Shown here: positions 1 through 64,000 of the stretch, in pieces | Layout: every line of letters begins with the position of its first letter | Position numbering within the stretch: position 1 is the first letter of the stretch | Assembly: GCA_023898405.1 (NCBI GenBank) | Contig: CP060221.1 | Location: 1,719,381 to 1,783,380, forward strand | Source of the DNA: Myxococcales bacterium | GTDB taxonomy: Bacteria; Myxococcota; UBA727; JABDBI01 | Length of the DNA: 64,000 nt | Direction of reading: 5' to 3' | The notes under the pieces: generated by a model | The model's database searches: none | The model's input: only the letters and a program-made list of their open reading frames with translations | What the model was told of the DNA's origin: nothing | Position numbers and translations under genes: made by a program

Positions 1-10495: not shown

Positions 10496-11413
10496 ATGAA
10501 AAATATAATAATTTTAACATGTTCGATCTGGTTTGCAACAAGTATTGCGTATGCAACCCAGATTAATTTTAAATTTATTGGTTTTGAACAATTTAGCAAA
10601 AATCCAGCACATAAGATTCTGGAAGTTAATTGTTCGAATAATACAACTACAACCATTGGAGATTTAAAAGAACAATTTTTTTATAGTTATAACATATCTC
10701 CTAGTGAAACCATTATCCTTATTGCCCACGAGAAATTAGAGGATTCAGCCCTTGTTTCAAGTGTAAACATAGCTATGCAAGGTGAAGTAATGGTTGTTAG
10801 GGATACAAGTGGCGGTATAAATTGTTTTAGTGAACACTATTCCAAACTTAAATCCGCTATTGAGGCTAATAATATAATCTACGCTGAAAATCTCTCACAT
10901 TCGATCGAACGTTCTCCAAATTTTTCAGACACTGAAAAGCGAATTGCAAAGAAATTGACTGAAAATCTATTGAAAATTAATAATAATTCAAACAATGAAT
11001 CGCCTGATGATGAATTAAGTAGGCTTTTGAATTTTATAGAGAAAAAAAATGTCATCAATTTAGATCCTGCTTTGCAAAAAATCTACAATAATTTTAAGCT
11101 CTGTATCGAGTATAGAAACGTTCAATCAGCTAAAACCATTATTAATTCAGCTAAAAATAATAAGTCCTTTTCCATTGAACAAAAAATAGAAATTGAAAGT
11201 TGGATGAATGGCAGCATTATTGAAAATAATTCAAACTTCCAGCCGCTCACTGAAAAAAATAAAACACAAATATTGTTAGAAAAATTTAATGATTTGAAAG
11301 AGAATAAAAGCAATGTTGATGAAGCAATCGATATTGCCTTACAGCTTTTAGATCAAGATGACTTAAACCTTATGGAAATGGAGAAGATTCGGGATTGGAT
11401 TAATTCAATCTAA
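10496..11413 (+). CDS. Hypothetical secreted protein
   Basis: 305-aa ORF with a signal-peptide-like N-terminus (MKNIIILTCSIWFATSIAYA), Asn/Ser-rich, no recognisable domain. Confidence 0.5.
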   Translation: MKNIIILTCSIWFATSIAYATQINFKFIGFEQFSKNPAHKILEVNCSNNTTTTIGDLKEQFFYSYNISPSETIILIAHEKLEDSALVSSVNIAMQGEVMVVRDTSGGINCFSEHYSKLKSAIEANNIIYAENLSHSIERSPNFSDTEKRIAKKLTENLLKINNNSNNESPDDELSRLLNFIEKKNVINLDPALQKIYNNFKLCIEYRNVQSAKTIINSAKNNKSFSIEQKIEIESWMNGSIIENNSNFQPLTEKNKTQILLEKFNDLKENKSNVDEAIDIALQLLDQDDLNLMEMEKIRDWINSI

Positions 11414-11439
11414 TCTGCAAAAACTAATGCATTAATTAA

Positions 11440-11477
11440 AGCCTGGTTGCCTGATTACAAGCCACCTGGCTTTTTTT
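11440..11477 (+). terminator. Putative rho-independent terminator after 10496..11413
   Basis: Imperfect hairpin AGCCTGGT...ACCTGGCT followed by a T7 run (11471-11477). Confidence 0.4.
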
Positions 11478-11499
11478 GTTATAAAACTCTCTGCATCAC

Positions 11500-11800
11500 T
11501 TAACTTTCTCATCTTGCCAAGTGATAATGCCTATCTAAATGTAGGTTCAAGTTTGAATGTAGGAGTAAGCACCCAAGCGGCAGAACGCCTGAAAGGACAA
11601 AAGGGATTTGTACCACAGATATTTCGTTGGGCAGTTGAAAGAACTTTTGCTTGGTTGAATAGAAACCGGCGCCTGGTTCGTAACTATGAGAAGAGTACAA
11701 GGCAACAGGAATCAATGAACTACATCGCTCATGCAAGCTTGTGCATCAAGCGATTGGAAAAGTGGCTTACCGCCTAAATTTTGATTTATTTTACAGCCTC
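11500..11800 (+). mobile_element. Partial IS5-family element (3' ~300 bp), same family as the full copy at 28633..29537
   Basis: ORF 11514..11777 matches the C-terminal ~85 aa of the transposase at 28656..29471 (VGVST.AERLKGQKGFVPQIFRWAVERTFAWLNRNRRLVRNYEK). Terminal repeat TTTGATTTATTTTACAGCCTC ends at 11800, followed by TAA. Confidence 0.75.
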
Positions 11801-13685
11801 TAAATCATGATTCAGACAATATAAAATTTCCTTAGCGTACGTTTCCGTCCTAGCCTGAAAAAAATTTGTTCTCTTCTTCTAGACATTTACGACTGTGCTT
11901 ACTGCATAGTCCCCCCGGCCTGACGGTCGGGGGAGCGCTTAGAAATTATAATTTTTTAAAAAAATTCCAATCAAGGAGTCAGCAAACTCAAGGTTTAATT
12001 ACTTATAGTCGCCGTGAAATTTCTTAACCAAAACTTCCTTACGCATTATTATTGTTGTTATTGCCTTTATTGGATGAATGAATAATAACAATGTTTTCGC
12101 TTTCCGAAGCCTTCTCGCGCTTATCAAATAAATAACGAAGACGCTTCAACATTTCTGGTTTTTCAATTAAAACATTTTTTCCCATTGATACAAAATTATG
12201 CATTTTTTCCATCGCCGAGTGCCAATTAATTTCTGGATGAGCAGATATCACAGGATATTTTTTCCAGGATTGATGGAATTCTACTAGATTTTTTTGCAGG
12301 TCAACGGGAATAGTTGTCCATATCAGCACAAATTCTCTGGCAATCCTTAGAGCAAGAGCCTCTATATTTTTTTGAACTGATTTTTCTCTTACGATTCGAT
12401 GTATTACTGACTCTCCCCCATCATTTTGGTCTTGCAACAATTTCAATAGTGATTCTTCATCGGTATTAAAAATAGAATTAATCTGCTTTTCTGATAGCTG
12501 GTAAAGGACACTGTTTAAGATAATTAGCAGCTCTTCTATTAATACCCATTTAAGATCCTTATTAACAAACATCTGCAACACATTATAGCCAACTTCGTTT
12601 TTAGTAACTGATAGATTGTTTAACGATTGTTCAATAGACTCAGCATTATTTAAGTGTTCTGACATTGACTCAAAAAGTTGAGCTTTCTCTTCTTCTGACA
12701 ATTCATATGCCGCACTAATCGCTTTTTTTACTTTATTTTCAAATAGAAAAAACAAATAGCTCGCCATTTCATTTCTTGATATTTCATCTTGATTATTCAG
12801 TGCTATTCCAATTGGCCGAACATAGTTATCAAGAGAAAATAGATATGCCATTCCTGGCAATACACCATTGGCCTCAAAGCTCTCCAATATCTCTTGACGC
12901 TGGCCCTCTAGAAAGACTTTAACGACGTCAATTTTTCCCATACCGACTGCAATGGAAATAACAGAATTGCGATTTTGATCTTCTGCTGTTACATCAGCGC
13001 CATTATCCAAAAGAATTCGTACAATTTCTTGATCATCATTCGATCCATTTTTAAAATTAAGGACTGCAAATCCAAGCGGCGTTATACCTGATTTGCTAGG
13101 TTCATTAATGTTGAAATATTTTTTATTTCGATCATTTAAAAGTAATTCCATTGCGCGTTTTTGTTTTTTTAACGCAGTAAAATGAAGTGCGCTTAATCCC
13201 TTGTCAGTAGTTTTGGCACCGATATCAATTTTCGTATTGAGCAACAACAGCTGCAATTTATCTGTATCACTAAGCCCAGATGCTATGTGGATAGGACGAA
13301 TACCATTCTTTTGTATTGCTAAGTTGACATCAGCACCAACACTAATCAAGTGATTAGCGTAATAGTCATCATCTATTGTAAGTGCGTAATGCAGTAGTGA
13401 ATATCCCGCTAATGGGCTGTTTAGAACCTGTAGGAATTTTTCTTGATTGAATTTTGTTTCAATATAGTCAACCAATTTCTTGAACTCATTTTTCCTATTC
13501 TCTTTGATTGAGTAAAAAAGCACTTCTACATTGCTACTATTTTCGTTAGTCGGATCAAAAATGGTTTCTGGCCGATCCAGCAGATATTTCATAAGCTCCC
13601 AGCTTCCTGTTCTCATAGCTAAAAGCAATAATGTTTTGTCACATAGTTGAGGGCTTAAATTCTCAGGAGCACCTATTTTTTTGTT

Positions 13686-14401
13686 GGGGCTGTAGTAGCT
13701 AAGCCCAATTAAGGGTAAGCTACTTCAATGTATAAGAGACGCAGCCGTTTAACAGTGCGCCAGCAGAGCGAACTGATAAAATTATTTGTTGCTGGTGTAA
13801 CCGCCAGAGCAGCATCAGAACTGGTTATTATTCAATCTAATACAGCCAGTAATTTCTTCTTAAGGTTAAGAAAATTAATAGCCAGCAAACTTCCAAGCTA
13901 TGACTTAAGCGGAGAAATTGAAGTAGATGAAAGTTATTTTGGCGGAGTTCGAAAAGGCAAGAGAGGACGTGGAGCTGGAGGTAAAGTAGCTGTTTTTGGC
14001 CTTCTTAAGCGAGGTGGCAAGGTTTACACAGCCATCATTCCTAATGCAAAAACAGAAACTCTTCTGCCTATTGTAGAAGAGAAAGTTCTTCCGGACAGCA
14101 TAGTTTATACAGATACCTTTAAATCATATAATGCCTTAGATGTATCTGCATTTCACCATATGCGCATTAATCATTCCAAGCTGTTTGCTGATAAGCAAAA
14201 CCATATCAATGGGATTGAGAACTTCTGGAACCAAGCCAAACGCAATCTGCGTAAGTTTAATGGGATAAAACAGGATAATTTTTATTGGTTTCTTAAGGAA
14301 TGTGAATGGCGCTTCAACGGAGGCAATCACCAACAGCTTCTAAAACAGCTAAAATACTGGTATAAACACACTAAACATTAACGCTTAGCTACTACAGCCC
14401 C
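13686..14401 (+). mobile_element. IS1595-family insertion sequence, apparently intact
   Basis: Perfect 19-bp terminal inverted repeats GGGGCTGTAGTAGCTAAGC (13686..13704) and GCTTAGCTACTACAGCCCC (14383..14401), flanked by an 8-bp direct duplication TTTTTGTT (13678..13685 and 14402..14409). Confidence 0.85.
13728..14381 (+). CDS. IS1595-family transposase
   Basis: 217-aa ORF with the typical IS1595/ISXO2-like basic Gly-rich segment (DESYFGGVRKGKRGRGAGGKVAVFGLLKRGGKVYT) and C-terminal NHSKLFADKQNHINGIENFW region. Confidence 0.85.
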   Translation: MYKRRSRLTVRQQSELIKLFVAGVTARAASELVIIQSNTASNFFLRLRKLIASKLPSYDLSGEIEVDESYFGGVRKGKRGRGAGGKVAVFGLLKRGGKVYTAIIPNAKTETLLPIVEEKVLPDSIVYTDTFKSYNALDVSAFHHMRINHSKLFADKQNHINGIENFWNQAKRNLRKFNGIKQDNFYWFLKECEWRFNGGNHQQLLKQLKYWYKHTKH

Positions 14402-14969
14402 TTTTTGTTTATATGAACATAGTTTGGGTCAGCTGACGGCGCCAAATTAAAAAACATTTGCACATCAAAGGCATTATTTTTTACTTGCTGATCATTAATA
14501 TAGCTCTGAATAGCTTCAATTTTTTCCTCTGATTTAGCTTCGCCTTCTAAATGGGTAATCAACAATTCATATTCATTGGACTGTATTTCGTCGACGCCAG
14601 CAATTGAATGATGATCAATTTGATCTACATCACCACACCAAACTCTAACACAGCTAAAAAACAACGATAGAAAGCTTAAAAGCAGAACATTAAAACTCAT
14701 TTTATTTCCTATTTATATCTAATAAATTTCTCCTAGCACAACGCGCAAAATTATCAATAATTTATCTGGGCTCATCACATAAAAAACTGAAAAAATATAA
14801 GTGTAACATAAAAACCGCTTTATGGGTTCTAGAGCCTGCTCAAAACCTAAGCGCAAGGCCAAAAAATATCTTGACTGCCTGCACTGTAATAAAGCTTTCA
14901 CCTATAAAGCCCTCATTACTGTACTACGGCAAGGAGAAAATATAATATGGCCTCGCTTTCATTGTCTTA

Positions 14970-15290
14970 TCAGTTCAAAATTAAATTTTTAAGAACAAGA
15001 GTCTTCTCGCAAAAATAGATTACTTCTGAGTCCAAATGCACAAGCATGCGGTCGTGTTCAATTGCTTCAAAAATAAGCGCGTCCACGCATTGCGTCAGGC
15101 TTTCAACAGCTTTAAATATTATCTCGCCATCAACACTATAATTATAAAAAATTTCACCTGGAATTTCACCATTTACCAGCTGTTCGTCACCTTTCTCTTT
15201 TACTATTTTTAGTGGCTCAAGTGATTGAGCAAAAGCCAAATGAAAGGAAAATAATAATACTAATAAATATATCTTCTTCATGAATGCCAC
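14970..15290 (-). CDS. Hypothetical small secreted protein
   Basis: 106-aa ORF; internal Met gives signal peptide MKKIYLLVLLFSFHLAFAQS. No recognisable domain. Confidence 0.4.
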   Translation of the reverse strand: MAFMKKIYLLVLLFSFHLAFAQSLEPLKIVKEKGDEQLVNGEIPGEIFYNYSVDGEIIFKAVESLTQCVDALIFEAIEHDRMLVHLDSEVIYFCEKTLVLKNLILN

Positions 15291-15562
15291 CTAAATAGTT
15301 GTCAGTGTGCATGTTGTTTTCGTGATTAGAAATAATTAGTTGTTTATTGTTTTATGGGGAATATTGTTATTATTATTTTCATTGTTTTTATGTCTTTAAT
15401 TTACTGGTTAATTGTGGTGGTTCGCAACGCAGCGAACACCTAAGCTCGACTTTGGCCGAAATTGAAACGAATCGGTAGCTTCAAAAGAACAGAAGATTGG
15501 AATAAGCTGATCTACCCTCAAGAGCTGCCGAGAAATGAAAAGAGCACATCATAAAAGATTTC

Positions 15563-16007
15563 ATGAACAATTTTGCCGAATGCCTTAGTTCTCCTAGTCT
15601 GAGTCGGCTGAGTGAACTTCTTGCTGCAAGAATTATCACCATCGAAAAAACTACAGTCACGAACTTATCAAGGGTATTCGGCTTCGATCCCTACAACAGT
15701 CCCTGGCATCACCTATTTTCACGCTATCGAATCTCGCTTTGGGCATTATCATTTGTTCTTATAAAGTTGATTCGAAAGACTTTTGTTGCAGATGGACAAG
15801 CACGTTTTTGTTGTCGATGACACAAGGTGCTTGCATAACGGCAAAATTGTTTTTGGCAAGGCAAAGCATCGTGATGCCGCACGCTCATCTCATGCTGTTA
15901 CCACTTTGCTATGGGGACATACTCAAAATGCTCTTGAGCATAAGATTTTATCTTTGGAAGCCTCACCTATTTCAAAACAGTTTCTAAAGCTCATGATTGG
16001 TAATTAA
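15563..16007 (+). pseudogene. Possible degraded DDE transposase remnant (IS701/IS4-like), frameshifted
   Basis: Two overlapping short ORFs in different frames (15563..15820, 15783..16007); the second contains HVFVVDDTRCLHNGKIVFGKAKH resembling the first catalytic Asp region of IS701/IS4-type transposases. Weak. Confidence 0.3.
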
Positions 16008-17207
16008 CTTAAGGGCTTTCTGATATTCCGCGCTTTGTTTGGTGATCTCGGCTGCCTGCAACAAGAGATCTATAGTCTTTTCGGTTGTACTATCGAGTTC
16101 GGTAATTTCGGGATAGTTGGCATTATCAAGCAGGGTTTGAATGCGAATATAATGGGAACCTGGCAGGGATTCAAAGATATTTTCCATAGCTCCTTCGTCT
16201 TCATTTGATGAACCATCTATTAGGGCATCTATTACAGCTGGAGCCCATGTTGCCGCTCCAGCATTGAGTAAGCTTGAACCATTATGACTGTTGAGAACTC
16301 CCTTGCCAGTTCCAATAGAGACAAGAACAATCCCTCGACGTAAAATCTCAGCTCGGCCGAAAATCCTTTCAGCTTTGTCAAAAGCTAAAGGAGCAGGATT
16401 ATTTTTGTAGATGCCGCCATCTATGAGAAATGCTTGGTAAGGCCGATTGTTTGAGTTTATGAGAGTTACTTCCTTGGGAATAAAAAAGGTGGGTGCCGCC
16501 GAAGTGGCGCGTGCAACTTCAAGCACATTAAGGTGTGAAAATTTGGCATTATCACTTTCCAAAGAAATACCTTGTTTTTCTTCTATAGAAAAAGTTGTGA
16601 GTAAAGTTGGTATGAGAGATTCAGAAAAAAGTTTTTTGCCAAAAGTTTTCTGTATGAGTGCTTCCATGGACAAAGCATCATAGAGGGGTCCTCGCAAACT
16701 GCAGACGGTTTTAGGTATTAAATTTGAACAGCTGTATTTAAAAATTAAACGAGCATTATCTTTATAAAATTTTTCAGCCTCTTTTACCGTCAGTGGCAGC
16801 TTGTCTTTTGAAAGAGGCATGGTGAGCAGTAAGGAGAGTAATCCTCCTGTAGATGTTCCTGCAATAAGATCAAAGAGCTCGTATATTCTTTTATCAGAGA
16901 CCTGTTCAAACTTTTGTAAGAGTCTTGCAAGAAGAACGCCGCGTATACCTCCACCATCAAGGCTTAATACCTTTATTGGGTTTAGTTTTTGGTTTTCGTA
17001 ATTTTCATCGGGAGCTTCAAGTCCTTCAGTCTCGTTTGCGATAGGTTTTTCAACAGGTGTGAACTTTTTAACTTCTTGGCTGCTTTTAGAGCCGTTTTTA
17101 GGCTGATCGACAAAGGAGTTGGGGGCATCACTGCATGATGAAACGATAAGAGTTTGAAATAAAAAACAGGATAAAAAAACTGTGAAAAATAAATTATTTG
17201 ATTTCAT
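15984..17207 (-). CDS. Patatin-like phospholipase, secreted/lipoprotein
   Basis: 407 aa; oxyanion motif LDGGGIRG, nucleophile motif AGTSTGG, catalytic Asp motif IDGGIYKNNP; N-terminal signal peptide with a lipobox-like LIVSSCS. Confidence 0.85.
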   Translation of the reverse strand: MKSNNLFFTVFLSCFLFQTLIVSSCSDAPNSFVDQPKNGSKSSQEVKKFTPVEKPIANETEGLEAPDENYENQKLNPIKVLSLDGGGIRGVLLARLLQKFEQVSDKRIYELFDLIAGTSTGGLLSLLLTMPLSKDKLPLTVKEAEKFYKDNARLIFKYSCSNLIPKTVCSLRGPLYDALSMEALIQKTFGKKLFSESLIPTLLTTFSIEEKQGISLESDNAKFSHLNVLEVARATSAAPTFFIPKEVTLINSNNRPYQAFLIDGGIYKNNPAPLAFDKAERIFGRAEILRRGIVLVSIGTGKGVLNSHNGSSLLNAGAATWAPAVIDALIDGSSNEDEGAMENIFESLPGSHYIRIQTLLDNANYPEITELDSTTEKTIDLLLQAAEITKQSAEYQKALKLITNHEL

Positions 17208-17531
17208 TCAATTTCCTGTGCTGTATTTTTAATTTAAAAGTTTTTGGTGCGTTTTTTTCTATTATGTTTTTCTTATCAAATATTTTGTTAAAGACTGATT
17301 TCTTACAATAAGTTATTGCATGATATCTATGTCAATTTTTATTTTTTGCAAACCCGGATAAGTGTAACTGCTATCTTCCTGTTTTATTATCGAAAATAAC
17401 TAATGACTGTGCTGTAAAAACCTACTTTGACATTTGAGGTTATTTCTGGAACAGCACAGATGAACTTTTCCCCAGCAGGGGCCCCTTAATTTTAAAAAAT
17501 TAAAAGTTGTAATTATGCAGGCTATAATCTG

Positions 17532-18755
17532 ATGAACAATTCCAATTCCCTCCAACTTAAAAGAGTAATCACTCTTTATGCTATGGGTTTTTTGTTGATT
17601 TTTGGCTATTCTTTTGCTCGGCCTTGTATCGATTCCATTTACCTTGAGCATTATTCCAGTGACACATTGCCAAATGCTTGGTTGCTTACGGCTTTTTTGT
17701 CCGCGTTCGTAATAGCCATTTATAATCGTATCAATCAGCGATATTCGATTCTCTCGCTTTATGGTTGGCTTTCCCTTCTCTGTGCAGGAAGTTTGGCTCT
17801 ACTTTTGGCTGCCTATTTTTGGGGTTTCATTCCTGCAATTTTTATTCTCTATGTCTGGAAAGAAATTTACATGGTGGTTTTGGTCGAAACCTATTGGAGT
17901 TTTGCTGACATGGTTTTTTCCATAAGTTCAGCTCGTCACACCTATGGTTTGGCTATGGCCGTCAGTTCGCTTGGTGGGGTATTTGGCAATTTAATTGTAG
18001 GTCCTTTTGCGCGAACTGTCGGATCAAGATGGGCCCTTTGGTCATTGGTATTTTTGCTGATATTAGGATTTTTTATTGCCTATTGCGCGCGATCCATTGG
18101 CGATGAAAAACCACAAGAATCTAAAAAAACTGCAAAGATGGGAGTTGGCATTAAGACCTTGCTTCAGAGCAGGTATTTGGTTCCTCTGGCTTTGTTGGTG
18201 TGCACAGTTCAGGTAGTGACGGGCTTAATCGATTTTAAATTCAACTCGATGTTGCAGGAAAATTACGTCAATACGGATATGCGCACTGAAATGCTTGGCT
18301 ATATTCATGCAACGGTAAATGTTGTGGGGATTGCTATTCAATTGTGTACCGGCCCGATACTCAAGTTATTCGGTATTGCTTCGACTTTTAAGAGTATTCC
18401 TTTTCTATTGGCGGCCTGTCTTTTGGCATTTGTGATTCTGCCTAAATTTGCTTTGATGTTGGCGGTGAAAATTAGTAGTAAGGCTTTGGATTATTCTTTG
18501 TTGAGGGGAGTTAAAGAAATTTTATATATTCCCCTGTCTCGAGAAGAAAAAACCCAGGGCAAGGGGATAATAGATATTTTTATCTATCGTATAGCCAAAG
18601 GTCTTTCTTCGATTTTACTGCTCAGCTTGATTGCCATTGGTTTGAGTGCATATGTTATAGAGCTGTCTTTTGCTTTGGTTGTTATCTGGTTGATACTTGC
18701 CATCGTTATTGCTCGACGCTATCAATTATTGGTGGGTGCTGACGAAAATAGGTGA
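17532..18755 (+). CDS. TLC-family (ATP:ADP antiporter / nucleotide transporter-like) membrane protein, putative
   Basis: 407 aa polytopic membrane protein; C-terminal region KALDYSLLRGVKEILYIPLSREEKTQGKGIIDIFIYRIAKG resembles the TLC/NTT signature (AYIPLD...KGKAAIDVVGGRLGKSG). Shorter than canonical ~500-aa NTTs; substrate unknown. Confidence 0.5.
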   Translation: MNNSNSLQLKRVITLYAMGFLLIFGYSFARPCIDSIYLEHYSSDTLPNAWLLTAFLSAFVIAIYNRINQRYSILSLYGWLSLLCAGSLALLLAAYFWGFIPAIFILYVWKEIYMVVLVETYWSFADMVFSISSARHTYGLAMAVSSLGGVFGNLIVGPFARTVGSRWALWSLVFLLILGFFIAYCARSIGDEKPQESKKTAKMGVGIKTLLQSRYLVPLALLVCTVQVVTGLIDFKFNSMLQENYVNTDMRTEMLGYIHATVNVVGIAIQLCTGPILKLFGIASTFKSIPFLLAACLLAFVILPKFALMLAVKISSKALDYSLLRGVKEILYIPLSREEKTQGKGIIDIFIYRIAKGLSSILLLSLIAIGLSAYVIELSFALVVIWLILAIVIARRYQLLVGADENR

Positions 18756-18762
18756 GAAATAA

Positions 18763-19401
18763 ATGAACATGCCAACTCCTCGAATTGAATTTAATAAGCG
18801 AGAATTAGATGAACAAGACGTGGGAGCAGATCCGTATGCTTTATTTAAACGGTGGTGGGAAGAGGCCATCATGGCTAAGCTCAACATGCCTGATGCTGCA
18901 GTATTTTCCACTGTAACGGCACAAAATTGTGCAGATGCTCGAGTGGTTTTTATTAAGGAATTTGATGAGAATGGTTTTGTTTTTTATACCAATTATCAAA
19001 GTGCAAAAGGGCAAGAAATAGCACAAAATCCCTGTGGACACCTAGTTTTATTTTGGTCCGATTTTGAACGACAGGTGCGCATTCAAGGAAAAGTAGTCAA
19101 AACTGACAGAGCTCAATCGGAGTCATATTTCAAAACTCGACCTCGCTCTTCTCAAGTTGGAGCTTGGGTTTCGAGGCAAAGCGAGGTTCTTTCTTCAAGA
19201 GCTGAGCTTGAATCTTCTTTTAAAGAGGCTCAAGGCAGTTTCAAGGATATAGAGGTGCCGTGCCCTCCTCACTGGGGAGGCTATTGTTTAAAGCCACGCT
19301 ATTTTGAGTTTTGGCAAGGGCGGCCTAGCCGCTTGCATGACCGTTTTTGTTTTTCTTTATCTGATAGCCAAGAGTGGGAAATACAAAGACTTTATCCTTG
19401 A
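18763..19401 (+). CDS. pdxH: Pyridoxamine 5'-phosphate oxidase
   Basis: 212 aa with a conserved PdxH C-terminus (HWGGYCLKPRYFEFWQGRPSRLHDR). Confidence 0.9.
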   Translation: MNMPTPRIEFNKRELDEQDVGADPYALFKRWWEEAIMAKLNMPDAAVFSTVTAQNCADARVVFIKEFDENGFVFYTNYQSAKGQEIAQNPCGHLVLFWSDFERQVRIQGKVVKTDRAQSESYFKTRPRSSQVGAWVSRQSEVLSSRAELESSFKEAQGSFKDIEVPCPPHWGGYCLKPRYFEFWQGRPSRLHDRFCFSLSDSQEWEIQRLYP

Positions 19402-19503
19402 TGTCAGCAGTTGGATAAAAAATTTCTTAAGCAGCGGGCATTTTAATTTCTGCTCTACACTCTATCCCCAAAATATTTCCGATTACTTTAGGAAGGAGTA
19501 ACT

Positions 19504-19977
19504 ATGAATTTGCGATTATTTTTAAGCTGCTTATTGCTGGTTTTTTCTAGTGTTATTGTGGGAAGTAATAGTAATAATAAGAAAGCATCTCTGAGTTTTA
19601 TTGCAGAAAAATTAAAATCAGAATTCGAATTATCTCAAGATTTTTGCAAAGATTTTATAGATCTTAACAGTCAGAATGAACTTGAAGCTGATAATTTTAT
19701 CAAGCAGACAAGTGATCTACTCGAAAGGGAATTGATGTATAGCGAAGCATTTGAAGTTACAAGATACAAAGCTGGGACAATCACATCCGAAAATCCAAAT
19801 GCTGTGATAATTTTAGAGGGAATTCCTTATTGGCTTTATAGTATTGATGCTTTTTCACTCAAATATTACGATGCTCAAGGAGTACTTAAGAATACTTTTA
19901 TCGAAGGCAATCCTGAAGTCATCACGTTTAAGTTAACTTTATGGCACTACTTCCATTACCACTGCAATATTTTATAA
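19504..19977 (+). CDS. Hypothetical secreted protein
   Basis: 157-aa ORF with signal peptide (MNLRLFLSCLLLVFSSVIVG); no recognisable domain. Confidence 0.45.
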   Translation: MNLRLFLSCLLLVFSSVIVGSNSNNKKASLSFIAEKLKSEFELSQDFCKDFIDLNSQNELEADNFIKQTSDLLERELMYSEAFEVTRYKAGTITSENPNAVIILEGIPYWLYSIDAFSLKYYDAQGVLKNTFIEGNPEVITFKLTLWHYFHYHCNIL

Positions 19978-20000
19978 AAAATTTTAAGAGAATGAGCCTG

Positions 20001-20045
20001 GAATAGGAATTACTAAAGTTGTAATTGCTATTTGCAATTCCTATT
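20001..20045. terminator. Hairpin between convergent genes (possible bidirectional terminator)
   Basis: Perfect 11-bp inverted repeat GAATAGGAATT (20001..20011) / AATTCCTATTC (20035..20045) between the plus-strand ORF ending 19977 and hslU ending 20058. Confidence 0.5.
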
Positions 20046-20057
20046 CAGTGTTAGAGC

Positions 20058-21446
20058 TTAGAGAATGTACTTGCTGAGATCTTCGTCTTTCAATATAGGT
20101 GAGAGACGCTCTAAGACAAGTTTTTCATCGATCACAACCTGAGTGTTGGGTGTATCAGGGGAAGAAAAACTCTCTTCTTCTAGCAGTTTCTCCATAACGG
20201 TATGAAGACGCCGAGCTCCAATGTTTTCTTGGGAGGAATTAACATTGTAGGCCACTTGGGCAATGCTCTTAATTCCGCTGCTTTCAAATTTTAAATCCAC
20301 ATCTTCGGTCTTTAAAAGAGCACTATACTGTTTGACAAGGCTATTTTCTGGCTCGGTCAAGATACGAATAAAATCTTCTTGATTGAGAGAATCGAGTTCT
20401 ACACGGATAGGGAAACGTCCTTGCAGCTCAGGAATTAAATCTGAAGGCTTGGAAATATGGAAAGCGCCTGCTGCTATAAATAAAATATGATCAGTTTTTA
20501 CAAAGCCATATTTGGTAGATACAGTTGAGCCTTCAACAATTGGCAAAATATCTCGCTGTACGCCTTCACGACTGACATCAGGGCCTTTACCTCCATCAGC
20601 TTTGGCAACTTTATCTATTTCATCGATAAAAATAATTCCATTTTGTTCGGCAATCTCTACTGCATCCCGTTGGACCTGCTCCATATCGATCAGACGAGCA
20701 GCTTCTTCCGATTGAAGCACTTCTAGAGCTTCAGGCACTGTCATTTTTTTCTTCTTTTTGCGTCCGCGCCCCATAGCTCCCTGAAGAGCTTCTTGGATTT
20801 GGTTAGCCATATCTTCCATACCAGTTTGACCAAACATGTGCATGACAGGACCGTTGGAAGCTTGGCTTACCTCAATATTAACTTCCTTATTATCGAGTTT
20901 TCCTTCTTTGAGCATCGCCCGCATTTTTTCGCGAGTTTCATCGTGTTGTTTGTCGGCAGGTGGCTCAGTAGGCTGTTCTACTTCTCTAAGATCGAAAGGC
21001 ATAGTTTTAGGCGATTGTGGCGCTGGCAGCAAAATATCAAGTATTCGCTCTTGTGCTCGTTGCGCAGCTTTGCTTGCGACACCCTTCATAGCGTTTTCCT
21101 TGCACATTTTAACCGAACACTCGACTAAGTCTCTCACCATAGAATCAACATCGCGTCCAACATAGCCAACCTCAGTAAATTTGGTGGCCTCTACTTTTAT
21201 AAAGGGAGCGTTGGCAAGCTTGGCAAGTCTGCGGGCTATTTCAGTTTTTCCGCATCCAGTTGGCCCCATCATAATAATATTTTTGGGGCTAATTTCATCT
21301 CGCAACTTTTTATCAACTCTTTGGCGACGCCAGCGATTTCTTAGTGCGATAGCTACAGCTTTTTTGGCTTGTTTTTGGCCAACGATGTAGCGATCTAATT
21401 CAGAAACAACTTCTCTTGGAGTAAAATTCTTTTCGATAGATGACAT
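20058..21446 (-). CDS. hslU: ATP-dependent protease ATPase subunit HslU
   Basis: Near-identical to gammaproteobacterial HslU in conserved blocks ([88 protein letters not shown]). Start set at Met of [14 protein letters not shown] (21446) with an AAGGAG-like RBS; the longer ORF to 21509 overlaps hslV. Confidence 0.95.
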
Positions 21447-21466
21447 AAAAACTCTCCTTAAGGATA

Positions 21467-22006
21467 TTAAAGTTCCAAAAATACGTGATGATGATTGGTG
21501 TACACACAAATATCTGCTGCTATGTTCATTGCTTTTTGAGCAATGGTTCGTGCATCTAATTCTGTTGACTCAGATAGGGCTCGTGCGGCAGCAAGAGCAT
21601 AGTGTCCGCCCGAACCGATTGCGTGAACATCGCAATCAGGCTCAAGTACATCACCCGTACCAGAAATCAATAAAATTTTATCTTTATTGCCCACCAATAG
21701 CATGGCTTCAAGACGGCGTAAAATCCGATCAGAACGCCATTCCTTGGCTAGCTCAACGGCGGCTCTCACAAATTGTCCACTGTGGGATTTAATCTTGGCT
21801 TCAAAGAGGTCGAAAAGCTTAAAGGCATCAGCAGTGGAGCCGGCGAACCCTGCCAAAACTTGCCCATCGCACAAGGTTCTTAATTTATTGGCATTGGCCT
21901 TTACAATAGATTGACCAAGACTTACTTGTCCGTCACCTGCCAAAACCAAATGGCCATTTTTTCTAACCGCTAGAATTGTAGTCGCATGAAACATGAAATT
22001 TCCCAT
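21467..22006 (-). CDS. hslV: ATP-dependent protease subunit HslV
   Basis: HslV N-terminus with catalytic Thr pair ([13 protein letters not shown]...[11 protein letters not shown]) and conserved GSGG region. Start chosen at [10 protein letters not shown] (22006); 21994 is the alternative. Confidence 0.9.
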
Positions 22007-22425
22007 TTTTGAGTCAATCCTGGTTAGTCTAATCACCCAAAAAAAGCAGTCGAGTGGCCATCATGAATTAATGGTAATGAGGAGATATTCACTTCATATA
22101 AAGGAAGTTTTTTAAAGACTAAGTTTCTTATTGAGAGAGGAGCGACATTGAGCCGACAATTTTAAAAATTATTTTTATGTATTATTTTTTATGGTGAAAA
22201 AAGTGAGTATGAGTTACCAAAAAAACAGTCATAATAGCAGTTTTTGTTTTTATGCGATTTTAGTGGGAATATTATTTAAAATAAATAAGCATTTTCTGGT
22301 GTAAAAATATTCCTTTAATTATAGCTGTAAAAGTTAAATCTTCAATATTTTTGGAAATTAGTCCGATAAATTAGATAATGAATAAGAAGCGCTGCGTAAA
22401 GCATATATAACCTGTGGGGAGTGTA

Positions 22426-24102
22426 ATGAAAAGACCTTCAACATATCCTGGAAGAATAGCTCTTTCGGCTATTCTGACCTCTATAATATTGTTGCTCGCC
22501 AATCAAGCAATAGCTAAAGAATATATAGTAAAATTGAAAAATCATCCCCTGCAATATAGTTTCGATTATCTGGCAAGTTCAACAAATAATACTTACAAAG
22601 TAAATGGCATAGCTGAGGATATGGGCCTTATCAAGGTTGATGCCAAAGTTGATGAAAATTCTGAAGATGCTCAGTTGAAATTAAAAAAATATTTTGACGC
22701 TGAATATGTTGTACCCAACGTAAAACTGCATGCTTTTATCGATGATTCTGATCCAAGAAGAGCTGAACAATGGGCTTTGGACGTTATACATGCTGCTGAT
22801 GCATGGAATATTTCGCCAGGCAGTAAATCAGTAGTTGTAGCTGTGATCGATACAGGTGTTGATATGACGCATGAGGATCTAAAAGGCAACATTTGGGAAA
22901 ATCCAGGTGAGATAGCTGGCAATAAGGTCGATGATGACAACAACGGTTATATCGATGATGTTCATGGCTGGGATTTTTTTGCTAAAGATAAAGATCCAAC
23001 AGATGAAACTGGCGGACAAAATCCAGGTCATGGCACTCATTGCTCAGGTATTGTTGGGGCTTTATGTGGCAATGGTTTGGGTGTGTGTGGAATTAGTCCT
23101 GTCGTATCAATAATGCCTTTGCGTTTTTTGGATAAAAATGGTTCTGGGGACCTGTTTGATTCCGTAAAAGCTATCGAATACGCCATGAATAACGGAGCTC
23201 ATATTATCAGTGCTAGCTGGGGAGCAAATATTGACCGCTCAGGTGCTCAGCCAATCATTGATGCAATTCAAAAAGCTGAAGAAAAAGGTCTAATTTTTGT
23301 TGTGGCAGCATCAAACGATGGCAAGTCCAATGATACGACTGAGGTATATCCTGCAAATGCGCAAACACCAAACATAATCTCAGTAGCAGCTTCTAACAGC
23401 AACGATCAAAAACCGTCATGGTCAAATTATGGACGCAAAGTTGATCTTGCGGCACCCGGTGAAAATATTTTAAGCACAGTGCCAGGAGGTTATGAAGAAC
23501 TGTCTGGAACCTCAATGGCAACTCCATATGTTGCTGGTCTAGTAGCATTGATGAAATCTTTGGATATTAGTCTTACTGGAGCGCAAGCTCGATCTATTTT
23601 GCAAAGCACTGGAGCAAAGGTAGACATTCAAACAGCAAGCAATACCAGAATTGATGCGAAAAATGCTCTACAAGCTGTGGCGAGCCAAAGTCTAACGGTA
23701 GTGCCAGCAGCAGCTACGTTCAAAGTTAACGATGAATTTGATTTTGCTGCATGGGGTGGTGTTGGACCCTATACTTTTAGCTCAGATAATTCAGACATAG
23801 CATCGGTCGATGAGCAGGGGCATTTAGTTGCTAAAGCTTTAGGAAGTGTCATCATCAATGTAAGTGATAGTGCGGGAAATACGGCCCGGTCGGTAAGTGT
23901 AGAAATAAGTGATGGCTCAGGCGGCGGAGGAGGTAGCGGCGACTGTCCTTTCGGTAACGATTTCATGTGCCAAATCATGTGTCTCTTCGATCCAAGTCAG
24001 TCTTGGTGCCAAGGCGGTGGCGGTGGCGGTGGTGGTTTGCCATTCCCTATTCCAGGTTTGCCAGGTCTACCAGGACTCCCAGGTATGCCCGGAAATATCT
24101 AA
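22426..24102 (+). CDS. Subtilisin-like serine protease (S8 family), secreted
   Basis: Catalytic triad motifs AVIDTGVD (Asp), HGTHCSGIVGA (His), GTSMATPYVAGLVALM (Ser); signal peptide; C-terminal Gly-rich and PGLPG-repeat tail. ATG at 22426 with GGGAG RBS (ORF track begins at GTG 22414). Confidence 0.9.
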   Translation: MKRPSTYPGRIALSAILTSIILLLANQAIAKEYIVKLKNHPLQYSFDYLASSTNNTYKVNGIAEDMGLIKVDAKVDENSEDAQLKLKKYFDAEYVVPNVKLHAFIDDSDPRRAEQWALDVIHAADAWNISPGSKSVVVAVIDTGVDMTHEDLKGNIWENPGEIAGNKVDDDNNGYIDDVHGWDFFAKDKDPTDETGGQNPGHGTHCSGIVGALCGNGLGVCGISPVVSIMPLRFLDKNGSGDLFDSVKAIEYAMNNGAHIISASWGANIDRSGAQPIIDAIQKAEEKGLIFVVAASNDGKSNDTTEVYPANAQTPNIISVAASNSNDQKPSWSNYGRKVDLAAPGENILSTVPGGYEELSGTSMATPYVAGLVALMKSLDISLTGAQARSILQSTGAKVDIQTASNTRIDAKNALQAVASQSLTVVPAAATFKVNDEFDFAAWGGVGPYTFSSDNSDIASVDEQGHLVAKALGSVIINVSDSAGNTARSVSVEISDGSGGGGGSGDCPFGNDFMCQIMCLFDPSQSWCQGGGGGGGGLPFPIPGLPGLPGLPGMPGNI

Positions 24103-24122
24103 GCAACGCGAACCTTCATCAT

Positions 24123-24169
24123 GCTTCAAAACACTTGCATGCTTAGGCAGTTGTTTTGAAGCTTTTTTA
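24123..24169 (+). terminator. Rho-independent terminator after the subtilase gene
   Basis: Perfect 11-bp inverted repeat GCTTCAAAACA (24123..24133) / TGTTTTGAAGC (24152..24162) followed by TTTTTT. Confidence 0.65.
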
Positions 24170-24572
24170 TTAGCTTAGTGATGATCATATTGCATTGTGG
24201 CGTAATGCCAAAGGACAAGCTTCCTATCGCAGCTCTCGTGGATTGCTGTGTAGTTTTTGCTGAAATTATTCGTGTCGTCATGTTTGTATAAAATTCATTG
24301 ATAACTAAAGTGTCTAGTATTCCTGGTATGTCTAATGTGATTGGTGGCGAGTACATGGTGGTAAAATATGTGCCAATTTTTGAGAAGAACGAGGTTATTT
24401 TTGCCCCAATTTGCAGGTTTTGATAGAAGGGCATTTTCAGAAGAAAAGGCTTATACTACTTACGGGCAACCAGGGTATGCATTAAAAAACTCCTGTGCTC
24501 TTAGAAATAAGAACTTCTAACTAAATATGACTAGTCGTTATAGACGTACTATGAACATTATAGGGAATTCCT

Positions 24573-25712
24573 GTGGGCGATCTTTTTACAATATTAGCCG
24601 ATTTAATTGCCTTTAAGACCGTGTCCTTATCGCCAAACATTAGCCTTATTAATTATTTAAGAGATTTTTTTAGTCTTTTAGGGTTCTCTACGGATATCAT
24701 TTCCCATCCTCATGATCCTTTGCGTGCAAATCTATTGTGCCAGATAGGCCCCCAAGTACAAGGTGGTCTTATGCTCTGTGGACACACTGATGTGGTGCCC
24801 GTATCTGATCAAAATTGGTATTCGGATCCTTTCATTATGACGGAACAAGAAGGGCGTTTTTATGGACGTGGTACCACCGACATGAAAGGATTTATTGCAG
24901 CGACATGTGTCGCACTCTCACAACTGCCATTACAAAAACTTTCACGTCCCCTTTCATTACTGTGGACCTACGACGAGGAGGTGGGGTGCCAGGGTTCTTA
25001 TCACATGGCTCCGTTGTTAAAAAATTATTTTAAATATTTACCAGAAGCAGCACTTATTGGTGAACCTACTGATTTTAGAGTCCTTCGTATGCACGCGGGC
25101 CATGCTACCGTTTCAATTCGTGTTAAAGGCAAAGGTGCTCACAGCTCAGACCCCTCTTTAGGAGTAAGCGCAATCAAAGCCATGCATCAAATTCTCACAG
25201 GCATTTTTGCGCTTGAAAACGAATTACAGCAAGAGAAAAGCCTTGAAAACCATTTTAAACGTCCCTTTGTGCTCCTTAATGTTGGAGAAATTCACGGTGG
25301 TAGTGCTGTTAATATTATCCCCGATGAAGCCTCTGTTCGCATTGGCTTCAGACCACTCCCTAACACATCAATCCCCCATATTGTCCATCGCATCAAAGAG
25401 CGAGCTTACAAGTCGTGCACTATGAAAGAAGTTGGTATCACTGTAACGCTAGAAAATTGTGCCCCCGCTATGATGACAAAAGAAAACATTAAACTCGCTA
25501 ATATTCTTGAGTGCTACACAACTAAAGGCCAGGAAGAAGCTGCGGCATATGCGACTGATGCGGGAAATCTTTGTGAATATGATATTCCTTGCCTTATTTT
25601 TGGCCCCGGAACCATTGATATAGCTCATCAAGCTAACGAGTGGATAAGCATCAATGTTCTTCTGCAAGCTCGAGAAAAAATAAAAGGTATCGTCATGGAT
25701 TACTGTGGATAG
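24573..25712 (+). CDS. M20-family metallopeptidase (acetylornithine deacetylase ArgE / DapE-like)
   Basis: 379 aa with M20 metal-binding motifs (LCGHTDVVPV, GRGTTDMKG, YDEEVG, GEPT, HGG). Exact substrate not assignable by eye. Confidence 0.75.
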   Translation: MGDLFTILADLIAFKTVSLSPNISLINYLRDFFSLLGFSTDIISHPHDPLRANLLCQIGPQVQGGLMLCGHTDVVPVSDQNWYSDPFIMTEQEGRFYGRGTTDMKGFIAATCVALSQLPLQKLSRPLSLLWTYDEEVGCQGSYHMAPLLKNYFKYLPEAALIGEPTDFRVLRMHAGHATVSIRVKGKGAHSSDPSLGVSAIKAMHQILTGIFALENELQQEKSLENHFKRPFVLLNVGEIHGGSAVNIIPDEASVRIGFRPLPNTSIPHIVHRIKERAYKSCTMKEVGITVTLENCAPAMMTKENIKLANILECYTTKGQEEAAAYATDAGNLCEYDIPCLIFGPGTIDIAHQANEWISINVLLQAREKIKGIVMDYCG

Positions 25713-25719
25713 TCAACTT

Positions 25720-26358
25720 GGTAGTGCGTCAAATTTGTTGAACTATTTTTCTTCTCTCCTTTCTTAAATAAATTGAGTTTGTTCTTAAACAAGATTTGAA
25801 GGAAGGCCATGACTGTTTACCTGCCACTGGAATGCCCGAGCTGTAAAGACACAAAATCCGTTGTTAAATTTGGCAAGAGCTCTAACAGCAAGCAACGCTA
25901 CTGCTGTCAAAATGATAAATGCGATAGGAAAACTTTCATTGTCCGCTATGACAATAAGGGATGGCTTGCAGAAATTAGAGAAAAGATCCTTGATATGGCT
26001 ATGAATGGGGCAGGAATTAGAGATACATCGCGAGTGCTCTGCGTCTCCCAGAAAACTGTGATGTCCACATTAAAAAAAAGGCTGTGCGCTCACCCAATTG
26101 GAATCGAACATTACTTCACTGACGGCTGGGGCGGGTACGAAAGACACATCTCATCGAAACATCTTTCTATTGGGAAAGAAAACACCCAAAAGATCGAACG
26201 AAAACATTTAACTCTGCGAACAAGGATAAAGCGACTGGGGCGCAAAACTATTTGTTTTTCTAAGTCTGAAACCATGCATGACATTGTGCTTGGCTTGTTT
26301 ATAAATAGATATGAATTTGGGATCGCAATTTAGAATTCAACAAATTTGCCGCACTACC
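25720..26358 (+). mobile_element. IS1-family element, short (639 bp), probably internally deleted
   Basis: 23-bp terminal inverted repeats GGTAGTGCGTCAAATTTGTTGAA (25720..25742) and TTCAACAAATTTGCCGCACTACC (26336..26358), one mismatch, with the GGTA(A/G)TGC start typical of IS1. No target duplication evident. Confidence 0.7.
25809..26333 (+). CDS. IS1-family transposase (InsA-like zinc finger/HTH fused to C-terminal InsB-like region)
   Basis: 174 aa: N-terminus CPSCKDTKSVVKFGKSSNSKQRYCCQNDKC and ILDMAMNGAGIRDTSRVL (InsA-like); C-terminus FTDGWGGYER...TQKIERKHLTLRTRIKRLGRKTICFSKS (InsB-like). The region carrying the first catalytic Asp of InsB appears absent. Confidence 0.75.
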   Translation: MTVYLPLECPSCKDTKSVVKFGKSSNSKQRYCCQNDKCDRKTFIVRYDNKGWLAEIREKILDMAMNGAGIRDTSRVLCVSQKTVMSTLKKRLCAHPIGIEHYFTDGWGGYERHISSKHLSIGKENTQKIERKHLTLRTRIKRLGRKTICFSKSETMHDIVLGLFINRYEFGIAI

Positions 26359-26680
26359 GGCTAAATCAGCCATTGATTTAAGTTCAACAGATTGCTTTAA
26401 CGGGGCCCAATGCTGGGCCCTTCATATTTATACATAGCATCAATGAACAATGAAAATGCACAAGGATGTCAACTAAAGCAAAAATTATTCTTCGTTTACA
26501 TCAGAAAAACTTTTTACTCTTGCTTTTGCTGCTTGATCACGTTTATTTTTGTTGCATTAACATATCTCATTTTTTACTCAAAAGTTGAATCAAATAATTT
26601 TGGTTGAGAACTAAACTACTTGGTTTTTCCATGGGTAAAAGCAAAAAAGAGATAAAGAATTTTATTCTTTAGGGGGAGCT

Positions 26681-28243
26681 ATGAACACACAATTTATCTT
26701 GTGGTCATCTATTTTATCCATTTTTTTTTCTTTTCTCGTACATGCTGAGAAGAGCCTTAGTTTTGAGCCGGATCATTATATTAGCTATGATATCAAGGCG
26801 AGAAATGGCCATTGGCAGATGGTTAATTTAAGAGACCAGTTTTTGGAGCCGACTGATTTTTTGGTTAGGGGGCCGATCAAGTATTTGAATCCCACTCTCA
26901 AAAGACACAATAATCAGGTTTTTGAGATAAAAAATAAAAAGCTTCATTATGCTGCATACGAAGTATTTCCTGAATCCAATTATGACATCAATGAAACGGT
27001 TGTGGTTCATAATCAATTTGGCAGCTTTACTTTTGATGCTTTCAAGCCCAGCAGATTACTTGTGCCATCGATTAAGTCGCATATTTTTAAAGGTAAAAAA
27101 GATCGAAAAATTCTTGAAAACAGTGACCACTACCTTTGTTACGATATAAAACCTGAGCTGATTGTAACTGAGGGCGGATATTTGAAAGATGAATTTAGAG
27201 GAAGATCTTTTGATACCTTGATTGCAAAAAGATTATGCAATCCCGTAGCCAAACGACATGACGATAAATATTTTGACATAATAAATGATGTTGAGACGAA
27301 CCATTTGATGTGTTTTGAGCTCAGTAAAAAAAGAATCTTTCGTCTACTGCACTTCAAAAATCAATTTGGATTTAGATTTGCTGCTGCACTGAATGATGAA
27401 GAGCTATGTGTGCCTTCGACTAAAATAAAAATCAGAAAAAAATGCGAAGATCAAGTACCTGATTCCGCAGGTATATGCGGAGGCGACTGCCCTGTTGCAA
27501 CCGACTTATGTATTTATATTCCTGAAACCAATGAGTGTGGTTGTGCTCCAGAACAACCGCGATTTTGTGAAGACAATACACCAGATCCTCTTGGTGTATG
27601 CGGCGGAGATTGCCCCGATAATCTTGAATGTATAGCAGATCTAGCAAATCAAAGCTGTTATTGCAAAGAACCACCTAATCCATGTGGTTTAAATGCTGAT
27701 GGTCTGTGCGGAGGCGACTGCCCTGTTGCAACCGACTTATGTATTTATATTTCTGAAACCAATGAGTGTGGTTGTGCTCCAGAGCAACCGCGATTTTGTG
27801 AAGATAATACACCAGATCCTCTTGGTGTATGCGGCGGAGATTGCCCCGATAATCTTGAATGCATAGCAGATCTTAGCAGTCAAAGCTGTTATTGCAAAGA
27901 ACCACCTAATCCATGTGGTTTAAATGCTGACGGTCAGTGCGGAGGCGACTGCTTAGTTGCAAGTGAGATCTGTAGCTTTATTCCAGGAACAAATGAATGC
28001 GGTTGTGCTCCACAAGAACCATTGTTGTGTGAAGATAGTATTCCTGATTCAACCGGAATATGCGGCGGAGAATGTCCAAATAATTCAATATGCGCTCCCG
28101 ATTCAGTCAATCAAAAATGTTTTTGCCGACCGGTAATAGAAAGTTGTGGATTAAATGCCGAAGGTTTGTGTGGAGGAGATTGTTTAGATCCGAGTCAGAG
28201 CTGCACATTTATAATTGGTGCAGATATCTGCGCATGTCTCTAA
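26681..28243 (+). CDS. Secreted Cys-rich tandem-repeat protein (hypothetical)
   Basis: 520 aa; signal peptide; N-terminal half has two related ~110-aa segments (DHYISYDIKARNG... / DHYLCYDIKPELIV...); C-terminal half is 3.5 tandem 77-aa Cys-rich units built on a CGGDCP...C...NxCxC module. RBS AGGGGGAG upstream. Confidence 0.7.
   Translation: MNTQFILWSSILSIFFSFLVHAEKSLSFEPDHYISYDIKARNGHWQMVNLRDQFLEPTDFLVRGPIKYLNPTLKRHNNQVFEIKNKKLHYAAYEVFPESNYDINETVVVHNQFGSFTFDAFKPSRLLVPSIKSHIFKGKKDRKILENSDHYLCYDIKPELIVTEGGYLKDEFRGRSFDTLIAKRLCNPVAKRHDDKYFDIINDVETNHLMCFELSKKRIFRLLHFKNQFGFRFAAALNDEELCVPSTKIKIRKKCEDQVPDSAGICGGDCPVATDLCIYIPETNECGCAPEQPRFCEDNTPDPLGVCGGDCPDNLECIADLANQSCYCKEPPNPCGLNADGLCGGDCPVATDLCIYISETNECGCAPEQPRFCEDNTPDPLGVCGGDCPDNLECIADLSSQSCYCKEPPNPCGLNADGQCGGDCLVASEICSFIPGTNECGCAPQEPLLCEDSIPDSTGICGGECPNNSICAPDSVNQKCFCRPVIESCGLNAEGLCGGDCLDPSQSCTFIIGADICACL
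27466..28158 (+). repeat. Three in-frame 231-bp tandem repeats (units 1 and 2 about 96% identical, unit 3 diverged) inside CDS 26681..28243
   Basis: GCGGAGGCGACTGCC recurs at 27477, 27708 and 27939 (period 231 bp); units 1 and 2 differ at about 9 positions. Confidence 0.85.
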
Positions 28244-28370
28244 GTAAAATATAAATTGCTGAGAGGGCTTTAAAAATGATTTTTAGGGCCCTTTCTCAAT
28301 TACTCACCCAAAAGATCTAACTTTTTGTGGCATATTTTACTCAACATGATTGTTATTGGAGACGGGACTA

Positions 28371-28404
28371 AAAAAAGATTCCTAAGTACTTAGGAATCTT
28401 TTTT
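28371..28404. terminator. Bidirectional rho-independent terminator
   Basis: A-tract, perfect palindrome AGATTCCTAAGT/ACTTAGGAATCT, then T-tract (AAAAAAGATTCCTAAGTACTTAGGAATCTTTTTT). Confidence 0.65.
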
Positions 28405-28632
28405 GAAACCAAAGGTAGTACTTTAGCTGTAAAATTTCGTGAGTGAAAATTATCTATTCGAGAGCTTTGTGAGTAAATCCATCCATAGATTACGTGTCAA
28501 TAAGTGCACTCATGAGATAATACTTGAGGCCAATGATACTCTGCTTGGTGTTTTGCGATATCGTCTTGACTTGATTGGCACCAAGCAAGGATGTGACAAA
28601 GGTGACTGTGGAGCATGTACGGTGCTTCTTAA

Positions 28633-29537
28633 GAGGCTGTAAAAAAAATCAAATCTCAGGTGGTAAGCCAATTTTCCAATCGTCTGATACATAATCTTGC
28701 ATTAGCGATGTAGTTCATTGATTCCTGATGCTTTGTATTCTTCTCATAGTTACGCACCAGACGCCTATTTCGATTCAGCCAAGCAAAAGTTCGTTCTACG
28801 GCCCAACGAAATATTTGTGGTACAAACCCCTTTTGCCCTTTTAAACGTTCCGCAGTTTCTGTGCTTACGCCTACTCTCAAGCCTGAAGACAAATTCTTAT
28901 ATGCGTTATCTCCAAGAATCTTCGCTAATCTGGGAAACTTCTCGCGCTTATTGAGCTCAGTAACCAATTCCTCGCCGGCAACCCTATCAGATACATTTGC
29001 TGCGGTACAAATGCATAGGAGCATCAATCCCATCGTATCAACAACGATGTGGCGCTTTCTTCCATTAATCTTCTTTCCCCCATCCAAACCACGCTCATCT
29101 ACTCCTGGTTCCGCTGTCTGTGATTGGGAGTCGATGGAAACAAGTGAGGGGCTTGCATCTCTGCCAGCACAGGTTCTGACTATTGCCACGAGAATGCAGT
29201 TTAAGACCGCCCACAAACCAGAAACAGACCAGGTGCGAAAATAGTGATAGACAATACCGTGAGGAGGAAAGTCATTGGGTAAACAACGCCACACACAGCC
29301 GTTCTTTAAAACATAGAATATGGCATCAACTATGCTCCGAAAGCTATAGACACGACGTCTGCCTCGTTTGGCGTTAGCAGGAAAAAGTGGCTCAATCACT
29401 TCCCAGGCACAATCTGACAAACAGGTCTCATACAAGCACGACATGATATTTCCTTTCAAAAAGGTTTTCACGTCATACTTTCGTCACAGCGACATTTATT
29501 GAACCAGAATTGCCAAATTGATTTTTTTTACAGCCTC
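28633..29537 (-). mobile_element. IS5-family insertion sequence (IS1031-like, ~905 bp), apparently intact
   Basis: Perfect 20-bp terminal inverted repeats GAGGCTGTAAAAAAAATCAA (28633..28652 and reverse complement at 29518..29537), flanked by a 3-bp direct repeat TAA (28630..28632 and 29538..29540). Single transposase ORF. Confidence 0.9.
28656..29471 (-). CDS. IS5-family DDE transposase
   Basis: 271-aa ORF filling the element, with conserved C-terminal block AERLKGQKGFVPQIFRWAVERTFAWLNRNRRLVRNYEK shared with the remnant at 11514..11777. Confidence 0.9.
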   Translation of the reverse strand: MKTFLKGNIMSCLYETCLSDCAWEVIEPLFPANAKRGRRRVYSFRSIVDAIFYVLKNGCVWRCLPNDFPPHGIVYHYFRTWSVSGLWAVLNCILVAIVRTCAGRDASPSLVSIDSQSQTAEPGVDERGLDGGKKINGRKRHIVVDTMGLMLLCICTAANVSDRVAGEELVTELNKREKFPRLAKILGDNAYKNLSSGLRVGVSTETAERLKGQKGFVPQIFRWAVERTFAWLNRNRRLVRNYEKNTKHQESMNYIANARLCIRRLENWLTT

Positions 29538-29903
29538 TAATGGAAAACCTGTTTTATCGTGTCTTACGCTTGCTCAATTAATAAATGACTCGGATGATAT
29601 TTCTACTATCGAAAGCCTAGCAGAGAACAAAGGAATAGATATTTTGCTCGAAGCTTTTGAAGAGTGTGGCGCTTTGCAGTGCGGTTTTTGTCAGCCAGGA
29701 ATGATTTTATCGGCTAAAGCTTTACTCAGTAAAAATCATGCGCCTAGTCTTGAAGAAATTCGCCAAGCACTAAGCGGCAACCTATGCAGATGTACTGGCT
29801 ATAGTAAAATCTACATGGCAGTTATGGCAGCCGTATTGGTGAAAAACAAAAAAGTAGATTCACTCAAAGAAGCGATTGCTCAGCTAAAAAACGAAAATTA
29901 TCT

Positions 29904-32282
29904 ATGAACAGCATTTTTTCCCATGGAACGACCATCAAAGAGAGTATTCAAACGCATAAGCATCCTGATTTTGGTGTAGGGCACTCACGTAAAAAAATAG
30001 ATGCATTAGAAAAATTATTGGGGCGCACTCGTTATACCGATGATATTTCTTTACCAGGTATGCTTTTTGGTAAAATTGTACGAAGTCCCCATGCTCACGC
30101 GAGAATTATCAGTATCGATACATCGAGTATTTTGGATATGCCGGGTGTGGTGGATGTGATCATTGGGGCAGATATGCCTATTAAATATGGCGTGATTCCT
30201 TGGACCAAAGATGAATATCCCTTGGCGGTGGGAAAAACACGTTATGTTGGTGACGCTGTAGCTGCAGTTATCGCTCACAGTGAAAGCATCGCTTATGAAG
30301 CAGGGTTGAAATTGAAAGTAGAGTATGAGGTGTTACCAAGTATTCTGACGATAGCTCAGGCCAAAGTTACAGACGCACTACAAGTCAATGAACGGGCGAA
30401 AATAGGAAATATCACCAAGCATGTTGATTTAAGTTTTGGAAGTGTTGAAGAAAATTTGGCTCAAGCCGACGTAGTTATGAAAGAAAATTTTTCTTTTCAC
30501 AATACGACGCATGCTCCTATTGAGCCACACTGCGCTATTGGAAATTGCGATACTAATGGACGACTGACAGTTTATTCATCTACTCAAGTACCTCATTACT
30601 TGCACCGAACTTTATCTGAAGTACTAGATGTACCTGCTCATCAGATTCGTGTTATTCAACCTCCGCTGGGCGGTGCTTTTGGTGGTAAGAGTGAACCTTT
30701 TGATCTTGAGTTTGTAGTTGCGCTAGCATCGATGCGTTTGAAAAAGCCGGTAAAGATTCTCTATACGCGAGAAGAAGTATTTTTTGCTCATCGGGGTCGA
30801 CATCCTATGGATATAACAATGACCATGGGAGTAAAAAATAATGGCGAAATTATTGCGCTAAAAAATAATATTGAAATAGATGGTGGTGCCTATGCTTCGT
30901 TTGGCATGATTACTGCATTTTATGCTGGTCAATTGCTTTGTGGTCCGGTAGGAATGAAGAGCTATCAATTTTCATCGACTCGGTATTATACCAACAAACC
31001 AGCATGTGGCCCTAAACGAGGACATGGATCAGTGCAACCGCGTTTTGCTTTTGAAATAATGTGCGATATGGCGGCGGAAAAATTAAACATGGATCCCATT
31101 CAATTTCGCCTTATCAATGCTGTTAGCCCTGAATCTACAACTGTGAATGGTCAGCAGGTAGGAAGTTTAGGGCTTGAAGAGGTACTTTCGGAAGTAGCGC
31201 ATGCTTCTCAATGGACTGAGCGAAAAAAATTTTCTTACGGTCGTGGGCTTGGTGTGGCATGCAGCATGTATATCAGCGGTACTAATTATCCCGTTTACCC
31301 AAACGATATGCCTCAATCTTCAGTCTCTATTCGTTTTGATCGCTGTGGAGCACTGCATATTTTCAGCGGTGCGTCTGATATCGGACAAGGAGCAGCCACT
31401 GTGCTCGCTCAAATAGCGCAAGAAGAACTTGGTATTAATGGCGATAGAATCTGTGTTACCACTGCTGATACTGATCTTACTCCTGTAGATTTGGGAGCTT
31501 ATTCGAGCCGGGTGACTATGATGATGGGTCATGCAGCTATGGAGGCCTTTCGAAAAGCGCGTCATAAAATTTCTCAAGCTGTTGCTAAAAAATTGGGTGA
31601 ACGATTCTCAAAAGAGATTGATGATAGTGATTTAGTTTTTTCTAATGAGAGAATATTCCTCAAGGATGCTCCAGAAATATCTATGAGCTTTAACGATGCA
31701 CTCGTGTATTCGGAGTCCCTTTTTGGTTCTTTAGTTTTTAGCGGCGACTATCGGACGGTTGAACGTGGGGGAGACTATCGAGGAGGAAGCATTGGTGCAT
31801 CACCCGCCTATTCTTGTACGGCTCACATTGCAGATGTCAGTGTGGATACGAACACAGGAAAAATTAGCATCAATAAAATTTATGTAGCGCATGATTGTGG
31901 TCGCGCCATCAATCCACTTTTAGTTGAGGGGCAAATAGAGGGAAGCACCTACATGGGGGCCGCTGAAGTTGTACTTGAACAATTTATTGTGGATGAAGAA
32001 GAGGGGGCTCGTAAAGGAATGTTGATCGGTCCAAGTTTGCTCGACTACCGTATTCCTACAACGCTTGATACGCCACCGATACATTCGATCATTGTAGAAA
32101 AACCAGATAAAAATGGTCCATATGGTGCCAAAGAAGCAGGAGAAGGTCCTCTTCATAGCGCTATCCCTGCTGTAGCAAATGCTATTTATGCGGCTGTTGG
32201 GGTGAGATTGACTTCTCTTCCGTTTTCACCAGCACGAATCTTAGACGCTCTTAAAAAAAAAGGTGAGCCATGCTGCCCTTGA
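29904..32282 (+). CDS. Xanthine dehydrogenase-family molybdopterin-binding large subunit (aldehyde oxidase/CoxL-like)
   Basis: 792 aa with large-subunit motifs (PLGGAFGGK, GQGAATVLAQIAQEELG, VAHDCGRAINPLLVEGQIEG, GAKEAGEGPL). Start overlaps the small-subunit stop. Confidence 0.9.
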   Translation: MNSIFSHGTTIKESIQTHKHPDFGVGHSRKKIDALEKLLGRTRYTDDISLPGMLFGKIVRSPHAHARIISIDTSSILDMPGVVDVIIGADMPIKYGVIPWTKDEYPLAVGKTRYVGDAVAAVIAHSESIAYEAGLKLKVEYEVLPSILTIAQAKVTDALQVNERAKIGNITKHVDLSFGSVEENLAQADVVMKENFSFHNTTHAPIEPHCAIGNCDTNGRLTVYSSTQVPHYLHRTLSEVLDVPAHQIRVIQPPLGGAFGGKSEPFDLEFVVALASMRLKKPVKILYTREEVFFAHRGRHPMDITMTMGVKNNGEIIALKNNIEIDGGAYASFGMITAFYAGQLLCGPVGMKSYQFSSTRYYTNKPACGPKRGHGSVQPRFAFEIMCDMAAEKLNMDPIQFRLINAVSPESTTVNGQQVGSLGLEEVLSEVAHASQWTERKKFSYGRGLGVACSMYISGTNYPVYPNDMPQSSVSIRFDRCGALHIFSGASDIGQGAATVLAQIAQEELGINGDRICVTTADTDLTPVDLGAYSSRVTMMMGHAAMEAFRKARHKISQAVAKKLGERFSKEIDDSDLVFSNERIFLKDAPEISMSFNDALVYSESLFGSLVFSGDYRTVERGGDYRGGSIGASPAYSCTAHIADVSVDTNTGKISINKIYVAHDCGRAINPLLVEGQIEGSTYMGAAEVVLEQFIVDEEEGARKGMLIGPSLLDYRIPTTLDTPPIHSIIVEKPDKNGPYGAKEAGEGPLHSAIPAVANAIYAAVGVRLTSLPFSPARILDALKKKGEPCCP

Positions 32283-33250
32283 GTTCCTTTAGAGTTGAAA
32301 GCCCTTCGAATATGGCTCAACTTGCCGATTGTATTAAGAAAGCTTCTCAAAAAATTAAAATAATGTCGGGCGGAACAGATCTGATACCTAATCTTAAACA
32401 CCGCCTCTACGATATTGAACACATAATTTCTTTACAAAATATTCAGGAGCTGGATGGAGTAAAATTTGAAAATGGAAAAATTTATATCGGAGCAAATTTA
32501 AAACTTTGTGAAGTCATTTCTAATGATGTACTTGAGAATTATTGTCCAGCGCTAAAAGAGGCGGCATCACATATTGCTTCACCTCAGATTCGTAATATGG
32601 CAACTGTGGGGGGCAATATTTGTCTTGATACTCGTTGTTTATACTTTAATCAGAGTGAATTTTGGCGTTCAGCTTTAGGGTATTGCCTTAAAAAAGACGG
32701 TACAGTGTGCCATGTCATAAAAACCGGGAAACGCTGTGTTGCTGCAAGTTCTAATGATCTTGTAAGCGTGCTGCTTGCTTTAAAGGCCCGGCTTTGTATT
32801 TGGTCGCCTGGCCATGAATATGAAATAGATTTGGATGATTTTTATACAGCCAACGGTCTCAAAAATAATAAGCTTGGTGATGGTGAGATTGTTAGCAAAG
32901 TTTATTTCGAAGCAGTGAAAAATAAATGTACGGGCTTTGCCAAGTTGCGCCACCGACAGAGCATTGATTTTTCTCTCATAAGTGTTGGAGTGAGTTATAT
33001 GCTCGAGCATGAGCGAGTAAGAGATCTAACGGTGGTTGTTAATGCGTTGGTGGCAAAACCTAAGGTTCTTGTATTTCCGCAATTGGAACATACAACACTA
33101 GATAATCGTTTGATCAATGAAGTGGCGCTTCAGTCAGCTCAGAAGTGTCATCCTCAGAGCAATATCTGTGATGATCCTAAGTGGCGCAAAGAGATGGTTA
33201 AAATCTATGTTGAGCGTGCCTTTGAAAATAGTTTGAAAAATAGAAAATAG
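32270..33250 (+). CDS. Molybdenum hydroxylase FAD-binding medium subunit (CoxM-like)
   Basis: 326 aa with FAD-binding signature (MSGGTDLIPNLK, MATVGGNIC, CVAASSNDLVSVLLAL); overlaps the large-subunit gene by 13 nt. Confidence 0.85.
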   Translation: MLPLSSFRVESPSNMAQLADCIKKASQKIKIMSGGTDLIPNLKHRLYDIEHIISLQNIQELDGVKFENGKIYIGANLKLCEVISNDVLENYCPALKEAASHIASPQIRNMATVGGNICLDTRCLYFNQSEFWRSALGYCLKKDGTVCHVIKTGKRCVAASSNDLVSVLLALKARLCIWSPGHEYEIDLDDFYTANGLKNNKLGDGEIVSKVYFEAVKNKCTGFAKLRHRQSIDFSLISVGVSYMLEHERVRDLTVVVNALVAKPKVLVFPQLEHTTLDNRLINEVALQSAQKCHPQSNICDDPKWRKEMVKIYVERAFENSLKNRK

Positions 33251-33337
33251 TTGTATTTTTATAATGATTTTTAGTGAAAATAAAAATAGGTGAAAGATGG
33301 CGCAAATAAATTTTTATTTTAGCTTGGGAAACAATTT

Positions 33338-34414
33338 ATGTTGTTAAAAACTTCACAAGAAAGTTTAAAAAAAATTTTTCAATACGTGAGTAAAGTTCCA
33401 TTTGCTAAATCAATCATTCATAGTTTAAGTGAAGCAGCAAGTGGAAAATCAATAGTGTTTTTTTCTCTGCACCAAATTATCAATAAAAACCAAAATAATT
33501 TTTATGTTAACCCTCGAGCTTTTGATGTTGAAAAGTTAACCAAATCATTAATGGAAATTAATAGAACTATTCCCTTTATTTCCTTAAGTGAAGCCGTTGA
33601 TATGCTTAAAGGAGAGCAAAAATTTGTTCGTTCTCATGGAGTGCTTGTGCTTGAGGTGCCCTATGTCAAAACATTAAAAATTCTGCTGCCAATTTTAGAA
33701 AAGCTATCTCTTCCCGTGTGCATTATGCTCAGTGTAAACTCAATTTCAACTGGCGAGTTTGAATGGGTTGAAGAAATAATATATCGATTTCATTCTAGCA
33801 ATAAAATGAGTTTTTCTGTTAGTTATATTGATCGATCATTTCCGTTATTTAGTGTCGATGAACGTAATGTTGCTGCTCGAAATATTATAGATCACTTGAT
33901 TCATTGTCGCCCTGCTATTTTAAAGCAAAAATTAGCAGAGATGCGGAATGCATTGGGTGATAGCACGGTAACTATTTCACATGATCGGGTTGCTACCATA
34001 GCTCAGCTAAAAGAGTTGGGGGAAAATCCTCTTGTACACTTCGGAGCAGCTGGATATTTTCACTGGCCTTTTTATGAAATTAATCCAGATGAGGTGGACA
34101 ATGAAATCATCACTGCAAAGGAAAAATTAAGCTTCTTGTTTGGAGAGGCGTTTATACCGGTGTTTTATTATCCTTTGGGTTTTGAAAAAAAACACAACCA
34201 AGATATTGTAGATAAGCTAATCATAAACGGTTATGAAGCTGCCATTACACACTCTTTAGGTATCTGCCACCCTGGCGATAATATGTTTCGCCTGCCTTGT
34301 TTGCCTTTGGATCCAACTACTAAAAGCTTTGATCAGTATCAACTCATGGGGCTTTCCGATGCCATAGAAGAGTTTTTATTGGTAACTTTGGCTCAGGATA
34401 AAAATTTAAGCTGA
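33338..34414 (+). CDS. Hypothetical protein
   Basis: 358-aa ORF immediately downstream of the hydroxylase operon; no motif recognised with confidence. Confidence 0.45.
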   Translation: MLLKTSQESLKKIFQYVSKVPFAKSIIHSLSEAASGKSIVFFSLHQIINKNQNNFYVNPRAFDVEKLTKSLMEINRTIPFISLSEAVDMLKGEQKFVRSHGVLVLEVPYVKTLKILLPILEKLSLPVCIMLSVNSISTGEFEWVEEIIYRFHSSNKMSFSVSYIDRSFPLFSVDERNVAARNIIDHLIHCRPAILKQKLAEMRNALGDSTVTISHDRVATIAQLKELGENPLVHFGAAGYFHWPFYEINPDEVDNEIITAKEKLSFLFGEAFIPVFYYPLGFEKKHNQDIVDKLIINGYEAAITHSLGICHPGDNMFRLPCLPLDPTTKSFDQYQLMGLSDAIEEFLLVTLAQDKNLS

Positions 34415-34677
34415 GCAGCCTTGCAAAAGCCAAATATTATTTTTTTATAAATTATTTGCTCGTAAGTTTAAGAGACTGTTTTAAAGGTATTTAGCAAAGC
34501 ATTTTAGGCTAATTTTTCCCCTAAGCAACAAGAAATTTTTGCTAATATGCTGGATATTGTTAGCAAATTCCTCGTTGATTTTGCGAAAAAATTTCCTCAA
34601 AAAACATTTGTTAAATACTTTCTAAGCACAATGGTCCAAAAAATAATTCATTTAATATAAATGAAAAAGGAAAGATT

Positions 34678-35040
34678 ATGAGAAACATATTTATGATCTA
34701 TTTATTACCATTGGCAATTTTCTCACATTTTCTTGGAGCAGAAGTTTTAAGAGGGCAGGCTTCATCTGAAGTAAACAGCACGGAAATCGCTCAAGTGCTT
34801 TTAGAGGCAGCTCCTCAAATAGCTGCACAAAATCTTAAATGGATAGATAGGGTTGATAACATCGAAAAAGTTAAAAGTGCAGATGGCAATGAATATGTAA
34901 TTAAGCTCTGTAGAAAAGATGGAGATTTTTTTACAGAAGCTATGAATATTTCTATTATGCAAACTTATCGACGACTTGGGCGCTTGATGGTTCCTACGTA
35001 CACAGTTAAAAGCCATGCTATACCAGGATCTTGCTCATAA
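34678..35040 (+). CDS. Hypothetical small secreted protein
   Basis: 120-aa ORF with hydrophobic N-terminus (MRNIFMIYLLPLAIFSHFLGA), preceded by an AAGGAAAG RBS-like sequence. Confidence 0.4.
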   Translation: MRNIFMIYLLPLAIFSHFLGAEVLRGQASSEVNSTEIAQVLLEAAPQIAAQNLKWIDRVDNIEKVKSADGNEYVIKLCRKDGDFFTEAMNISIMQTYRRLGRLMVPTYTVKSHAIPGSCS

Positions 35041-35169
35041 TTTTTTGTTAAAAAACCTTTTAAGCAGTTTTTATTGCTAGAAGCTTGAGCCCCGCAATAT
35101 GTAAAGTTTTTGGGGATTGATAAATAAAACTCACAATCATAAGTCAGTGAAAAAATTAAGGAGTTTTGT

Positions 35170-35451
35170 GTGTCGATCCATAGTCTTACTAAAGATGCCA
35201 TTGAAAAGATTTTGCAAGAACAATTTAAGCCACTTTCATTAGAGGTTATTGATGACAGTCATGCTCATCGTGGACATGCTGCAGCTTTAGAACAACCACA
35301 GGCAGGTCACTTTAGTGTAATGATGGTGAGTGAGGCTTTTAATGGTTTAAACCAGGTTAAGAGGCATCGCTTGGTTTATCAGGCGCTCGGCGAACTGATG
35401 CATGCCAAAATTCATGCTCTATCTTTGAATCTCAGAGCCATCGACGAGTAA
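35170..35451 (+). CDS. BolA-family protein
   Basis: 93 aa with the BolA core (LEVIDDSHAHRGHAA...HFSVMMVSEAFNGLNQVKRHRLVYQAL). Confidence 0.8.
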   Translation: MSIHSLTKDAIEKILQEQFKPLSLEVIDDSHAHRGHAAALEQPQAGHFSVMMVSEAFNGLNQVKRHRLVYQALGELMHAKIHALSLNLRAIDE

Positions 35452-36261
35452 TTGCATGAGTTCTTTTTTGAGCACCCGAGCGGCATTGCTTGTTTGATTG
35501 TCCGCCCGATAGATCAAACAGTGGCTGTCTTGAATTTGCGGCAATGATACATCCAATAACTCGAGCTCGGGGCTTTTTATGCGCCCCGGAAGTATTCCAA
35601 CTCCCGCACCTGCCTTTACCAAAGCGTTGACCATGCCAAGAGAAGAAGTGGTGATGGTGCGTTTAAAATCTAAGCCTCTTTTTTTTATGCTGTTGAGCAA
35701 ATTTTGTGACTGCAAAAGATCAGGATCTAGAATGAGCGTATCTTTGTTGTAGTTTTTTGCCTGCACATAGAGGCCAACCTGATCACTTTGAAACTCTCGA
35801 ATTACCAAATCAGGGTGATAGGTTGGATTTACTACGATCGCAAAATCAATATCAAAACTAATGACTCGATCAGTAATAACTCGAGAAAGATCGTGTACTA
35901 GCGATATTTCTAAGTTTGGATACTTGCTCATAAGTGCAGTTAAAATAGGCGGTAAGATTCTTATGGCTAAGGCAATGTGAGTACCGATAAAATATCGGCC
36001 ACTCACGAGATCGCTTTGCTTTTTTATATCAGAGCACAAATTCTCCCAAAGGCTGAGTAGCTCATGAGAGCGTTCCTTAAAAAGTTGACCAGCCTTGGTA
36101 ATCTCTACGCCTGATTTGGAGCGAATAAAAAGAGGTGTACCTGCAAAATTTTCAAGCCGTTTTATTGCAAGACTAAGTGATGGCTGAGCTAAACCTAGGA
36201 GCTCAGATGCTCGAGAAATATTTTTACTCTTACAGACGGTTAAAAAATATTTTAGATCCAT
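35419..36261 (-). CDS. LysR-family transcriptional regulator
   Basis: N-terminal HTH MDLKYFLTVCKSKNISRASELLGLAQPSLSLAIKRLENFAGTPLFIR and LysR substrate-binding fold. Start at Met of MDLKYF (36261). Confidence 0.9.
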   Translation of the reverse strand: MDLKYFLTVCKSKNISRASELLGLAQPSLSLAIKRLENFAGTPLFIRSKSGVEITKAGQLFKERSHELLSLWENLCSDIKKQSDLVSGRYFIGTHIALAIRILPPILTALMSKYPNLEISLVHDLSRVITDRVISFDIDFAIVVNPTYHPDLVIREFQSDQVGLYVQAKNYNKDTLILDPDLLQSQNLLNSIKKRGLDFKRTITTSSLGMVNALVKAGAGVGILPGRIKSPELELLDVSLPQIQDSHCLIYRADNQTSNAARVLKKELMQLLVDGSEIQR

Positions 36262-36360
36262 AGCTTGAGGCATCATATAAAAATTTCCTATGATTTAATT
36301 GGTTTAAAGCATGGACTTCGAGATTTTATTCGAGAGAGCATTGCATATACCAATCCCATA

Positions 36361-36438
36361 AATTAACTGAGCTTTTAATTTCTTCCTGGTCCTCGCTTTG
36401 CTGCGGGTGTTCAGAAATTAAAGGCTCAGTTAAATTCT
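36361..36438. repeat. Palindromic ~80-bp repeat element, copy 1 (inverted relative to copy 2)
   Basis: TTAACTGAGC...GCTCAGTTAA terminal 10-bp inverted repeats around a core containing TGCTGCGGGTGTTCAGAAATTAAA; the reverse complement matches the copy at 38105..38186 at about 85% over ~60 nt. Confidence 0.6.
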
Positions 36439-36457
36439 GGGATTTTGTATTAAAAGC

Positions 36458-37879
36458 CTAGCACGTTTCTTCTGTATTTTGCACGTTGACACCTTGGTCA
36501 GCTGAGGATGCTGAGCGATTGAGCAGACTATTTTTATAGCCGTAGAAAGCATAGATCATTATTCCTGCCACCATCCATACGATGAATCTTAACCATGTTT
36601 CAGCGGGCAGGCTCACCATTAGATAGAGGCAAAAAATAATTCCCATAACGGGGATGAAAGGGTGAAATCCAAGTTTAAAAGGTCTGTGCATTTCAGGCTT
36701 ACTTATTCTTAGAACGATCACTCCGCTGCACACGAGAATAAATGCGGCAAGTGTGCCAATGTTGACCATCTCCGCAAGTTTACCAATAGGAGTTAGTCCT
36801 GCGATGATGGACATAAAAACACCGCTAAGCATGATGATGGAGACAGGAGTTTTTGTTTTTGGATGGACTTTGGCAAAGCGCTGCGAGAGCAATCCATCCC
36901 GAGAAATAGCTAAGAATATTCGCGAGAATCCATAGTAGAGAACCAGCATCACTGTAGTGAGACCTGCAATGGCTCCTGCAGAAATAAAGCCTGCAGCAAT
37001 CGGGTGATCGAGGTTAAGTAAAACTTCCGCTACCGGAGATTTAACATTCAATGATGTGTAAGGAACTATCAGGGTGAGTAGGGCCGATACCATCATGTAA
37101 ATTGCTGTGCAGACAAAGAGAGATACAATAATTCCTATGGGAAGATTTTTTTGTGGGTTAATGGTTTCTTCTGCGGCGGTTGAAACAGCATCAAACCCAA
37201 TGTAAGCAAAAAATACCAAAGCTGCACCCTGCATTACTCCATGCCAGCCAAAAGGCATAAAACTTTGCCAGTGTTGTCCATCGACGTGAGTAAAAGAAAC
37301 ACCAATAAATGTTGCAATAGCTAAAAGTTTGACGAATACAATCACGGTGTTAAAGCGCGTACTTTCACGGGTACCAATGCTTAATAAAACAGCAAGTAGC
37401 AATATAATGAGAGAAGCTGGTAAATCGATGATGCCACCTTCAAAAAAGTTTTTACTAAGAGCTACGGGAAGCGATATTCCCATGGAAGCTAAGGCATTTG
37501 AAACATAGCCCGACCAGCCGATAGCAACAGTAGAAATACCAAGCCCATATTCAAGCAACAAATCCCACCCGATGATCCAAGCGATAAATTCGCCGAGTCC
37601 AGCATAGGCATAGCCATATGCACTTCCGCATCCACCAATGCTTGCGGCCAATTCCGCATAAGAAAGTGCTACAAAAACACAGGCAAGACCAGCCACAATA
37701 TAGCTTAAAATAATTGCAGGGCCTGCGCTGGTTGCGGCTACAACACCGGTTATCACAAAGATACCAGCGCCAATAATTGCCCCTACTCCTAAAAATGTTA
37801 CATCCATTGCACCGAGACAGCGTTTTAATGATCCTTCACCGTCGGTGGAACCAATAGGTTTTGTTCGCAAAAGACTCAT
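36458..37879 (-). CDS. APC-family amino acid permease
   Basis: 473 aa, ~12 predicted TM segments, typical APC N-terminal signature (FLGVGAIIGAGIFVITGVVAATSAGPAIILSYIVAGLACVFVALSYAELA). Confidence 0.9.
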   Translation of the reverse strand: MSLLRTKPIGSTDGEGSLKRCLGAMDVTFLGVGAIIGAGIFVITGVVAATSAGPAIILSYIVAGLACVFVALSYAELAASIGGCGSAYGYAYAGLGEFIAWIIGWDLLLEYGLGISTVAIGWSGYVSNALASMGISLPVALSKNFFEGGIIDLPASLIILLLAVLLSIGTRESTRFNTVIVFVKLLAIATFIGVSFTHVDGQHWQSFMPFGWHGVMQGAALVFFAYIGFDAVSTAAEETINPQKNLPIGIIVSLFVCTAIYMMVSALLTLIVPYTSLNVKSPVAEVLLNLDHPIAAGFISAGAIAGLTTVMLVLYYGFSRIFLAISRDGLLSQRFAKVHPKTKTPVSIIMLSGVFMSIIAGLTPIGKLAEMVNIGTLAAFILVCSGVIVLRISKPEMHRPFKLGFHPFIPVMGIIFCLYLMVSLPAETWLRFIVWMVAGIMIYAFYGYKNSLLNRSASSADQGVNVQNTEETC

Positions 37880-38104
37880 ATATTTAGGTCCTATTTAATA
37901 TGGTTTCTTTTTGTAACTATACTTTATATGAGAAAGTTGGATTGAAATCATTTGAAATAAGTGGGGGAAAATTTGAATTTAATGATGGTGTATTTTAATT
38001 TTAATTTCGTTTTATTTTTATTTTTTAAAGAATAGGAGAAATGAATTTTGCTACAACTGCCCAAGATATTTACTAAAAATAGACCTCAAGGTGATACCAC
38101 TCTT

Positions 38105-38186
38105 AGAAATTAACCAAGCTTTTAATTTCTGAACACCCGCAGCACAGCAAGGCCTAGGAATAGATTAAAGGCTTGGTTAATTTCTG
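38105..38186. repeat. Palindromic ~80-bp repeat element, copy 2
   Basis: TTAACCAAGC...GCTTGGTTAA terminal inverted repeats around core TTTAATTTCTGAACACCCGCAGCACAGCAAGG; related to copy 1 in opposite orientation. Confidence 0.6.
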
Positions 38187-38268
38187 GGGGTGGTATAGCA
38201 ACTCTACACGCCTTGAAAACAGCGAATGCTTTAGTAGTATCAGTGCTGTTGTTAAATAAGGTAAAATT

Positions 38269-38958
38269 ATGCGATTATTTTTGGCTTTGATTTTATACGG
38301 ACTAATATTTTCATCTTGCAGGCAGCAACTACCAGTAAATCAAAAAATTCCTTCTCAGGCTGATACAACAAAGGTAGATGCTCAAAAGACTCAACGTCGC
38401 ATGCTTTTTTCCATTGATGAGGGAAAGCATGTGCATGGTGATCCCAATGCTCGTGTTCCCGTAGTGGTTTTTATTGACTACTTAAGTGCCCATAGTGCAC
38501 GTAGTTTTCGTGTTTTAAAGGAGTTGTTAGCCGATCAGCAACTTAAGCTTATTATACGTATTTCGTTTCGCCATTATCCTAGAGGACAAGAGAGTATCAA
38601 AGCGGCCAAGGCAGCCCTAGCGTCAGGTTTGCAAGGCAAACATTTTTTTTGGCGCATGTCACAAAAATTGTTTGATGCTGATGGCGAAATAGATGACTCC
38701 ATTTACATCAAAGCAGCACAAGAAATAGGACTCGATAGCCAGCGCTTTAGCCAAGATATGCTTGAAAACGAAAGCAAATTTATGCACCTATTGAGGAGTG
38801 ATGCTACTACAATGCGCAAGGTGAGAAATGTTGCCAAAGTAGGTGAAATTTTTGTGGGAGGTCATATTTATCGGGGACCAATGAAGCGAGCAAGCTTAAA
38901 ACGATTTATTATGGCGGTTAAAAATTATAACGAACGTGCAATCAGTCCAAGTTCGTAG
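38269..38958 (+). CDS. DsbA-like thioredoxin-fold lipoprotein lacking the CxxC active site (putative)
   Basis: 229 aa; lipobox LIFSSC; position expected for CxxC reads FIDYLSAHSARSF (Ser-Ala-His-Ser at 38485..38496). Fold assignment by pattern only. Confidence 0.45.
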   Translation: MRLFLALILYGLIFSSCRQQLPVNQKIPSQADTTKVDAQKTQRRMLFSIDEGKHVHGDPNARVPVVVFIDYLSAHSARSFRVLKELLADQQLKLIIRISFRHYPRGQESIKAAKAALASGLQGKHFFWRMSQKLFDADGEIDDSIYIKAAQEIGLDSQRFSQDMLENESKFMHLLRSDATTMRKVRNVAKVGEIFVGGHIYRGPMKRASLKRFIMAVKNYNERAISPSS

Positions 38959-39019
38959 TGCGAATTTATTGGAAATAAATAAAAAACCTCGGCGGTATTC
39001 GCATACTCCGAGGCATCAC

Positions 39020-39452
39020 ATTGTCGTAGAAAAGTAATAAGCCGGGTTCTGTCCGCGCTGTCATTGCTGAACAGCGATGGATGGACATTCATCTGGGAGC
39101 ATTGTTGCCAATGCCCTCGAGCGGTCTCCTTAGAAATCTATCACGCGGGCAGCGTGTGGAACTTTCGTCCCAGATTTCCCCATGACCTTTCACCGGGTGG
39201 GGTTTACCGTGCCGCATTTGTCTCCAAATGCGCGGTGTGCTCTTACCACACCGTTTCACCCTTTCCGCTTGGTGATCCGATACCCAGAGGAGACGAAACA
39301 TCGGTCGCAAGTATCGGCATAGCGGAGGTTTATTTTCTGTGACACTATCCTTCAAGTCGCCTTGACCGGCTGTTAGCCGGCACCGCGCCCTATGGTGCCC
39401 GGACTTTCCTCCAAGTGCAAATGCACTCAGCGTCCACCTCTTTTTCTACGGC
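39020..39452 (-). ncRNA. rnpB: RNase P RNA, bacterial type A
   Basis: Minus-strand sequence carries the universal blocks GGAGGAAAGTCCGGGCACCATAGGGC, GGGTGAAACGGTGTGGTAAGAGCACACCG, GGCACGGTAAACCCCACCCGG and ACAGAACCCGGCTTAT; P1 pairing CGTAGAAAAAG (5') with CTTTTCTACG (3') sets the ends. Boundaries +/- 10 nt. Confidence 0.9.
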
Positions 39453-39649
39453 AATTCCTAAGCTATGCCAGGTTTTTTCTAAAATCCAATTCCTATCTGC
39501 CATGAATTTAAAAAAAATGCCTAACACAGTGATTTTAAATGGAAATTATTGCCTAAAAAAAATATAACGTCTGAGAATATCTGAAAAAATTTTTTTATTG
39601 AATTTATTCAGCCTATGCACCCGTACTATCTACTAAAATGCCTGCAGGA

Positions 39650-40336
39650 TTAGATCTCAAATTGCACGCAGACGGGAGATTTTTTAGAAGTCGATACGCT
39701 TGGGGGTTTTATATAGTTGGGTTTGATGGTTTCACTTTCATCAATGATGCCAAACTCGTTTACTCGATCGAGACAGGCATGCACCACACCGCTTGAGCTG
39801 GGTCCAAGAAGAGTGAGAGATTGCGGGCCACTATCCTGATCAGAAATGACAAGTGATGACGAGGCAGCATGCTTGAGGGCTTCGTTTTTGTCCACAACCA
39901 AAGTTTGAGAATATTGATACAATTGTGAATCTTTTTTGCTAAAGCCACTGAAGTACACAAGATTGCCGCTTGCTTTAGTGATGACTGAAGAGCTGTCATG
40001 CAATTTATCGCAGGAGTAGGCTAAGGCCAAAGATGAAGAAAAGCCCATGATAGGGATCGAGCGTCCAAAGGCGAAACCCAAGGCCGTAGCTAGACTTATT
40101 CTAAGGCCCACAAAAGATCCTGGCCCCAAACCTGTCATCACAAGTTTTAATGAGTAGCCATTTAAATTTCTTAGAACTGTTTCTAAGGTGCCGCACAAGG
40201 CTGTGCTGTGTGACATTTTATGCTCAAGAGAGTGGTCGCTTAAAATAAGGCCGTCTTGGGTGAAGACCACTACTCTCCCGTGCTCAAATGCAGTGTCGAT
40301 AGCGAGTATGATATTTTGATTGATAGTCATTGGCAT
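39650..40336 (-). CDS. tsaB: tRNA threonylcarbamoyladenosine biosynthesis protein TsaB (YeaZ)
   Basis: 228 aa; N-terminal ILAIDTA and LVMTGLGPGSFVGLRISLATALGFA typical of TsaB. Confidence 0.8.
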   Translation of the reverse strand: MPMTINQNIILAIDTAFEHGRVVVFTQDGLILSDHSLEHKMSHSTALCGTLETVLRNLNGYSLKLVMTGLGPGSFVGLRISLATALGFAFGRSIPIMGFSSSLALAYSCDKLHDSSSVITKASGNLVYFSGFSKKDSQLYQYSQTLVVDKNEALKHAASSSLVISDQDSGPQSLTLLGPSSSGVVHACLDRVNEFGIIDESETIKPNYIKPPSVSTSKKSPVCVQFEI

Positions 40337-40463
40337 AATCCCATTTAGTTATTTTTTGTATAGTTTATAATTTTTTGGTCAATGCCCATCATAAATCGAT
40401 TAAGGGGGGCTTGCAGAGCATATTTTTCCCACCTACTTTTGCAGCAGTTAACCCGAGGTCATT

Positions 40464-40796
40464 ATGTCTGATAATCCCCATATAAAAACACTTACCGATT
40501 CAAATTTTGATGCAGAAGTAAAACAACAAAACGTGCCTGTTTTGGTGGATTTTTGGGCTGCATGGTGTGCTCCATGTCGCGCAATAGCTCCACACTTAGA
40601 AGATCTTGCAAGCAAATATAATGGTCAGGCGGTTGTGGCCAAGCTTAATGTTGACGAACAACCTCAAACTGCAGGTAATTTGGGTATCAGAGCGCTACCA
40701 ACCTTATTGCTATTTAAAAATGGCCAAGTGGTAGAGCAGATGGTTGGAGCGGTATCAAAAGATCGGATTGACGCTCTCATTAAGTCTCATATCTAG
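40464..40796 (+). CDS. trxA: Thioredoxin
   Basis: 110 aa; active site WAAWCAPCR in a canonical thioredoxin fold. Confidence 0.9.
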   Translation: MSDNPHIKTLTDSNFDAEVKQQNVPVLVDFWAAWCAPCRAIAPHLEDLASKYNGQAVVAKLNVDEQPQTAGNLGIRALPTLLLFKNGQVVEQMVGAVSKDRIDALIKSHI

Positions 40797-41687
40797 ATGT
40801 TAATCTTAAGGCTAAGCGCTATTTTATTTGTTTTGTTGTGGAATGCTTCCGTGAAAGCCTCATGCTGTGCATCGGGATCGAGCGGTGGCATTGGCCGTTT
40901 GTTGCCTTATGAAAGAGCACTGATAGAGCTTTCGCATGACGCGCACTATATTGTTGGTCAGTTTAACGAAAGTACTCGTTTTAGGGCGGGAGTAGCTGAG
41001 CCATTGCCTGTGTGGCAATTCAATCATGAGCTTCAAGTGATGACTCGCCTCGCTCCATTTTTCCTTCCTTTCATTAAGCTGCCTGTCCGTACAAAAATAA
41101 GTTCGAAAGAGACTATTTCTGCCTTAGCAGATCTCAGTCTGGGGGCACGCTGGCCCATTGTGAAGGAAAACTATTTTTTGCATTGGCCTGGATTAAACTT
41201 ATTTTCGACATTACAGATGCCTACAGGAACGAGTAGCGAAAAAAATGCTGAGTTTTCAGCAAATGGGTCCACAGGGGCGGGCGTTTGGCTTTTGAGTTTG
41301 GGGGCCAACGTAGAAAAAAGTCTTGGGAAATTTTTATGGACATTTGCTTATACCTACAGCTTTGAAACACGACTCTTTAAAAAGCATGGTTATGCTCACG
41401 GTCCTACGCATGCTCCGTCGATAAATGTATCTTTTCCGTTAATTGAAATGCACCAGCTGAGCTTTGGCTTGAGCGCTGTCTTTAATGAACCCTTTCGTTA
41501 CGATGCTAAACGAGTGCGCAATTCTTCCAATCGTAAGATAAGTCTTAGTAGTGTCTATGCATGGAAATTTCATAGTCATATGACACTTAACTGTTCTCTG
41601 GGGGCTGACATGCCGATTTATGGTTTAGGAAAAAACACCAATAGCGAAATTTTTATGCGCTTAGGTATGCGCGTTGGAGTGTTTTAA
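40797..41687 (+). CDS. Hypothetical outer-membrane beta-barrel protein (putative)
   Basis: 296 aa; signal peptide, alternating amphipathic strands, C-terminal Phe (MRVGVF). Start abuts the trxA stop. Confidence 0.45.
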   Translation: MLILRLSAILFVLLWNASVKASCCASGSSGGIGRLLPYERALIELSHDAHYIVGQFNESTRFRAGVAEPLPVWQFNHELQVMTRLAPFFLPFIKLPVRTKISSKETISALADLSLGARWPIVKENYFLHWPGLNLFSTLQMPTGTSSEKNAEFSANGSTGAGVWLLSLGANVEKSLGKFLWTFAYTYSFETRLFKKHGYAHGPTHAPSINVSFPLIEMHQLSFGLSAVFNEPFRYDAKRVRNSSNRKISLSSVYAWKFHSHMTLNCSLGADMPIYGLGKNTNSEIFMRLGMRVGVF

Positions 41688-42271
41688 TGCAAAAGATATC
41701 TTTGCTCTTGCTAATTTTTTTGACCGGATGTCAAGCTGCCTATCATGTAAAACTTGATCGTGTGCGCTCTGTTGAGCTCGACACTCCATCGCTTGCTTTA
41801 GAGGCAGCGGATGGTTCGTTTCATCGTCTTTCTAAGCTCTATAAAAAAAACCGTGGAACTGTTTTGGTTTTTTGGCAAACAGCATGTCCGTGCGTAAAAA
41901 GATATCAAAAGCGAGTCATCGATCTAAACGAGCGTTATCGGGTTCATGGAATAAAATTTCTACACCTTTCGAGCAATACTAATGAATCCTTTGAAAGGGT
42001 AAAGAATGAATACAACAAACGTCAAATTCCCCTTACTTTGATGCGTGATAATAATGCTGTGATAGCAAAAGCCTTGGGAGCTAAGGGAACACCCACAGCA
42101 ATTCTTATTGATCAAAGAGGGCGTGTTCAATTCATGGGATGGATCGATAACGAGCGTGATGTTGGTGAATCTGGGCGTATTGCTTATTTGGAAGATGCCC
42201 TCGAGCAATTTATAGGCGCTAAACCCATCAGCGTGCCAACATCTCCCATGTTTGGCTGTGCGATTTACTAG
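41687..42271 (+). CDS. Thioredoxin-fold thiol-disulfide oxidoreductase lipoprotein (TlpA/redoxin-like)
   Basis: 194 aa; lipobox LTGC; thioredoxin-fold motif VLVFWQTACPCV. Confidence 0.65.
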   Translation: MQKISLLLLIFLTGCQAAYHVKLDRVRSVELDTPSLALEAADGSFHRLSKLYKKNRGTVLVFWQTACPCVKRYQKRVIDLNERYRVHGIKFLHLSSNTNESFERVKNEYNKRQIPLTLMRDNNAVIAKALGAKGTPTAILIDQRGRVQFMGWIDNERDVGESGRIAYLEDALEQFIGAKPISVPTSPMFGCAIY

Positions 42272-42283
42272 CTCTGAATTCTG

Positions 42284-43120
42284 TTATCGATTTATAGACC
42301 AAGCACTGGCTTTTTTGTATTCGGCCATGCTGTGGGCTTGTTTCCAGCTCAGTATTTTTTGCTGTTCAAGAAGATTGGCTAAAGTAACAGCTTCAATTTT
42401 ATTGCTTATCTTTTGCAACAACTCTCCAGCGGCCTGGGCATCAGCCTGTGCTCTGTGAGCATTGTTGAGTGTGACGCCCCATCTTTGAGCAGCATCAACT
42501 AGTTTCTTGCCTTTCTTATAGCGATCCAGTTCGCAAATAAAAATATATGGATCTACCCAGGGGATATCCGGCAAAGCCATATCTACACGCGCTAGTTCAG
42601 ACTCTAAAAAGGGGCGATCAAACTTTGCATTGTAGGCTACGATAAAATCTGCATCTTTGAGAAGTTCTAAAATCTGTTGTGCTTTTGCACCAAAATGAGG
42701 TTGTCCATCAAGCATTTCATCACTTATACCAGTGATTCGTGTTATTTCGGGCGGAAGAGGCTCGCCAGTAGAAAATAATTGAGAAAAGTTATTATTTGAT
42801 GATGCATTGAATGGAACCATAGCGAGCTCAATTACACGGCAGGAGGCAGCATCGAGGCCTGTAGTCTCTACATCAAGAGCAATGAATGTTTTTTTAAACC
42901 AAGGTTTTTCTTCCACAAGAGAAAAATTTTTTAACTCTCCATTGATTTTAGCTATTTCCTTTCGAATAGATTCCAAAATTGGACTGAGCTTATTTTCTGA
43001 GGGAGAGTTATTAAAAGTGACTTCGAGAGATAAAGCGCTTGTTACAGGAGCATTTTCCATGACCGATGTCTGCTGTGCTGATTCAGTTGAAAATAAACCT
43101 AATTGGCCGTGAACGCCCAT
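42284..43120 (-). CDS. DnaQ-like 3'-5' exonuclease (DEDDh family)
   Basis: 278 aa; Exo motifs IALDVETTGLD, VAYNAKFDRPFL, HRAQADAQAAGELL; ~90-aa N-terminal extension of unknown function. Confidence 0.8.
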   Translation of the reverse strand: MGVHGQLGLFSTESAQQTSVMENAPVTSALSLEVTFNNSPSENKLSPILESIRKEIAKINGELKNFSLVEEKPWFKKTFIALDVETTGLDAASCRVIELAMVPFNASSNNNFSQLFSTGEPLPPEITRITGISDEMLDGQPHFGAKAQQILELLKDADFIVAYNAKFDRPFLESELARVDMALPDIPWVDPYIFICELDRYKKGKKLVDAAQRWGVTLNNAHRAQADAQAAGELLQKISNKIEAVTLANLLEQQKILSWKQAHSMAEYKKASAWSINR

Positions 43121-43378
43121 TTTATTCTCCTCAATGAAAATTTAAAGAAGCCCTATACTACATTGCTAAAGCCTTGGATATATCCCTTGTCCAGTCAATC
43201 TACGATAAAATATTGATGGATTCTTGTAGACCAGGTTATTGGTTAAAATATTTGACCTTTTCGAAAGAGTACATCTTCTAGCAACTTAGAAAAACTGAGC
43301 CTATACTAGACCGAAGGCCTGTGTTTTGGTGGAAGAAGATCAGTTTTATCAAATCGAATTGATAAGTAAGGATAGCTT

Positions 43379-44794
43379 ATGGGACATCTAAACGATGGAG
43401 CTAGTAGGCAATTACGTCGAAGAATCCAACAAATTGAATGTGAAATTGTGCGCCTACTCTGCGATGAACCTGATTGGCTTGATACTCATGATAGCGCGTC
43501 TTTGCGGTGGGCGTTGTCGCTTGCCCGTTTAACACGAATTAAAAATCCTGACATTTCTTTAGGGCATGCCAGCGATCGTTATCGAGCTGAATTGTATGCC
43601 TTACTTTCTGAAGCATTGCTTAACGGGATCAACAAAGAAAAAATTAAAGAGCTTCTTCCGAGTATTACCGTATTGGCTAAAAAAGAGCGCAGAGATTTAT
43701 TGTCGTTGTTTTCACTGCTCACTCCGGAAATTTTGGACGAAGCAGTACGAAGACGGCCTTTGGCATTGACTATGAGCGGTGGAGGAGGAACTGCATTTGT
43801 TTTTGTTGGTGCTCTTTACGCTCTTGAAGAAAGCGGCATTACTCCAAGTGTCATCAGTGGCTCATCGATGGGAGCAATATTGGGAGCATACCGAGCTCGA
43901 ACCAAGCACTTTTCTTTTGATGGTGTTGATGCGCTAGTAGAGAAAACTTCATGGGGAAAAATTGCACAGAGTTATTCGGGGCCAAGCCGGTTTGGCGTAC
44001 CTGCCACCTTCAGGTTATATTTGCGGGATGTAGTGGGGCACGAATTTGAATACGAAGACAGGTTCATGCGTCTTAAGGATCTTGAAATACCTTTAAGGGT
44101 ATGTGTAGCAGGTCTTTGCTCTCAGTCAAAAGAATATGATGAAGAGTTGGCTGCTTATGCGCATGCGTTTGATGAAAACCCCAAAGAAAAAAGTAGGAAA
44201 AGTAAATCTGTTATTTCTCTAATTTTGGATTTCGCTCAAAAACCTCTCAAAGCTGTTTATCTTGGAGGAGATGAACTGACAGCGGAGTTTGATGTACTTG
44301 ATGCCATAGGTTTTTCGGCCGCTATTCCAGGTATCTTTCATTATGACATTATGAGAAACGACCCTCGTATGATTGCTTTGGTGAGCAATCTTTTTGCTAA
44401 AGAAGGTATTTTTCGCTTAATTGATGGTGGTTTTGTCGACAATTTGCCTATGCAGGAAGCTATCAATGCTGTGGCCGAGGGGATATGCGATGGCTACGAT
44501 CCATTTGCTTTGGCGCTCGATAGTTTTAGTCCAGGATTTAATCGGCATATTCTTTTTTATCCCCTGATGCGTTTTGCAACAGAAAATAGCAGAGTAGGGC
44601 ATGAAGCTTCAGACTTAACTATTTTTTTTCGGGAAGTACTTTCTCCTATAAATTTGGTACCTACAAAGAAAACTTTTCAGTACGCCATTGATCATGGCCA
44701 TAGGGAATTTTCGGCTCATCTCCCTTTTATTCGTAAAATGGTTGGTCCTATCCCAGATCCAAGTTGGCTTAAAGAAAGCCTGATAAAGAATTAA
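43379..44794 (+). CDS. Patatin-like phospholipase with N-terminal helical extension
   Basis: 471 aa; glycine-rich loop LTMSGGGGTAF, nucleophile GSSMGA, catalytic Asp motif IDGGFVDNLP. Confidence 0.8.
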   Translation: MGHLNDGASRQLRRRIQQIECEIVRLLCDEPDWLDTHDSASLRWALSLARLTRIKNPDISLGHASDRYRAELYALLSEALLNGINKEKIKELLPSITVLAKKERRDLLSLFSLLTPEILDEAVRRRPLALTMSGGGGTAFVFVGALYALEESGITPSVISGSSMGAILGAYRARTKHFSFDGVDALVEKTSWGKIAQSYSGPSRFGVPATFRLYLRDVVGHEFEYEDRFMRLKDLEIPLRVCVAGLCSQSKEYDEELAAYAHAFDENPKEKSRKSKSVISLILDFAQKPLKAVYLGGDELTAEFDVLDAIGFSAAIPGIFHYDIMRNDPRMIALVSNLFAKEGIFRLIDGGFVDNLPMQEAINAVAEGICDGYDPFALALDSFSPGFNRHILFYPLMRFATENSRVGHEASDLTIFFREVLSPINLVPTKKTFQYAIDHGHREFSAHLPFIRKMVGPIPDPSWLKESLIKN

Positions 44795-44885
44795 ATTTTT
44801 TTTTAAAACAAGTTCGTTTCAAACTCAACAAAACCATTAGTGTACAGCGTAAAATAAATACGCTCACTTTTTGCTCGGGGGGCAA

Positions 44886-45743
44886 ATGGTTTTCGATTTT
44901 GATGATTTTGATGTGAGGGAGCGTTTCTACTCAATAGAAGAAAAAACCGAACAATTGCGAATGGAGTTGGATACACTCAAGCCCGAAGAACAACATGCAT
45001 TTAATGAAATTTGTGCTCAAGCATATATTTTTCACGATTCAGCGCTTGAAGGTTTAGTGGTGAGCGGTGATGAAATAAGTTCTGTTTTTAGCACCGATAC
45101 CGATGCTCAGTATATTCGCAGCAGGGTACTGCAGGAAATCCGTAATCATCGAAAAAAACTGCAGGAATTTATTAATCATGCGGCCAGAGTAAGGCATAAC
45201 AGTGCAGTCTATCGTTCAGCTGAGGTTACCATAGAGAATATTTTGGCAACTCACGAAGCTTTATTTGCGAGCGTACCAAGAAAAGAGCCTGGCCAACTGC
45301 GTTGTCAAACTCCTCTTCATATCGCTTATTTTCATGAACTCTGTGAGCCAGAAAAGATTAAAGATCGTCTTTTAGAGCTATGTGAAAAAACCAGAGATCC
45401 TGAATTTCGTACACAGCATCCCATTAATCAGGCGGTGCTCTTTCATTTTTATTTTATGCAAATTTTTCCCTTTCTAGATGGATGTGGCAAGGTTGGGCGT
45501 CTTTTTATGAATAGTTTTCTCATGCAAGGCGGCTATGAGCTAGCGATTATTCATGGAAGTGATCGGCAGCAATACTATGAGACCCTCAAGGAAGGTCCTG
45601 AATCATTGCGACTTTTACTACTAGACAGTATTGATGCTGCACTTGATTCTCGGGCTAATTTTATTAAAGAAATCGACCTTTCCCGTTCAACTGGCCGAAT
45701 TTTTTATAAAAAAACAAAAGAGTATGAGCGAGCAGTCCCTTAG
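44886..45743 (+). CDS. Fic/DOC-fold protein with non-canonical active-site motif
   Basis: Fic-like helices (AQAYIFHDSALEGLVVSGDEIS; HPINQAVLFHFYFMQIFPFLDGCGKVGRLFMNSFLMQGGY). Canonical HPFx(D/E)GNGRxxR is replaced by FPFLDGCGKVGR (45465..45500). ATG at 44886; ORF track begins at TTG 44871. Confidence 0.6.
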   Translation: MVFDFDDFDVRERFYSIEEKTEQLRMELDTLKPEEQHAFNEICAQAYIFHDSALEGLVVSGDEISSVFSTDTDAQYIRSRVLQEIRNHRKKLQEFINHAARVRHNSAVYRSAEVTIENILATHEALFASVPRKEPGQLRCQTPLHIAYFHELCEPEKIKDRLLELCEKTRDPEFRTQHPINQAVLFHFYFMQIFPFLDGCGKVGRLFMNSFLMQGGYELAIIHGSDRQQYYETLKEGPESLRLLLLDSIDAALDSRANFIKEIDLSRSTGRIFYKKTKEYERAVP

Positions 45744-45827
45744 TTTATAAAATGTTAAAACAGCTATTGAAAAATAGCTTGCATACTCTAAACTCAGCAG
45801 GAGTATGGTAATGACAGGATAAAACCA

Positions 45828-47036
45828 ATGTTTAAAAAAATTTTTTTTAGTATGTTCTTTATTGTAGGACTATCAGCTTGTGGGGATTGGCCCTTAGGAA
45901 GCTCTAAGTCCAGTGGTGACAGCAGTACAGGCAATGAACAAAAAAATTCTGAAAACCAAAAGAATAGCAAAAATAATCGGCAATCTCAGGCCGGCTCCTA
46001 TAATATCGCTGTTGCACCAGGAGGAGGGCTTAATGCTTATACCTCTTTGTATTTAAGCAAAAAATTTGAACAGGCAGCAGGAAAAAAAATCCCTGAGCTT
46101 TTTGACCTTTATTGGGGGCTCTCTGGCGGTGCTTTAGCGGCAAGTTTATATATGACTGGCCAAGGTGATAAGGCTTTAGAAAATTTTAAAAGAGATGTCG
46201 ACAAAGCCTTTCCGACCAAAGATTCACTTATAACTAACGCCATGCCTTTGCTCTTTGGCGACCAGGGACAGATTGATGCTTTGAAAAGGTTAGCGCTGGA
46301 TGAAGATGGTCAACGAAGACAAGCATTTGAAAAAGCATTAAAAGCAAATATAGGAGAAAAGAAATTTTCTGATCAAGGACAGGATCGCTTTGTTTTTGTT
46401 GCTAGTGTTGATGCTAATCCTTATTGTTATGGCGCTCCAAGCATTAAACTTCCCCAAATATGCTCCCATAGAAATCCTGCAGGAGCGCGTGTGATAGATG
46501 GCATAGTAAATAGCTCAAATTTTCAGTTATCCGTAAGCAGTTTGTTAGGTGGATTTGCCAATTTAATACCACGAGATATTACATCTCTAAGCCTCTTTAA
46601 ACGCCAAGCACTAACAGTAGCTGCTAAGCAAGTACCTATCGTTGACGGATTTCTTATTCGCAAAGATCTGAGCGATGGTAACTCACCTTTGCCTTTGGTG
46701 ATTGATTATCTTTTGCAATTTAAAAATCAAAATAATAGCGAACATAATATTGTGGTTTTTGATAATGGTTCTGGATCAATCGCTGATTATAAAAATCAAA
46801 AATTTCGTGATGATATCGGAATTAAAAATGGTTATGCACAAATTAAAAGCGGTGGCGTTGTGATCAATATCTATTTATTGGACATGAATGTGACAAGAGC
46901 CCAATTTGATAGTTGGATATTTGATCAAAGTGACAAGCACTGGGCCGATGCAGAGCAGATGGTCGATCAAAGTGTTAGTGGATCTATAAAACAACTTTTT
47001 GATAGGGCTATCGATGCTGTAAAGAAAAATATGTAG
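45828..47036 (+). CDS. Lipoprotein with divergent patatin-like / GxSxG hydrolase motifs
   Basis: 402 aa; lipobox GLSAC; motifs VAPGGGLNAY and WGLSGGALAA in patatin-like spacing; low-complexity Ser/Asn/Gln linker after the lipobox. Confidence 0.5.
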   Translation: MFKKIFFSMFFIVGLSACGDWPLGSSKSSGDSSTGNEQKNSENQKNSKNNRQSQAGSYNIAVAPGGGLNAYTSLYLSKKFEQAAGKKIPELFDLYWGLSGGALAASLYMTGQGDKALENFKRDVDKAFPTKDSLITNAMPLLFGDQGQIDALKRLALDEDGQRRQAFEKALKANIGEKKFSDQGQDRFVFVASVDANPYCYGAPSIKLPQICSHRNPAGARVIDGIVNSSNFQLSVSSLLGGFANLIPRDITSLSLFKRQALTVAAKQVPIVDGFLIRKDLSDGNSPLPLVIDYLLQFKNQNNSEHNIVVFDNGSGSIADYKNQKFRDDIGIKNGYAQIKSGGVVINIYLLDMNVTRAQFDSWIFDQSDKHWADAEQMVDQSVSGSIKQLFDRAIDAVKKNM

Positions 47037-47060
47037 TGGCGATATAGTTTTTATGAACAA

Positions 47061-47082
47061 AACCAGCCTCAGGCTGGTTTGT
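47061..47082 (+). terminator. Putative terminator hairpin
   Basis: AACCAGCC-TCA-GGCTGGTT perfect 8-bp stem followed by TTGTC and an A/T-rich run. Confidence 0.4.
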
Positions 47083-47106
47083 CATAAAAAATTATAAAGG
47101 AAGACT

Positions 47107-47919
47107 ATGAACAAATTAGCATTAGTTCTTGTTTTGCCATTTGTGTTTGTAGCTTGTGGCCAAGATCATGAATTTACTGAAACAAAAGATATATCTTTGG
47201 AAGATGGAGCTAGAATCGAAGAAGATATATTCAAAAATGTCGATAAAGATCCTCAGTCAATCACCAAGCCTGTTGTGCCTAAGCCAAACTTAGAAAAACA
47301 AAAATCTGAACAGAGAAAAAATGAACTCAAAGCTTTTCAAGAAAAGCTTAAAGAAGAACTTAGTAAGTTAGAAGCTAACAAAATAGCATACGATTGGGCC
47401 AAAAAGCATGAAATTTTTTTTAAAGCTGATGCGGAAAGTGCCAATGGCCGTAAAAAAAATGAGATATTACAAAATATAGGAAAGACCGAAAATTTTGTTG
47501 TGACGCTGGAGAGCGCAGTAAGTAATGCAGATTTTCCAAAAACCAATGCTGATTGGGTGAAATTGATAACAGATCCATCGAAAAAAACACATCCGCATCG
47601 CCAATTATATGATGAATTTCTTGGGGACTATCAACCCGGAGGCAATCCTGATGTTAAGTGGGATTACGAAACCATTTTAAAGCTTGCAAAAGATAAAGTA
47701 AAAAGAGTGAAAGACATCTTAGACAATCCTTATCTTTCCAAAGTAAGAGATTACGCTACGCTTAGGGAAGAATTTCAAAAGCTGTTGACCACAGATAAAA
47801 AGGATTTGGCTGAGAAGTACAAAAAAATTGATGAAAGAATAAAAGATATTGATAAAGAGCTTCGTTATCCAGACATCAGTGATTTGGTGTTTAAGCGTTT
47901 GATGGAAGCGATAAAGTAA
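47107..47919 (+). CDS. Hypothetical Lys/Glu-rich lipoprotein
   Basis: 270 aa; lipobox FVACG; highly charged, likely coiled-coil; no recognisable domain. Confidence 0.5.
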   Translation: MNKLALVLVLPFVFVACGQDHEFTETKDISLEDGARIEEDIFKNVDKDPQSITKPVVPKPNLEKQKSEQRKNELKAFQEKLKEELSKLEANKIAYDWAKKHEIFFKADAESANGRKKNEILQNIGKTENFVVTLESAVSNADFPKTNADWVKLITDPSKKTHPHRQLYDEFLGDYQPGGNPDVKWDYETILKLAKDKVKRVKDILDNPYLSKVRDYATLREEFQKLLTTDKKDLAEKYKKIDERIKDIDKELRYPDISDLVFKRLMEAIK

Positions 47920-47966
47920 ATAAATTGCTTGCAAAAAAATATATGCTGCAGTTGGGCGCAGCTCAC

Positions 47967-64000: not shown

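Follow-up and report, generated by a model that had tools for sequence, protein, structure and literature searches.

Insertion sequences (IS) of the IS1016 subgroup of the IS1595 family are small, with an element size of about 700-745 bp. Members such as ISApl4, ISEc75, ISEc69 and ISAba36 measure about 700-730 bp and carry one transposase gene, coding for about 215 aa, that fills the element. The IS1016-type catalytic signature is E-DESYFG(53)VYTD----Y(24)HINGIENFWSQAK(14)LFIKECEFRFN, and the elements generate A/T-rich target duplications of 7-9 bp, most often 8 (PMC12561309). For the disruption of ankyrin-repeat genes, a mobile-element insertion has been described in the gene WD0385 of Wolbachia wAu, where comparison of wMel WD0385 with wAu WPWAU0423/0426/0427 shows one ankyrin gene split by a mobile element into separately annotated fragments (PMC4223829). 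We detected a similar arrangement in a stretch of 64,000 nt (the window) from an uncultured bacterium labelled Myxococcales/Myxococcota, and we suggest that an IS1016-type element has interrupted an ankyrin-repeat gene at this locus.

The complete IS occupies 13686..14401 on the plus strand (716 bp). The repeat search of the window detected the left inverted repeat GGGGCTGTAGTAGCTAAGC at 13686..13704 (plus strand), and the right inverted repeat at 14383..14401 (minus strand) is its exact reverse complement; the complementarity ends past 19 bp. These are the sole two matches to the repeat in the window, even at 3 mismatches (chance expectation 0.01), and the 64,000 nt contain no further copy of the element. 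The element is flanked by the direct repeat TTTTTGTT, an A/T-rich target-site duplication of 8 bp, with the left copy at 13678..13685 and the right copy at 14402..14409.

The transposase gene (13728..14381, plus strand; USN50172.1, 217 aa) is antisense to the interrupted gene. Its product matched Pfam PF12762 (DDE_Tnp_IS1595, the ISXO2-like / IS1595 DDE domain; 1.4e-32, 113 bits, cut-off 27) and, over the full length of the profile (2-213 of 215), NCBIfam NF033547 (transpos_IS1595; 6.3e-47, 160 bits, cut-off 75). The protein reads EVDESYFG, 53 aa, VYTDTFKSY, 24 aa, HINGIENFWNQAK, 14 aa, YWFLKECEWRFN (..KECEWRFN), with the spacings counted on the sequence, and so matches the IS1016 signature with all spacings exact; the form shared with the subgroup is E-DESYFG(53)VYTD----Y(24)HINGIENFW.QAK(14)..KECE.RFN. 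The initial annotation had placed an IS1595-family element with perfect 19-bp inverted repeats and a direct repeat at 13686..14401; the repeats are present exactly at these positions, and the two profile matches, the exact signature and termini like those of named relatives bear out the family.

The window IS, ISEc75, a Psychrobacter IS and ISEc69 have the terminus GGGGCTGT in common, and the window IS is a small one-ORF element with terminal inverted repeats starting GGGGCTG. The lengths are close as well (ISEc75 717 bp, the Psychrobacter element 699 bp, the window IS 716 bp), and both ISEc75 and the Psychrobacter element are flanked by 8-bp duplications (ATTATCTA and AAAAATTA), which in the subgroup, as here, are A/T-rich. 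The inverted repeats differ beyond GGGGCTGT: those of the window IS start GGGGCTGTAG, those of ISEc75 and the Psychrobacter element GGGGCTGTCC, and those of ISEc69 GGGGCTGTAC. The host differs too, being a Myxococcota-labelled bacterium and not one of the Gammaproteobacteria or Neisseria. The transposase shares 63% aa identity with that of ISEc75, 57% with ISAba36 and 56% with ISEc69. Since identity to the closest, plasmid-borne elements is just 56-66%, the window IS is, judged by its sequence, a new IS1016-subgroup element that would get its own IS name.

The 716-bp IS was detected at 100% identity (0 mismatches) in eight metagenome contigs, with at least five different left flanks and at least six different right flanks (those of the window copy counted), all of them A/T-rich. 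A further 8-bp duplication, TAAATATA, was inferred for another copy by pairing two contigs. At least four identical transposase proteins are encoded in the 2.5-Mb contig (USN50172.1 = USN50248.1 = USN50531.1 = USN51088.1). The IS is thus multi-copy, and the identical copies with differing flanks, together with the identical transposases in one genome, suggest that it has recently transposed and is probably still active.

The interrupted gene is on the minus strand. Its 5' fragment (14402..14700) spans the complete codons 1-99 plus two bases of codon 100, whose third base is IS base 14401, and is annotated in GenBank as part of the 102-aa hypothetical protein H6731_07845 (USN50173.1). This 102-aa ORF (14700..14392) ends ...NKKGL*, and its last two codons (G, L) and the TAG (14392-14394) fall within the right inverted repeat. 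The 3' fragment (12039..13685) holds codons 98-645, when the left copy of the duplication that stays in place is counted, and the stop codon; its frame continues without a stop across the IS boundary, and GenBank annotates from it the 529-aa ankyrin protein USN50171.1, starting at TTG 13628. Deletion of 13686-14409 (the IS and one copy of the duplication) produces a stop-free minus-strand ORF of 1938 nt, 645 codons, from 14700 to 12039. Since the duplication is intact, the sequence before the insertion must have held this continuous 645-codon ORF. The IS is separated by 19 codons from the earliest start available to the 529-aa ORF, and these codons are open in the fusion frame alone, with 2 stops in each of the other frames. 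When the local sequence is shuffled, a 19-codon stretch is free of stops in about 25% of cases, and two unrelated genes would be joined in frame and without a stop with a chance of 1/3 x 0.25, about 0.08. It had been claimed from the sequence that the upstream ORF is stopped by a codon inside the IS repeat, that removal of the IS joins the 102-codon and 529-codon ORFs in frame, and that such a junction would arise by chance in roughly 10% of cases; the first two points hold as described, with no stop at the junction, and the recomputed chance is close to the third.

Signals for translation are consistent with the start at ATG 14700. A Shine-Dalgarno-like AGGA, read from the sequence, is located at 14707..14710 (minus strand), 6 nt upstream of this ATG, and nothing comparable precedes TTG 13628. 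The sequence MSFNVLLLSFLSLFFSCVRVWCG forms a hydrophobic, signal-like N-terminus, without a basic residue ahead of the hydrophobic stretch, and the restored protein may be exported. The neighbouring ORFs likewise begin with signal-like sequences, and the small ORFs at 15481-16007 and 11509-12027 had no Pfam match.

The ankyrin-repeat region covers aa 114-357 of the restored protein (12906..13637, minus strand), with the Pfam models Ank_2 (73.9 bits, cut-off 27.3; 1.6e-20), Ank (54.5, cut-off 21.1; 8.7e-15), Ank_4 (47.1, cut-off 22.7) and Ank_3 (44.1, cut-off 22.3) all above their cut-offs. The annotated TTG corresponds to aa 117. The first Pfam ankyrin match (best Ank_3 stretch aa 114-137) starts 3 residues earlier, and the first repeat thus extends upstream of this TTG. 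A low-confidence structure model has its first helix 8 residues ahead of the annotated TTG start. The single-sequence prediction for the 548-aa 3' part reached a pLDDT of 39.5, too poor for a fold search or for judging N-terminal packing onto the repeats; the C-terminal domain of about 290 residues is probably helical.

We consider it about 90% probable that the IS inserted into a single pre-existing 645-codon ankyrin gene, as the initial annotation had proposed; the continuous ORF, the AGGA 6 nt before the ATG, the hydrophobic N-terminus and a TTG start that cuts the first repeat all agree with it. The 716-bp element would have transposed into codon 100, duplicating the A/T-rich TTTTTGTT. The original product, presumably of a single expressed gene, would have consisted of a hydrophobic N-terminus resembling a signal peptide, an ankyrin-repeat part of about 240 residues and then the C-terminal domain. 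Translation from the native start would now end after 100 native residues and Gly-Leu, at the TAG in the IS terminal repeat, and the ankyrin and C-terminal parts would be left without promoter, ribosome-binding site and export signal. Because of the early TAG and this separation of the 3' part, the gene is most likely inactive. The disruption had also been called recent. The perfect repeats, the intact full-length transposase, the identical copies at several other A/T-rich sites of this genome and the gene halves, neither of which has gained a stop, agree in pointing to an evolutionarily recent insertion.

The search for relatives covered protein, metagenome and genome collections. For the 102-aa part, 1.84 billion representative proteins were scanned in full with HMMER, which detected only the protein itself and two eukaryote-like repeat proteins, judged spurious once their sequences were read. 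Apart from the 529-aa self match, the word-indexed protein search with the restored 645-aa protein detected just generic ankyrin proteins (23-39% identity), and the C-terminal 286 aa had no match among PDB sequences or in the protein collection, the latter a weak negative since the self protein was missed there too. Negatives of the word-indexed search weigh little, as it missed its own positive controls (P0019 with the restored protein; P0001 with the C-terminal part). Among the JGI metagenome contigs there were no relatives of the restored protein and 0 matches to the 25-nt reconstructed empty site CACCTATTTTTTTGTTTATATGAAC. Neither an uninterrupted allele nor a junction-spanning homologue was found in the protein collections and metagenome contigs searched, and the window holds no paralogue. 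The exact search with the 19-bp repeat gave 0 matches in 185,579 species genomes, indicating that the source genome is absent from that collection.

The neighbouring genes were traced by their exact products, and the same-organism contigs end at the flanking repeats. Scaffold L021 was considered as a strain without the ankyrin gene and rejected; its foreign part matches H6731_01655 from the same genome at 100% identity, and the join is exactly at the repeat boundary. A strain-variable island at the locus was likewise dropped, because L021 joins loci of the same genome at a repeat. Both gene halves are orphans, and for an orphan gene missing homologues do not refute the single-gene reading. With both halves orphan and no uninterrupted allele found, the case for gene disruption rests on internal evidence. 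This differs from the Wolbachia case, in which a sister strain supplies the intact allele.

The GenBank record lists two proteins, USN50173.1 and USN50171.1, and the locus could be read accordingly as two independent genes, a small secreted protein of 100 aa and an ankyrin protein whose start is TTG 13628 or the ATG four codons further on, with the IS inserted in the spacer or at the very end of the first gene and the open junction a coincidence. The fused architecture is present in no homologue, and a chance of about 0.08 for such a junction is not negligible. We nevertheless regard two genes as very improbable. After excision the first ORF has no stop at all and could not have been a separate 100-aa gene, no ribosome-binding site precedes the candidate ankyrin starts, a start at the TTG cuts into the first ankyrin repeat, and the present annotation is the usual output of a gene caller on either side of an IS. 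An assembly artefact, with a repeated IS misplaced in a metagenome-assembled genome or flanks chimerically joined, is less probable still. Short-read contigs with the IS are chimeric across copies, their left and right flanks do not pair, and scaffold L021 links the neighbourhood of the locus to a distant locus across another repeat; yet a chimeric join would not give a matching 8-bp duplication together with exact restoration of the 645-codon frame, and the right IS-gene junction was detected at 100% identity in two independent assemblies, Logan SRR15882951 and ENA ERZ27309377 (445 and 289 bp of flank).

Among the alternatives the least improbable, though still unlikely, is that the insertion is real and function is kept, either because the 3' part is expressed from an outward promoter of the IS or by read-through, giving a cytoplasmic protein without export signal, or because the insertion is polymorphic. 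Both halves are stop-free, the 3' frame remains open for 16 codons into the IS, with the stop in the 17th, and metagenome-assembled genomes are population consensus sequences. Against expression of the 3' part, there is no outward minus-strand promoter-like site near the left IS end, the sole minus-strand site in the IS (14306-14278) being about 600 bp off, and the possible starts have no ribosome-binding site. In the promoter/terminator scan of 11700-15400, sites were no more numerous than in shuffled sequence. Against a polymorphic insertion, the empty site was not found in the JGI metagenome contigs or the protein collections. Interruption and inactivation of a single ankyrin gene remains the preferred reading.

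The annotation should join H6731_07845 (102 aa) to USN50171.1 (529 aa) and flag the two as a single 645-codon pseudogene interrupted by an IS. The locus adds one more case of insertion sequences inactivating repeat-protein genes and documents, in an uncultured lineage, a multi-copy IS that is probably active. The knock-out of a gene by an IS here is an ordinary kind of event and raises no new question.

The parallel with Wolbachia has limits, as the wAu paper stresses IS5 elements and not the IS1595 family (PMC4223829) and an intracellular lifestyle is no more than hinted at for the window organism. A TLC-family-like transporter scored above the Pfam cut-off and far under the NCBIfam cut-off (50 vs 387 bits); two lipases, one patatin-like and one of class 3, are also present. 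The contig measures 2.5 Mb and the window has about 39% G+C. These are weak hints of a host-associated or intracellular lifestyle, and a eukaryotic-like effector role for the ankyrin protein would be a guess.

Myxococcota are known for very large genomes and a free-living lifestyle. It is conceivable, though doubtful, that the insertion belongs to a continuing burst of identical IS1016-type copies that turns exported, eukaryote-like ankyrin genes into pseudogenes in a small-genome, possibly host-associated lineage, a reading that draws on one insertion, a minimum copy number and weak lifestyle hints. If true, it would provide a snapshot of early reductive evolution within Myxococcota.

The 716-bp insertion sequence at 13686-14401 is bounded by 19-bp inverted repeats, the left one, GGGGCTGTAGTAGCTAAGC (13686-13704), being the perfect reverse complement of 14383-14401. 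Complementarity stops after 19 bp, and only two matches to the repeat were detected in the 64-kb window with up to three mismatches allowed (0.01 expected by chance). The octamer TTTTTGTT abuts each repeat on its outer side (13678-13685 and 14402-14409), and the sole ORF between the repeats (13728-14381, plus strand) encodes a 217-aa transposase. Both the inverted repeats and the 8-bp duplication described in the initial annotation were thus found again.

The transposase matches Pfam DDE_Tnp_IS1595 (1.4e-32) and, full length (positions 2-213 of 215), the NCBIfam IS1595 transposase model (6.3e-47). The IS1016 subgroup is known for the transposase signature E-DESYFG(53)VYTD----Y(24)HINGIENFWSQAK(14)LFIKECEFRFN and for duplications of 7-9 bp, preferably A/T-rich and 8 bp long (2025 ISApl4 paper, PMC12561309). 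The window transposase reads EVDESYFG, 53 residues, VYTDTFKSY, 24 residues, HINGIENFWNQAK, 14 residues and YWFLKECEWRFN, with all spacings equal to those of the signature, in agreement with the IS1595-family assignment proposed earlier. The best matches among 72,556 plasmids (tblastn) were 56-66% identical and comprised ISEc75-, ISAba36- and ISEc69-type transposases and unnamed IS1595-family genes. Termini beginning GGGGCTGTCC and 8-bp duplications (ATTATCTA, AAAAATTA) occur in both ISEc75 (717 bp) and a 699-bp Psychrobacter element, and the ISEc69 terminus is GGGGCTGTAC. The signature, the profile matches and the relatives' termini identify the element, on sequence features, as a complete, hitherto unnamed member of the IS1016 subgroup.

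Removal of 13686-14409 joins the minus-strand ORF starting at ATG 14700 to the ankyrin-repeat ORF in one stop-free frame of 645 codons that ends at 12039, as the initial annotation had predicted. Given the intact duplication, this joined ORF is the pre-insertion sequence. Once past the upstream stop, the earliest start is ATG 14700, which has AGGA (14707-14710, minus strand) six nucleotides ahead of it; the encoded N-terminus, MSFNVLLLSFLSLFFSCVRVWCG, resembles a signal peptide or a leader of lipoprotein type. The 102-aa ORF now ends in HINKK-GL-stop: the right inverted repeat supplies the last base (14401) of the second Lys codon, both following codons (G and L) and the TAG stop, and the ORF's termination inside the IS repeat is therefore borne out. 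Traced backwards from the annotated TTG (13628), the ankyrin frame crosses the duplication and enters the IS without a stop, and the other two frames of the 57-nt segment before this TTG contain two stops each. No purine-rich ribosome-binding site precedes TTG 13628 or the ATG four codons later. In the restored protein, the first ankyrin repeat (Pfam, residues 114-137) begins three residues ahead of the annotated start at residue 117, the first helix of a low-confidence structure model likewise begins before it, and ankyrin matches extend to residue 357. The final ~290 residues are helical by prediction (low-confidence model) and matched nothing in PDB sequences or in the protein collection, the latter by a word-indexed search and hence a weak negative.

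Two unrelated genes could by chance give such an in-frame, stop-free junction with a probability of ~0.08 (1/3 for the same frame, times 0.25 for 19 codons free of stops, as obtained by shuffling the local sequence), close to the ~10% estimated initially. The chance falls below this value because the first ORF, which starts properly and carries a leader, lacks a stop of its own, and because the second has no credible start and its annotated one cuts the first ankyrin repeat. We consider it probable (about 0.9) that the ankyrin and upstream ORFs were a single gene before the insertion. Searches for relatives returned little: a HMMER scan of 1.84 billion representative proteins, the sole reliable negative among the homologue searches, retrieved with the 102-aa part only itself (USN50173.1, H6731_07845), apart from two hits, considered spurious, to proteins of highly repetitive sequence. 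For the restored protein, the word-indexed protein search retrieved its 529-aa part and otherwise only unrelated ankyrin proteins, and the negatives of this search do not mean absence, as it twice missed known identical collection sequences (P0019, which is the 102-aa ORF itself, and P0001). JGI metagenome contigs contained neither relatives of the restored protein nor the reconstructed empty site. The interrupted gene is an orphan, and therefore the lack of a junction-spanning homologue weighs nothing against the single-gene reading.

The right junction is reproduced in independent assemblies: 13684-14846 recurs at 100% identity in a Logan contig (SRR15882951), and the sequence from the IS outward to 14690 recurs unchanged in an ENA contig (ERZ27309377). 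The left flank is tied to the right one by the shared octamer and by the restoration of the frame. An ENA scaffold, L021 (ERZ28655569), is 100% identical to 18103-14853 and then continues into unrelated DNA; that DNA matches H6731_01655, from the same genome, at 100% identity. A Logan contig in which H6731_01655 has its native surroundings stops exactly where identity to the window starts, and other contigs of the organism stop at 15599 and 15932. With the L021 join and the contig ends falling at its edges, the segment from ~14853 to 15599/15932 is, on these alignments, a repeat that also occurs at another place in the genome, beside H6731_01655; L021 is a join across this repeat, and we rejected it as a strain devoid of the ankyrin gene. 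The repeat (loci L021 and L024), at whose edges short-read contigs break, lies upstream of the interrupted gene; it comprises an ORF of 106 aa, whose leader is signal-like, and ~650 bp in which no gene is recognisable. A 56-aa ORF with a CxxC...HC pattern (14822-14992, plus strand; L021 3112-3282, minus strand) keeps its ATG and frame in the other genomic copy, where residues 3-11 differ and 12-56 are identical; this ORF is possibly a genuine small gene located at the boundary of the repeat.

One 2,515,055-bp contig labelled 'MAG: Myxococcales bacterium' encodes at least four identical transposases with accessions of their own (USN50172.1, the window copy, USN50248.1, USN50531.1 and USN51088.1), and an exact look-up found the transposase on 18 short metagenome contigs. 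All eight contigs examined carry the 716 bp with zero mismatches; together with the window copy they show at least five different left and at least six different right flanks, all A/T-rich. Left and right flanks on single contigs were mostly unpaired, as expected because short-read assemblers collapse repeats, and a further duplication, TAAATATA, could be paired between the metagenome contigs L008 and L007. The perfect repeats, intact transposase and identical copies support the earlier suggestion of a recent event and indicate that transposition is probably continuing.

The window is chromosomal, carrying PolA (nearest relative among species-representative genomes 62% identical, in a 'Myxococcota bacterium' MAG), UvrC and RNase P RNA. 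A polyketide synthase ORF (1-6198, minus strand, >2066 aa), which starts with a ketosynthase motif and exceeds the left window end, is 3089 aa long in contig JAGQJM010000017.1 and adjoins fatty-acid hydroxylase and acyl-CoA dehydrogenase genes. Other repeats were also detected. An intact IS5-family element (28621-29549) with imperfect inverted repeats of 32 nt encodes a transposase of 271 aa (NF033580, 5.6e-54), and a truncated copy, 82% identical and retaining the transposase 3' end only (11523-11804), lies ~230 bp downstream of the interrupted gene's stop. Just outside the intact element is a perfect 34-bp palindrome (AAAAAAGATTCCTAAGT and its complement, 28371-28404). Inverted repeats of 98 bp (83% identical; 36341-36438 and 38105-38201) flank an amino-acid permease gene (36458-37879), and a DUF7450 repeat protein gene (26681-28243) contains a tandem duplication (27470-28212) of ~230-bp units, 81% identical.

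Taken together, the initial observation is confirmed and its interpretation supported: the element adds a new member to an established IS subgroup, and insertion into an ankyrin gene is an already well-known type of event, tabulated for a mobile element in Wolbachia wAu (PMC4223829). Near the interrupted gene (10496-11413, 14970-15290, 15984-17207 and 17532-18755), ORFs with signal-like N-termini are clustered, namely those for two orphans of 305 aa and 106 aa and for a patatin-like lipase below the cut-off for the CBASS lipase model; the area also encodes a distant TLC/MFS-type transporter that passes the Pfam TLC cut-off and is far below that of NCBIfam. The signal-like ORFs, the lipase and the transporter are weak hints of a host-associated lifestyle, and the candidate effector role proposed for the ankyrin protein is speculation.

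Follow-up and report, generated by a model that had tools for sequence, protein, structure and literature searches.

In the xanthine oxidase family, the downstream subunits lack an electron path without a complete 2Fe-2S subunit. The genes of 4-hydroxybenzoyl-CoA reductase presumably follow the order small, large, FAD subunit (hcrCAB), which is also the order of the operon described here. HcrCAB from Thauera aromatica (PDB 1RM6, 1SB3) is the closest characterized relative of the enzyme that this operon encodes.

The operon is interrupted by an insertion sequence (IS) of the IS5 family. Elements of the IS1031 group commonly have just one ORF and an insertion site of three nucleotides (PMC2516522), and a study on IS expansions in Amoebophilus asiaticus states that one ORF usually encodes the transposases of this group (PMC3196728). 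In the IS427 group, two frameshifted ORFs and duplications of 2 bp are typical (PMC3281130).

The locus was analyzed within a window of 64,000 nucleotides from a closed metagenome-assembled genome (MAG) of 2,515,055 bp, deposited in GenBank as 'Myxococcales bacterium'. The reading that we favor with high confidence is that an active, multi-copy IS5-family element transposed into a T-A-A site within the 2Fe-2S (gamma) subunit gene, that this event is very recent and still polymorphic, and that the enzyme would be lost as a result.

The inserted element

The IS5-family element spans positions 28633..29537 (905 bp, minus strand) and has a GC content of 44%, compared with 39% in the window. Its terminal inverted repeats, described as perfect over 20 bp in the initial annotation, were verified against the sequence: the arms match at 20 of 20 positions, each reads GAGGCTGTAAAAAAAATCAA, and the similarity ends at base 21. 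One arm marks the 3′ end of the transposase gene (28633..28652, plus strand), and its perfect complement marks the 5′, or promoter, end (29518..29537, minus strand). Allowing up to three mismatches, this 20-mer occurs four times in the window, against 0.04 occurrences expected by chance; two of the matches are the terminal repeats of this element, and another lies in a remnant of a related one. The repeats are unchanged across the other full-length copies, found in metagenome contigs. A TAA triplet is present on both sides of the element (28630..28632 and 29538..29540), whereas the empty sites described below have just one, which confirms the proposed target-site duplication. IS activity is also visible elsewhere in the window, as an intact IS1595-family element (13686..14401) and an older IS5 remnant (11523..11800).

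The transposase gene is oriented antisense to the molybdenum-enzyme operon. Its ORF, of the DDE type, occupies 28656..29471 on the minus strand and encodes 271 amino acids from GTG 29471, or 262 from the alternative ATG 29444. The latter is the more likely start, because it is preceded by AGGA and 262 residues is the length of most homologs. At either length, the transposase is a single uninterrupted ORF that spans the whole profile without a programmed frameshift. The assignment to the IS5 family proved sound, with a match to the NCBIfam model NF033580 (transpos_IS5_3) of 183.4 bits (cut-off 110; profile positions 2-257 of 258) and three Pfam domains above their cut-offs, DUF4096 (PF13340), DDE_Tnp_1 (PF01609), and DDE_Tnp_1_2 (PF13586). 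In an alignment of 21 sequences with 42-88% identity, Asp114, Asp188, Glu226, and the RW-VERTF motif fall in invariant columns, as does Arg222, four residues ahead of Glu226. The motif positions suggest Asp114, Asp188, and Glu226 as the candidate catalytic triad.

On its features alone, the element resembles the IS1031 group, with which it shares a length of about 900 bp, inverted repeats starting with GAG, a 3-bp duplication at a T-N-A-type site, and a single transposase ORF. The IS427 group is a less likely placement, as the element has neither a 2-bp duplication nor frameshifted ORFs. No closely related named IS was found: among 72,556 plasmid records, the best transposases are at most 44% identical, and the best annotated plasmid matches are labeled only 'IS5 family transposase'. 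The closest proteins in NCBI records are about 66% identical and unnamed, and an exact look-up of the 271-residue sequence found no record. The transposase protein gave 119 pattern matches in a scan of the GTDB representative genomes, but tblastn confirmed none of these matches. The corresponding scan with the 20-bp inverted repeat gave 15 single matches in unrelated taxa; these are chance matches, since none is accompanied by similarity to the element or the transposase.

The source genome contains at least ten transposase accessions. Further full-length copies, 99.9-100% identical, were found in 11 metagenome contigs (L005, L007-L015, and L031, the last one recovered from JGI metagenomes with a degenerate pattern over both element ends), and contig L006 carries the first 871 bp of the element at 100% identity. 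The flanks differ between copies, with nine distinct left and eight distinct right flanks across the metagenome contigs when those of the window are included. Every copy is flanked by TTA or TAA, that is, T(T/A)A, but the target statistics are soft, several short-read contigs having unlike triplets on the two sides (for example, TTA and TAA in L005); these contigs are probably assembly chimeras across the repeat. Transposition is currently active in this uncultured lineage with its 2.5-Mb genome.

The interrupted gene and its operon

The 5′ part of the small-subunit gene (28439..28632, plus strand) comprises codons 1-64 and two bases of codon 65, with an alternative start at GTG 28469 that is used in GenBank. 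The 3′ part (29541..29907, plus strand) begins with the third base of codon 65, ends with the stop codon, and encodes Cys72 together with the complete second 2Fe-2S motif, in the Fer2_2 domain. Joining the two parts in silico gives 561 nt in frame, encoding a protein of 186 amino acids with the Pfam domains Fer2 and Fer2_2 and the motifs C52-x4-C57-x2-C60-x11-C72 and C112-x2-C115 ... C147-x-C149, so the earlier statement that excision restores one ORF with both cysteine clusters is correct. The insertion point separates Cys60 from Cys72, the third and fourth cysteines of the first motif. The idea that the small subunit might function in 'split' form was dismissed, as the break falls inside this cluster-binding motif.

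In the occupied allele, the reading frame runs 10 nt into the element to a TAA stop codon (28640-28642), with the C-terminal sequence ...TVLLKRL, and translation would end three codons into the element. A second ORF, starting inside the other end of the element at TTG 29518, or at ATT 29509 in GenBank USN51964.1, enters the 3′ part of the gene. The GenBank entries USN50185, USN50186, and USN51964 already list two gene fragments and the transposase; USN50185 and USN51964 are halves of one gene, and the reading of these three gene calls is hereby corrected. Exact look-ups of the N-terminal fragment products (67 and 57 amino acids) found no record.

The two downstream genes are intact, as originally read, according to their domains, profile coverage, and comparison with the empty-site assemblies. 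The gene for the molybdopterin-binding large subunit (29904..32282, plus strand; 792 amino acids) starts with an ATG that overlaps the small-subunit stop codon (ATGA). Its product contains Ald_Xan_dh_C, MoCoBD_1, and MoCoBD_2 domains, matches its profile end to end, and is identical in the empty-site assemblies. The FAD subunit (32270..33250, plus strand; 326 amino acids) has FAD_binding_5 and CO_deh_flav_C domains and a Cys-rich loop, and matches its NCBIfam profile over positions 2-308 of 321. Pfam domains in all three products thus define the three-subunit architecture of the xanthine oxidase family: a 2Fe-2S subunit with two motifs, a large subunit with the hammerhead and two MoCo-binding domains, and a FAD_binding_5 subunit.

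The original designation of the enzyme as a molybdenum hydroxylase holds at the family level, but its nearest characterized relative, 4-hydroxybenzoyl-CoA reductase, is a reductive enzyme. The best NCBIfam models are TIGR03194 for the large subunit (778.1 bits, profile positions 3-746 of 746) and TIGR03195 for the FAD subunit (217 bits), while TIGR03193 is the best small-subunit model, and the second overall, for the restored small subunit (158.1 bits). All three scores are below the equivalog cut-offs of 994.55, 404.55, and 257.8 bits, respectively. In HcrB, Cys122, Cys138, Cys146, and Cys155 are taken here to be the ligands of an extra 4Fe-4S cluster. These residues align with Cys123, Cys139, Cys147, and Cys156 of the FAD subunit, whose best solved relative is HcrB from Thauera (1rm6_B). 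The setting of the operon differs from that of HcrCAB, its neighbors being an unknown protein of 358 amino acids, BolA, a LysR regulator, and an amino-acid permease; no benzoyl-CoA pathway genes adjoin it.

Judging from the sequence, the insertion is likely to have cost the cell the enzyme, because it falls between the third and fourth cysteines of the first Fe-S motif. Neither fragment would be able to assemble the first 2Fe-2S cluster; electron transfer between Mo and FAD would therefore be broken and the holoenzyme lost. Expression of the two intact downstream genes is probably lowered as well, through a stretch of antisense IS RNA, about 870 nt long and untranslated, and through the loss of translational coupling. 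Because of a possible restart codon inside the end of the element, the C-terminal fragment could still be translated to some extent, and a degree of coupling to the large subunit could remain.

Alternatively, the insertion might be regulatory, with an outward or hybrid promoter of the element driving the large and FAD subunit genes and rewiring their expression instead of abolishing it. In the IS903 group, some IS5-family elements have outward promoters able to drive downstream genes (PMC3281130), and the restart ORF begins inside the end of the element. However, neither the junction nor the final ~90 bp of the element showed a sigma-70-like site on the plus strand in a consensus scan, the total of promoter-like sites was 4 against a shuffle expectation of 4.0, and neither outward promoters nor terminators inside the element rose above that expectation. 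Furthermore, the two downstream subunits would have no electron path with an incomplete 2Fe-2S subunit. A regulatory role is thus very unlikely, and disruption of the enzyme remains the preferred reading.

Occupied and empty alleles

The uninterrupted gene, with a single TAA at the empty site, is found in three independent assemblies: an NCBI MAG (GCA_020430645.1), an ENA metagenome (ERZ28655569), and a Logan run (SRR12358675). In all three, the alignment to the window runs up to position 28632 and resumes at 29538, with one TAA common to both segments, and the sequence across the site is CTTCTTAATGGAAA. Each contains a called gene of 176/186 amino acids with Fer2 and Fer2_2. Downstream of the site, the identity to the window is 100% over 8,745, 3,788, and 5,018 bp, respectively, and the Logan contig is 100% identical on both sides. 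Insertion aside, the two halves of the small-subunit gene match these intact alleles at the DNA level and align to one contiguous homolog. This direct comparison bears out that the gene was precisely split, and supplies the empty site in related genomes by which the initial annotation could be checked.

An occupied site was found in the sister run SRR12358676 (Logan). Its contig starts at window position 29511, 27 bp inside the right end of the element, and agrees with the window at 100% identity over 5,045 bp. It supports the right junction at the read level, but it may share its sampling campaign with the source genome and may not represent an independent population. The left junction is without independent confirmation, because exact look-ups on the transposase, the N-terminal fragment products, and the upstream genes (a repeat protein of 520 amino acids and the 174-residue gene before it) found nothing. 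A scan of JGI metagenomes with 23 nt of the left flank for occupied and empty sites gave 0 matches, and a literature search for the run and assembly accessions found nothing.

The claim that the insertion is very recent withstands these comparisons, with no differences in 8,745 bp downstream from an empty-site genome and with occupied and empty alleles in sister sequencing runs. The event is still polymorphic; near-identical genomes and metagenome populations have the uninterrupted gene. An old, fixed pseudogenization, in which the operon is a decaying relic of a shrinking genome and the insertion one step of its decay, would agree with the small genome (2.5 Mb), the many IS copies, the two further IS5 and IS1595-family sequences in the window, and the ankyrin-repeat and patatin genes, which hint at a host-associated lifestyle. 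Against this, the downstream genes have kept their full length and do not differ from their counterparts in the empty-site genomes, the large and FAD subunit genes contain no frameshifts or stop codons, the small-subunit halves match three intact alleles, and the insertion is polymorphic between samples and not shared by all related lineages. Old decay is therefore most improbable. The 'ongoing gene decay' of the initial annotation likewise exceeds the evidence at this locus, where the flanking genes are undecayed, and finds agreement only in the IS activity of the window.

That the repeat was wrongly threaded into an intact locus when the MAG was closed can hardly be credited: the element is multi-copy, metagenome assemblies err at repeats, the short-read contigs L005 and L013 appear to be chimeras spanning it, and three other assemblies have the intact gene, but the junctions are base-exact, the TAA duplication agrees with the T(T/A)A triplets that flank all other copies, the independent Logan contig reproduces the right junction, with the flank following 27 bp of element, and a misjoin would not produce a target-site duplication.

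Significance and comparison with known IS expansions

The recent insertion in the 2Fe-2S subunit gene is a real but ordinary mutation and reveals no new mechanism. It does provide an unnamed IS5-family element documented with its exact ends, target, and copies, and a clean pair of occupied and empty alleles by which strains could be told apart in wastewater metagenomes. We consider it unlikely that the insertion is a non-neutral loss-of-function allele rising in one wastewater population during an ongoing burst of this T-W-A-targeting element, in a small-genome and possibly host-associated bacterium. If this were true, IS-driven genome reduction could be followed in real time between samples of the lineage.

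As a case of gene inactivation by IS insertion, the situation found here is similar to the IS expansions of host-associated bacteria such as A. asiaticus in the presence of multi-copy, near-identical IS elements, a small genome, and a gene interrupted with a target-site duplication (PMC3196728). The study on A. asiaticus reported no evidence for recent transposition (PMC3196728). In contrast, recent transposition is shown directly in the present lineage by the polymorphism of the empty site.

Structure and age of the insertion

The 905-bp element (28633..29537) begins with GAGGCTGTAAAAAAAATCAA at 28633-28652 and ends with its exact reverse complement at 29518-29537, as seen in a repeat scan and a reading of 28300..30100. 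The two terminal repeats match at 20 of 20 positions, and similarity stops at base 21. Shuffling predicts 0.04 occurrences of the terminal 20-mer with up to three mismatches, versus four observed in the window. A TAA target duplication lies directly outside the two ends (28630-32 and 29538-40). When 28439..28632 is joined to 29541..29907, the resulting 561 nt are in frame and encode a 186-residue small subunit with Pfam Fer2 and Fer2_2 domains. This restored protein contains both cysteine motifs typical of xanthine-oxidase-family small subunits, C52-x4-C57-x2-C60-x11-C72 and C112-x2-C115 ... C147-x-C149. Ends, duplication and restored frame all agree with the initial annotation.

Four contigs encode exactly this large subunit, and each was aligned to the window: L001 (NCBI MAG GCA_020430645.1), L002 (ENA ERZ28655569), L003 (Logan SRR12358675) and L004 (Logan SRR12358676). 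The first three align through 28632 and again from 29538, and in each the two blocks share three contig bases; they therefore carry one TAA and lack the element. These are empty sites of the kind that the initial annotation had proposed looking for as a check. Each has a called Fer2 plus Fer2_2 gene (176 or 186 residues), and downstream of the site identity is 100% over 8,745 bp (L001), 3,788 bp (L002) and 5,018 bp (L003). L004 begins at 29511, 27 bp within the right end of the element, and is then 100% identical over 5,045 bp. Such a break is expected of a k=31 de Bruijn assembly, which we take the Logan contigs to be, when the sample has other TAA-flanked copies but lacks the empty allele.

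The three empty sites and the junction in L004 establish that the insertion is real, that it created the TAA duplication and that it is polymorphic between near-identical populations. Misassembly of a repeat into this locus is made very unlikely by the TAA duplication at its ends and by L004, an independent contig that carries the junction. An old decay of the operon is contradicted by the intact, identical flanking genes and by the polymorphism, both of which bear out the proposal of a very recent insertion. Ongoing gene decay, as initially suggested, is supported only insofar as IS elements show activity in this region. The initial finding is correct, on direct evidence, and the event itself is ordinary: a gene has been interrupted by a new element, so far unnamed, of a familiar IS family.

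The source genome is closed (2,515,055 bp; GenBank label 'MAG: Myxococcales bacterium'), and in its record four separate proteins correspond to the N-terminal fragment (USN50185, 57 residues), the transposase (USN50186), the large subunit (USN50187) and the C-terminal fragment (USN51964, 132 residues, 'hypothetical protein H6731_07920'). At least ten transposase accessions from this genome fall in one 90% cluster, 0-3 residues apart, and the collection indexes the 262-residue transposase in 46 of its blocks. Copies were compared in ten contigs fetched for this product, a JGI contig (L005) and a metagenome contig (L031). The full 905 bp is present at 99.9-100% identity, with differing flanks, in 11 of the 12, and L006 carries the first 871 bp at 100% identity. 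TTA or TAA closes every flank of these metagenome copies; several short-read contigs with unlike triplets on the two sides are probably chimeras across the repeat. Sample labels such as MUNK22-1 and WANG18-1 suggest a sewage or wastewater origin.

The interrupted enzyme

The break falls between L64 and N65 and so parts the third cysteine of the first cluster motif from the fourth, and translation of the 5' fragment ends three codons into the element. In the xanthine oxidase family, electrons pass from the molybdenum cofactor through two 2Fe-2S clusters to FAD. Since neither fragment could build the first cluster, the enzyme would be lost. Some 870 nt of untranslated RNA, together with loss of coupling through the ATGA start/stop overlap, would lower expression of the downstream genes. 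Donation of a promoter to these genes by the element has no support: scanning for consensus sites revealed neither an outward promoter at its right end nor a convincing terminator, with counts equal to shuffle expectation. The gap between the small-subunit gene and its upstream neighbour contains a perfect palindrome of 34 nt (AAAAAAAGATTCCTAAGTACTTAGGAATCTTTTTT, 28371..28404), which looks like a bidirectional terminator and leaves just 35-65 bp for the operon's own promoter.

Both downstream genes are intact, as initially described. The large subunit (29904..32282, 792 residues) matches its Pfam and NCBIfam profiles over their full length, and the FAD subunit (32270..33250, 326 residues) covers positions 2-308 of a 321-position NCBIfam profile. 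Their best NCBIfam models are those of 4-hydroxybenzoyl-CoA reductase; for the restored small subunit a fused 905-residue aldehyde oxidoreductase ranks first and the reductase gamma subunit a close second. None of the three reductase scores reaches its curated cut-off (large, 778 against 995; FAD, 217 against 405; small, 158 against 258), and no pathway context, including aromatic-degradation genes, was found among the operon's neighbours. The enzyme is therefore an HCR-like member of the family. The best solved relative of the FAD subunit is Thauera HcrB (1rm6_B, E = 1e-41). The FAD subunit has a Cys-rich loop, and its C123, C139, C147 and C156 align with HcrB Cys122, 138, 146 and 155, the residues that bind the additional 4Fe-4S cluster of HcrB.

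Neighbouring features

An intact IS1595-family element (13686..14401, 716 bp) is bounded by inverted repeats that match perfectly over 19 bp (GGGGCTGTAGTAGCTAAGC). On either side lies a target duplication of 8 bp (TTTTTGTT, at 13678-85 and at 14402-09), and the element encodes an ISXO2-like transposase (13728..14381, 217 residues). In contig L008 an IS1595-family fragment adjoins a copy of the IS5 element. On the minus strand, 11523..11800 (278 bp) shares 82% identity with the first 278 bp of the IS5 element, retains the terminal repeat with one mismatch, followed by TAA, and encodes only the last ~84 transposase residues; it is what decay has left of an older insertion by a sister element.

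Directly upstream of the operon, a Cys-rich, secreted-looking DUF7450 repeat protein (26681..28243) contains a tandem array (27476..28020; 231-nt unit, 2.4 copies, 90% match). The protein has 520 residues here versus 443 in L001 and L002, exactly one 77-residue unit fewer, so repeat number varies among near-identical strains. An ankyrin-repeat protein (12039..13628) and a patatin-like phospholipase (15984..17207), both on the minus strand, are encoded close to the IS elements and belong to types that host-associated or intracellular bacteria often carry. Given these genes, the small genome and the window's GC content of 39%, the label 'Myxococcales' looks doubtful. The window also encodes a bacterial class A RNase P RNA (39022..39449, minus strand; full-length match, 291 bits). 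Hardly any complete ORF above 60 residues is listed in 1..4676, likely owing to a long gene crossing the window's left end, as the listing leaves out ORFs that run off it.

Transposase and family relationships

The sole long ORF of the element (28656..29471) runs on the minus strand, antisense to the operon. Its product has DUF4096 (HTH), DDE_Tnp_1 and DDE_Tnp_1_2 Pfam domains and scores 183.4 bits (cut-off, 110) over positions 2-257 of 258 of NF033580, 'IS5 family transposase', which upholds the family assignment. Alignment with 20 homologues (42-88% identity) places D114, D188, E226 and an RW-VERTF motif in invariant columns, so the gene looks functional. A 262-residue product from ATG 29444 is the likelier one because AGGA precedes this codon; the homologues, too, mostly have 262 residues. 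The closest transposases among 72,556 plasmid records share at most 44% identity, and the closest NCBI-source proteins, at ~66%, are unnamed.

Elements of the IS427 group typically have 2-bp duplications and two frameshifted ORFs (PMC3281130), in contrast to the 3-bp TAA and single ORF found here. By features alone, the element resembles the IS1031 group of IS5, whose members are likewise described as close to 900 bp long, with one ORF and a target of 3 nt (PMC2516522; PMC3196728).

Follow-up and report, generated by a model that had tools for sequence, protein, structure and literature searches.

Two inverted palindromic elements around an amino-acid permease gene as candidate members of a lineage-specific miniature repeat family

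An amino-acid permease gene in the 64-kb stretch of DNA analysed here (hereafter the window) is bracketed by two inverted copies of a palindromic element, each of which is predicted to fold into one long hairpin. We find it probable, if by no means certain, that the two copies are members of a lineage-specific, non-coding palindromic repeat family resembling MITEs and REPINs. The best reading is that the elements are new in sequence but of a known type, namely non-autonomous mobile DNA of the MITE, REPIN or Correia/RUP kind. A MITE-like origin is favoured by the lack of coding sequence, the long inverted arms, the location in AT-rich spacers, the absence in relatives and the IS-rich genome, in which three or more IS families are active. 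It was one of several candidates named in an initial annotation of this DNA, and both the anatomy of the elements and their lineage-specific gain speak for it, although only two copies were found in 74 kb.

Position and structure of the two elements

Copy 1 is located at 36346..36449 with its core oriented along the minus strand (128.7 bits on that strand with a covariance model), and copy 2 at 38094..38197 with its core along the plus strand (123.5 bits, plus strand). The initial annotation had estimated the size of the element at about 80 bp, whereas according to the repeat finder it is in fact about 104 nt in both copies. Copy 1 consists of two 32-nt arms (36352-36383 and 36413-36444; 91% complementary) around an asymmetric loop at approximately 36384-36412, and copy 2 of two 33-nt arms (38094-38126 and 38164-38196; 88% complementary) around a loop at 38127-38163. 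The inverted, palindromic arrangement on both sides of the permease gene, which had been described previously, was confirmed: the copies match each other in inverted orientation over 93 nt at 83% (36346-36438 versus 38105-38197), and an exact 24-mer, TTTAATTTCTGAACACCCGCAGCA, is common to both on opposite strands (36399-36422, minus; 38121-38144, plus). It is the loop alone that sets the orientation of a copy, with 83% identity when the loops are compared inverted versus 38% when they are compared directly; the arms are similar to the same degree (75-76%) in either orientation. We also considered a loop flipped relative to its arms, an idea that found no support, the arms being equally similar both ways.

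The perfect 10-bp inverted repeats reported earlier are present as well. In copy 1, TTAACTGAGC (36363-36372) is paired with GCTCAGTTAA (36424-36433), and in copy 2, TTAACCAAGC (38110-38119) is paired with GCTTGGTTAA (38170-38179). They are not terminal, as had been supposed, but are inner stem segments within the 32-33-nt arms. The arms themselves do extend to the ends of the element and are terminal inverted repeats, as in MITEs. The length of about 104 nt, together with the lack of coding capacity (no open reading frame of at least 20 aa crosses either copy), is within the MITE size range of about 50-500 bp, and the two inverted arms which, with their spacer, form a single hairpin in each copy correspond to the architecture of a REPIN. 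The sequence of either copy can be parsed as A-TA-[CCA...TGG]-TA-T. Taken as a pattern of letters, this reading fits a TA target duplication of the sort seen in Correia or RUP/IS630-type elements; TA being its own complement, such a duplication is nevertheless inseparable from a longer inverted repeat.

When folded in silico, each copy formed one hairpin with a stem of 32-33 bp, with predicted energies between -41 and -53 kcal/mol for RNA and of about -25.5 kcal/mol for DNA. The corresponding z-scores ranged from -5.5 to -8.5 (RNA) and from -6.1 to -8.3 (DNA), and none of 200 shuffled sequences folded equally well; the RNA folding which had been suggested as a check thus bore out hairpins beyond chance. 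Copies 1 and 2 are also the two longest local inverted repeats or hairpins of the window. Both the 18-mer core and the arm-gap-arm pattern were observed twice in the window, while 0.02 and 0.00 occurrences, respectively, were expected in shuffled windows.

The permease (APC family, 473 aa; Pfam AA_permease, AA_permease_2 and AA_permease_C) is encoded on the minus strand at 36458..37879, and both copies lie within AT-rich spacers next to it. Copy 1 is found in the 181-nt spacer between the permease gene and a gene for a LysR-family regulator downstream (35419..36276, minus strand; Pfam HTH_1 and LysR_substrate), starting 8 nt past the permease stop codon and ending 69 nt before the LysR start codon. 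Copy 2 is found inside the 389-nt spacer between the permease gene and a divergent gene for a DsbA-like thioredoxin-fold protein (38269..38958, plus strand; Pfam Thioredoxin_4 and DSBA), with 215 nt separating it from the permease ATG and 72 nt from that of the DsbA-like gene. The RNase P RNA gene, rnpB, is located at 39022-39449 and gave the sole Rfam match above threshold in the window.

The permease locus in related species and the search for further copies

The loci of seven permease homologues were compared with that of the window. Orthologues in three related species (loci L033, L026 and L035/L036, with 84%, 82% and 78% amino-acid identity, respectively) lie beside the same DsbA-like gene in the same orientation, and in L026 and L035 the synteny continues further upstream (TsaD, thioredoxins). 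The permease gene is therefore ancestral at this site. The element, on the other hand, is absent from both permease spacers of all three species according to BLAST, alignment and the covariance model, and the upstream spacer measures 226-273 nt in relatives versus 389 nt in the window. Absence in three related species indicates that the elements were gained in the lineage of the window. This difference in presence is one at the level of species, as 4 of 4 same-species assemblies carry identical copies, and the spacers of the relatives are too divergent for a precise empty site to be aligned.

What stands in these spacers in the relatives is varied. Downstream of the permease gene there are ordinary terminators in L031 and L035 and a short GC hairpin in L033. 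The sister species L026 has an unrelated GC-rich palindromic repeat (CGTCATTGCGAGCG..., 40-85 nt, spacers only) on both permease flanks and in three or four other spacers within 20 kb; this repeat is absent from the window. Its presence at the L026 permease flanks implies that these spacers tolerate palindromic repeats. That unrelated palindromic repeat families occupy both flanks of one permease gene in sister species is a side observation which could be due to chance. A derivation of the loop core from the permease terminator of the sister species was tried and rejected, since the local alignment was no better than with shuffled sequences.

Further copies, for which the initial annotation had recommended looking and whose absence it had counted against its idea, were not found in any of the sequence searched. 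No third full, partial or solo-arm copy was present in the 64-kb window and the 10 kb beyond its right end, i.e. in 74 kb of a 2.5-Mb source genome, when searched by BLAST, by fuzzy matching (up to 6 of 25 mismatches) and with the covariance model; exact and 2-3-mismatch motif searches of the window did not reveal one either. About 130 kb of relatives' loci contained no copy by BLASTN-short and the covariance model, and this model, built from the two copies and applied to 196 kb, found no further one. A 15-nt match at 61886-61900 was rejected as a chance AAGCTT-centred match within a coding region.

Pattern scans of sequence collections gave a similar outcome and no sign of deep conservation. 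In GTDB (185,579 species, each represented by a single genome), the 18-mer core had 21 matches versus about 17 expected by chance (a hand estimate), none of them extending past 21 nt; the window's own locus was not among these matches, so the source genome is evidently outside that collection. JGI metagenomes contained no match to the arm-gap-arm pattern and 27 to the 18-mer, none longer than the seed. Two scans of IMG/VR viral contigs yielded 0 matches and 2 matches of only 18-21 nt, and BLAST against plasmids and phages only 25-nt matches. There was thus no similarity to a known element in plasmid and phage collections or in Rfam. A weak and indirect sign comes from assembly: of four independent assemblies, two are interrupted at copy 1, one Logan assembly stopping inside it and one ENA assembly having two scaffolds which overlap by 19 nt at its edge. 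Such breaks are compatible with a repeat, or else with a loss of coverage at a hairpin.

The lineage of the window is represented by the metagenome-assembled genome (MAG) GCA_020430645.1 and by a 2.5-Mb contig, the proteins of which include USN50192.1 and USN50186.1 (locus-tag prefix H6731); no literature on the source genome was found. The GC content is 39%, and genes in the neighbourhood (those for a TLC ATP/ADP translocase, an ankyrin-repeat protein, patatins and Fic) suggest, by their predicted products, a host-associated lifestyle. Three compact insertion sequences are present in the window, of the IS5 (28621-29549), IS1595 (13686-14401, with perfect 19-bp ends) and IS1 (25720-26358) families. 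For both IS5 and IS1595, the 2.5-Mb genome encodes the transposase in at least 4 identical copies, and the IS5 copy at 28621-29549 is missing at that site in the MAG assembly, so its transposition was recent. None of the termini of the three insertion sequences in the window resembles the element arms. No TA-targeting or Y1 (RAYT, Y1_Tnp) transposase was seen in the Pfam tables covering about 58 kb (approximately 15.6-74 kb) or among nine proteins scanned.

Alternative explanations

As the two copies lie 1.7 kb apart and are the only ones in the sequence searched, a simpler history would be a local duplication, in which one hairpin, for instance an old terminator or dead repeat, gave rise to an inverted copy on the other side of the gene, with neither a family nor ongoing mobility involved. 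We consider this unlikely, though it keeps more of its ground than the other alternatives. The main argument against it comes from the stems. In the two-sequence alignment, three of the 33 predicted pairs are altered on both sides with pairing kept, and four more are altered on one side only, with G-U pairing retained. Permutation of the 10 stem differences gave P = 0.002 for at least three double changes, and P = 0.04 for at least two if the adjacent TG-to-CA pair is counted as one event, both values being drawn from two sequences. The coordinated arm changes, which the initial annotation had pointed out, are real and beyond chance (P about 0.002-0.04; two sequences), and simple copying followed by neutral drift does not produce three of them. 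Besides, no mechanism is known that would set a precise 104-bp copy into the next spacer without its flanks, no similarity between the flanks was seen, and there are assemblies that break at copy 1.

In the initial annotation, these coordinated changes had led to the idea of selection on RNA secondary structure. They do not by themselves show such selection, because the same compensatory changes across the hairpin are reported to be common in mobile DNA of the REPIN type (PMC3116915), and because source copies with different arms, or arm-to-arm correction, would also yield them.

A second alternative is that the hairpins are cis-acting signals selected by the host to insulate the permease transcription unit. 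According to this idea, copy 1 would act as a terminator or stabiliser of the permease mRNA and also stop antisense read-through coming from bolA, while the role of copy 2 would be to stop transcription that runs on from rnpB and the DsbA-like region. We regard it as rather improbable. On one hand, copy 1 stands where such a signal could be expected, right behind the stop codon of the permease gene, and the 181-nt spacer has no second terminator-like hairpin on the minus strand. Moreover, relatives L031, L033 and L035 have a hairpin or a canonical terminator at the same place, L026 has its different palindromic repeat on both permease flanks, and the coordinated stem changes preserve pairing. 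On the other hand, a T-run directly after the hairpin is lacking on the relevant strand of both copies (the sequence next to copy 1 on the minus, permease strand is ATATGCAATGC, and the T-run nearest to copy 2 lies about 12 nt beyond its stem), and a terminator scan called neither full hairpin.

The position of copy 2 is a further difficulty for this idea. By its place, copy 1 fits the 3' end of a transcription unit, while copy 2, between the starts of divergent genes, does not. A sigma-70-like promoter match, TTGAAA-16-TAGTAT (38213..38240, plus strand; a consensus match only), sits between copy 2 and the DsbA-like ATG, and blocks conserved among relatives fall within about 80 nt of the permease ATG. 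Because promoter-like or conserved sequence of this kind separates copy 2 from each ATG, it is probably outside both transcripts; it would then be upstream of both divergent promoters and probably untranscribed. The bidirectional terminator or insulator proposed in the initial annotation is thus weakly possible for copy 1 only, which may, judging by its place, double as the 3' stem-loop of the permease mRNA. Finally, the elements are absent in three related species, and the L026 repeat is so dense (about five per 20 kb) that its occupancy of both flanks can be a matter of chance.

One could go further and suppose that the hairpins were domesticated as an insulator pair, two sister lineages having independently recruited unrelated repeats to the same spacers. 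Permease expression would in that case have to be isolated from the LysR regulator, the DsbA-like gene and rnpB read-through. This scenario seems to us decidedly improbable.

Still less credit can be given to the candidate structured RNA of the initial annotation, whether as non-coding RNA genes or as an RNA-level regulator (an sRNA or an RNase III target hairpin) acting from one strand. The predicted hairpins are indeed very stable, and each of the four mismatches in the stem of copy 2 reads G-T on the plus strand, which gives a perfect RNA helix there (-53.1 versus -40.8 kcal/mol on the other strand). However, four such mismatches on one strand have a P of only about 1/8, and the bias fails in copy 1 when the copies are put in the same element orientation: the energies for copy 1 and copy 2 are then -42.9 and -53.1 kcal/mol one way, and -44.8 and -40.8 kcal/mol the other. 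With no consistent strand preference in fold stability, the symmetry looks like one at the level of DNA. Nor did the proposed Rfam check identify a family at the gathering threshold for either element; the matches were to generic hairpins, with a maximum of 30 bits versus gathering thresholds of 63-245, the best one being a plant miRNA precursor (30 bits versus a threshold of 245 bits). There is furthermore no conservation in relatives, no promoter-plus-terminator arrangement was seen, and copy 2 is, as said above, probably untranscribed.

The weakest alternative, a recombination device (attC-like cassette boundaries, a composite MITE-flanked transposon or an invertible permease segment), is extremely improbable: inverted 93-nt repeats do flank one complete gene with its promoter region, and AATTAAC...GTTAATT within the stems agrees at 6/7 with the attC R''/R' boxes (which we take to be RYYYAAC and GTTRRRY), but the permease gene has the same site, orientation and DsbA-like neighbour in relatives without the elements and therefore neither arrived as a cassette or composite nor underwent inversion, attC sites are in direct orientation while the two copies are inverted, the palindrome reaches 20 bp past the putative core boxes, which are thus internal to the stem, and no integrase or invertase was found in the gene tables of the neighbourhood.

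A possible origin and its known parallels

If the elements are members of a miniature repeat family, each copy would have inserted separately, or by local hopping, through the action of a transposase encoded elsewhere in the genome, and the insertion would have created the TA duplication suggested by the reading given above. The families that usually target TA are those of the IS630, Tc1-mariner and IS5 types. The hairpin would then be a property of the inverted ends of the element, which a DDE transposase might recognise as paired termini, or an enzyme of the Y1/RAYT type as a single-strand hairpin. The three coordinated differences between the arms would reflect different source copies, element-level constraint or arm-to-arm correction, and not an RNA function in the host. 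Serving as a 3' stem-loop of the permease mRNA would probably be a side effect for copy 1.

Several observations stand against membership in such a family. Only two copies were found in the sequence searched, while multi-copy status is its defining property; no parent element is present among the three insertion sequences of the window; and random dispersal does not predict a pair of copies at a distance of 1.7 kb with a further 70 kb free of them. Local hopping, or a small number of permissive spacers, would explain this clustering.

The closest parallels are perhaps the Correia repeat-enclosed elements of Neisseria and the RUP element of Streptococcus pneumoniae (107 bp). These are likewise about 100 bp long and non-coding, they fold over their full length into a single hairpin by means of long terminal inverted repeats, and they occupy AT-rich intergenic sites, often right beside gene ends or promoters; flanks compatible with TA duplication, restriction to a lineage and an IS-bearing genome complete the likeness. 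They differ in that they have no sequence similarity to the present elements, of which there are two copies with no cognate transposase or parent IS found. As to copy number, MITEs, which are AT-rich, intergenic and stem-loop-forming, may occur in as few as 1-22 copies per genome (PMC10969869).

The present elements share with REPINs two inverted arms around a less conserved spacer, a hairpin of about 70-110 nt in single-stranded DNA or RNA, and an extragenic location. REPINs occur in tens to hundreds of copies, together with a single-copy RAYT gene flanked by REPs. In contrast, the density here is low (2 per 74 kb), no RAYT gene was seen in the gene tables of about 58 kb, and the arms are AT-rich, while REP arms are GC-rich. 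A further likeness lies in the compensatory changes on both sides of the hairpin (PMC3116915).

Two other comparisons are worth making. The CGTCATTGCGAGCG-type repeat of L026 occupies the same two spacers of the orthologous permease gene, is palindromic and is confined to spacers, but it is an unrelated, GC-rich sequence and is demonstrably multi-copy (about five sites per 20 kb). Rho-independent terminators and SPRITE-type terminator-like repeats resemble copy 1 in being a stable stem-loop directly after a stop codon; both differ from the present elements, which have a 32-33-bp AT-rich stem and no adjoining U-tract and of which copy 2 is not at a transcript end.

If our interpretation is true, the two elements represent one more species-specific miniature palindromic repeat, in this case in an uncultured, apparently host-associated lineage labelled as Myxococcales. 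The practical value of the elements themselves is modest, and the occupancy of both permease flanks by unrelated repeats in sister species is a slightly unusual point. Repeats of this kind break short-read assemblies, may supply the genes beside them with stem-loops or promoters, and are a mark of recent transposase activity.

Copy 1 and assembly breakpoints

Copy 1, the palindromic element at 36346-36449 on one side of the amino-acid permease gene, turned out to be a breakpoint in two independent short-read assemblies. In the Logan assembly, the sequence covering this locus (L002) ends within the copy 1 loop, at window position 36404. In the ENA assembly, which is split here into two scaffolds, the break falls at the outer edge of copy 1, where L003 ends at 36335 and L069 starts at 36353, and the two scaffolds overlap by 19 nt. 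At copy 2 (38094-38197), on the other side of the gene, no assembly is broken.

The permease locus and its surroundings

The sister species (locus L026) carries a permease 82% identical to that of the window, and a palindromic repeat, CGTCATTGCGAGCG...GCTCGCAATGACG, occurs on both flanks of this orthologous gene as well as in several further spacers (L026 positions 9830-9870, 11525-11610, 12680, 16592 and 17218). This repeat is GC-rich, differs from the copy 1/copy 2 element, and does not occur in the window. In the related species represented by L031, a type III secretion cluster adjoins the permease.

On the copy 2 side, a bacterial class A RNase P RNA (39022-39449, minus strand, 291 bits) lies about 830 nt from the element and is transcribed toward the DsbA-like gene. 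At the left end of the window, an ORF of more than 2083 codons (1-6249, minus strand) continues past the boundary.

Insertion sequences and tandem repeats

An IS5-family insertion sequence with 32-nt terminal repeats occupies 28621-29549, with its transposase encoded at 28656-29471 on the minus strand; the complete genome holds at least four identical transposase copies. The element is missing from contig JAGQJM010000111.1 of a MAG of the same organism, which joins 29538 directly to 28632. As the Fer2 (2Fe-2S) small-subunit gene of a xanthine-dehydrogenase-like cluster is intact across this point in the MAG, the insertion interrupts that gene in the window. Positions 11523-11804 (282 nt) match 28629-28910 at 82% identity in inverted orientation, and this segment represents one end of the IS5 element, copied incompletely and since diverged.

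A compact IS1595-family element (13686-14401, 716 bp) has perfect 19-bp terminal repeats, GGGGCTGTAGTAGCTAAGC, and the 2.5-Mb genome encodes its transposase at least four times in identical form. The IS1-family element at 25720-26358 is very small (639 bp); its terminal repeats measure 23 bp, it has a single ORF of 174 aa, and MAG contig JAGQJM010000155.1 terminates within it.

The gene for a DUF7450 protein (26681-28243) contains three tandem 231-nt (77-codon) repeats at 27470-28162. The MAG assembly starts in this region, where the alignment is only 97% and its register is shifted; the repeat number may therefore be variable or misassembled.

Genes typical of host-associated bacteria

The genes within 12039-18755 and 43379-45743 include those for an ankyrin-repeat protein (12039-13628), two patatin-like phospholipases (15984-17207 and 43379-44794), a TLC ATP/ADP translocase (17532-18755) and a Fic protein, a set typical of host-associated or intracellular bacteria.

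Follow-up and report, generated by a model that had tools for sequence, protein, structure and literature searches.

The region analysed here, a 64-kb stretch of DNA (the window), comes from the chromosome of an uncultured low-GC bacterium of the phylum Myxococcota and encodes three proteins with a patatin fold (Table 1). Two of these, PAT1 and LIPO, flank a Fic-like gene on the same strand, and the third, PAT3, sits 26 kb from this cluster; all four genes are chromosomal (longest contig with these genes, 2.5 Mb; GC content, ~39%). Does this assemblage represent a set of patatin paralogs of the kind that intracellular pathogens employ to remodel host membranes, as proposed in an earlier note on this DNA, or genes of separate origins and roles? 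What was observed directly, namely which genes are present, their motifs and folds, the distribution of the families, synteny and relative rates of evolution, bears on this question; catalytic activity, location in the cell, substrates and any functional link between PAT1 and the Fic-like protein are inferences. All the ORFs reported in the earlier note are found where it placed them, and Pfam matches, motifs and coordinates agree with its description of three genes of the patatin fold, two of them on either side of a Fic-like gene; the strand of PAT3, which it left unstated, is the reverse one. A literature search on these protein families found nothing.

PAT1, LIPO and PAT3 belong to three different subfamilies and are unlikely to be a pathogen effector cluster. 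Taken as a whole, the evidence makes it likely that the three patatin-fold serine hydrolases are of independent origin, with PAT1 and the Fic-like gene forming an ancient pair, LIPO and PAT3 being envelope lipoproteins, and the Fic-like protein being non-AMPylating.

The window also holds a gene for an ankyrin-repeat protein, with repeats that match the models of Legionella Ank effectors, as well as a hybrid PKS-NRPS gene and genes for xanthine dehydrogenase and acyl-CoA dehydrogenase. A gene for a TLC/NTP-exchange-like transporter adjoins PAT3; the TLC match is weak (50 bits compared with the cut-off of 387). In the genome of a relative, a HECT-domain gene is located two genes downstream of LIPO.

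Table 1. Features of the PAT1, Fic-like, LIPO and PAT3 genes, in window coordinates (A1, A3 and A5 are protein alignments)
Feature	Coordinates	Strand	Evidence
PAT3, lipoprotein, plant-patatin/CapV-like domain, 407 aa	15984..17207	-	Pfam Patatin 82.3 bits, E 6.8e-23
PAT1, predicted cytoplasmic patatin-like serine hydrolase, 471 aa	43379..44794	+	Pfam Patatin 72.3 bits, E 7.9e-20
PAT1 glycine-rich oxyanion motif SGGGGTAF, aa 133-140	43775..43798	+	G134-G137 invariant (A3, A5)
PAT1 nucleophile elbow G-S-S163-M-G	43859..43873	+	S163, M164, G165 invariant (A3, A5); aligns to PlpD GTSMG
PAT1 catalytic Asp motif D349-G-G-F-V-D-N-L-P	44423..44449	+	aligns to PlpD DGGMVDNIP
PAT1-Fic spacer, 91 bp, conserved blocks and invariant GGGGGG (44877-44882)	44795..44885	+	alignment of six relatives
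Fic-like protein, 285 aa, FICD-related fold, degenerate active-site motif	44886..45743	+	Pfam Fic 53.3 bits
Inhibitory-helix-like motif HDSALEG	45033..45053	+	aligns to FICD YHTVAIEG with Glu234
Degenerate Fic motif IFPFLDGCGKVGR	45462..45500	+	HMM alignment to FICD IHPFIDGNGRTSR
LIPO, divergent patatin-fold lipoprotein, 402 aa	45828..47036	+	NCBI annotation 'hypothetical protein'
LIPO lipobox L-S-A-C18	45870..45881	+	hydrophobic N-terminus, then G/A/S before Cys, in 17/18 family members
LIPO oxyanion-type motif PGGGLNAY	46017..46040	+	G65, G66, N69, Y71 invariant; aligns to CapE DGGGAKGF
LIPO nucleophile elbow G97-L-S99-G-G	46116..46130	+	G97, S99, G100, G101 invariant; aligns to CapE GTSTG
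LIPO catalytic Asp motif V-D273-G-F	46641..46652	+	D273 invariant, then G or A; aligns to CapE IDGG
LIPO family-specific motif F311-D-N-G	46758..46769	+	all four residues invariant (A1)
Perfect 9-bp stem-loop after LIPO, AAACCAGCC-TCA-GGCTGGTTT	47060..47080	+	core of longer imperfect palindrome ~47043-47096

Three distinct patatin subfamilies

All three proteins align with the patatin catalytic dyad (Ser in GxSxG and Asp), the feature whose absence would have refuted the earlier note, but their pairwise similarity in BLASTP searches is insignificant or marginal, with E-values of 0.13 for PAT1 and PAT3, 6.2 for PAT1 and LIPO, and 8e-6, for the N-terminus only, for LIPO and PAT3. Therefore, these proteins are not recent paralogs, and the notion of a paralog cluster is not supported.

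In PAT1, a helical N-terminal domain of ~125 aa precedes the patatin domain, and full-length orthologues of the protein are found across Myxococcota. Within its catalytic Asp motif, D349, G350, G351, D354, N355 and P357 are invariant (A3, A5). The predicted structural model (pLDDT 89) has PlpD as its best Foldseek match (E 1.9e-8), followed by CapV/CapE, iPLA2-beta, VipD and ExoU. Secretion signals, which the earlier note proposed to look for, are present in LIPO and PAT3 in the form of lipoboxes, whereas the search of PAT1 for a signal peptide, a transmembrane segment or an export signal detected none. PAT1 is predicted to act as a lipid acyl hydrolase with Ser163 and Asp349 as its catalytic residues, the substrate of which would be the cell's own lipids. 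Because the oxyanion motifs of both PAT1 (GGGGT) and LIPO (GGGLN) lack the usual Arg/Lys, the chemistry of these two proteins may depart from that of classical patatins.

LIPO and PAT3 as predicted envelope lipoproteins

The earlier note described LIPO as a divergent lipoprotein form of patatin, and this description is borne out by the lipobox and by patatin-type motifs that align to those of CapE. The LIPO family is tiny, and its similarity to patatins is too low for the Pfam threshold; an invariant Asn occupies the position where patatins usually carry Arg/Lys, and the best Foldseek matches of the model are CapE and CapV. PAT3 contains the motifs DGGGIRG, GTS119TG and D263GG, along with a lipobox, VSSC25. 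Its best solved relative is the potato patatin Pat17 (E 1.7e-26), and it also matches the NCBIfam CBASS_lipase model (155.5 bits, under the cut-off of 200) and the PADLOC phospholipase effector models (177 bits); no cyclase gene is present among the neighbours of PAT3, and thus, no CBASS partner was found nearby.

In Myxococcus xanthus, Lys at position +2 and Ala at position +7 mark lipoproteins of the inner membrane and the matrix, and two of the several patatin-like proteins of this bacterium are in the outer-membrane fraction (PMC3222651). Neither LIPO nor PAT3 has Lys at +2 or Ala at +7; extending the M. xanthus sorting rules to the lineage of these proteins is an extrapolation. With this proviso, LIPO would be a Ser99/Asp273 lipase anchored to the envelope, with the outer membrane as its probable location, and PAT3 would be a second envelope lipoprotein lipase, of the plant-patatin/CapV branch, encoded in an unrelated locus. 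The two lipoproteins might conceivably have a host- or prey-directed role.

The Fic-like protein

The Fic-like gene starts at the conserved ATG at 44886, with the invariant GGGGGG ahead of it, rather than at the TTG at 44871. The family is represented across Myxococcota by at least 549 stretches in species genomes, and its profile matches human FICD with an E-value of 2.9e-25 over positions 10-240. The canonical Fic motif is IHPFxDGNGRxxR, also given as HPFx(D/E)GNGRxxR. In the HMM alignment to FICD, the Fic-like protein has Phe in place of the catalytic His, Cys/Ser in place of Asn and Lys in place of the first Arg. Across the loci, the motif takes the form [FY]P[FY]xxxSG[KR]x[GA]R, with Ser or Cys for the Asn and mostly Lys, in some loci Arg, at the position of the first Arg; the catalytic His position is occupied by Phe or Tyr in every locus recovered and in all 24 sequences of alignment A2. 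Given this replacement, the Fic-like protein probably lacks AMPylase activity and would act instead in binding or regulation. Across the loci, the HDSALEG motif has an invariant H, A, L and G, and its Glu is either Glu or Asp. The 24 aligned family members share 43 invariant columns, and no export signal was found in the Fic-like protein. The protein retains a fold of the FICD type together with the flap and the Glu of the inhibitory helix.

A proposed ancient gene pair and a probable lineage-specific insertion

Of the 66 species loci for which 5 kb or more upstream of the Fic-like gene is available, 27 have a full-length PAT1 orthologue on that side, always on the same strand, with gaps of 90-3035 bp; Archangium and Anaeromyxobacter are among these. 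No PAT1 was found in the 8 kb ahead of Fic in the remaining 39, mostly loci of ~62% GC that include Polyangiales-named MAGs, and therefore the linkage is not universal. The pair is flanked by GlnE and Nfo/DHH in Archangium and Anaeromyxobacter, by RNase T and a TPR gene in intermediate clades, and by RNase T and LIPO/PolA in the clade of the window; the gene order in Myxococcia is GlnE>PAT1>AT4>AAA>Fic>Nfo>DHH>AT5. Both genes are more conserved than the neighbouring PolA, and PAT1 evolves more slowly than PolA: identity to the window is 57% for PolA, 76% for PAT1, 78% for Fic and 38% for LIPO in one relative (locus L003), and 80%, 86%, 88% and 48%, respectively, in another (L088). PAT1 and the Fic-like gene would thus be an ancient, slowly evolving, vertically inherited pair encoding cytoplasmic proteins, and PAT1 may be functionally coupled with the Fic-like protein.

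The slot between Fic and polA holds LIPO in one clade, with five further loci (L003, L006, L086, L088 and L089) showing this arrangement, and LIPO evolves fast. LIPO appears to be a lineage-specific lipoprotein gene that entered the interval from Fic to polA and carries transcription signals of its own.

The gene spacings in the cluster, put at ~70-90 bp in the earlier note, measure 91, 84 and 70 bp. For LIPO, the view of the earlier note that the genes are merely adjacent and do not form a single operon is plausible: the spacer between Fic and LIPO shows no conservation, its length ranges between 84 and 284 bp, and terminator-like hairpins follow Fic in relatives, so that LIPO is probably transcribed separately. 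For PAT1 and Fic, the spacer of which holds conserved blocks, both arrangements are possible. In the six relatives, these blocks are TTTTTnAAACAA, CAACAAAAyCAT and GGGGGG-N3/4-ATG, the rest being unconserved, and in the window GGGGGG ends three bases ahead of the Fic ATG; a promoter and a processing signal are both candidates for these blocks. The hairpin after LIPO, first placed at 47061..47082, is real, if slightly shifted; its extended form has a folding energy of -22.3 kcal/mol (z = -4.9), with none of the 200 shuffled sequences being as stable. It was not called in a simple terminator scan and is possibly a terminator.

Alternative explanations

PAT1 and the Fic-like gene might be neighbours by inherited gene order alone, functionally unrelated, with the Fic-like protein a decaying or purely structural remnant, a possibility that we take seriously but find rather doubtful. 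The linkage could indeed come from conserved housekeeping gene order rather than from shared function: in Myxococcia, the pair is embedded in a long co-directional run of unrelated housekeeping genes (those for GlnE, class IV aminotransferase, AAA ATPase, Nfo, DHH and class V aminotransferase), often with one or two genes between its members, and the loci lacking PAT1 near Fic point the same way. However, the pair is kept, with constant order and strand, in three types of clades with wholly different flanks, and its two members are immediate neighbours in several lineages that are not related (L008, L013, L028, L049, L073, L082 and L084). Nor is the Fic-like gene decaying, being among the most conserved in the region (78-88% identity where PolA has 57-80%), with its numerous invariant columns.

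That the patatins serve an intracellular or host-associated bacterium as effectors that remodel host membranes, similar to VipD and VpdC of Legionella, Pat1 and Pat2 of Rickettsia, or ExoU of Pseudomonas, seems unlikely. PAT1 shows weak sequence matches to VipD, ExoU and VpdC, but the VpdC model, with a cut-off of 1000 bits, scores only 23.5 bits and covers just the GGG/GxSxG region. LIPO evolves fast, as is common in surface or host-facing proteins, but LIPO and PAT3 are tethered to the envelope of the bacterium itself, an unusual form for a translocated effector, and the slow evolution of PAT1 is the reverse of typical effector behaviour. Moreover, PAT1 has no export signal, is present phylum-wide and, in free-living myxobacteria, is linked to Fic in a housekeeping context, which undercuts the pathogen framing for this uncultured member of Myxococcota; having several patatins is not diagnostic of pathogens because M. 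xanthus itself has several (PMC3222651). The genome seems small and low in GC for Myxococcota, and the ankyrin repeats, the TLC-like transporter, even if weakly matched, and the HECT-domain gene of the relative fit the effector explanation; with the ankyrin and TLC-like genes, a host-associated lifestyle is possible. However, no secretion-system genes were detected among the ORFs examined in the 64-kb window, and the PKS-NRPS and the two dehydrogenases are typical of a metabolically capable bacterium. A role in anti-phage defence, with PAT3 and/or LIPO as CapV/CapE-type CBASS phospholipase effectors and the Fic-like protein as a defence protein of the SoFic or PDC-S04 type, is highly improbable. 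Such a role would accord with the CBASS_lipase and PADLOC matches of PAT3, the CapE and CapV matches of LIPO, and the matches of the Fic-like protein to the PADLOC SoFic and PDC-S04 models; yet PAT3 falls short of the equivalog cut-off and is closest to a plant patatin rather than to CapV, no CD-NTase or cyclase gene is found near PAT3 or LIPO, and the lipoprotein signals would place both outside the cytoplasm, where cyclic-nucleotide signals arise. The Fic-like protein, for its part, lacks the catalytic His and is encoded in a vertically inherited, phylum-wide housekeeping block, not in a variable defence island.

Relationship to known systems

The closest known relatives of PAT1 are the passenger domain of PlpD from Pseudomonas aeruginosa and bacterial patatin-like proteins of the RssA/COG1752 type. 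PAT1 shares with PlpD the patatin fold (TM-score of 0.67 normalised to PlpD), the GGG-type oxyanion loop, the GxSMG elbow and the DGGxVDNxP motif, but lacks the signal peptide and the autotransporter part (POTRA and beta-barrel). Its orthologues are named 'predicted acylesterase/phospholipase RssA' at JGI, although PAT1 itself scores 16.7 bits with the NCBIfam RssA model, compared with the cut-off of 272. The conserved N-terminal helical domain, with its LRWALSLAR motif, and a C-terminal extension of ~100 aa are features of its own, neither with a solved match. With ExoU, VipD and VpdC, PAT1 has in common the patatin fold and the catalytic dyad; both the PAT1 and LIPO models match these proteins at the fold level, and the sequence likeness (E 1.6e-4 to 6e-4) is limited to the catalytic core. 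Unlike these effectors, the proteins studied here have no effector-specific C-terminal domains and no nearby chaperone or secretion-system genes, and the conservation pattern is opposite.

For the Fic-like protein, the closest known system is human FICD/HYPE, a class II Fic protein with an N-terminal inhibitory helix. The two share the inhibitory-helix xxAxEG, the GxxR flap region, the HPxxxA helix and the motif end GxxxRLLMN, whereas the TPR domain and the membrane anchor are missing in the Fic-like protein and the catalytic His is replaced. PAT3 and, more distantly, LIPO are closest to the potato patatin Pat17 and the CBASS phospholipases CapV and CapE, with both scoring under the CBASS equivalog cut-off. 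In contrast to those proteins, PAT3 and LIPO have no cyclase partner and begin with a lipoprotein signal, after which comes a low-complexity linker, and LIPO further differs in having Asn for the oxyanion Arg/Lys, D-G/A-x for DGG and the invariant FDNG.

Gene content and the three patatin-like genes

The window has a GC content of ~39% and carries ordinary chromosomal genes, such as polA, uvrC, recR, the RNase P RNA gene and those for xanthine dehydrogenase and acyl-CoA dehydrogenase. The earlier note, made from the sequence only, had proposed that a cluster of patatin paralogs typical of intracellular pathogens surrounds a Fic-like gene in this region. The gene calls behind this proposal hold: the three patatin-like reading frames, denoted here PAT1, LIPO and PAT3, were found as called, with the Fic-like gene (Pfam PF02661, 53.3 bits, threshold 24) between PAT1 and LIPO, intergenic spacings of 91, 84 and 70 bp (~70–90 bp in that note) and a hairpin 3' of LIPO that contains a perfect 9-bp stem within a longer palindrome (folding energy -22.3 kcal/mol, z = -4.9). 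The interpretation stands only in part, namely in the separateness of LIPO from its neighbors, whereas the picture of a pathogen paralog cluster does not fit PAT1 and the Fic-like gene.

Features of the window, with coordinates in nucleotides of the window.
Feature	Coordinates	Strand	Product length (aa)	Remarks
Hybrid PKS-NRPS gene	1–6087	-		KS-AT-DH-KR-ACP-C...; start near 6087, truncated at the left end
Ankyrin-repeat protein	12039–13628	-	529	Repeats match Legionella Ank effector models
IS1595-family transposase	13728–14381	+		Adjoins the ankyrin-repeat gene
PAT3, patatin	15984–17207	-	407	Lipobox VSSC25
TLC-like membrane protein	17532–18755	+	407	Divergent neighbor of PAT3
RNase P RNA, bacterial class A	39022–39449	-		291 bits, full length
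Secreted protein and AhpC/thioredoxin-like lipoprotein	40797–42271	+	296 (first gene)	First protein without family match; ATGA overlap
PAT1, patatin	43379–44794	+	471	
PAT1–Fic spacer	44795–44885			
Fic-like gene	44886–45743	+		FICD-related
Degenerate Fic motif	45462–45500	+		Reads FPFLDGCGKVGR
LIPO, patatin-like lipoprotein	45828–47036	+	402	Lipobox LSAC18
Hairpin	~47060–47080			
Predicted lipoprotein	47107–47919	+	270	Lipobox FVAC; no family match
Lipase_3 (class 3 lipase) protein	55361–57262	-	633	

In the search against Pfam Patatin (PF01734) that had been suggested as a check, PAT1 and PAT3 score 72.3 and 82.3 bits, respectively, above the gathering threshold of 27.7 bits; LIPO, with 24.3 bits over its N-terminal half only, falls below it, so that its patatin status required an independent test. 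The catalytic motifs of all three proteins align to the Ser/Asp dyad of patatins, so that the misalignment named in the earlier note as refuting its proposal did not occur for any of them, and the alpha/beta patatin fold was recovered. The GxSxG elbow is present throughout (GSS163MG in PAT1, GLS99GG in LIPO, GTS119TG in PAT3), its Ser aligns to the motifs of the solved PlpD, CapE and Pat17, and this nucleophile does not vary within the PAT1 or the LIPO family. The catalytic Asp lies in the DG[GA] motif of PAT1 (D349GG) and PAT3 (D263GG); in LIPO, D273, which is invariant and aligns to the IDGG of CapE, precedes G or A and a variable third residue (the window has DGF). The glycine-rich oxyanion motif GGGx[RK]G, close to the domain's N-terminus, is canonical only in PAT3 (DGGGIRG), whereas PAT1 (GGGGTA) and LIPO (GGGLNA, with an invariant Asn) keep the glycines and lack the Arg/Lys. 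A fourth predicted lipolytic enzyme of the window, the Lipase_3 protein, is unrelated to the patatins.

Recent paralogy of the three patatins can be dismissed given the pairwise BLASTP results: the E-values are 0.13 for PAT1 and PAT3, 6.2 for PAT1 and LIPO, and 8e-6 for LIPO and PAT3, the latter match being confined to the signal/linker region and the first motif. By their sequences, PAT1, LIPO and PAT3 are not a paralog cluster.

The PAT1–Fic gene pair

When species were scanned with one genome each, at least 549 stretches proved to code for relatives of the Fic-like protein; the best 80 loci are nearly all from Myxococcota by name, among them Archangium, Cystobacter, Anaeromyxobacter and Polyangiales. 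Upstream sequence of 5 kb or more was available for 66 loci, of which 27 encode a full-length PAT1 orthologue upstream of the Fic-like gene, always on the same strand and 90–3035 bp away. The order PAT1, then Fic is an element that persists while the flanking genes change, and the two genes are an ancient linked pair.

Gene order around the PAT1–Fic pair.
Group	Gene order
Myxococcia	GlnE>PAT1>(class IV aminotransferase)>(AAA)>Fic>Nfo>DHH>class V aminotransferase
Intermediate clades	RNase T< PAT1>(aminotransferase)>Fic>TPR
Window clade	RNase T< PAT1>Fic>LIPO <PolA
Archangium, Anaeromyxobacter and related genomes (loci L021–L085)	GlnE > small ORF > PAT1 > class IV aminotransferase > AAA ATPase > Fic-like > AP endonuclease 2 > DHH phosphoesterase > class V aminotransferase

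The last of these arrangements is a long co-directional array, which spans, for example, positions 951–11958 of locus L025. Upstream of the RNase T gene, the pair of genes for a secreted protein and an AhpC/thioredoxin-like lipoprotein is kept in three relatives (L006, L007 and L088); in L001 and L088, a thioredoxin gene precedes the pair, which may be an envelope redox module.

The PAT1 and Fic-like proteins are unusually conserved, more so than PolA. The identity to the window proteins in the relatives' loci L003 and L088, respectively, is 76 and 86% for PAT1, and 78 and 88% for Fic, compared with 57 and 80% for PolA, 60 and 69% for RNase T, and 38 and 48% for LIPO. Within the PAT1 family, the GGGG motif, S163 and D349GG are invariant and the N-terminal helical domain is conserved; neither a signal peptide nor a transmembrane segment was predicted in PAT1. 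Given this combination of conservation, invariant motifs and lack of an export signal, the predicted profile of PAT1 is that of a core cytoplasmic enzyme and not of a host-targeted effector.

In the spacer between the two genes, the blocks TTTTTnAAACAA and CAACAAAAyCAT are kept in six relatives, along with an invariant GGGGGG located 3–4 bases 5' of the Fic ATG; the rest of the spacer is unconserved. The start of the Fic-like gene is assigned to the ATG at 44886, since this codon, the N-terminus MxFDFDDFD and the GGGGGG, three bases 5' in the window, are all kept in relatives; the alternative TTG at 44871 is discarded on the same grounds. The spacer blocks might serve as a promoter or a regulatory element, or as a ribosome-binding site in an unusual position; in consensus scans for promoters and terminators, the counts did not exceed those obtained after shuffling (13 vs 12.1 and 5 vs 3.9, respectively).

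A Fic fold without the catalytic histidine

The profile of the Fic-like family matches human FICD with an E-value of 2.9e-25, and in the family profile alignment, the FICD segment IHPFIDGNGRTSR is aligned to IFPFLDGCGKVGR of the Fic-like protein. The canonical active-site motif HxFx(D/E)GNGRxxR is absent. The His position is occupied by Phe or Tyr in all 24 aligned diverse homologues and in every locus recovered (including L006–L085), and the family motif reads [IVA][FY]P[FYW]xxxSG[KR]x[GA]R, apart from a small number of changes at the Ser or the Lys/Arg. Other elements of the fold are kept, namely, an inhibitory-helix-like HD[SA]ALEG, the GxxR flap region and an HPxNQA helix. Compared with the inhibitory helix (S/T)xxxE(G/N), the window protein has H-D-S-A-L-E-G, where E-G aligns to Glu234-Gly of FICD and the first position is Asp (Glu in some loci) in place of Ser or Thr.

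In AMPylation, the His of the motif acts as the general base, and deAMPylation by FICD depends on it as well. Because this residue is missing, the family is predicted not to AMPylate and to act by binding instead. The possibility that the gene belongs to a FicTA toxin–antitoxin system was rejected: no small antitoxin ORF is present, the protein contains its own inhibitory motif, the His is lacking and the conservation is extreme. As a by-product of the analysis, Myxococcota were seen to share a FICD-like protein of very strong conservation, without the catalytic His in every locus examined and persistently linked to an equally conserved, predicted cytoplasmic patatin.

The persistence of this link in many Myxococcota suggests a functional module, a reading of low probability. 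The Fic fold, presumably dead as an enzyme but with its flap, inhibitory Glu and a portion of the anion-binding loop preserved, might be a ligand- or protein-binding regulator of the cytoplasmic patatin lipase or, alternatively, a reader of a modification, and the pseudo-Fic might control membrane-lipid turnover. If the two proteins do work together, they would provide a Fic pseudoenzyme and a new mode of patatin lipase regulation that can be put to the test; the genetic tools for testing the coupling exist in Myxococcus xanthus and Anaeromyxobacter. A literature search found no paper on a His-less Fic-like family and nothing specific on Fic pseudoenzymes, a characterized myxobacterial Fic or patatin pair, or small-genome Myxococcota.

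LIPO, a rare divergent patatin-like lipoprotein

LIPO, annotated as 'hypothetical' by NCBI, belongs to a very small family: just 18 LIPO-like clusters were identified among 5.8 billion proteins, none with a precomputed Pfam domain, and when 1.84 billion representatives were searched exhaustively with a profile, 14 proteins were recovered at E<=1e-30, beyond which there were only weak matches to the N-terminal motif region. The family alignment is invariant at PGGGxNxY, G97-L-S99-G-G, D273 and F311-D-N-G, and 17 of the 18 members have the lipobox Cys, with G, A or S immediately before it. The AlphaFold model built from this alignment is confident (pLDDT 84, pTM 0.83) and was compared against solved structures; in a profile-to-PDB search, the GGG, GxSxG and Asp motifs align to those of CapE. 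LIPO is a real, if divergent, patatin-fold protein, a member of a small subfamily of a known family that current annotation has overlooked, and its annotation can move from 'hypothetical' to patatin-fold lipoprotein with an intact Ser-Asp dyad.

LIPO lies between Fic and polA in five relatives' loci (L003, L006, L086, L088 and L089), and elsewhere in more distant members. The Fic–LIPO spacer is unconserved and varies in length from 84 to 284 bp, and terminator-like hairpins occur 3' of Fic in relatives, so that LIPO was probably added in this lineage and is probably transcribed on its own; to this extent, the earlier suggestion of adjacent genes rather than one operon is borne out. Downstream of LIPO, the predicted 270-aa lipoprotein was considered as a further member of the cluster and discarded because it is absent at the same position in relatives. 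In L003, a 588-aa protein with a HECT domain (eukaryotic ubiquitin ligase) is encoded at 6536–8302, two genes downstream of the LIPO orthologue, with no counterpart there in the window.

Both LIPO and PAT3 carry a hydrophobic signal peptide that ends in a lipobox, [LVI][ASTVI][GAS]C, and both are predicted to be envelope lipoproteins. In M. xanthus lipoproteins, Lys at +2 marks the inner membrane and Ala at +7 the matrix, and two patatin-like proteins have been detected in the outer-membrane fraction (PMC3222651). Neither signal is found in LIPO (CGDWPLG) or PAT3 (CSDAPNS), which makes the outer membrane the default placement for both, by analogy. At the cell surface, the LIPO subfamily may serve a myxobacterial lineage that has a reduced genome and possibly depends on hosts or prey. 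Taken jointly, PAT1 and the His-less FICD-like protein as an undescribed two-gene module across Myxococcota and, separately, LIPO as the founder of a new outer-membrane patatin subfamily make up a reading to which we assign a low probability.

Relation to defense and effector phospholipases

The affinity of LIPO and PAT3 to the CBASS phospholipase effectors raises the possibility of a role in defense. In the NCBIfam model NF041079 (cut-off 200 bits), PAT3 and LIPO score 155.5 and 20.8 bits, respectively, both below the equivalog cut-off, and no CD-NTase cyclase adjoins either gene. The neighbors of PAT3 are two small secreted ORFs, the IS1595 transposase and genes for the ankyrin protein, the TLC-like transporter and a PNP oxidase, and those of LIPO are Fic, the 270-aa lipoprotein and PolA. 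The signal peptides and lipoboxes of both proteins predict a location at odds with cytoplasmic cyclic-nucleotide sensing; together with the housekeeping context of Fic, these observations led to the rejection of the defense reading.

Near PAT3, the occurrence of eukaryote-like repeats next to a mobile element is unusual for Myxococcota. The divergently transcribed membrane protein is a weak match to transporters of the TLC type: it scores 68 bits with the Pfam TLC ATP/ADP transporter family and only 50 bits with the NCBIfam NTP/NDP exchange model (cut-off 387); a true nucleotide exchanger would be a hint of energy parasitism.

The alternative that these genes are effectors of an intracellular pathogen does not fit PAT1 and Fic, and is only a possibility for the two lipoproteins, LIPO and PAT3. 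No secretion-system gene was detected among the ORFs examined in the 64-kb window, and several patatin genes beside a Fic gene do not alone indicate a pathogen effector island. Overall, the finding is an ordinary one, that is, new members of known families. PAT1 matches the VpdC model (NF043045, cut-off 1000 bits) with 23.5 bits over residues 130–169 only and not along the full length; its closest solved relative is PlpD, followed by VipD and ExoU, whereas PAT3 is closest to the plant patatin Pat17 (E 1.7e-26), followed by CapV, and LIPO is placed distantly on the patatin/CapV/CapE side.

Follow-up and report, generated by a model that had tools for sequence, protein, structure and literature searches.

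The hallmark of Fic enzymes is a catalytic histidine that does not vary. To our knowledge, discussion of degenerate Fic domains has centred so far on secreted effectors, namely the Bartonella Beps and AvrB, and on a small Doc clade in which this histidine is replaced by glutamine. Here we describe a Fic-fold protein without the catalytic histidine, encoded in a 64,000-nucleotide stretch of a Myxococcales genome (contig CP060221.1), which we call the window and from whose first letter all coordinates are counted. Its best match in the PDB is FICD/HYPE, the metazoan ER AMPylase and deAMPylase of BiP (PDB 4U04, 6I7G). The two proteins share the Fic core, an N-terminal segment (in the window protein a putative inhibitory helix) with a gatekeeper Glu-Gly, the last arginine of the catalytic motif, the flap arginine, and H187, N209, R227 and the YY pair (window numbering). 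Identity is only about 23%, however, and both the membrane anchor and the TPR region of FICD/HYPE are absent from the window protein. Within the motif, His363 of FICD is replaced by Phe, Asn369 by Cys (Cys or Ser across the clade of relatives described below) and Arg371 by Lys, and the position of Asp367 is unconserved in the clade. The inhibitory helix of FICD has an S/T cap and the residues EGN, whereas the clade has an Asp cap and EG[V/L]. The flap of the clade is two residues longer than that of FICD and carries a conserved P-x-H-x-x-Y-F signature of its own.

Other members of the superfamily resemble the window protein in single respects. Bartonella BepC and Bep8 ('PFxxGNE') likewise carry naturally degenerate signatures on a canonical Fic fold, and BepC sets a precedent for a Fic domain acting as a binding module, its FIC domain binding GEF-H1 with no enzymatic activity detected (PMC8401265). 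The Beps are, however, secreted and host-targeted effectors with OB and BID domains that arose from FicTA toxins (class I) and diversified recently. They keep a strict PFxxGN, whereas the window clade appears cytoplasmic, chromosomal, ancient and FICD-like and has lost the Asn. In Doc clade D2 (Qx[F/Y]x[D/E][G/V]NKR) the catalytic His has likewise been replaced under selection and the replacement conserved (Khater & Mohanty 2015; PMC4454073), but these are small toxin-like proteins with a Doc-type NKR motif and a change of His to Gln instead of Phe or Tyr. Compared with the Doc toxins themselves (HxFx(D/N)(A/G)NKR), the window motif has no His and has its Lys at the Arg position, not at the Gly position; Doc toxins are preceded by a Phd-type antitoxin gene, the window Fic gene by one for a 471-aa patatin. 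AvrB of Pseudomonas syringae, in the Fido superfamily, has a Fic-type fold, lacks the catalytic signature and acts through binding (PMC4454073), but it is a type III effector without any Fic sequence motif, whereas the window protein belongs clearly to Pfam Fic and its motif, though remodelled, can still be recognised. SoFic (SO_4266), BT_2513/3CUC and CdFic share with the window protein the fold and probably also an intramolecular N-terminal inhibitory helix, although these bacterial class II Fics match it more weakly (E-values from 2e-9 to 0.4) and have the canonical HPFxxGNGRxxR, and SoFic has extra wHTH domains. None of the five motif groups of the 2015 survey corresponds to the [F/Y]PFxxxSGK clade (PMC4454073), and we found no description of a natural FICD-like clade with a His-to-Phe change in the literature searched.

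Fold, motif register and active-site elements

The Fic gene and the elements of its product that are discussed below are located in the window as follows.

44886..45743, + strand: His-less FICD-like (class II-type) Fic-fold gene, 285 aa, stop codon included; assigned from the ORF, Pfam, the FICD match and AF2/Foldseek
44886..44927, + strand: acidic/aromatic N-terminal motif M-V-F-D-F-D-D-F-D-V-R-E-R-F, with invariant columns M1, D6, D7 and F8
45033..45053, + strand: HDSALEG, counterpart of the FICD inhibitory-helix motif (S/T)xxxE(G/N), aligned to FICD 'HTVAIEG'
45291..45338, + strand: flap (target-dock) region GQLRCQTPLHIAYFHE, from the translation, aligned to FICD 'GRFRTTQ-V-LVGHHI'
45465..45500, + strand: degenerate Fic signature FPFLDGCGKVGR, from the translation, in register with HPFx(D/E)GNGRxxR

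The ATG start of this ORF is favoured over an in-frame TTG at 44871 because homologs keep the invariant M1, D6, D7 and F8 at their N-termini. The N-terminal motif is invariant or nearly so in the near family (at least 41% identity) and missing from the wider clade. The N-terminus is acidic, direct inspection of the sequence revealed no signal peptide or transmembrane segment, and a Pfam search of the 285-aa protein returned neither a TPR nor any other domain besides Fic. As judged from these sequence features, the protein is cytoplasmic, soluble and single-domain. An identical database copy is annotated 'Fic family protein [Myxococcales bacterium]'. A promoter and terminator scan around the gene gave no more sites than shuffled sequence.

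The assignment to the Fic fold, first made by a sequence-only reading of the window, is confirmed by profile, sequence and structure comparisons. Pfam Fic (PF02661) matches residues 114-212 over profile positions 2-93 of 93 at 53.4 bits (E = 4.9e-14; gathering score 24), and human FICD is found by phmmer at E = 2.8e-17. The AF2 model has a pLDDT of 87.7 and a pTM of 0.87. Foldseek assigns it a probability of 1.00 against FICD and other Fic structures; the first 23 matches are all entries for human FICD, after which comes C. elegans Fic-1, and the TM-score to FICD is about 0.7. The motif loop (residues 194-199) lies between helices 179-193 and 200-214, as in the Fic core, which bears out the expectation that the flanking helices are Fic-like.

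The motif register is likewise confirmed. FPFLDGCGKVGR falls on HPFIDGNGRTSR in three independent alignments (Pfam, phmmer and hmmalign); phmmer places the window segment 'mqiFPFlDGcGkvgRlfmN' on FICD 'vyiHPFiDGnGrtsRllmN', and the family-HMM alignment of canonical FICD-like proteins reproduces the same register. No alternative register with an intact His was found, and the three substitutions initially read from the sequence thus hold: His to Phe (F194), Asn to Cys (C200) and the first Arg to Lys (K202), with the last Arg (R205) retained. In catalytic Fics this last Arg contacts the gamma-phosphate and partners the gatekeeper Glu. The window protein consequently reads G-C-G-K where catalytic Fics have G-N-G followed by Arg. 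D198 is present at the Mg2+-binding position, which is unconstrained across the clade.

In the putative inhibitory helix, D51-S-A-L-E55-G56 aligns with T-V-A-I-E-G of FICD; the gatekeeper Glu (E55) and the Gly (G56) are retained and the S/T cap is replaced by D51. The pairing of E55 with R205, the shape of the pocket and the surroundings of F194 were taken solely from the alignment to FICD. In the AF2 model, DSSP assigns the flap as a loop and a short helix without a hairpin, at a pLDDT of about 72. R139 and H150 of the flap are common to canonical Fics, while P143, H145 and Y148 are specific to the clade.

A His-less clade in the Myxococcota

The loss of the catalytic histidine is shared by a large group of relatives. 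The His-Pro position is occupied by F/Y/W(/L/M)-P in 369 of 386 retrieved relatives and by His in none of the 369, whose general pattern is [F/Y/W]-P-F-x-x-x-[S/C]-G-K-x-x-R; orthologs thus keep the loss of His. Among the 386 sequences, F is the commonest residue at position 194 (282 sequences), ahead of Y (80) and W (4). The clade motif reads, in percent, F76/Y21 - P100 - F88 - x-x-x - S80/C10 - G99 - K86 - V83 - A/G - R100, where G99, K86 and R100 refer to G201, K202 and R205. Of the G-N-G nest of catalytic Fics, the clade retains only the second Gly. The Asn position is thus mostly Ser, with Thr, Ala or Asn in about 7%, and the Cys is peculiar to the lineage of the window protein. The Mg-ligand position varies among D (21%), E (18%), T (15%), H (10%) and K (9%). 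The clade has thus lost its catalytic His and the Asn, and an acid to bind Mg is no longer conserved. At least 95% of members keep the Pro and Gly of the loop scaffold, the Arg that closes the motif, the Arg of the flap and, beyond the motif, the N/R/YY residues, with N209 at 98%, R227 at 100% and Y230 at 99%. Conservation is also high in the inhibitory helix (H50 99%, D51 94%, E55 84% with D in 15%, G56 100%) and in the flap (R139 100%, H145 96%, Y148 100%, H150 98%, E151 84%). Canonical FICD-type proteins likewise have equivalents of R139, H150, H187, N209, R227 and Y230/231.

At 41% identity and above, 120 homologs (41-100%) carry the same His-less feature, which by sequence comparison far exceeds chance. 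The family as a whole gives 2601 matches at E < 1e-3, and about 140 of the best 150 clusters at 50% identity are His-less. In a neighbour-joining tree built with the motif masked, 136 His-less sequences are monophyletic and separate from all 9 canonical ones. The closest His-bearing relatives in a library of 1.84 billion proteins are FICD-type proteins. His-less members are found in Myxococcota MAGs and in cultured Sorangium, Polyangium and Minicystis, and the gene is present in 37 GTDB species loci, all of Myxococcota type. Domain fusions gave no clue to function: members of up to 788 aa have N-terminal extensions without a Pfam domain, save for a single fusion to YjeF/Carb_kinase, which could stem from faulty gene calling.

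The distribution of the gene tracks the species phylogeny, and its neighbourhoods are stable, chromosomal and of housekeeping character (polA, tsaD, RNase P RNA, lysA/argH, mraW/ftsI), with no mobile or defence island. Among six orthologs, pN is 0.07-0.35 and pS 0.76-0.97, and since synonymous sites are saturated, selection is stated here qualitatively, without a dN/dS figure. Across 53 sequences spanning down to 40% identity, 33 columns are invariant. As read from these alignments, the Fic gene evolves under strong purifying selection and the His-less clade is large, old and Myxococcota-wide, not an isolated oddity.

Gene neighbourhood and the patatin link

The genes surrounding the Fic gene are the following.

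42284..43120, - strand: RNase T/DnaQ-like exonuclease (Pfam RNase_T 3.5e-24), divergent from the patatin gene
43379..44794, + strand: upstream patatin-like phospholipase, 471 aa (Pfam Patatin 7.9e-20), 91-nt gap to the Fic gene
45828..47036, + strand: predicted lipoprotein with weak patatin-like motifs, 402 aa (Pfam Patatin 24.3 bits, cut-off 27.7)

The initial description of the Fic gene as lying between two patatin genes applies in full only to the upstream side. The upstream protein is a solid patatin whose motifs are intact, including in an alignment to PlpD: GGG, GxSxG (GSSMG) and DGG. The downstream lipoprotein stays below the Pfam cut-off; it matches a CBASS lipase model at 1.9e-4, its GGG, G-L-S-G-G and V-D-G motifs align with a CapV-type phospholipase, and its alignment to 9iom spans GGG and GxSxG, which makes a patatin assignment weak but consistent at the motifs. 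Homologs of the lipoprotein (44-47% identity) stand beside a Fic gene only in loci L007 and L008. A two-patatin arrangement as a conserved system was rejected, the downstream gene being limited to the closest relatives and the upstream link to some lineages, with many other genomes lacking it.

No neighbour is linked to the Fic gene more widely than the upstream patatin, found with it in 13 of 37 species loci. In synteny groups A, C and D the patatin gene precedes the Fic gene, both being on one strand; over these groups the identity of the Fic protein to that of the window falls from 86% to 32%. In reciprocal look-ups, a Fic gene is located 0.3-1.4 kb downstream of the patatin gene in 2 of 4 cases, and many Fic and patatin homologs are on contigs of identical size, including contigs of 3.5-8 kb. 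The link is missing from synteny groups B and E and from loci L044, L045, L047 and L048, and a class IV aminotransferase gene often lies between the two genes. The pair is moreover part of a longer conserved block of RNase T, FHA, patatin, Fic, TPR and thioredoxin genes, and plain synteny retention therefore accounts for much of the linkage. The RNase T gene, a member of the same old block, adjoins the patatin gene in L007-L012, L046 and L049. Overall, at least five synteny groups are present and no operon partner conserved throughout the clade was found.

Possible functions of the His-less Fic proteins

On balance, we lean towards the window Fic protein being a conserved non-catalytic binder or regulator, a natural 'substrate trap' of sorts, by analogy with the H363A variant of FICD. 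A single ancient change would have turned the catalytic loop into [F/Y]-P-F-x-x-x-[S/C]-G-K-[V/I]-[A/G]-R in a vertically inherited, FICD-like Myxococcota clade of class II type with an N-terminal inhibitory helix. An aromatic residue would then occupy the place of the general base/acid His, with the Asn gone and the Mg2+-binding acid unconserved. With these three elements lost, AMPylation, deAMPylation and phosphocholination by the known Fic mechanism are most likely impossible. Purifying selection appears to have kept the loop scaffold with its Gly/Lys/Arg anion nest, the gatekeeper Glu putatively paired with the last Arg, the flap Arg within a highly conserved flap, and the post-motif N/R/YY typical of FICD-type proteins, and it is from these retained elements that we infer a non-catalytic binder. 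That the same loss of His is kept across hundreds of relatives makes such a binder probable, as opposed to a broken enzyme. A loop of a partner protein would dock on the flap, the former active site may hold a phosphate-bearing group, and the partner would be regulated or sequestered without being modified. In FICD, His363Ala abolishes both AMPylation and deAMPylation and leads to a long-lived complex with BiP-AMP (PMC8373988). Speculatively, such a partner could be the patatin lipase encoded next to it, the sole candidate in this lineage, or a TPR protein in others.

It is conceivable, if rather unlikely, that the clade represents a natural reader or sensor on the FICD scaffold, whose target would be a partner carrying AMP or another phospho-modification, or else an amphipathic ligand with a phosphate. 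Recognition would proceed via the retained flap and the Lys/Arg anion nest, and the signal would be passed on without catalysis. Partners would be lineage-specific and encoded nearby, either the patatin lipase or a 530-aa TPR protein, the latter mirroring the fused TPR-Fic design of FICD.

Doc and AnkX illustrate that Fic chemistry can change through changes of the motif. Motif variants of the Fic fold perform other reactions (PMC8401265, PMC4454073), the Doc clade with His changed to Gln has been argued to be possibly active, and residual activity persists in the His-to-Ala variant of IbpA according to the 2015 Fic survey (PMC4454073). The window clade could accordingly be catalytic through another base or nucleophile, perhaps with another donor or substrate, which we regard as possible but not probable. 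Candidates would be flap His145 or His150 with Glu151, or Ser/Cys200 with Lys202, and residues near the active site are strongly conserved (H145, Y148, H150 and E151 as given above, S/C200 90%, K202 86%). These same conserved polar residues could make up a new catalytic centre, an observation that runs counter to a non-catalytic binder. The flap, modelled at lower pLDDT and not as a beta-hairpin, and the want of a gene neighbour shared by the whole clade also count against such a binder. However, H150, R139, H187, N209, R227 and Y230/231 also occur in canonical FICD-type proteins, and shared structure therefore explains their conservation. Position 200 admits Thr, Ala or Asn, as an essential nucleophile seldom would, and the metal-ligand site shows no constraint. 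The gatekeeper Glu and its Arg have been kept as the pair of the canonical autoinhibited arrangement, and no conserved enzyme-like operon partner was found.

Dedicated regulation of the adjacent patatin is a distinctly doubtful role: by analogy with cofactor-activated patatins, the Fic protein would bind a phosphate-bearing lipid or nucleotide and control the lipase. The upstream position of the same patatin family in groups A, C and D, the reciprocal look-ups and the shared small contigs speak for it, as does the binding of farnesyl diphosphate by the FICD active site at 60 nM. FICD binds this ligand via N369, R371 and D367-Mg, however, which are precisely the residues altered here (PMC12974487), and the link to the patatin is absent from two synteny groups and four further loci, often interrupted by the aminotransferase gene and embedded in the longer synteny block.

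We rejected as very improbable a role in defence or in a toxin-antitoxin system, whether as a SoFic-like protein or as a FicT toxin that inhibits itself intramolecularly: the PADLOC SoFic and PDC-S04 models match at 1e-16, but the SoFic match is partial and its 59 bits reflect generic Fic similarity, the NCBIfam SoFic equivalog NF046030 reaches 18.8 bits where 550 are required, toxicity depends on the catalytic His, which is missing, no small antitoxin ORF lies beside the gene while the inhibitory-helix counterpart is inside the protein itself, and the gene follows the species phylogeny in stable housekeeping neighbourhoods. A decaying relic drifting without function, to which the loss of the catalytic triad-equivalent residues might point, is scarcely credible and is refuted by the low pN at saturated synonymous sites, the invariant columns, the highly conserved replacement motif and the retention of the gene in a small genome (contig of about 2.5 Mb). 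The clade-wide loss of His under purifying selection fits the original proposal of a pseudo-enzyme, a scaffold or an altered chemistry, and does not fit decay.

The database names 'Fic family protein' and 'protein-threonine AMPylation protein' probably overstate the function of the clade proteins. A whole bacterial lineage keeps a FICD-like Fic with Phe or Tyr in place of His as a long-standing, stable chromosomal gene. As a non-catalytic binder, this protein would add a bacterial pseudoenzyme with a housekeeping role to the AMPylase family, and it could be used as a natural 'substrate trap', available without engineering, in the search for Fic targets. Should it prove catalytic, a new Fic chemistry would be defined. 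Both possibilities are testable, as cultivable Sorangium and Polyangium carry orthologs. Should the reader or sensor role prove true, the clade could also bear on the origin of the metazoan BiP-AMPylase, its nearest catalytic relatives being eukaryotic FICD proteins.

Fic fold and motif register

The Fic gene is a single open reading frame:
44871/44886-45743 (+), Fic-fold protein
Homolog N-termini start M-x-F-D-F-D-D-F-D-V-R with M1, D6, D7 and F8 invariant, and the start codon was therefore assigned to the ATG at 44886, giving a 285-aa product. Nucleotides 45465-45500 encode FPFLDGCGKVGR. Residues 114-212 align to the entire Pfam Fic/DOC model (53.4 bits, threshold 24). Human FICD, the AMPylase/deAMPylase of BiP, is the top phmmer match among all PDB sequences (E=2.8e-17), its 'vyiHPFiDGnGrtsRllmN' aligning with 'mqiFPFlDGcGkvgRlfmN' of the window protein, and canonical FICD-type proteins occupy the same motif columns in an alignment to the family HMM. 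Because the three alignments agree, the motif register is secure: compared with HPFx(D/E)GNGRxxR, the translated protein has Phe for His (F194), Cys for Asn (C200) and Lys for the first Arg (K202), and retains the last Arg, R205. AlphaFold2, given an alignment of 53 sequences, predicts the structure with confidence (pLDDT 87.7, pTM 0.87). When Foldseek compares this model with the PDB, every one of the top matches is a FICD entry (E about 1e-10, TM about 0.7), and other Fic proteins come next. The Fic fold and all three substitutions proposed in the sequence-only reading are thus confirmed, with a significant Fic match and no Fic motif elsewhere that has an intact His.

The His-less clade and its distribution

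Searching 5.8 billion proteins by word index gave 145 relatives. The best 120 share 41-100% identity at about 280 aa and none carries His at the catalytic position, extending the loss to orthologs. With phmmer run exhaustively against 1.84 billion cluster representatives, 2601 matches reached E<1e-3 (218 at E<1e-10); [F/Y/W]-P-[F/Y/W]-x-x-x-[S/T]-G-[K/R]-x-x-R is found in about 140 of the 150 best, and only nine canonical HPFxDGNGR proteins (E 1e-16 to 1e-13) occur among the best matches listed. After pooling, 369 of 386 retrieved sequences are His-less. Judged from these sequences, loss of the His is a family trait and no accident.

Residue frequencies (%) over the 369 His-less sequences, numbered as in the window protein, with canonical role
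194: F 76, Y 21, W 1; catalytic His
195: P 100; loop scaffold
196: F 88; loop scaffold
198: D 21, E 18, T 15, H 10, K 9; Mg2+ ligand
200: S 80, C 10, T 4, A 2; Asn
201: G 99; anion nest
202: K 86, R 6; first Arg
205: R 100; last Arg
209: N 98; post-motif

Since Ser dominates position 200, the Cys of the window protein is a lineage-specific version of a clade-wide Ser. A crude neighbour-joining tree, built after removal of the twelve motif columns and without bootstraps, places 136 sampled His-less sequences in one clade with all nine canonical sequences outside, a topology consistent with a single ancient remodelling of the catalytic loop. The N-terminal motif M-x-F-D-F-D-D-F-D-V-R-x-R-F (44886-44927) shows little or no variation within the near family (at least 41% identity), is without counterpart in the wider clade and could be a short interaction motif. 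One 788-aa clade member (P0200) also carries the NAD(P)HX repair domains YjeF_N and Carb_kinase, a fusion that may be real or may be an artefact of gene calling; in other long members the N-terminus is extended by 200-500 aa without a Pfam domain.

Scanning GTDB with one genome for each species yielded 37 loci, all in Myxococcota-type MAGs (labelled Myxococcales, Kofleriaceae, Haliangiales or 'Deltaproteobacteria'). A search from a distant member also located clade proteins in cultured strains of Sorangium, Polyangium and Minicystis, where 'Huntingtin interacting protein E-like' and 'Fic family protein' are among the annotations. A protein identical to that of the window lies on a 2.5-Mb contig and is named 'Fic family protein [Myxococcales bacterium]'. 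Myxobacterial genomes are usually far larger and GC-rich, and the lineage carrying the window, at about 39% GC, looks atypical. Among the matches listed from the 1.84 billion representatives, the closest His-bearing relatives are eukaryotic FICD-type proteins (P0266, with 724 bits to human FICD; P0241; and P0265, which has TPRs). The sequences hint at a specific relationship between the myxobacterial His-less clade and FICD.

Residues kept and lost, and a proposed role

With canonical FICD-type proteins the clade shares a helix equivalent to the inhibitory one (H50 99%, E55 84% with Asp 15%, G56 100%), flap residues R139 (100%) and H150 (98%), and H187, N209, R227 (100%), Y230/Y231 and R205. 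Specific to the clade are motif residues F194, S/C200, K202 and V203, D51 in place of an S/T helix cap, a hydrophobic V/L57-V58 after the gatekeeper Glu-Gly where canonical proteins have Asn-Thr, and a flap longer by two residues with a conserved P143-x-H145-x-x-Y148-F149 signature. The Fic His acts as general base in AMPylation and general acid in deAMPylation. In a FICD-farnesyl-diphosphate structure the diphosphate is bound by N369 and R371, and D367 holds Mg2+ (PMC12974487). The residues changed in the clade are exactly those the chemistry needs; the scaffold and its nest of positive charge are preserved, as are the target dock and the Glu-Arg pair.

Our functional readings draw on the sequence and the predicted model. 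On balance we lean towards a conserved non-catalytic Fic-fold protein, a putative natural analogue of FICD His363Ala, in which both AMPylation and deAMPylation are abolished and a long-lived complex with AMPylated BiP forms (PMC8373988). A partner would dock via the flap, a phosphate-bearing group possibly held in the Lys/Arg nest, and the partner would be regulated or sequestered and left unmodified. BepC, whose Fic domain works by binding GEF-H1 with no activity detected (PMC8401265), is a precedent for a Fic domain as binder. The main rival, which we consider rather unlikely, is an enzyme of altered chemistry using clade-specific polar residues, for which H145, Y148, E151, S/C200 and K202 are candidates.

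Gene neighbourhoods and place among Fic proteins

At least five synteny groups were distinguished, and further contexts occur in Minicystis and another MAG, in the latter of which lysA again adjoins Fic.

Synteny groups, with Fic identity to the window protein
A, 51-86%: RNase T(-), patatin(+), Fic(+)
B, 47-50%: S49 peptidase, ETF, PspA, amine oxidase(-), Fic(+), TPR(-); without patatin
C, 44-46%: response-regulator-DnaJ-TPR(+), patatin(+), class IV aminotransferase(+), Fic(+), 530-aa TPR protein(+)
D, 32%: patatin(+), Fic(+)
E, about 30%: ftsI/mraW(-), Fic(+), argH(+), lysA(+)

Lipase-type genes within 14 kb
43379-44794, patatin
45828-47036, patatin-like lipoprotein, 402 aa
55361-57262 (-), class 3 lipase (PF01764), 633 aa

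The sequence-only reading had placed the Fic gene between two patatin genes. The upstream patatin stands, its family being linked to Fic in 13 of 37 species loci; the downstream lipoprotein gives only a sub-threshold patatin match and adjoins Fic only in the closest relatives. Lipoprotein genes 45828-47036 and 47107-47919 are without clear family. Many Fic and patatin homologs lie on contigs of equal size, including contigs of 3.5-8 kb, and reciprocal look-ups from four divergent patatins found Fic 0.3-1.4 kb downstream of two and none by the other two. An old synteny block reads RNase T(-), FHA protein(-), [response regulator-PatA_N-DnaJ-TPR](+), patatin(+), [class IV aminotransferase](+), Fic(+), TPR(+), thioredoxin.

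Synteny block in the window and two relatives' loci
window, 41687-45743
L046, 2386-12053
L049, 4548-12590

Part of the lineage keeps this block; L047 and L048 have it broken, the latter with an integrase gene after the aminotransferase. As the patatin-Fic pair lies inside this longer conserved block, retained synteny accounts for much of the linkage. Functional coupling of the two is possible on gene order, but a dedicated patatin regulator, the sub-hypothesis that the 13 linked loci favour, is weakened by this retained synteny and seems improbable.

In 11 loci (L017, 7011-8603; L046, 10037-11629; L049, 8796-10439; also L019-L025 and L027) the gene immediately downstream of Fic, on the same strand, encodes a TPR protein of about 530 aa; no homolog lies within the 64-kb window. 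The adjacency is reminiscent of FICD, in which TPR and Fic are fused. In L004, L013, L014 and L016 another TPR protein, of 259 aa, lies downstream of Fic in convergent orientation. The window carries polA, tsaD, thioredoxins and a full-length bacterial class A RNase P RNA gene (39022-39449, minus strand, 291 bits), which confirms it as ordinary core chromosome; tRNA and mobile-element signals are absent near the Fic gene.

Defence-system models give generic Fic similarity only, and a defence or toxin role is effectively excluded. Gene decay is effectively excluded as well: six orthologs show non-synonymous differences of 0.07-0.35 versus pS of 0.76-0.97, strong purifying selection in a qualitative sense, as synonymous sites are saturated.

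By profile and fold the window protein belongs to the Fic/Fido family. It lacks defining features of catalytic Fic enzymes, the His and the Asn-Arg nest, and the Mg-ligand position varies in the clade. FICD orthologs have TM and TPR regions, whereas the window protein has neither, and it failed the defining tests for Doc, SoFic and FicTA. Degenerate Fic domains as such are already known. The sole His-less group among five motif groups in a 2015 superfamily survey is a Gln-bearing Doc clade (PMC4454073). We found no description of a natural His-to-Phe, FICD-like, chromosomal clade in open-access papers and bioRxiv, and no model specific to it in NCBIfam release 20. The His-less clade leaves the current understanding of Fic proteins standing and adds a large pseudoenzyme-like family that is open to testing and has eukaryotic FICD proteins as its nearest catalytic relatives.
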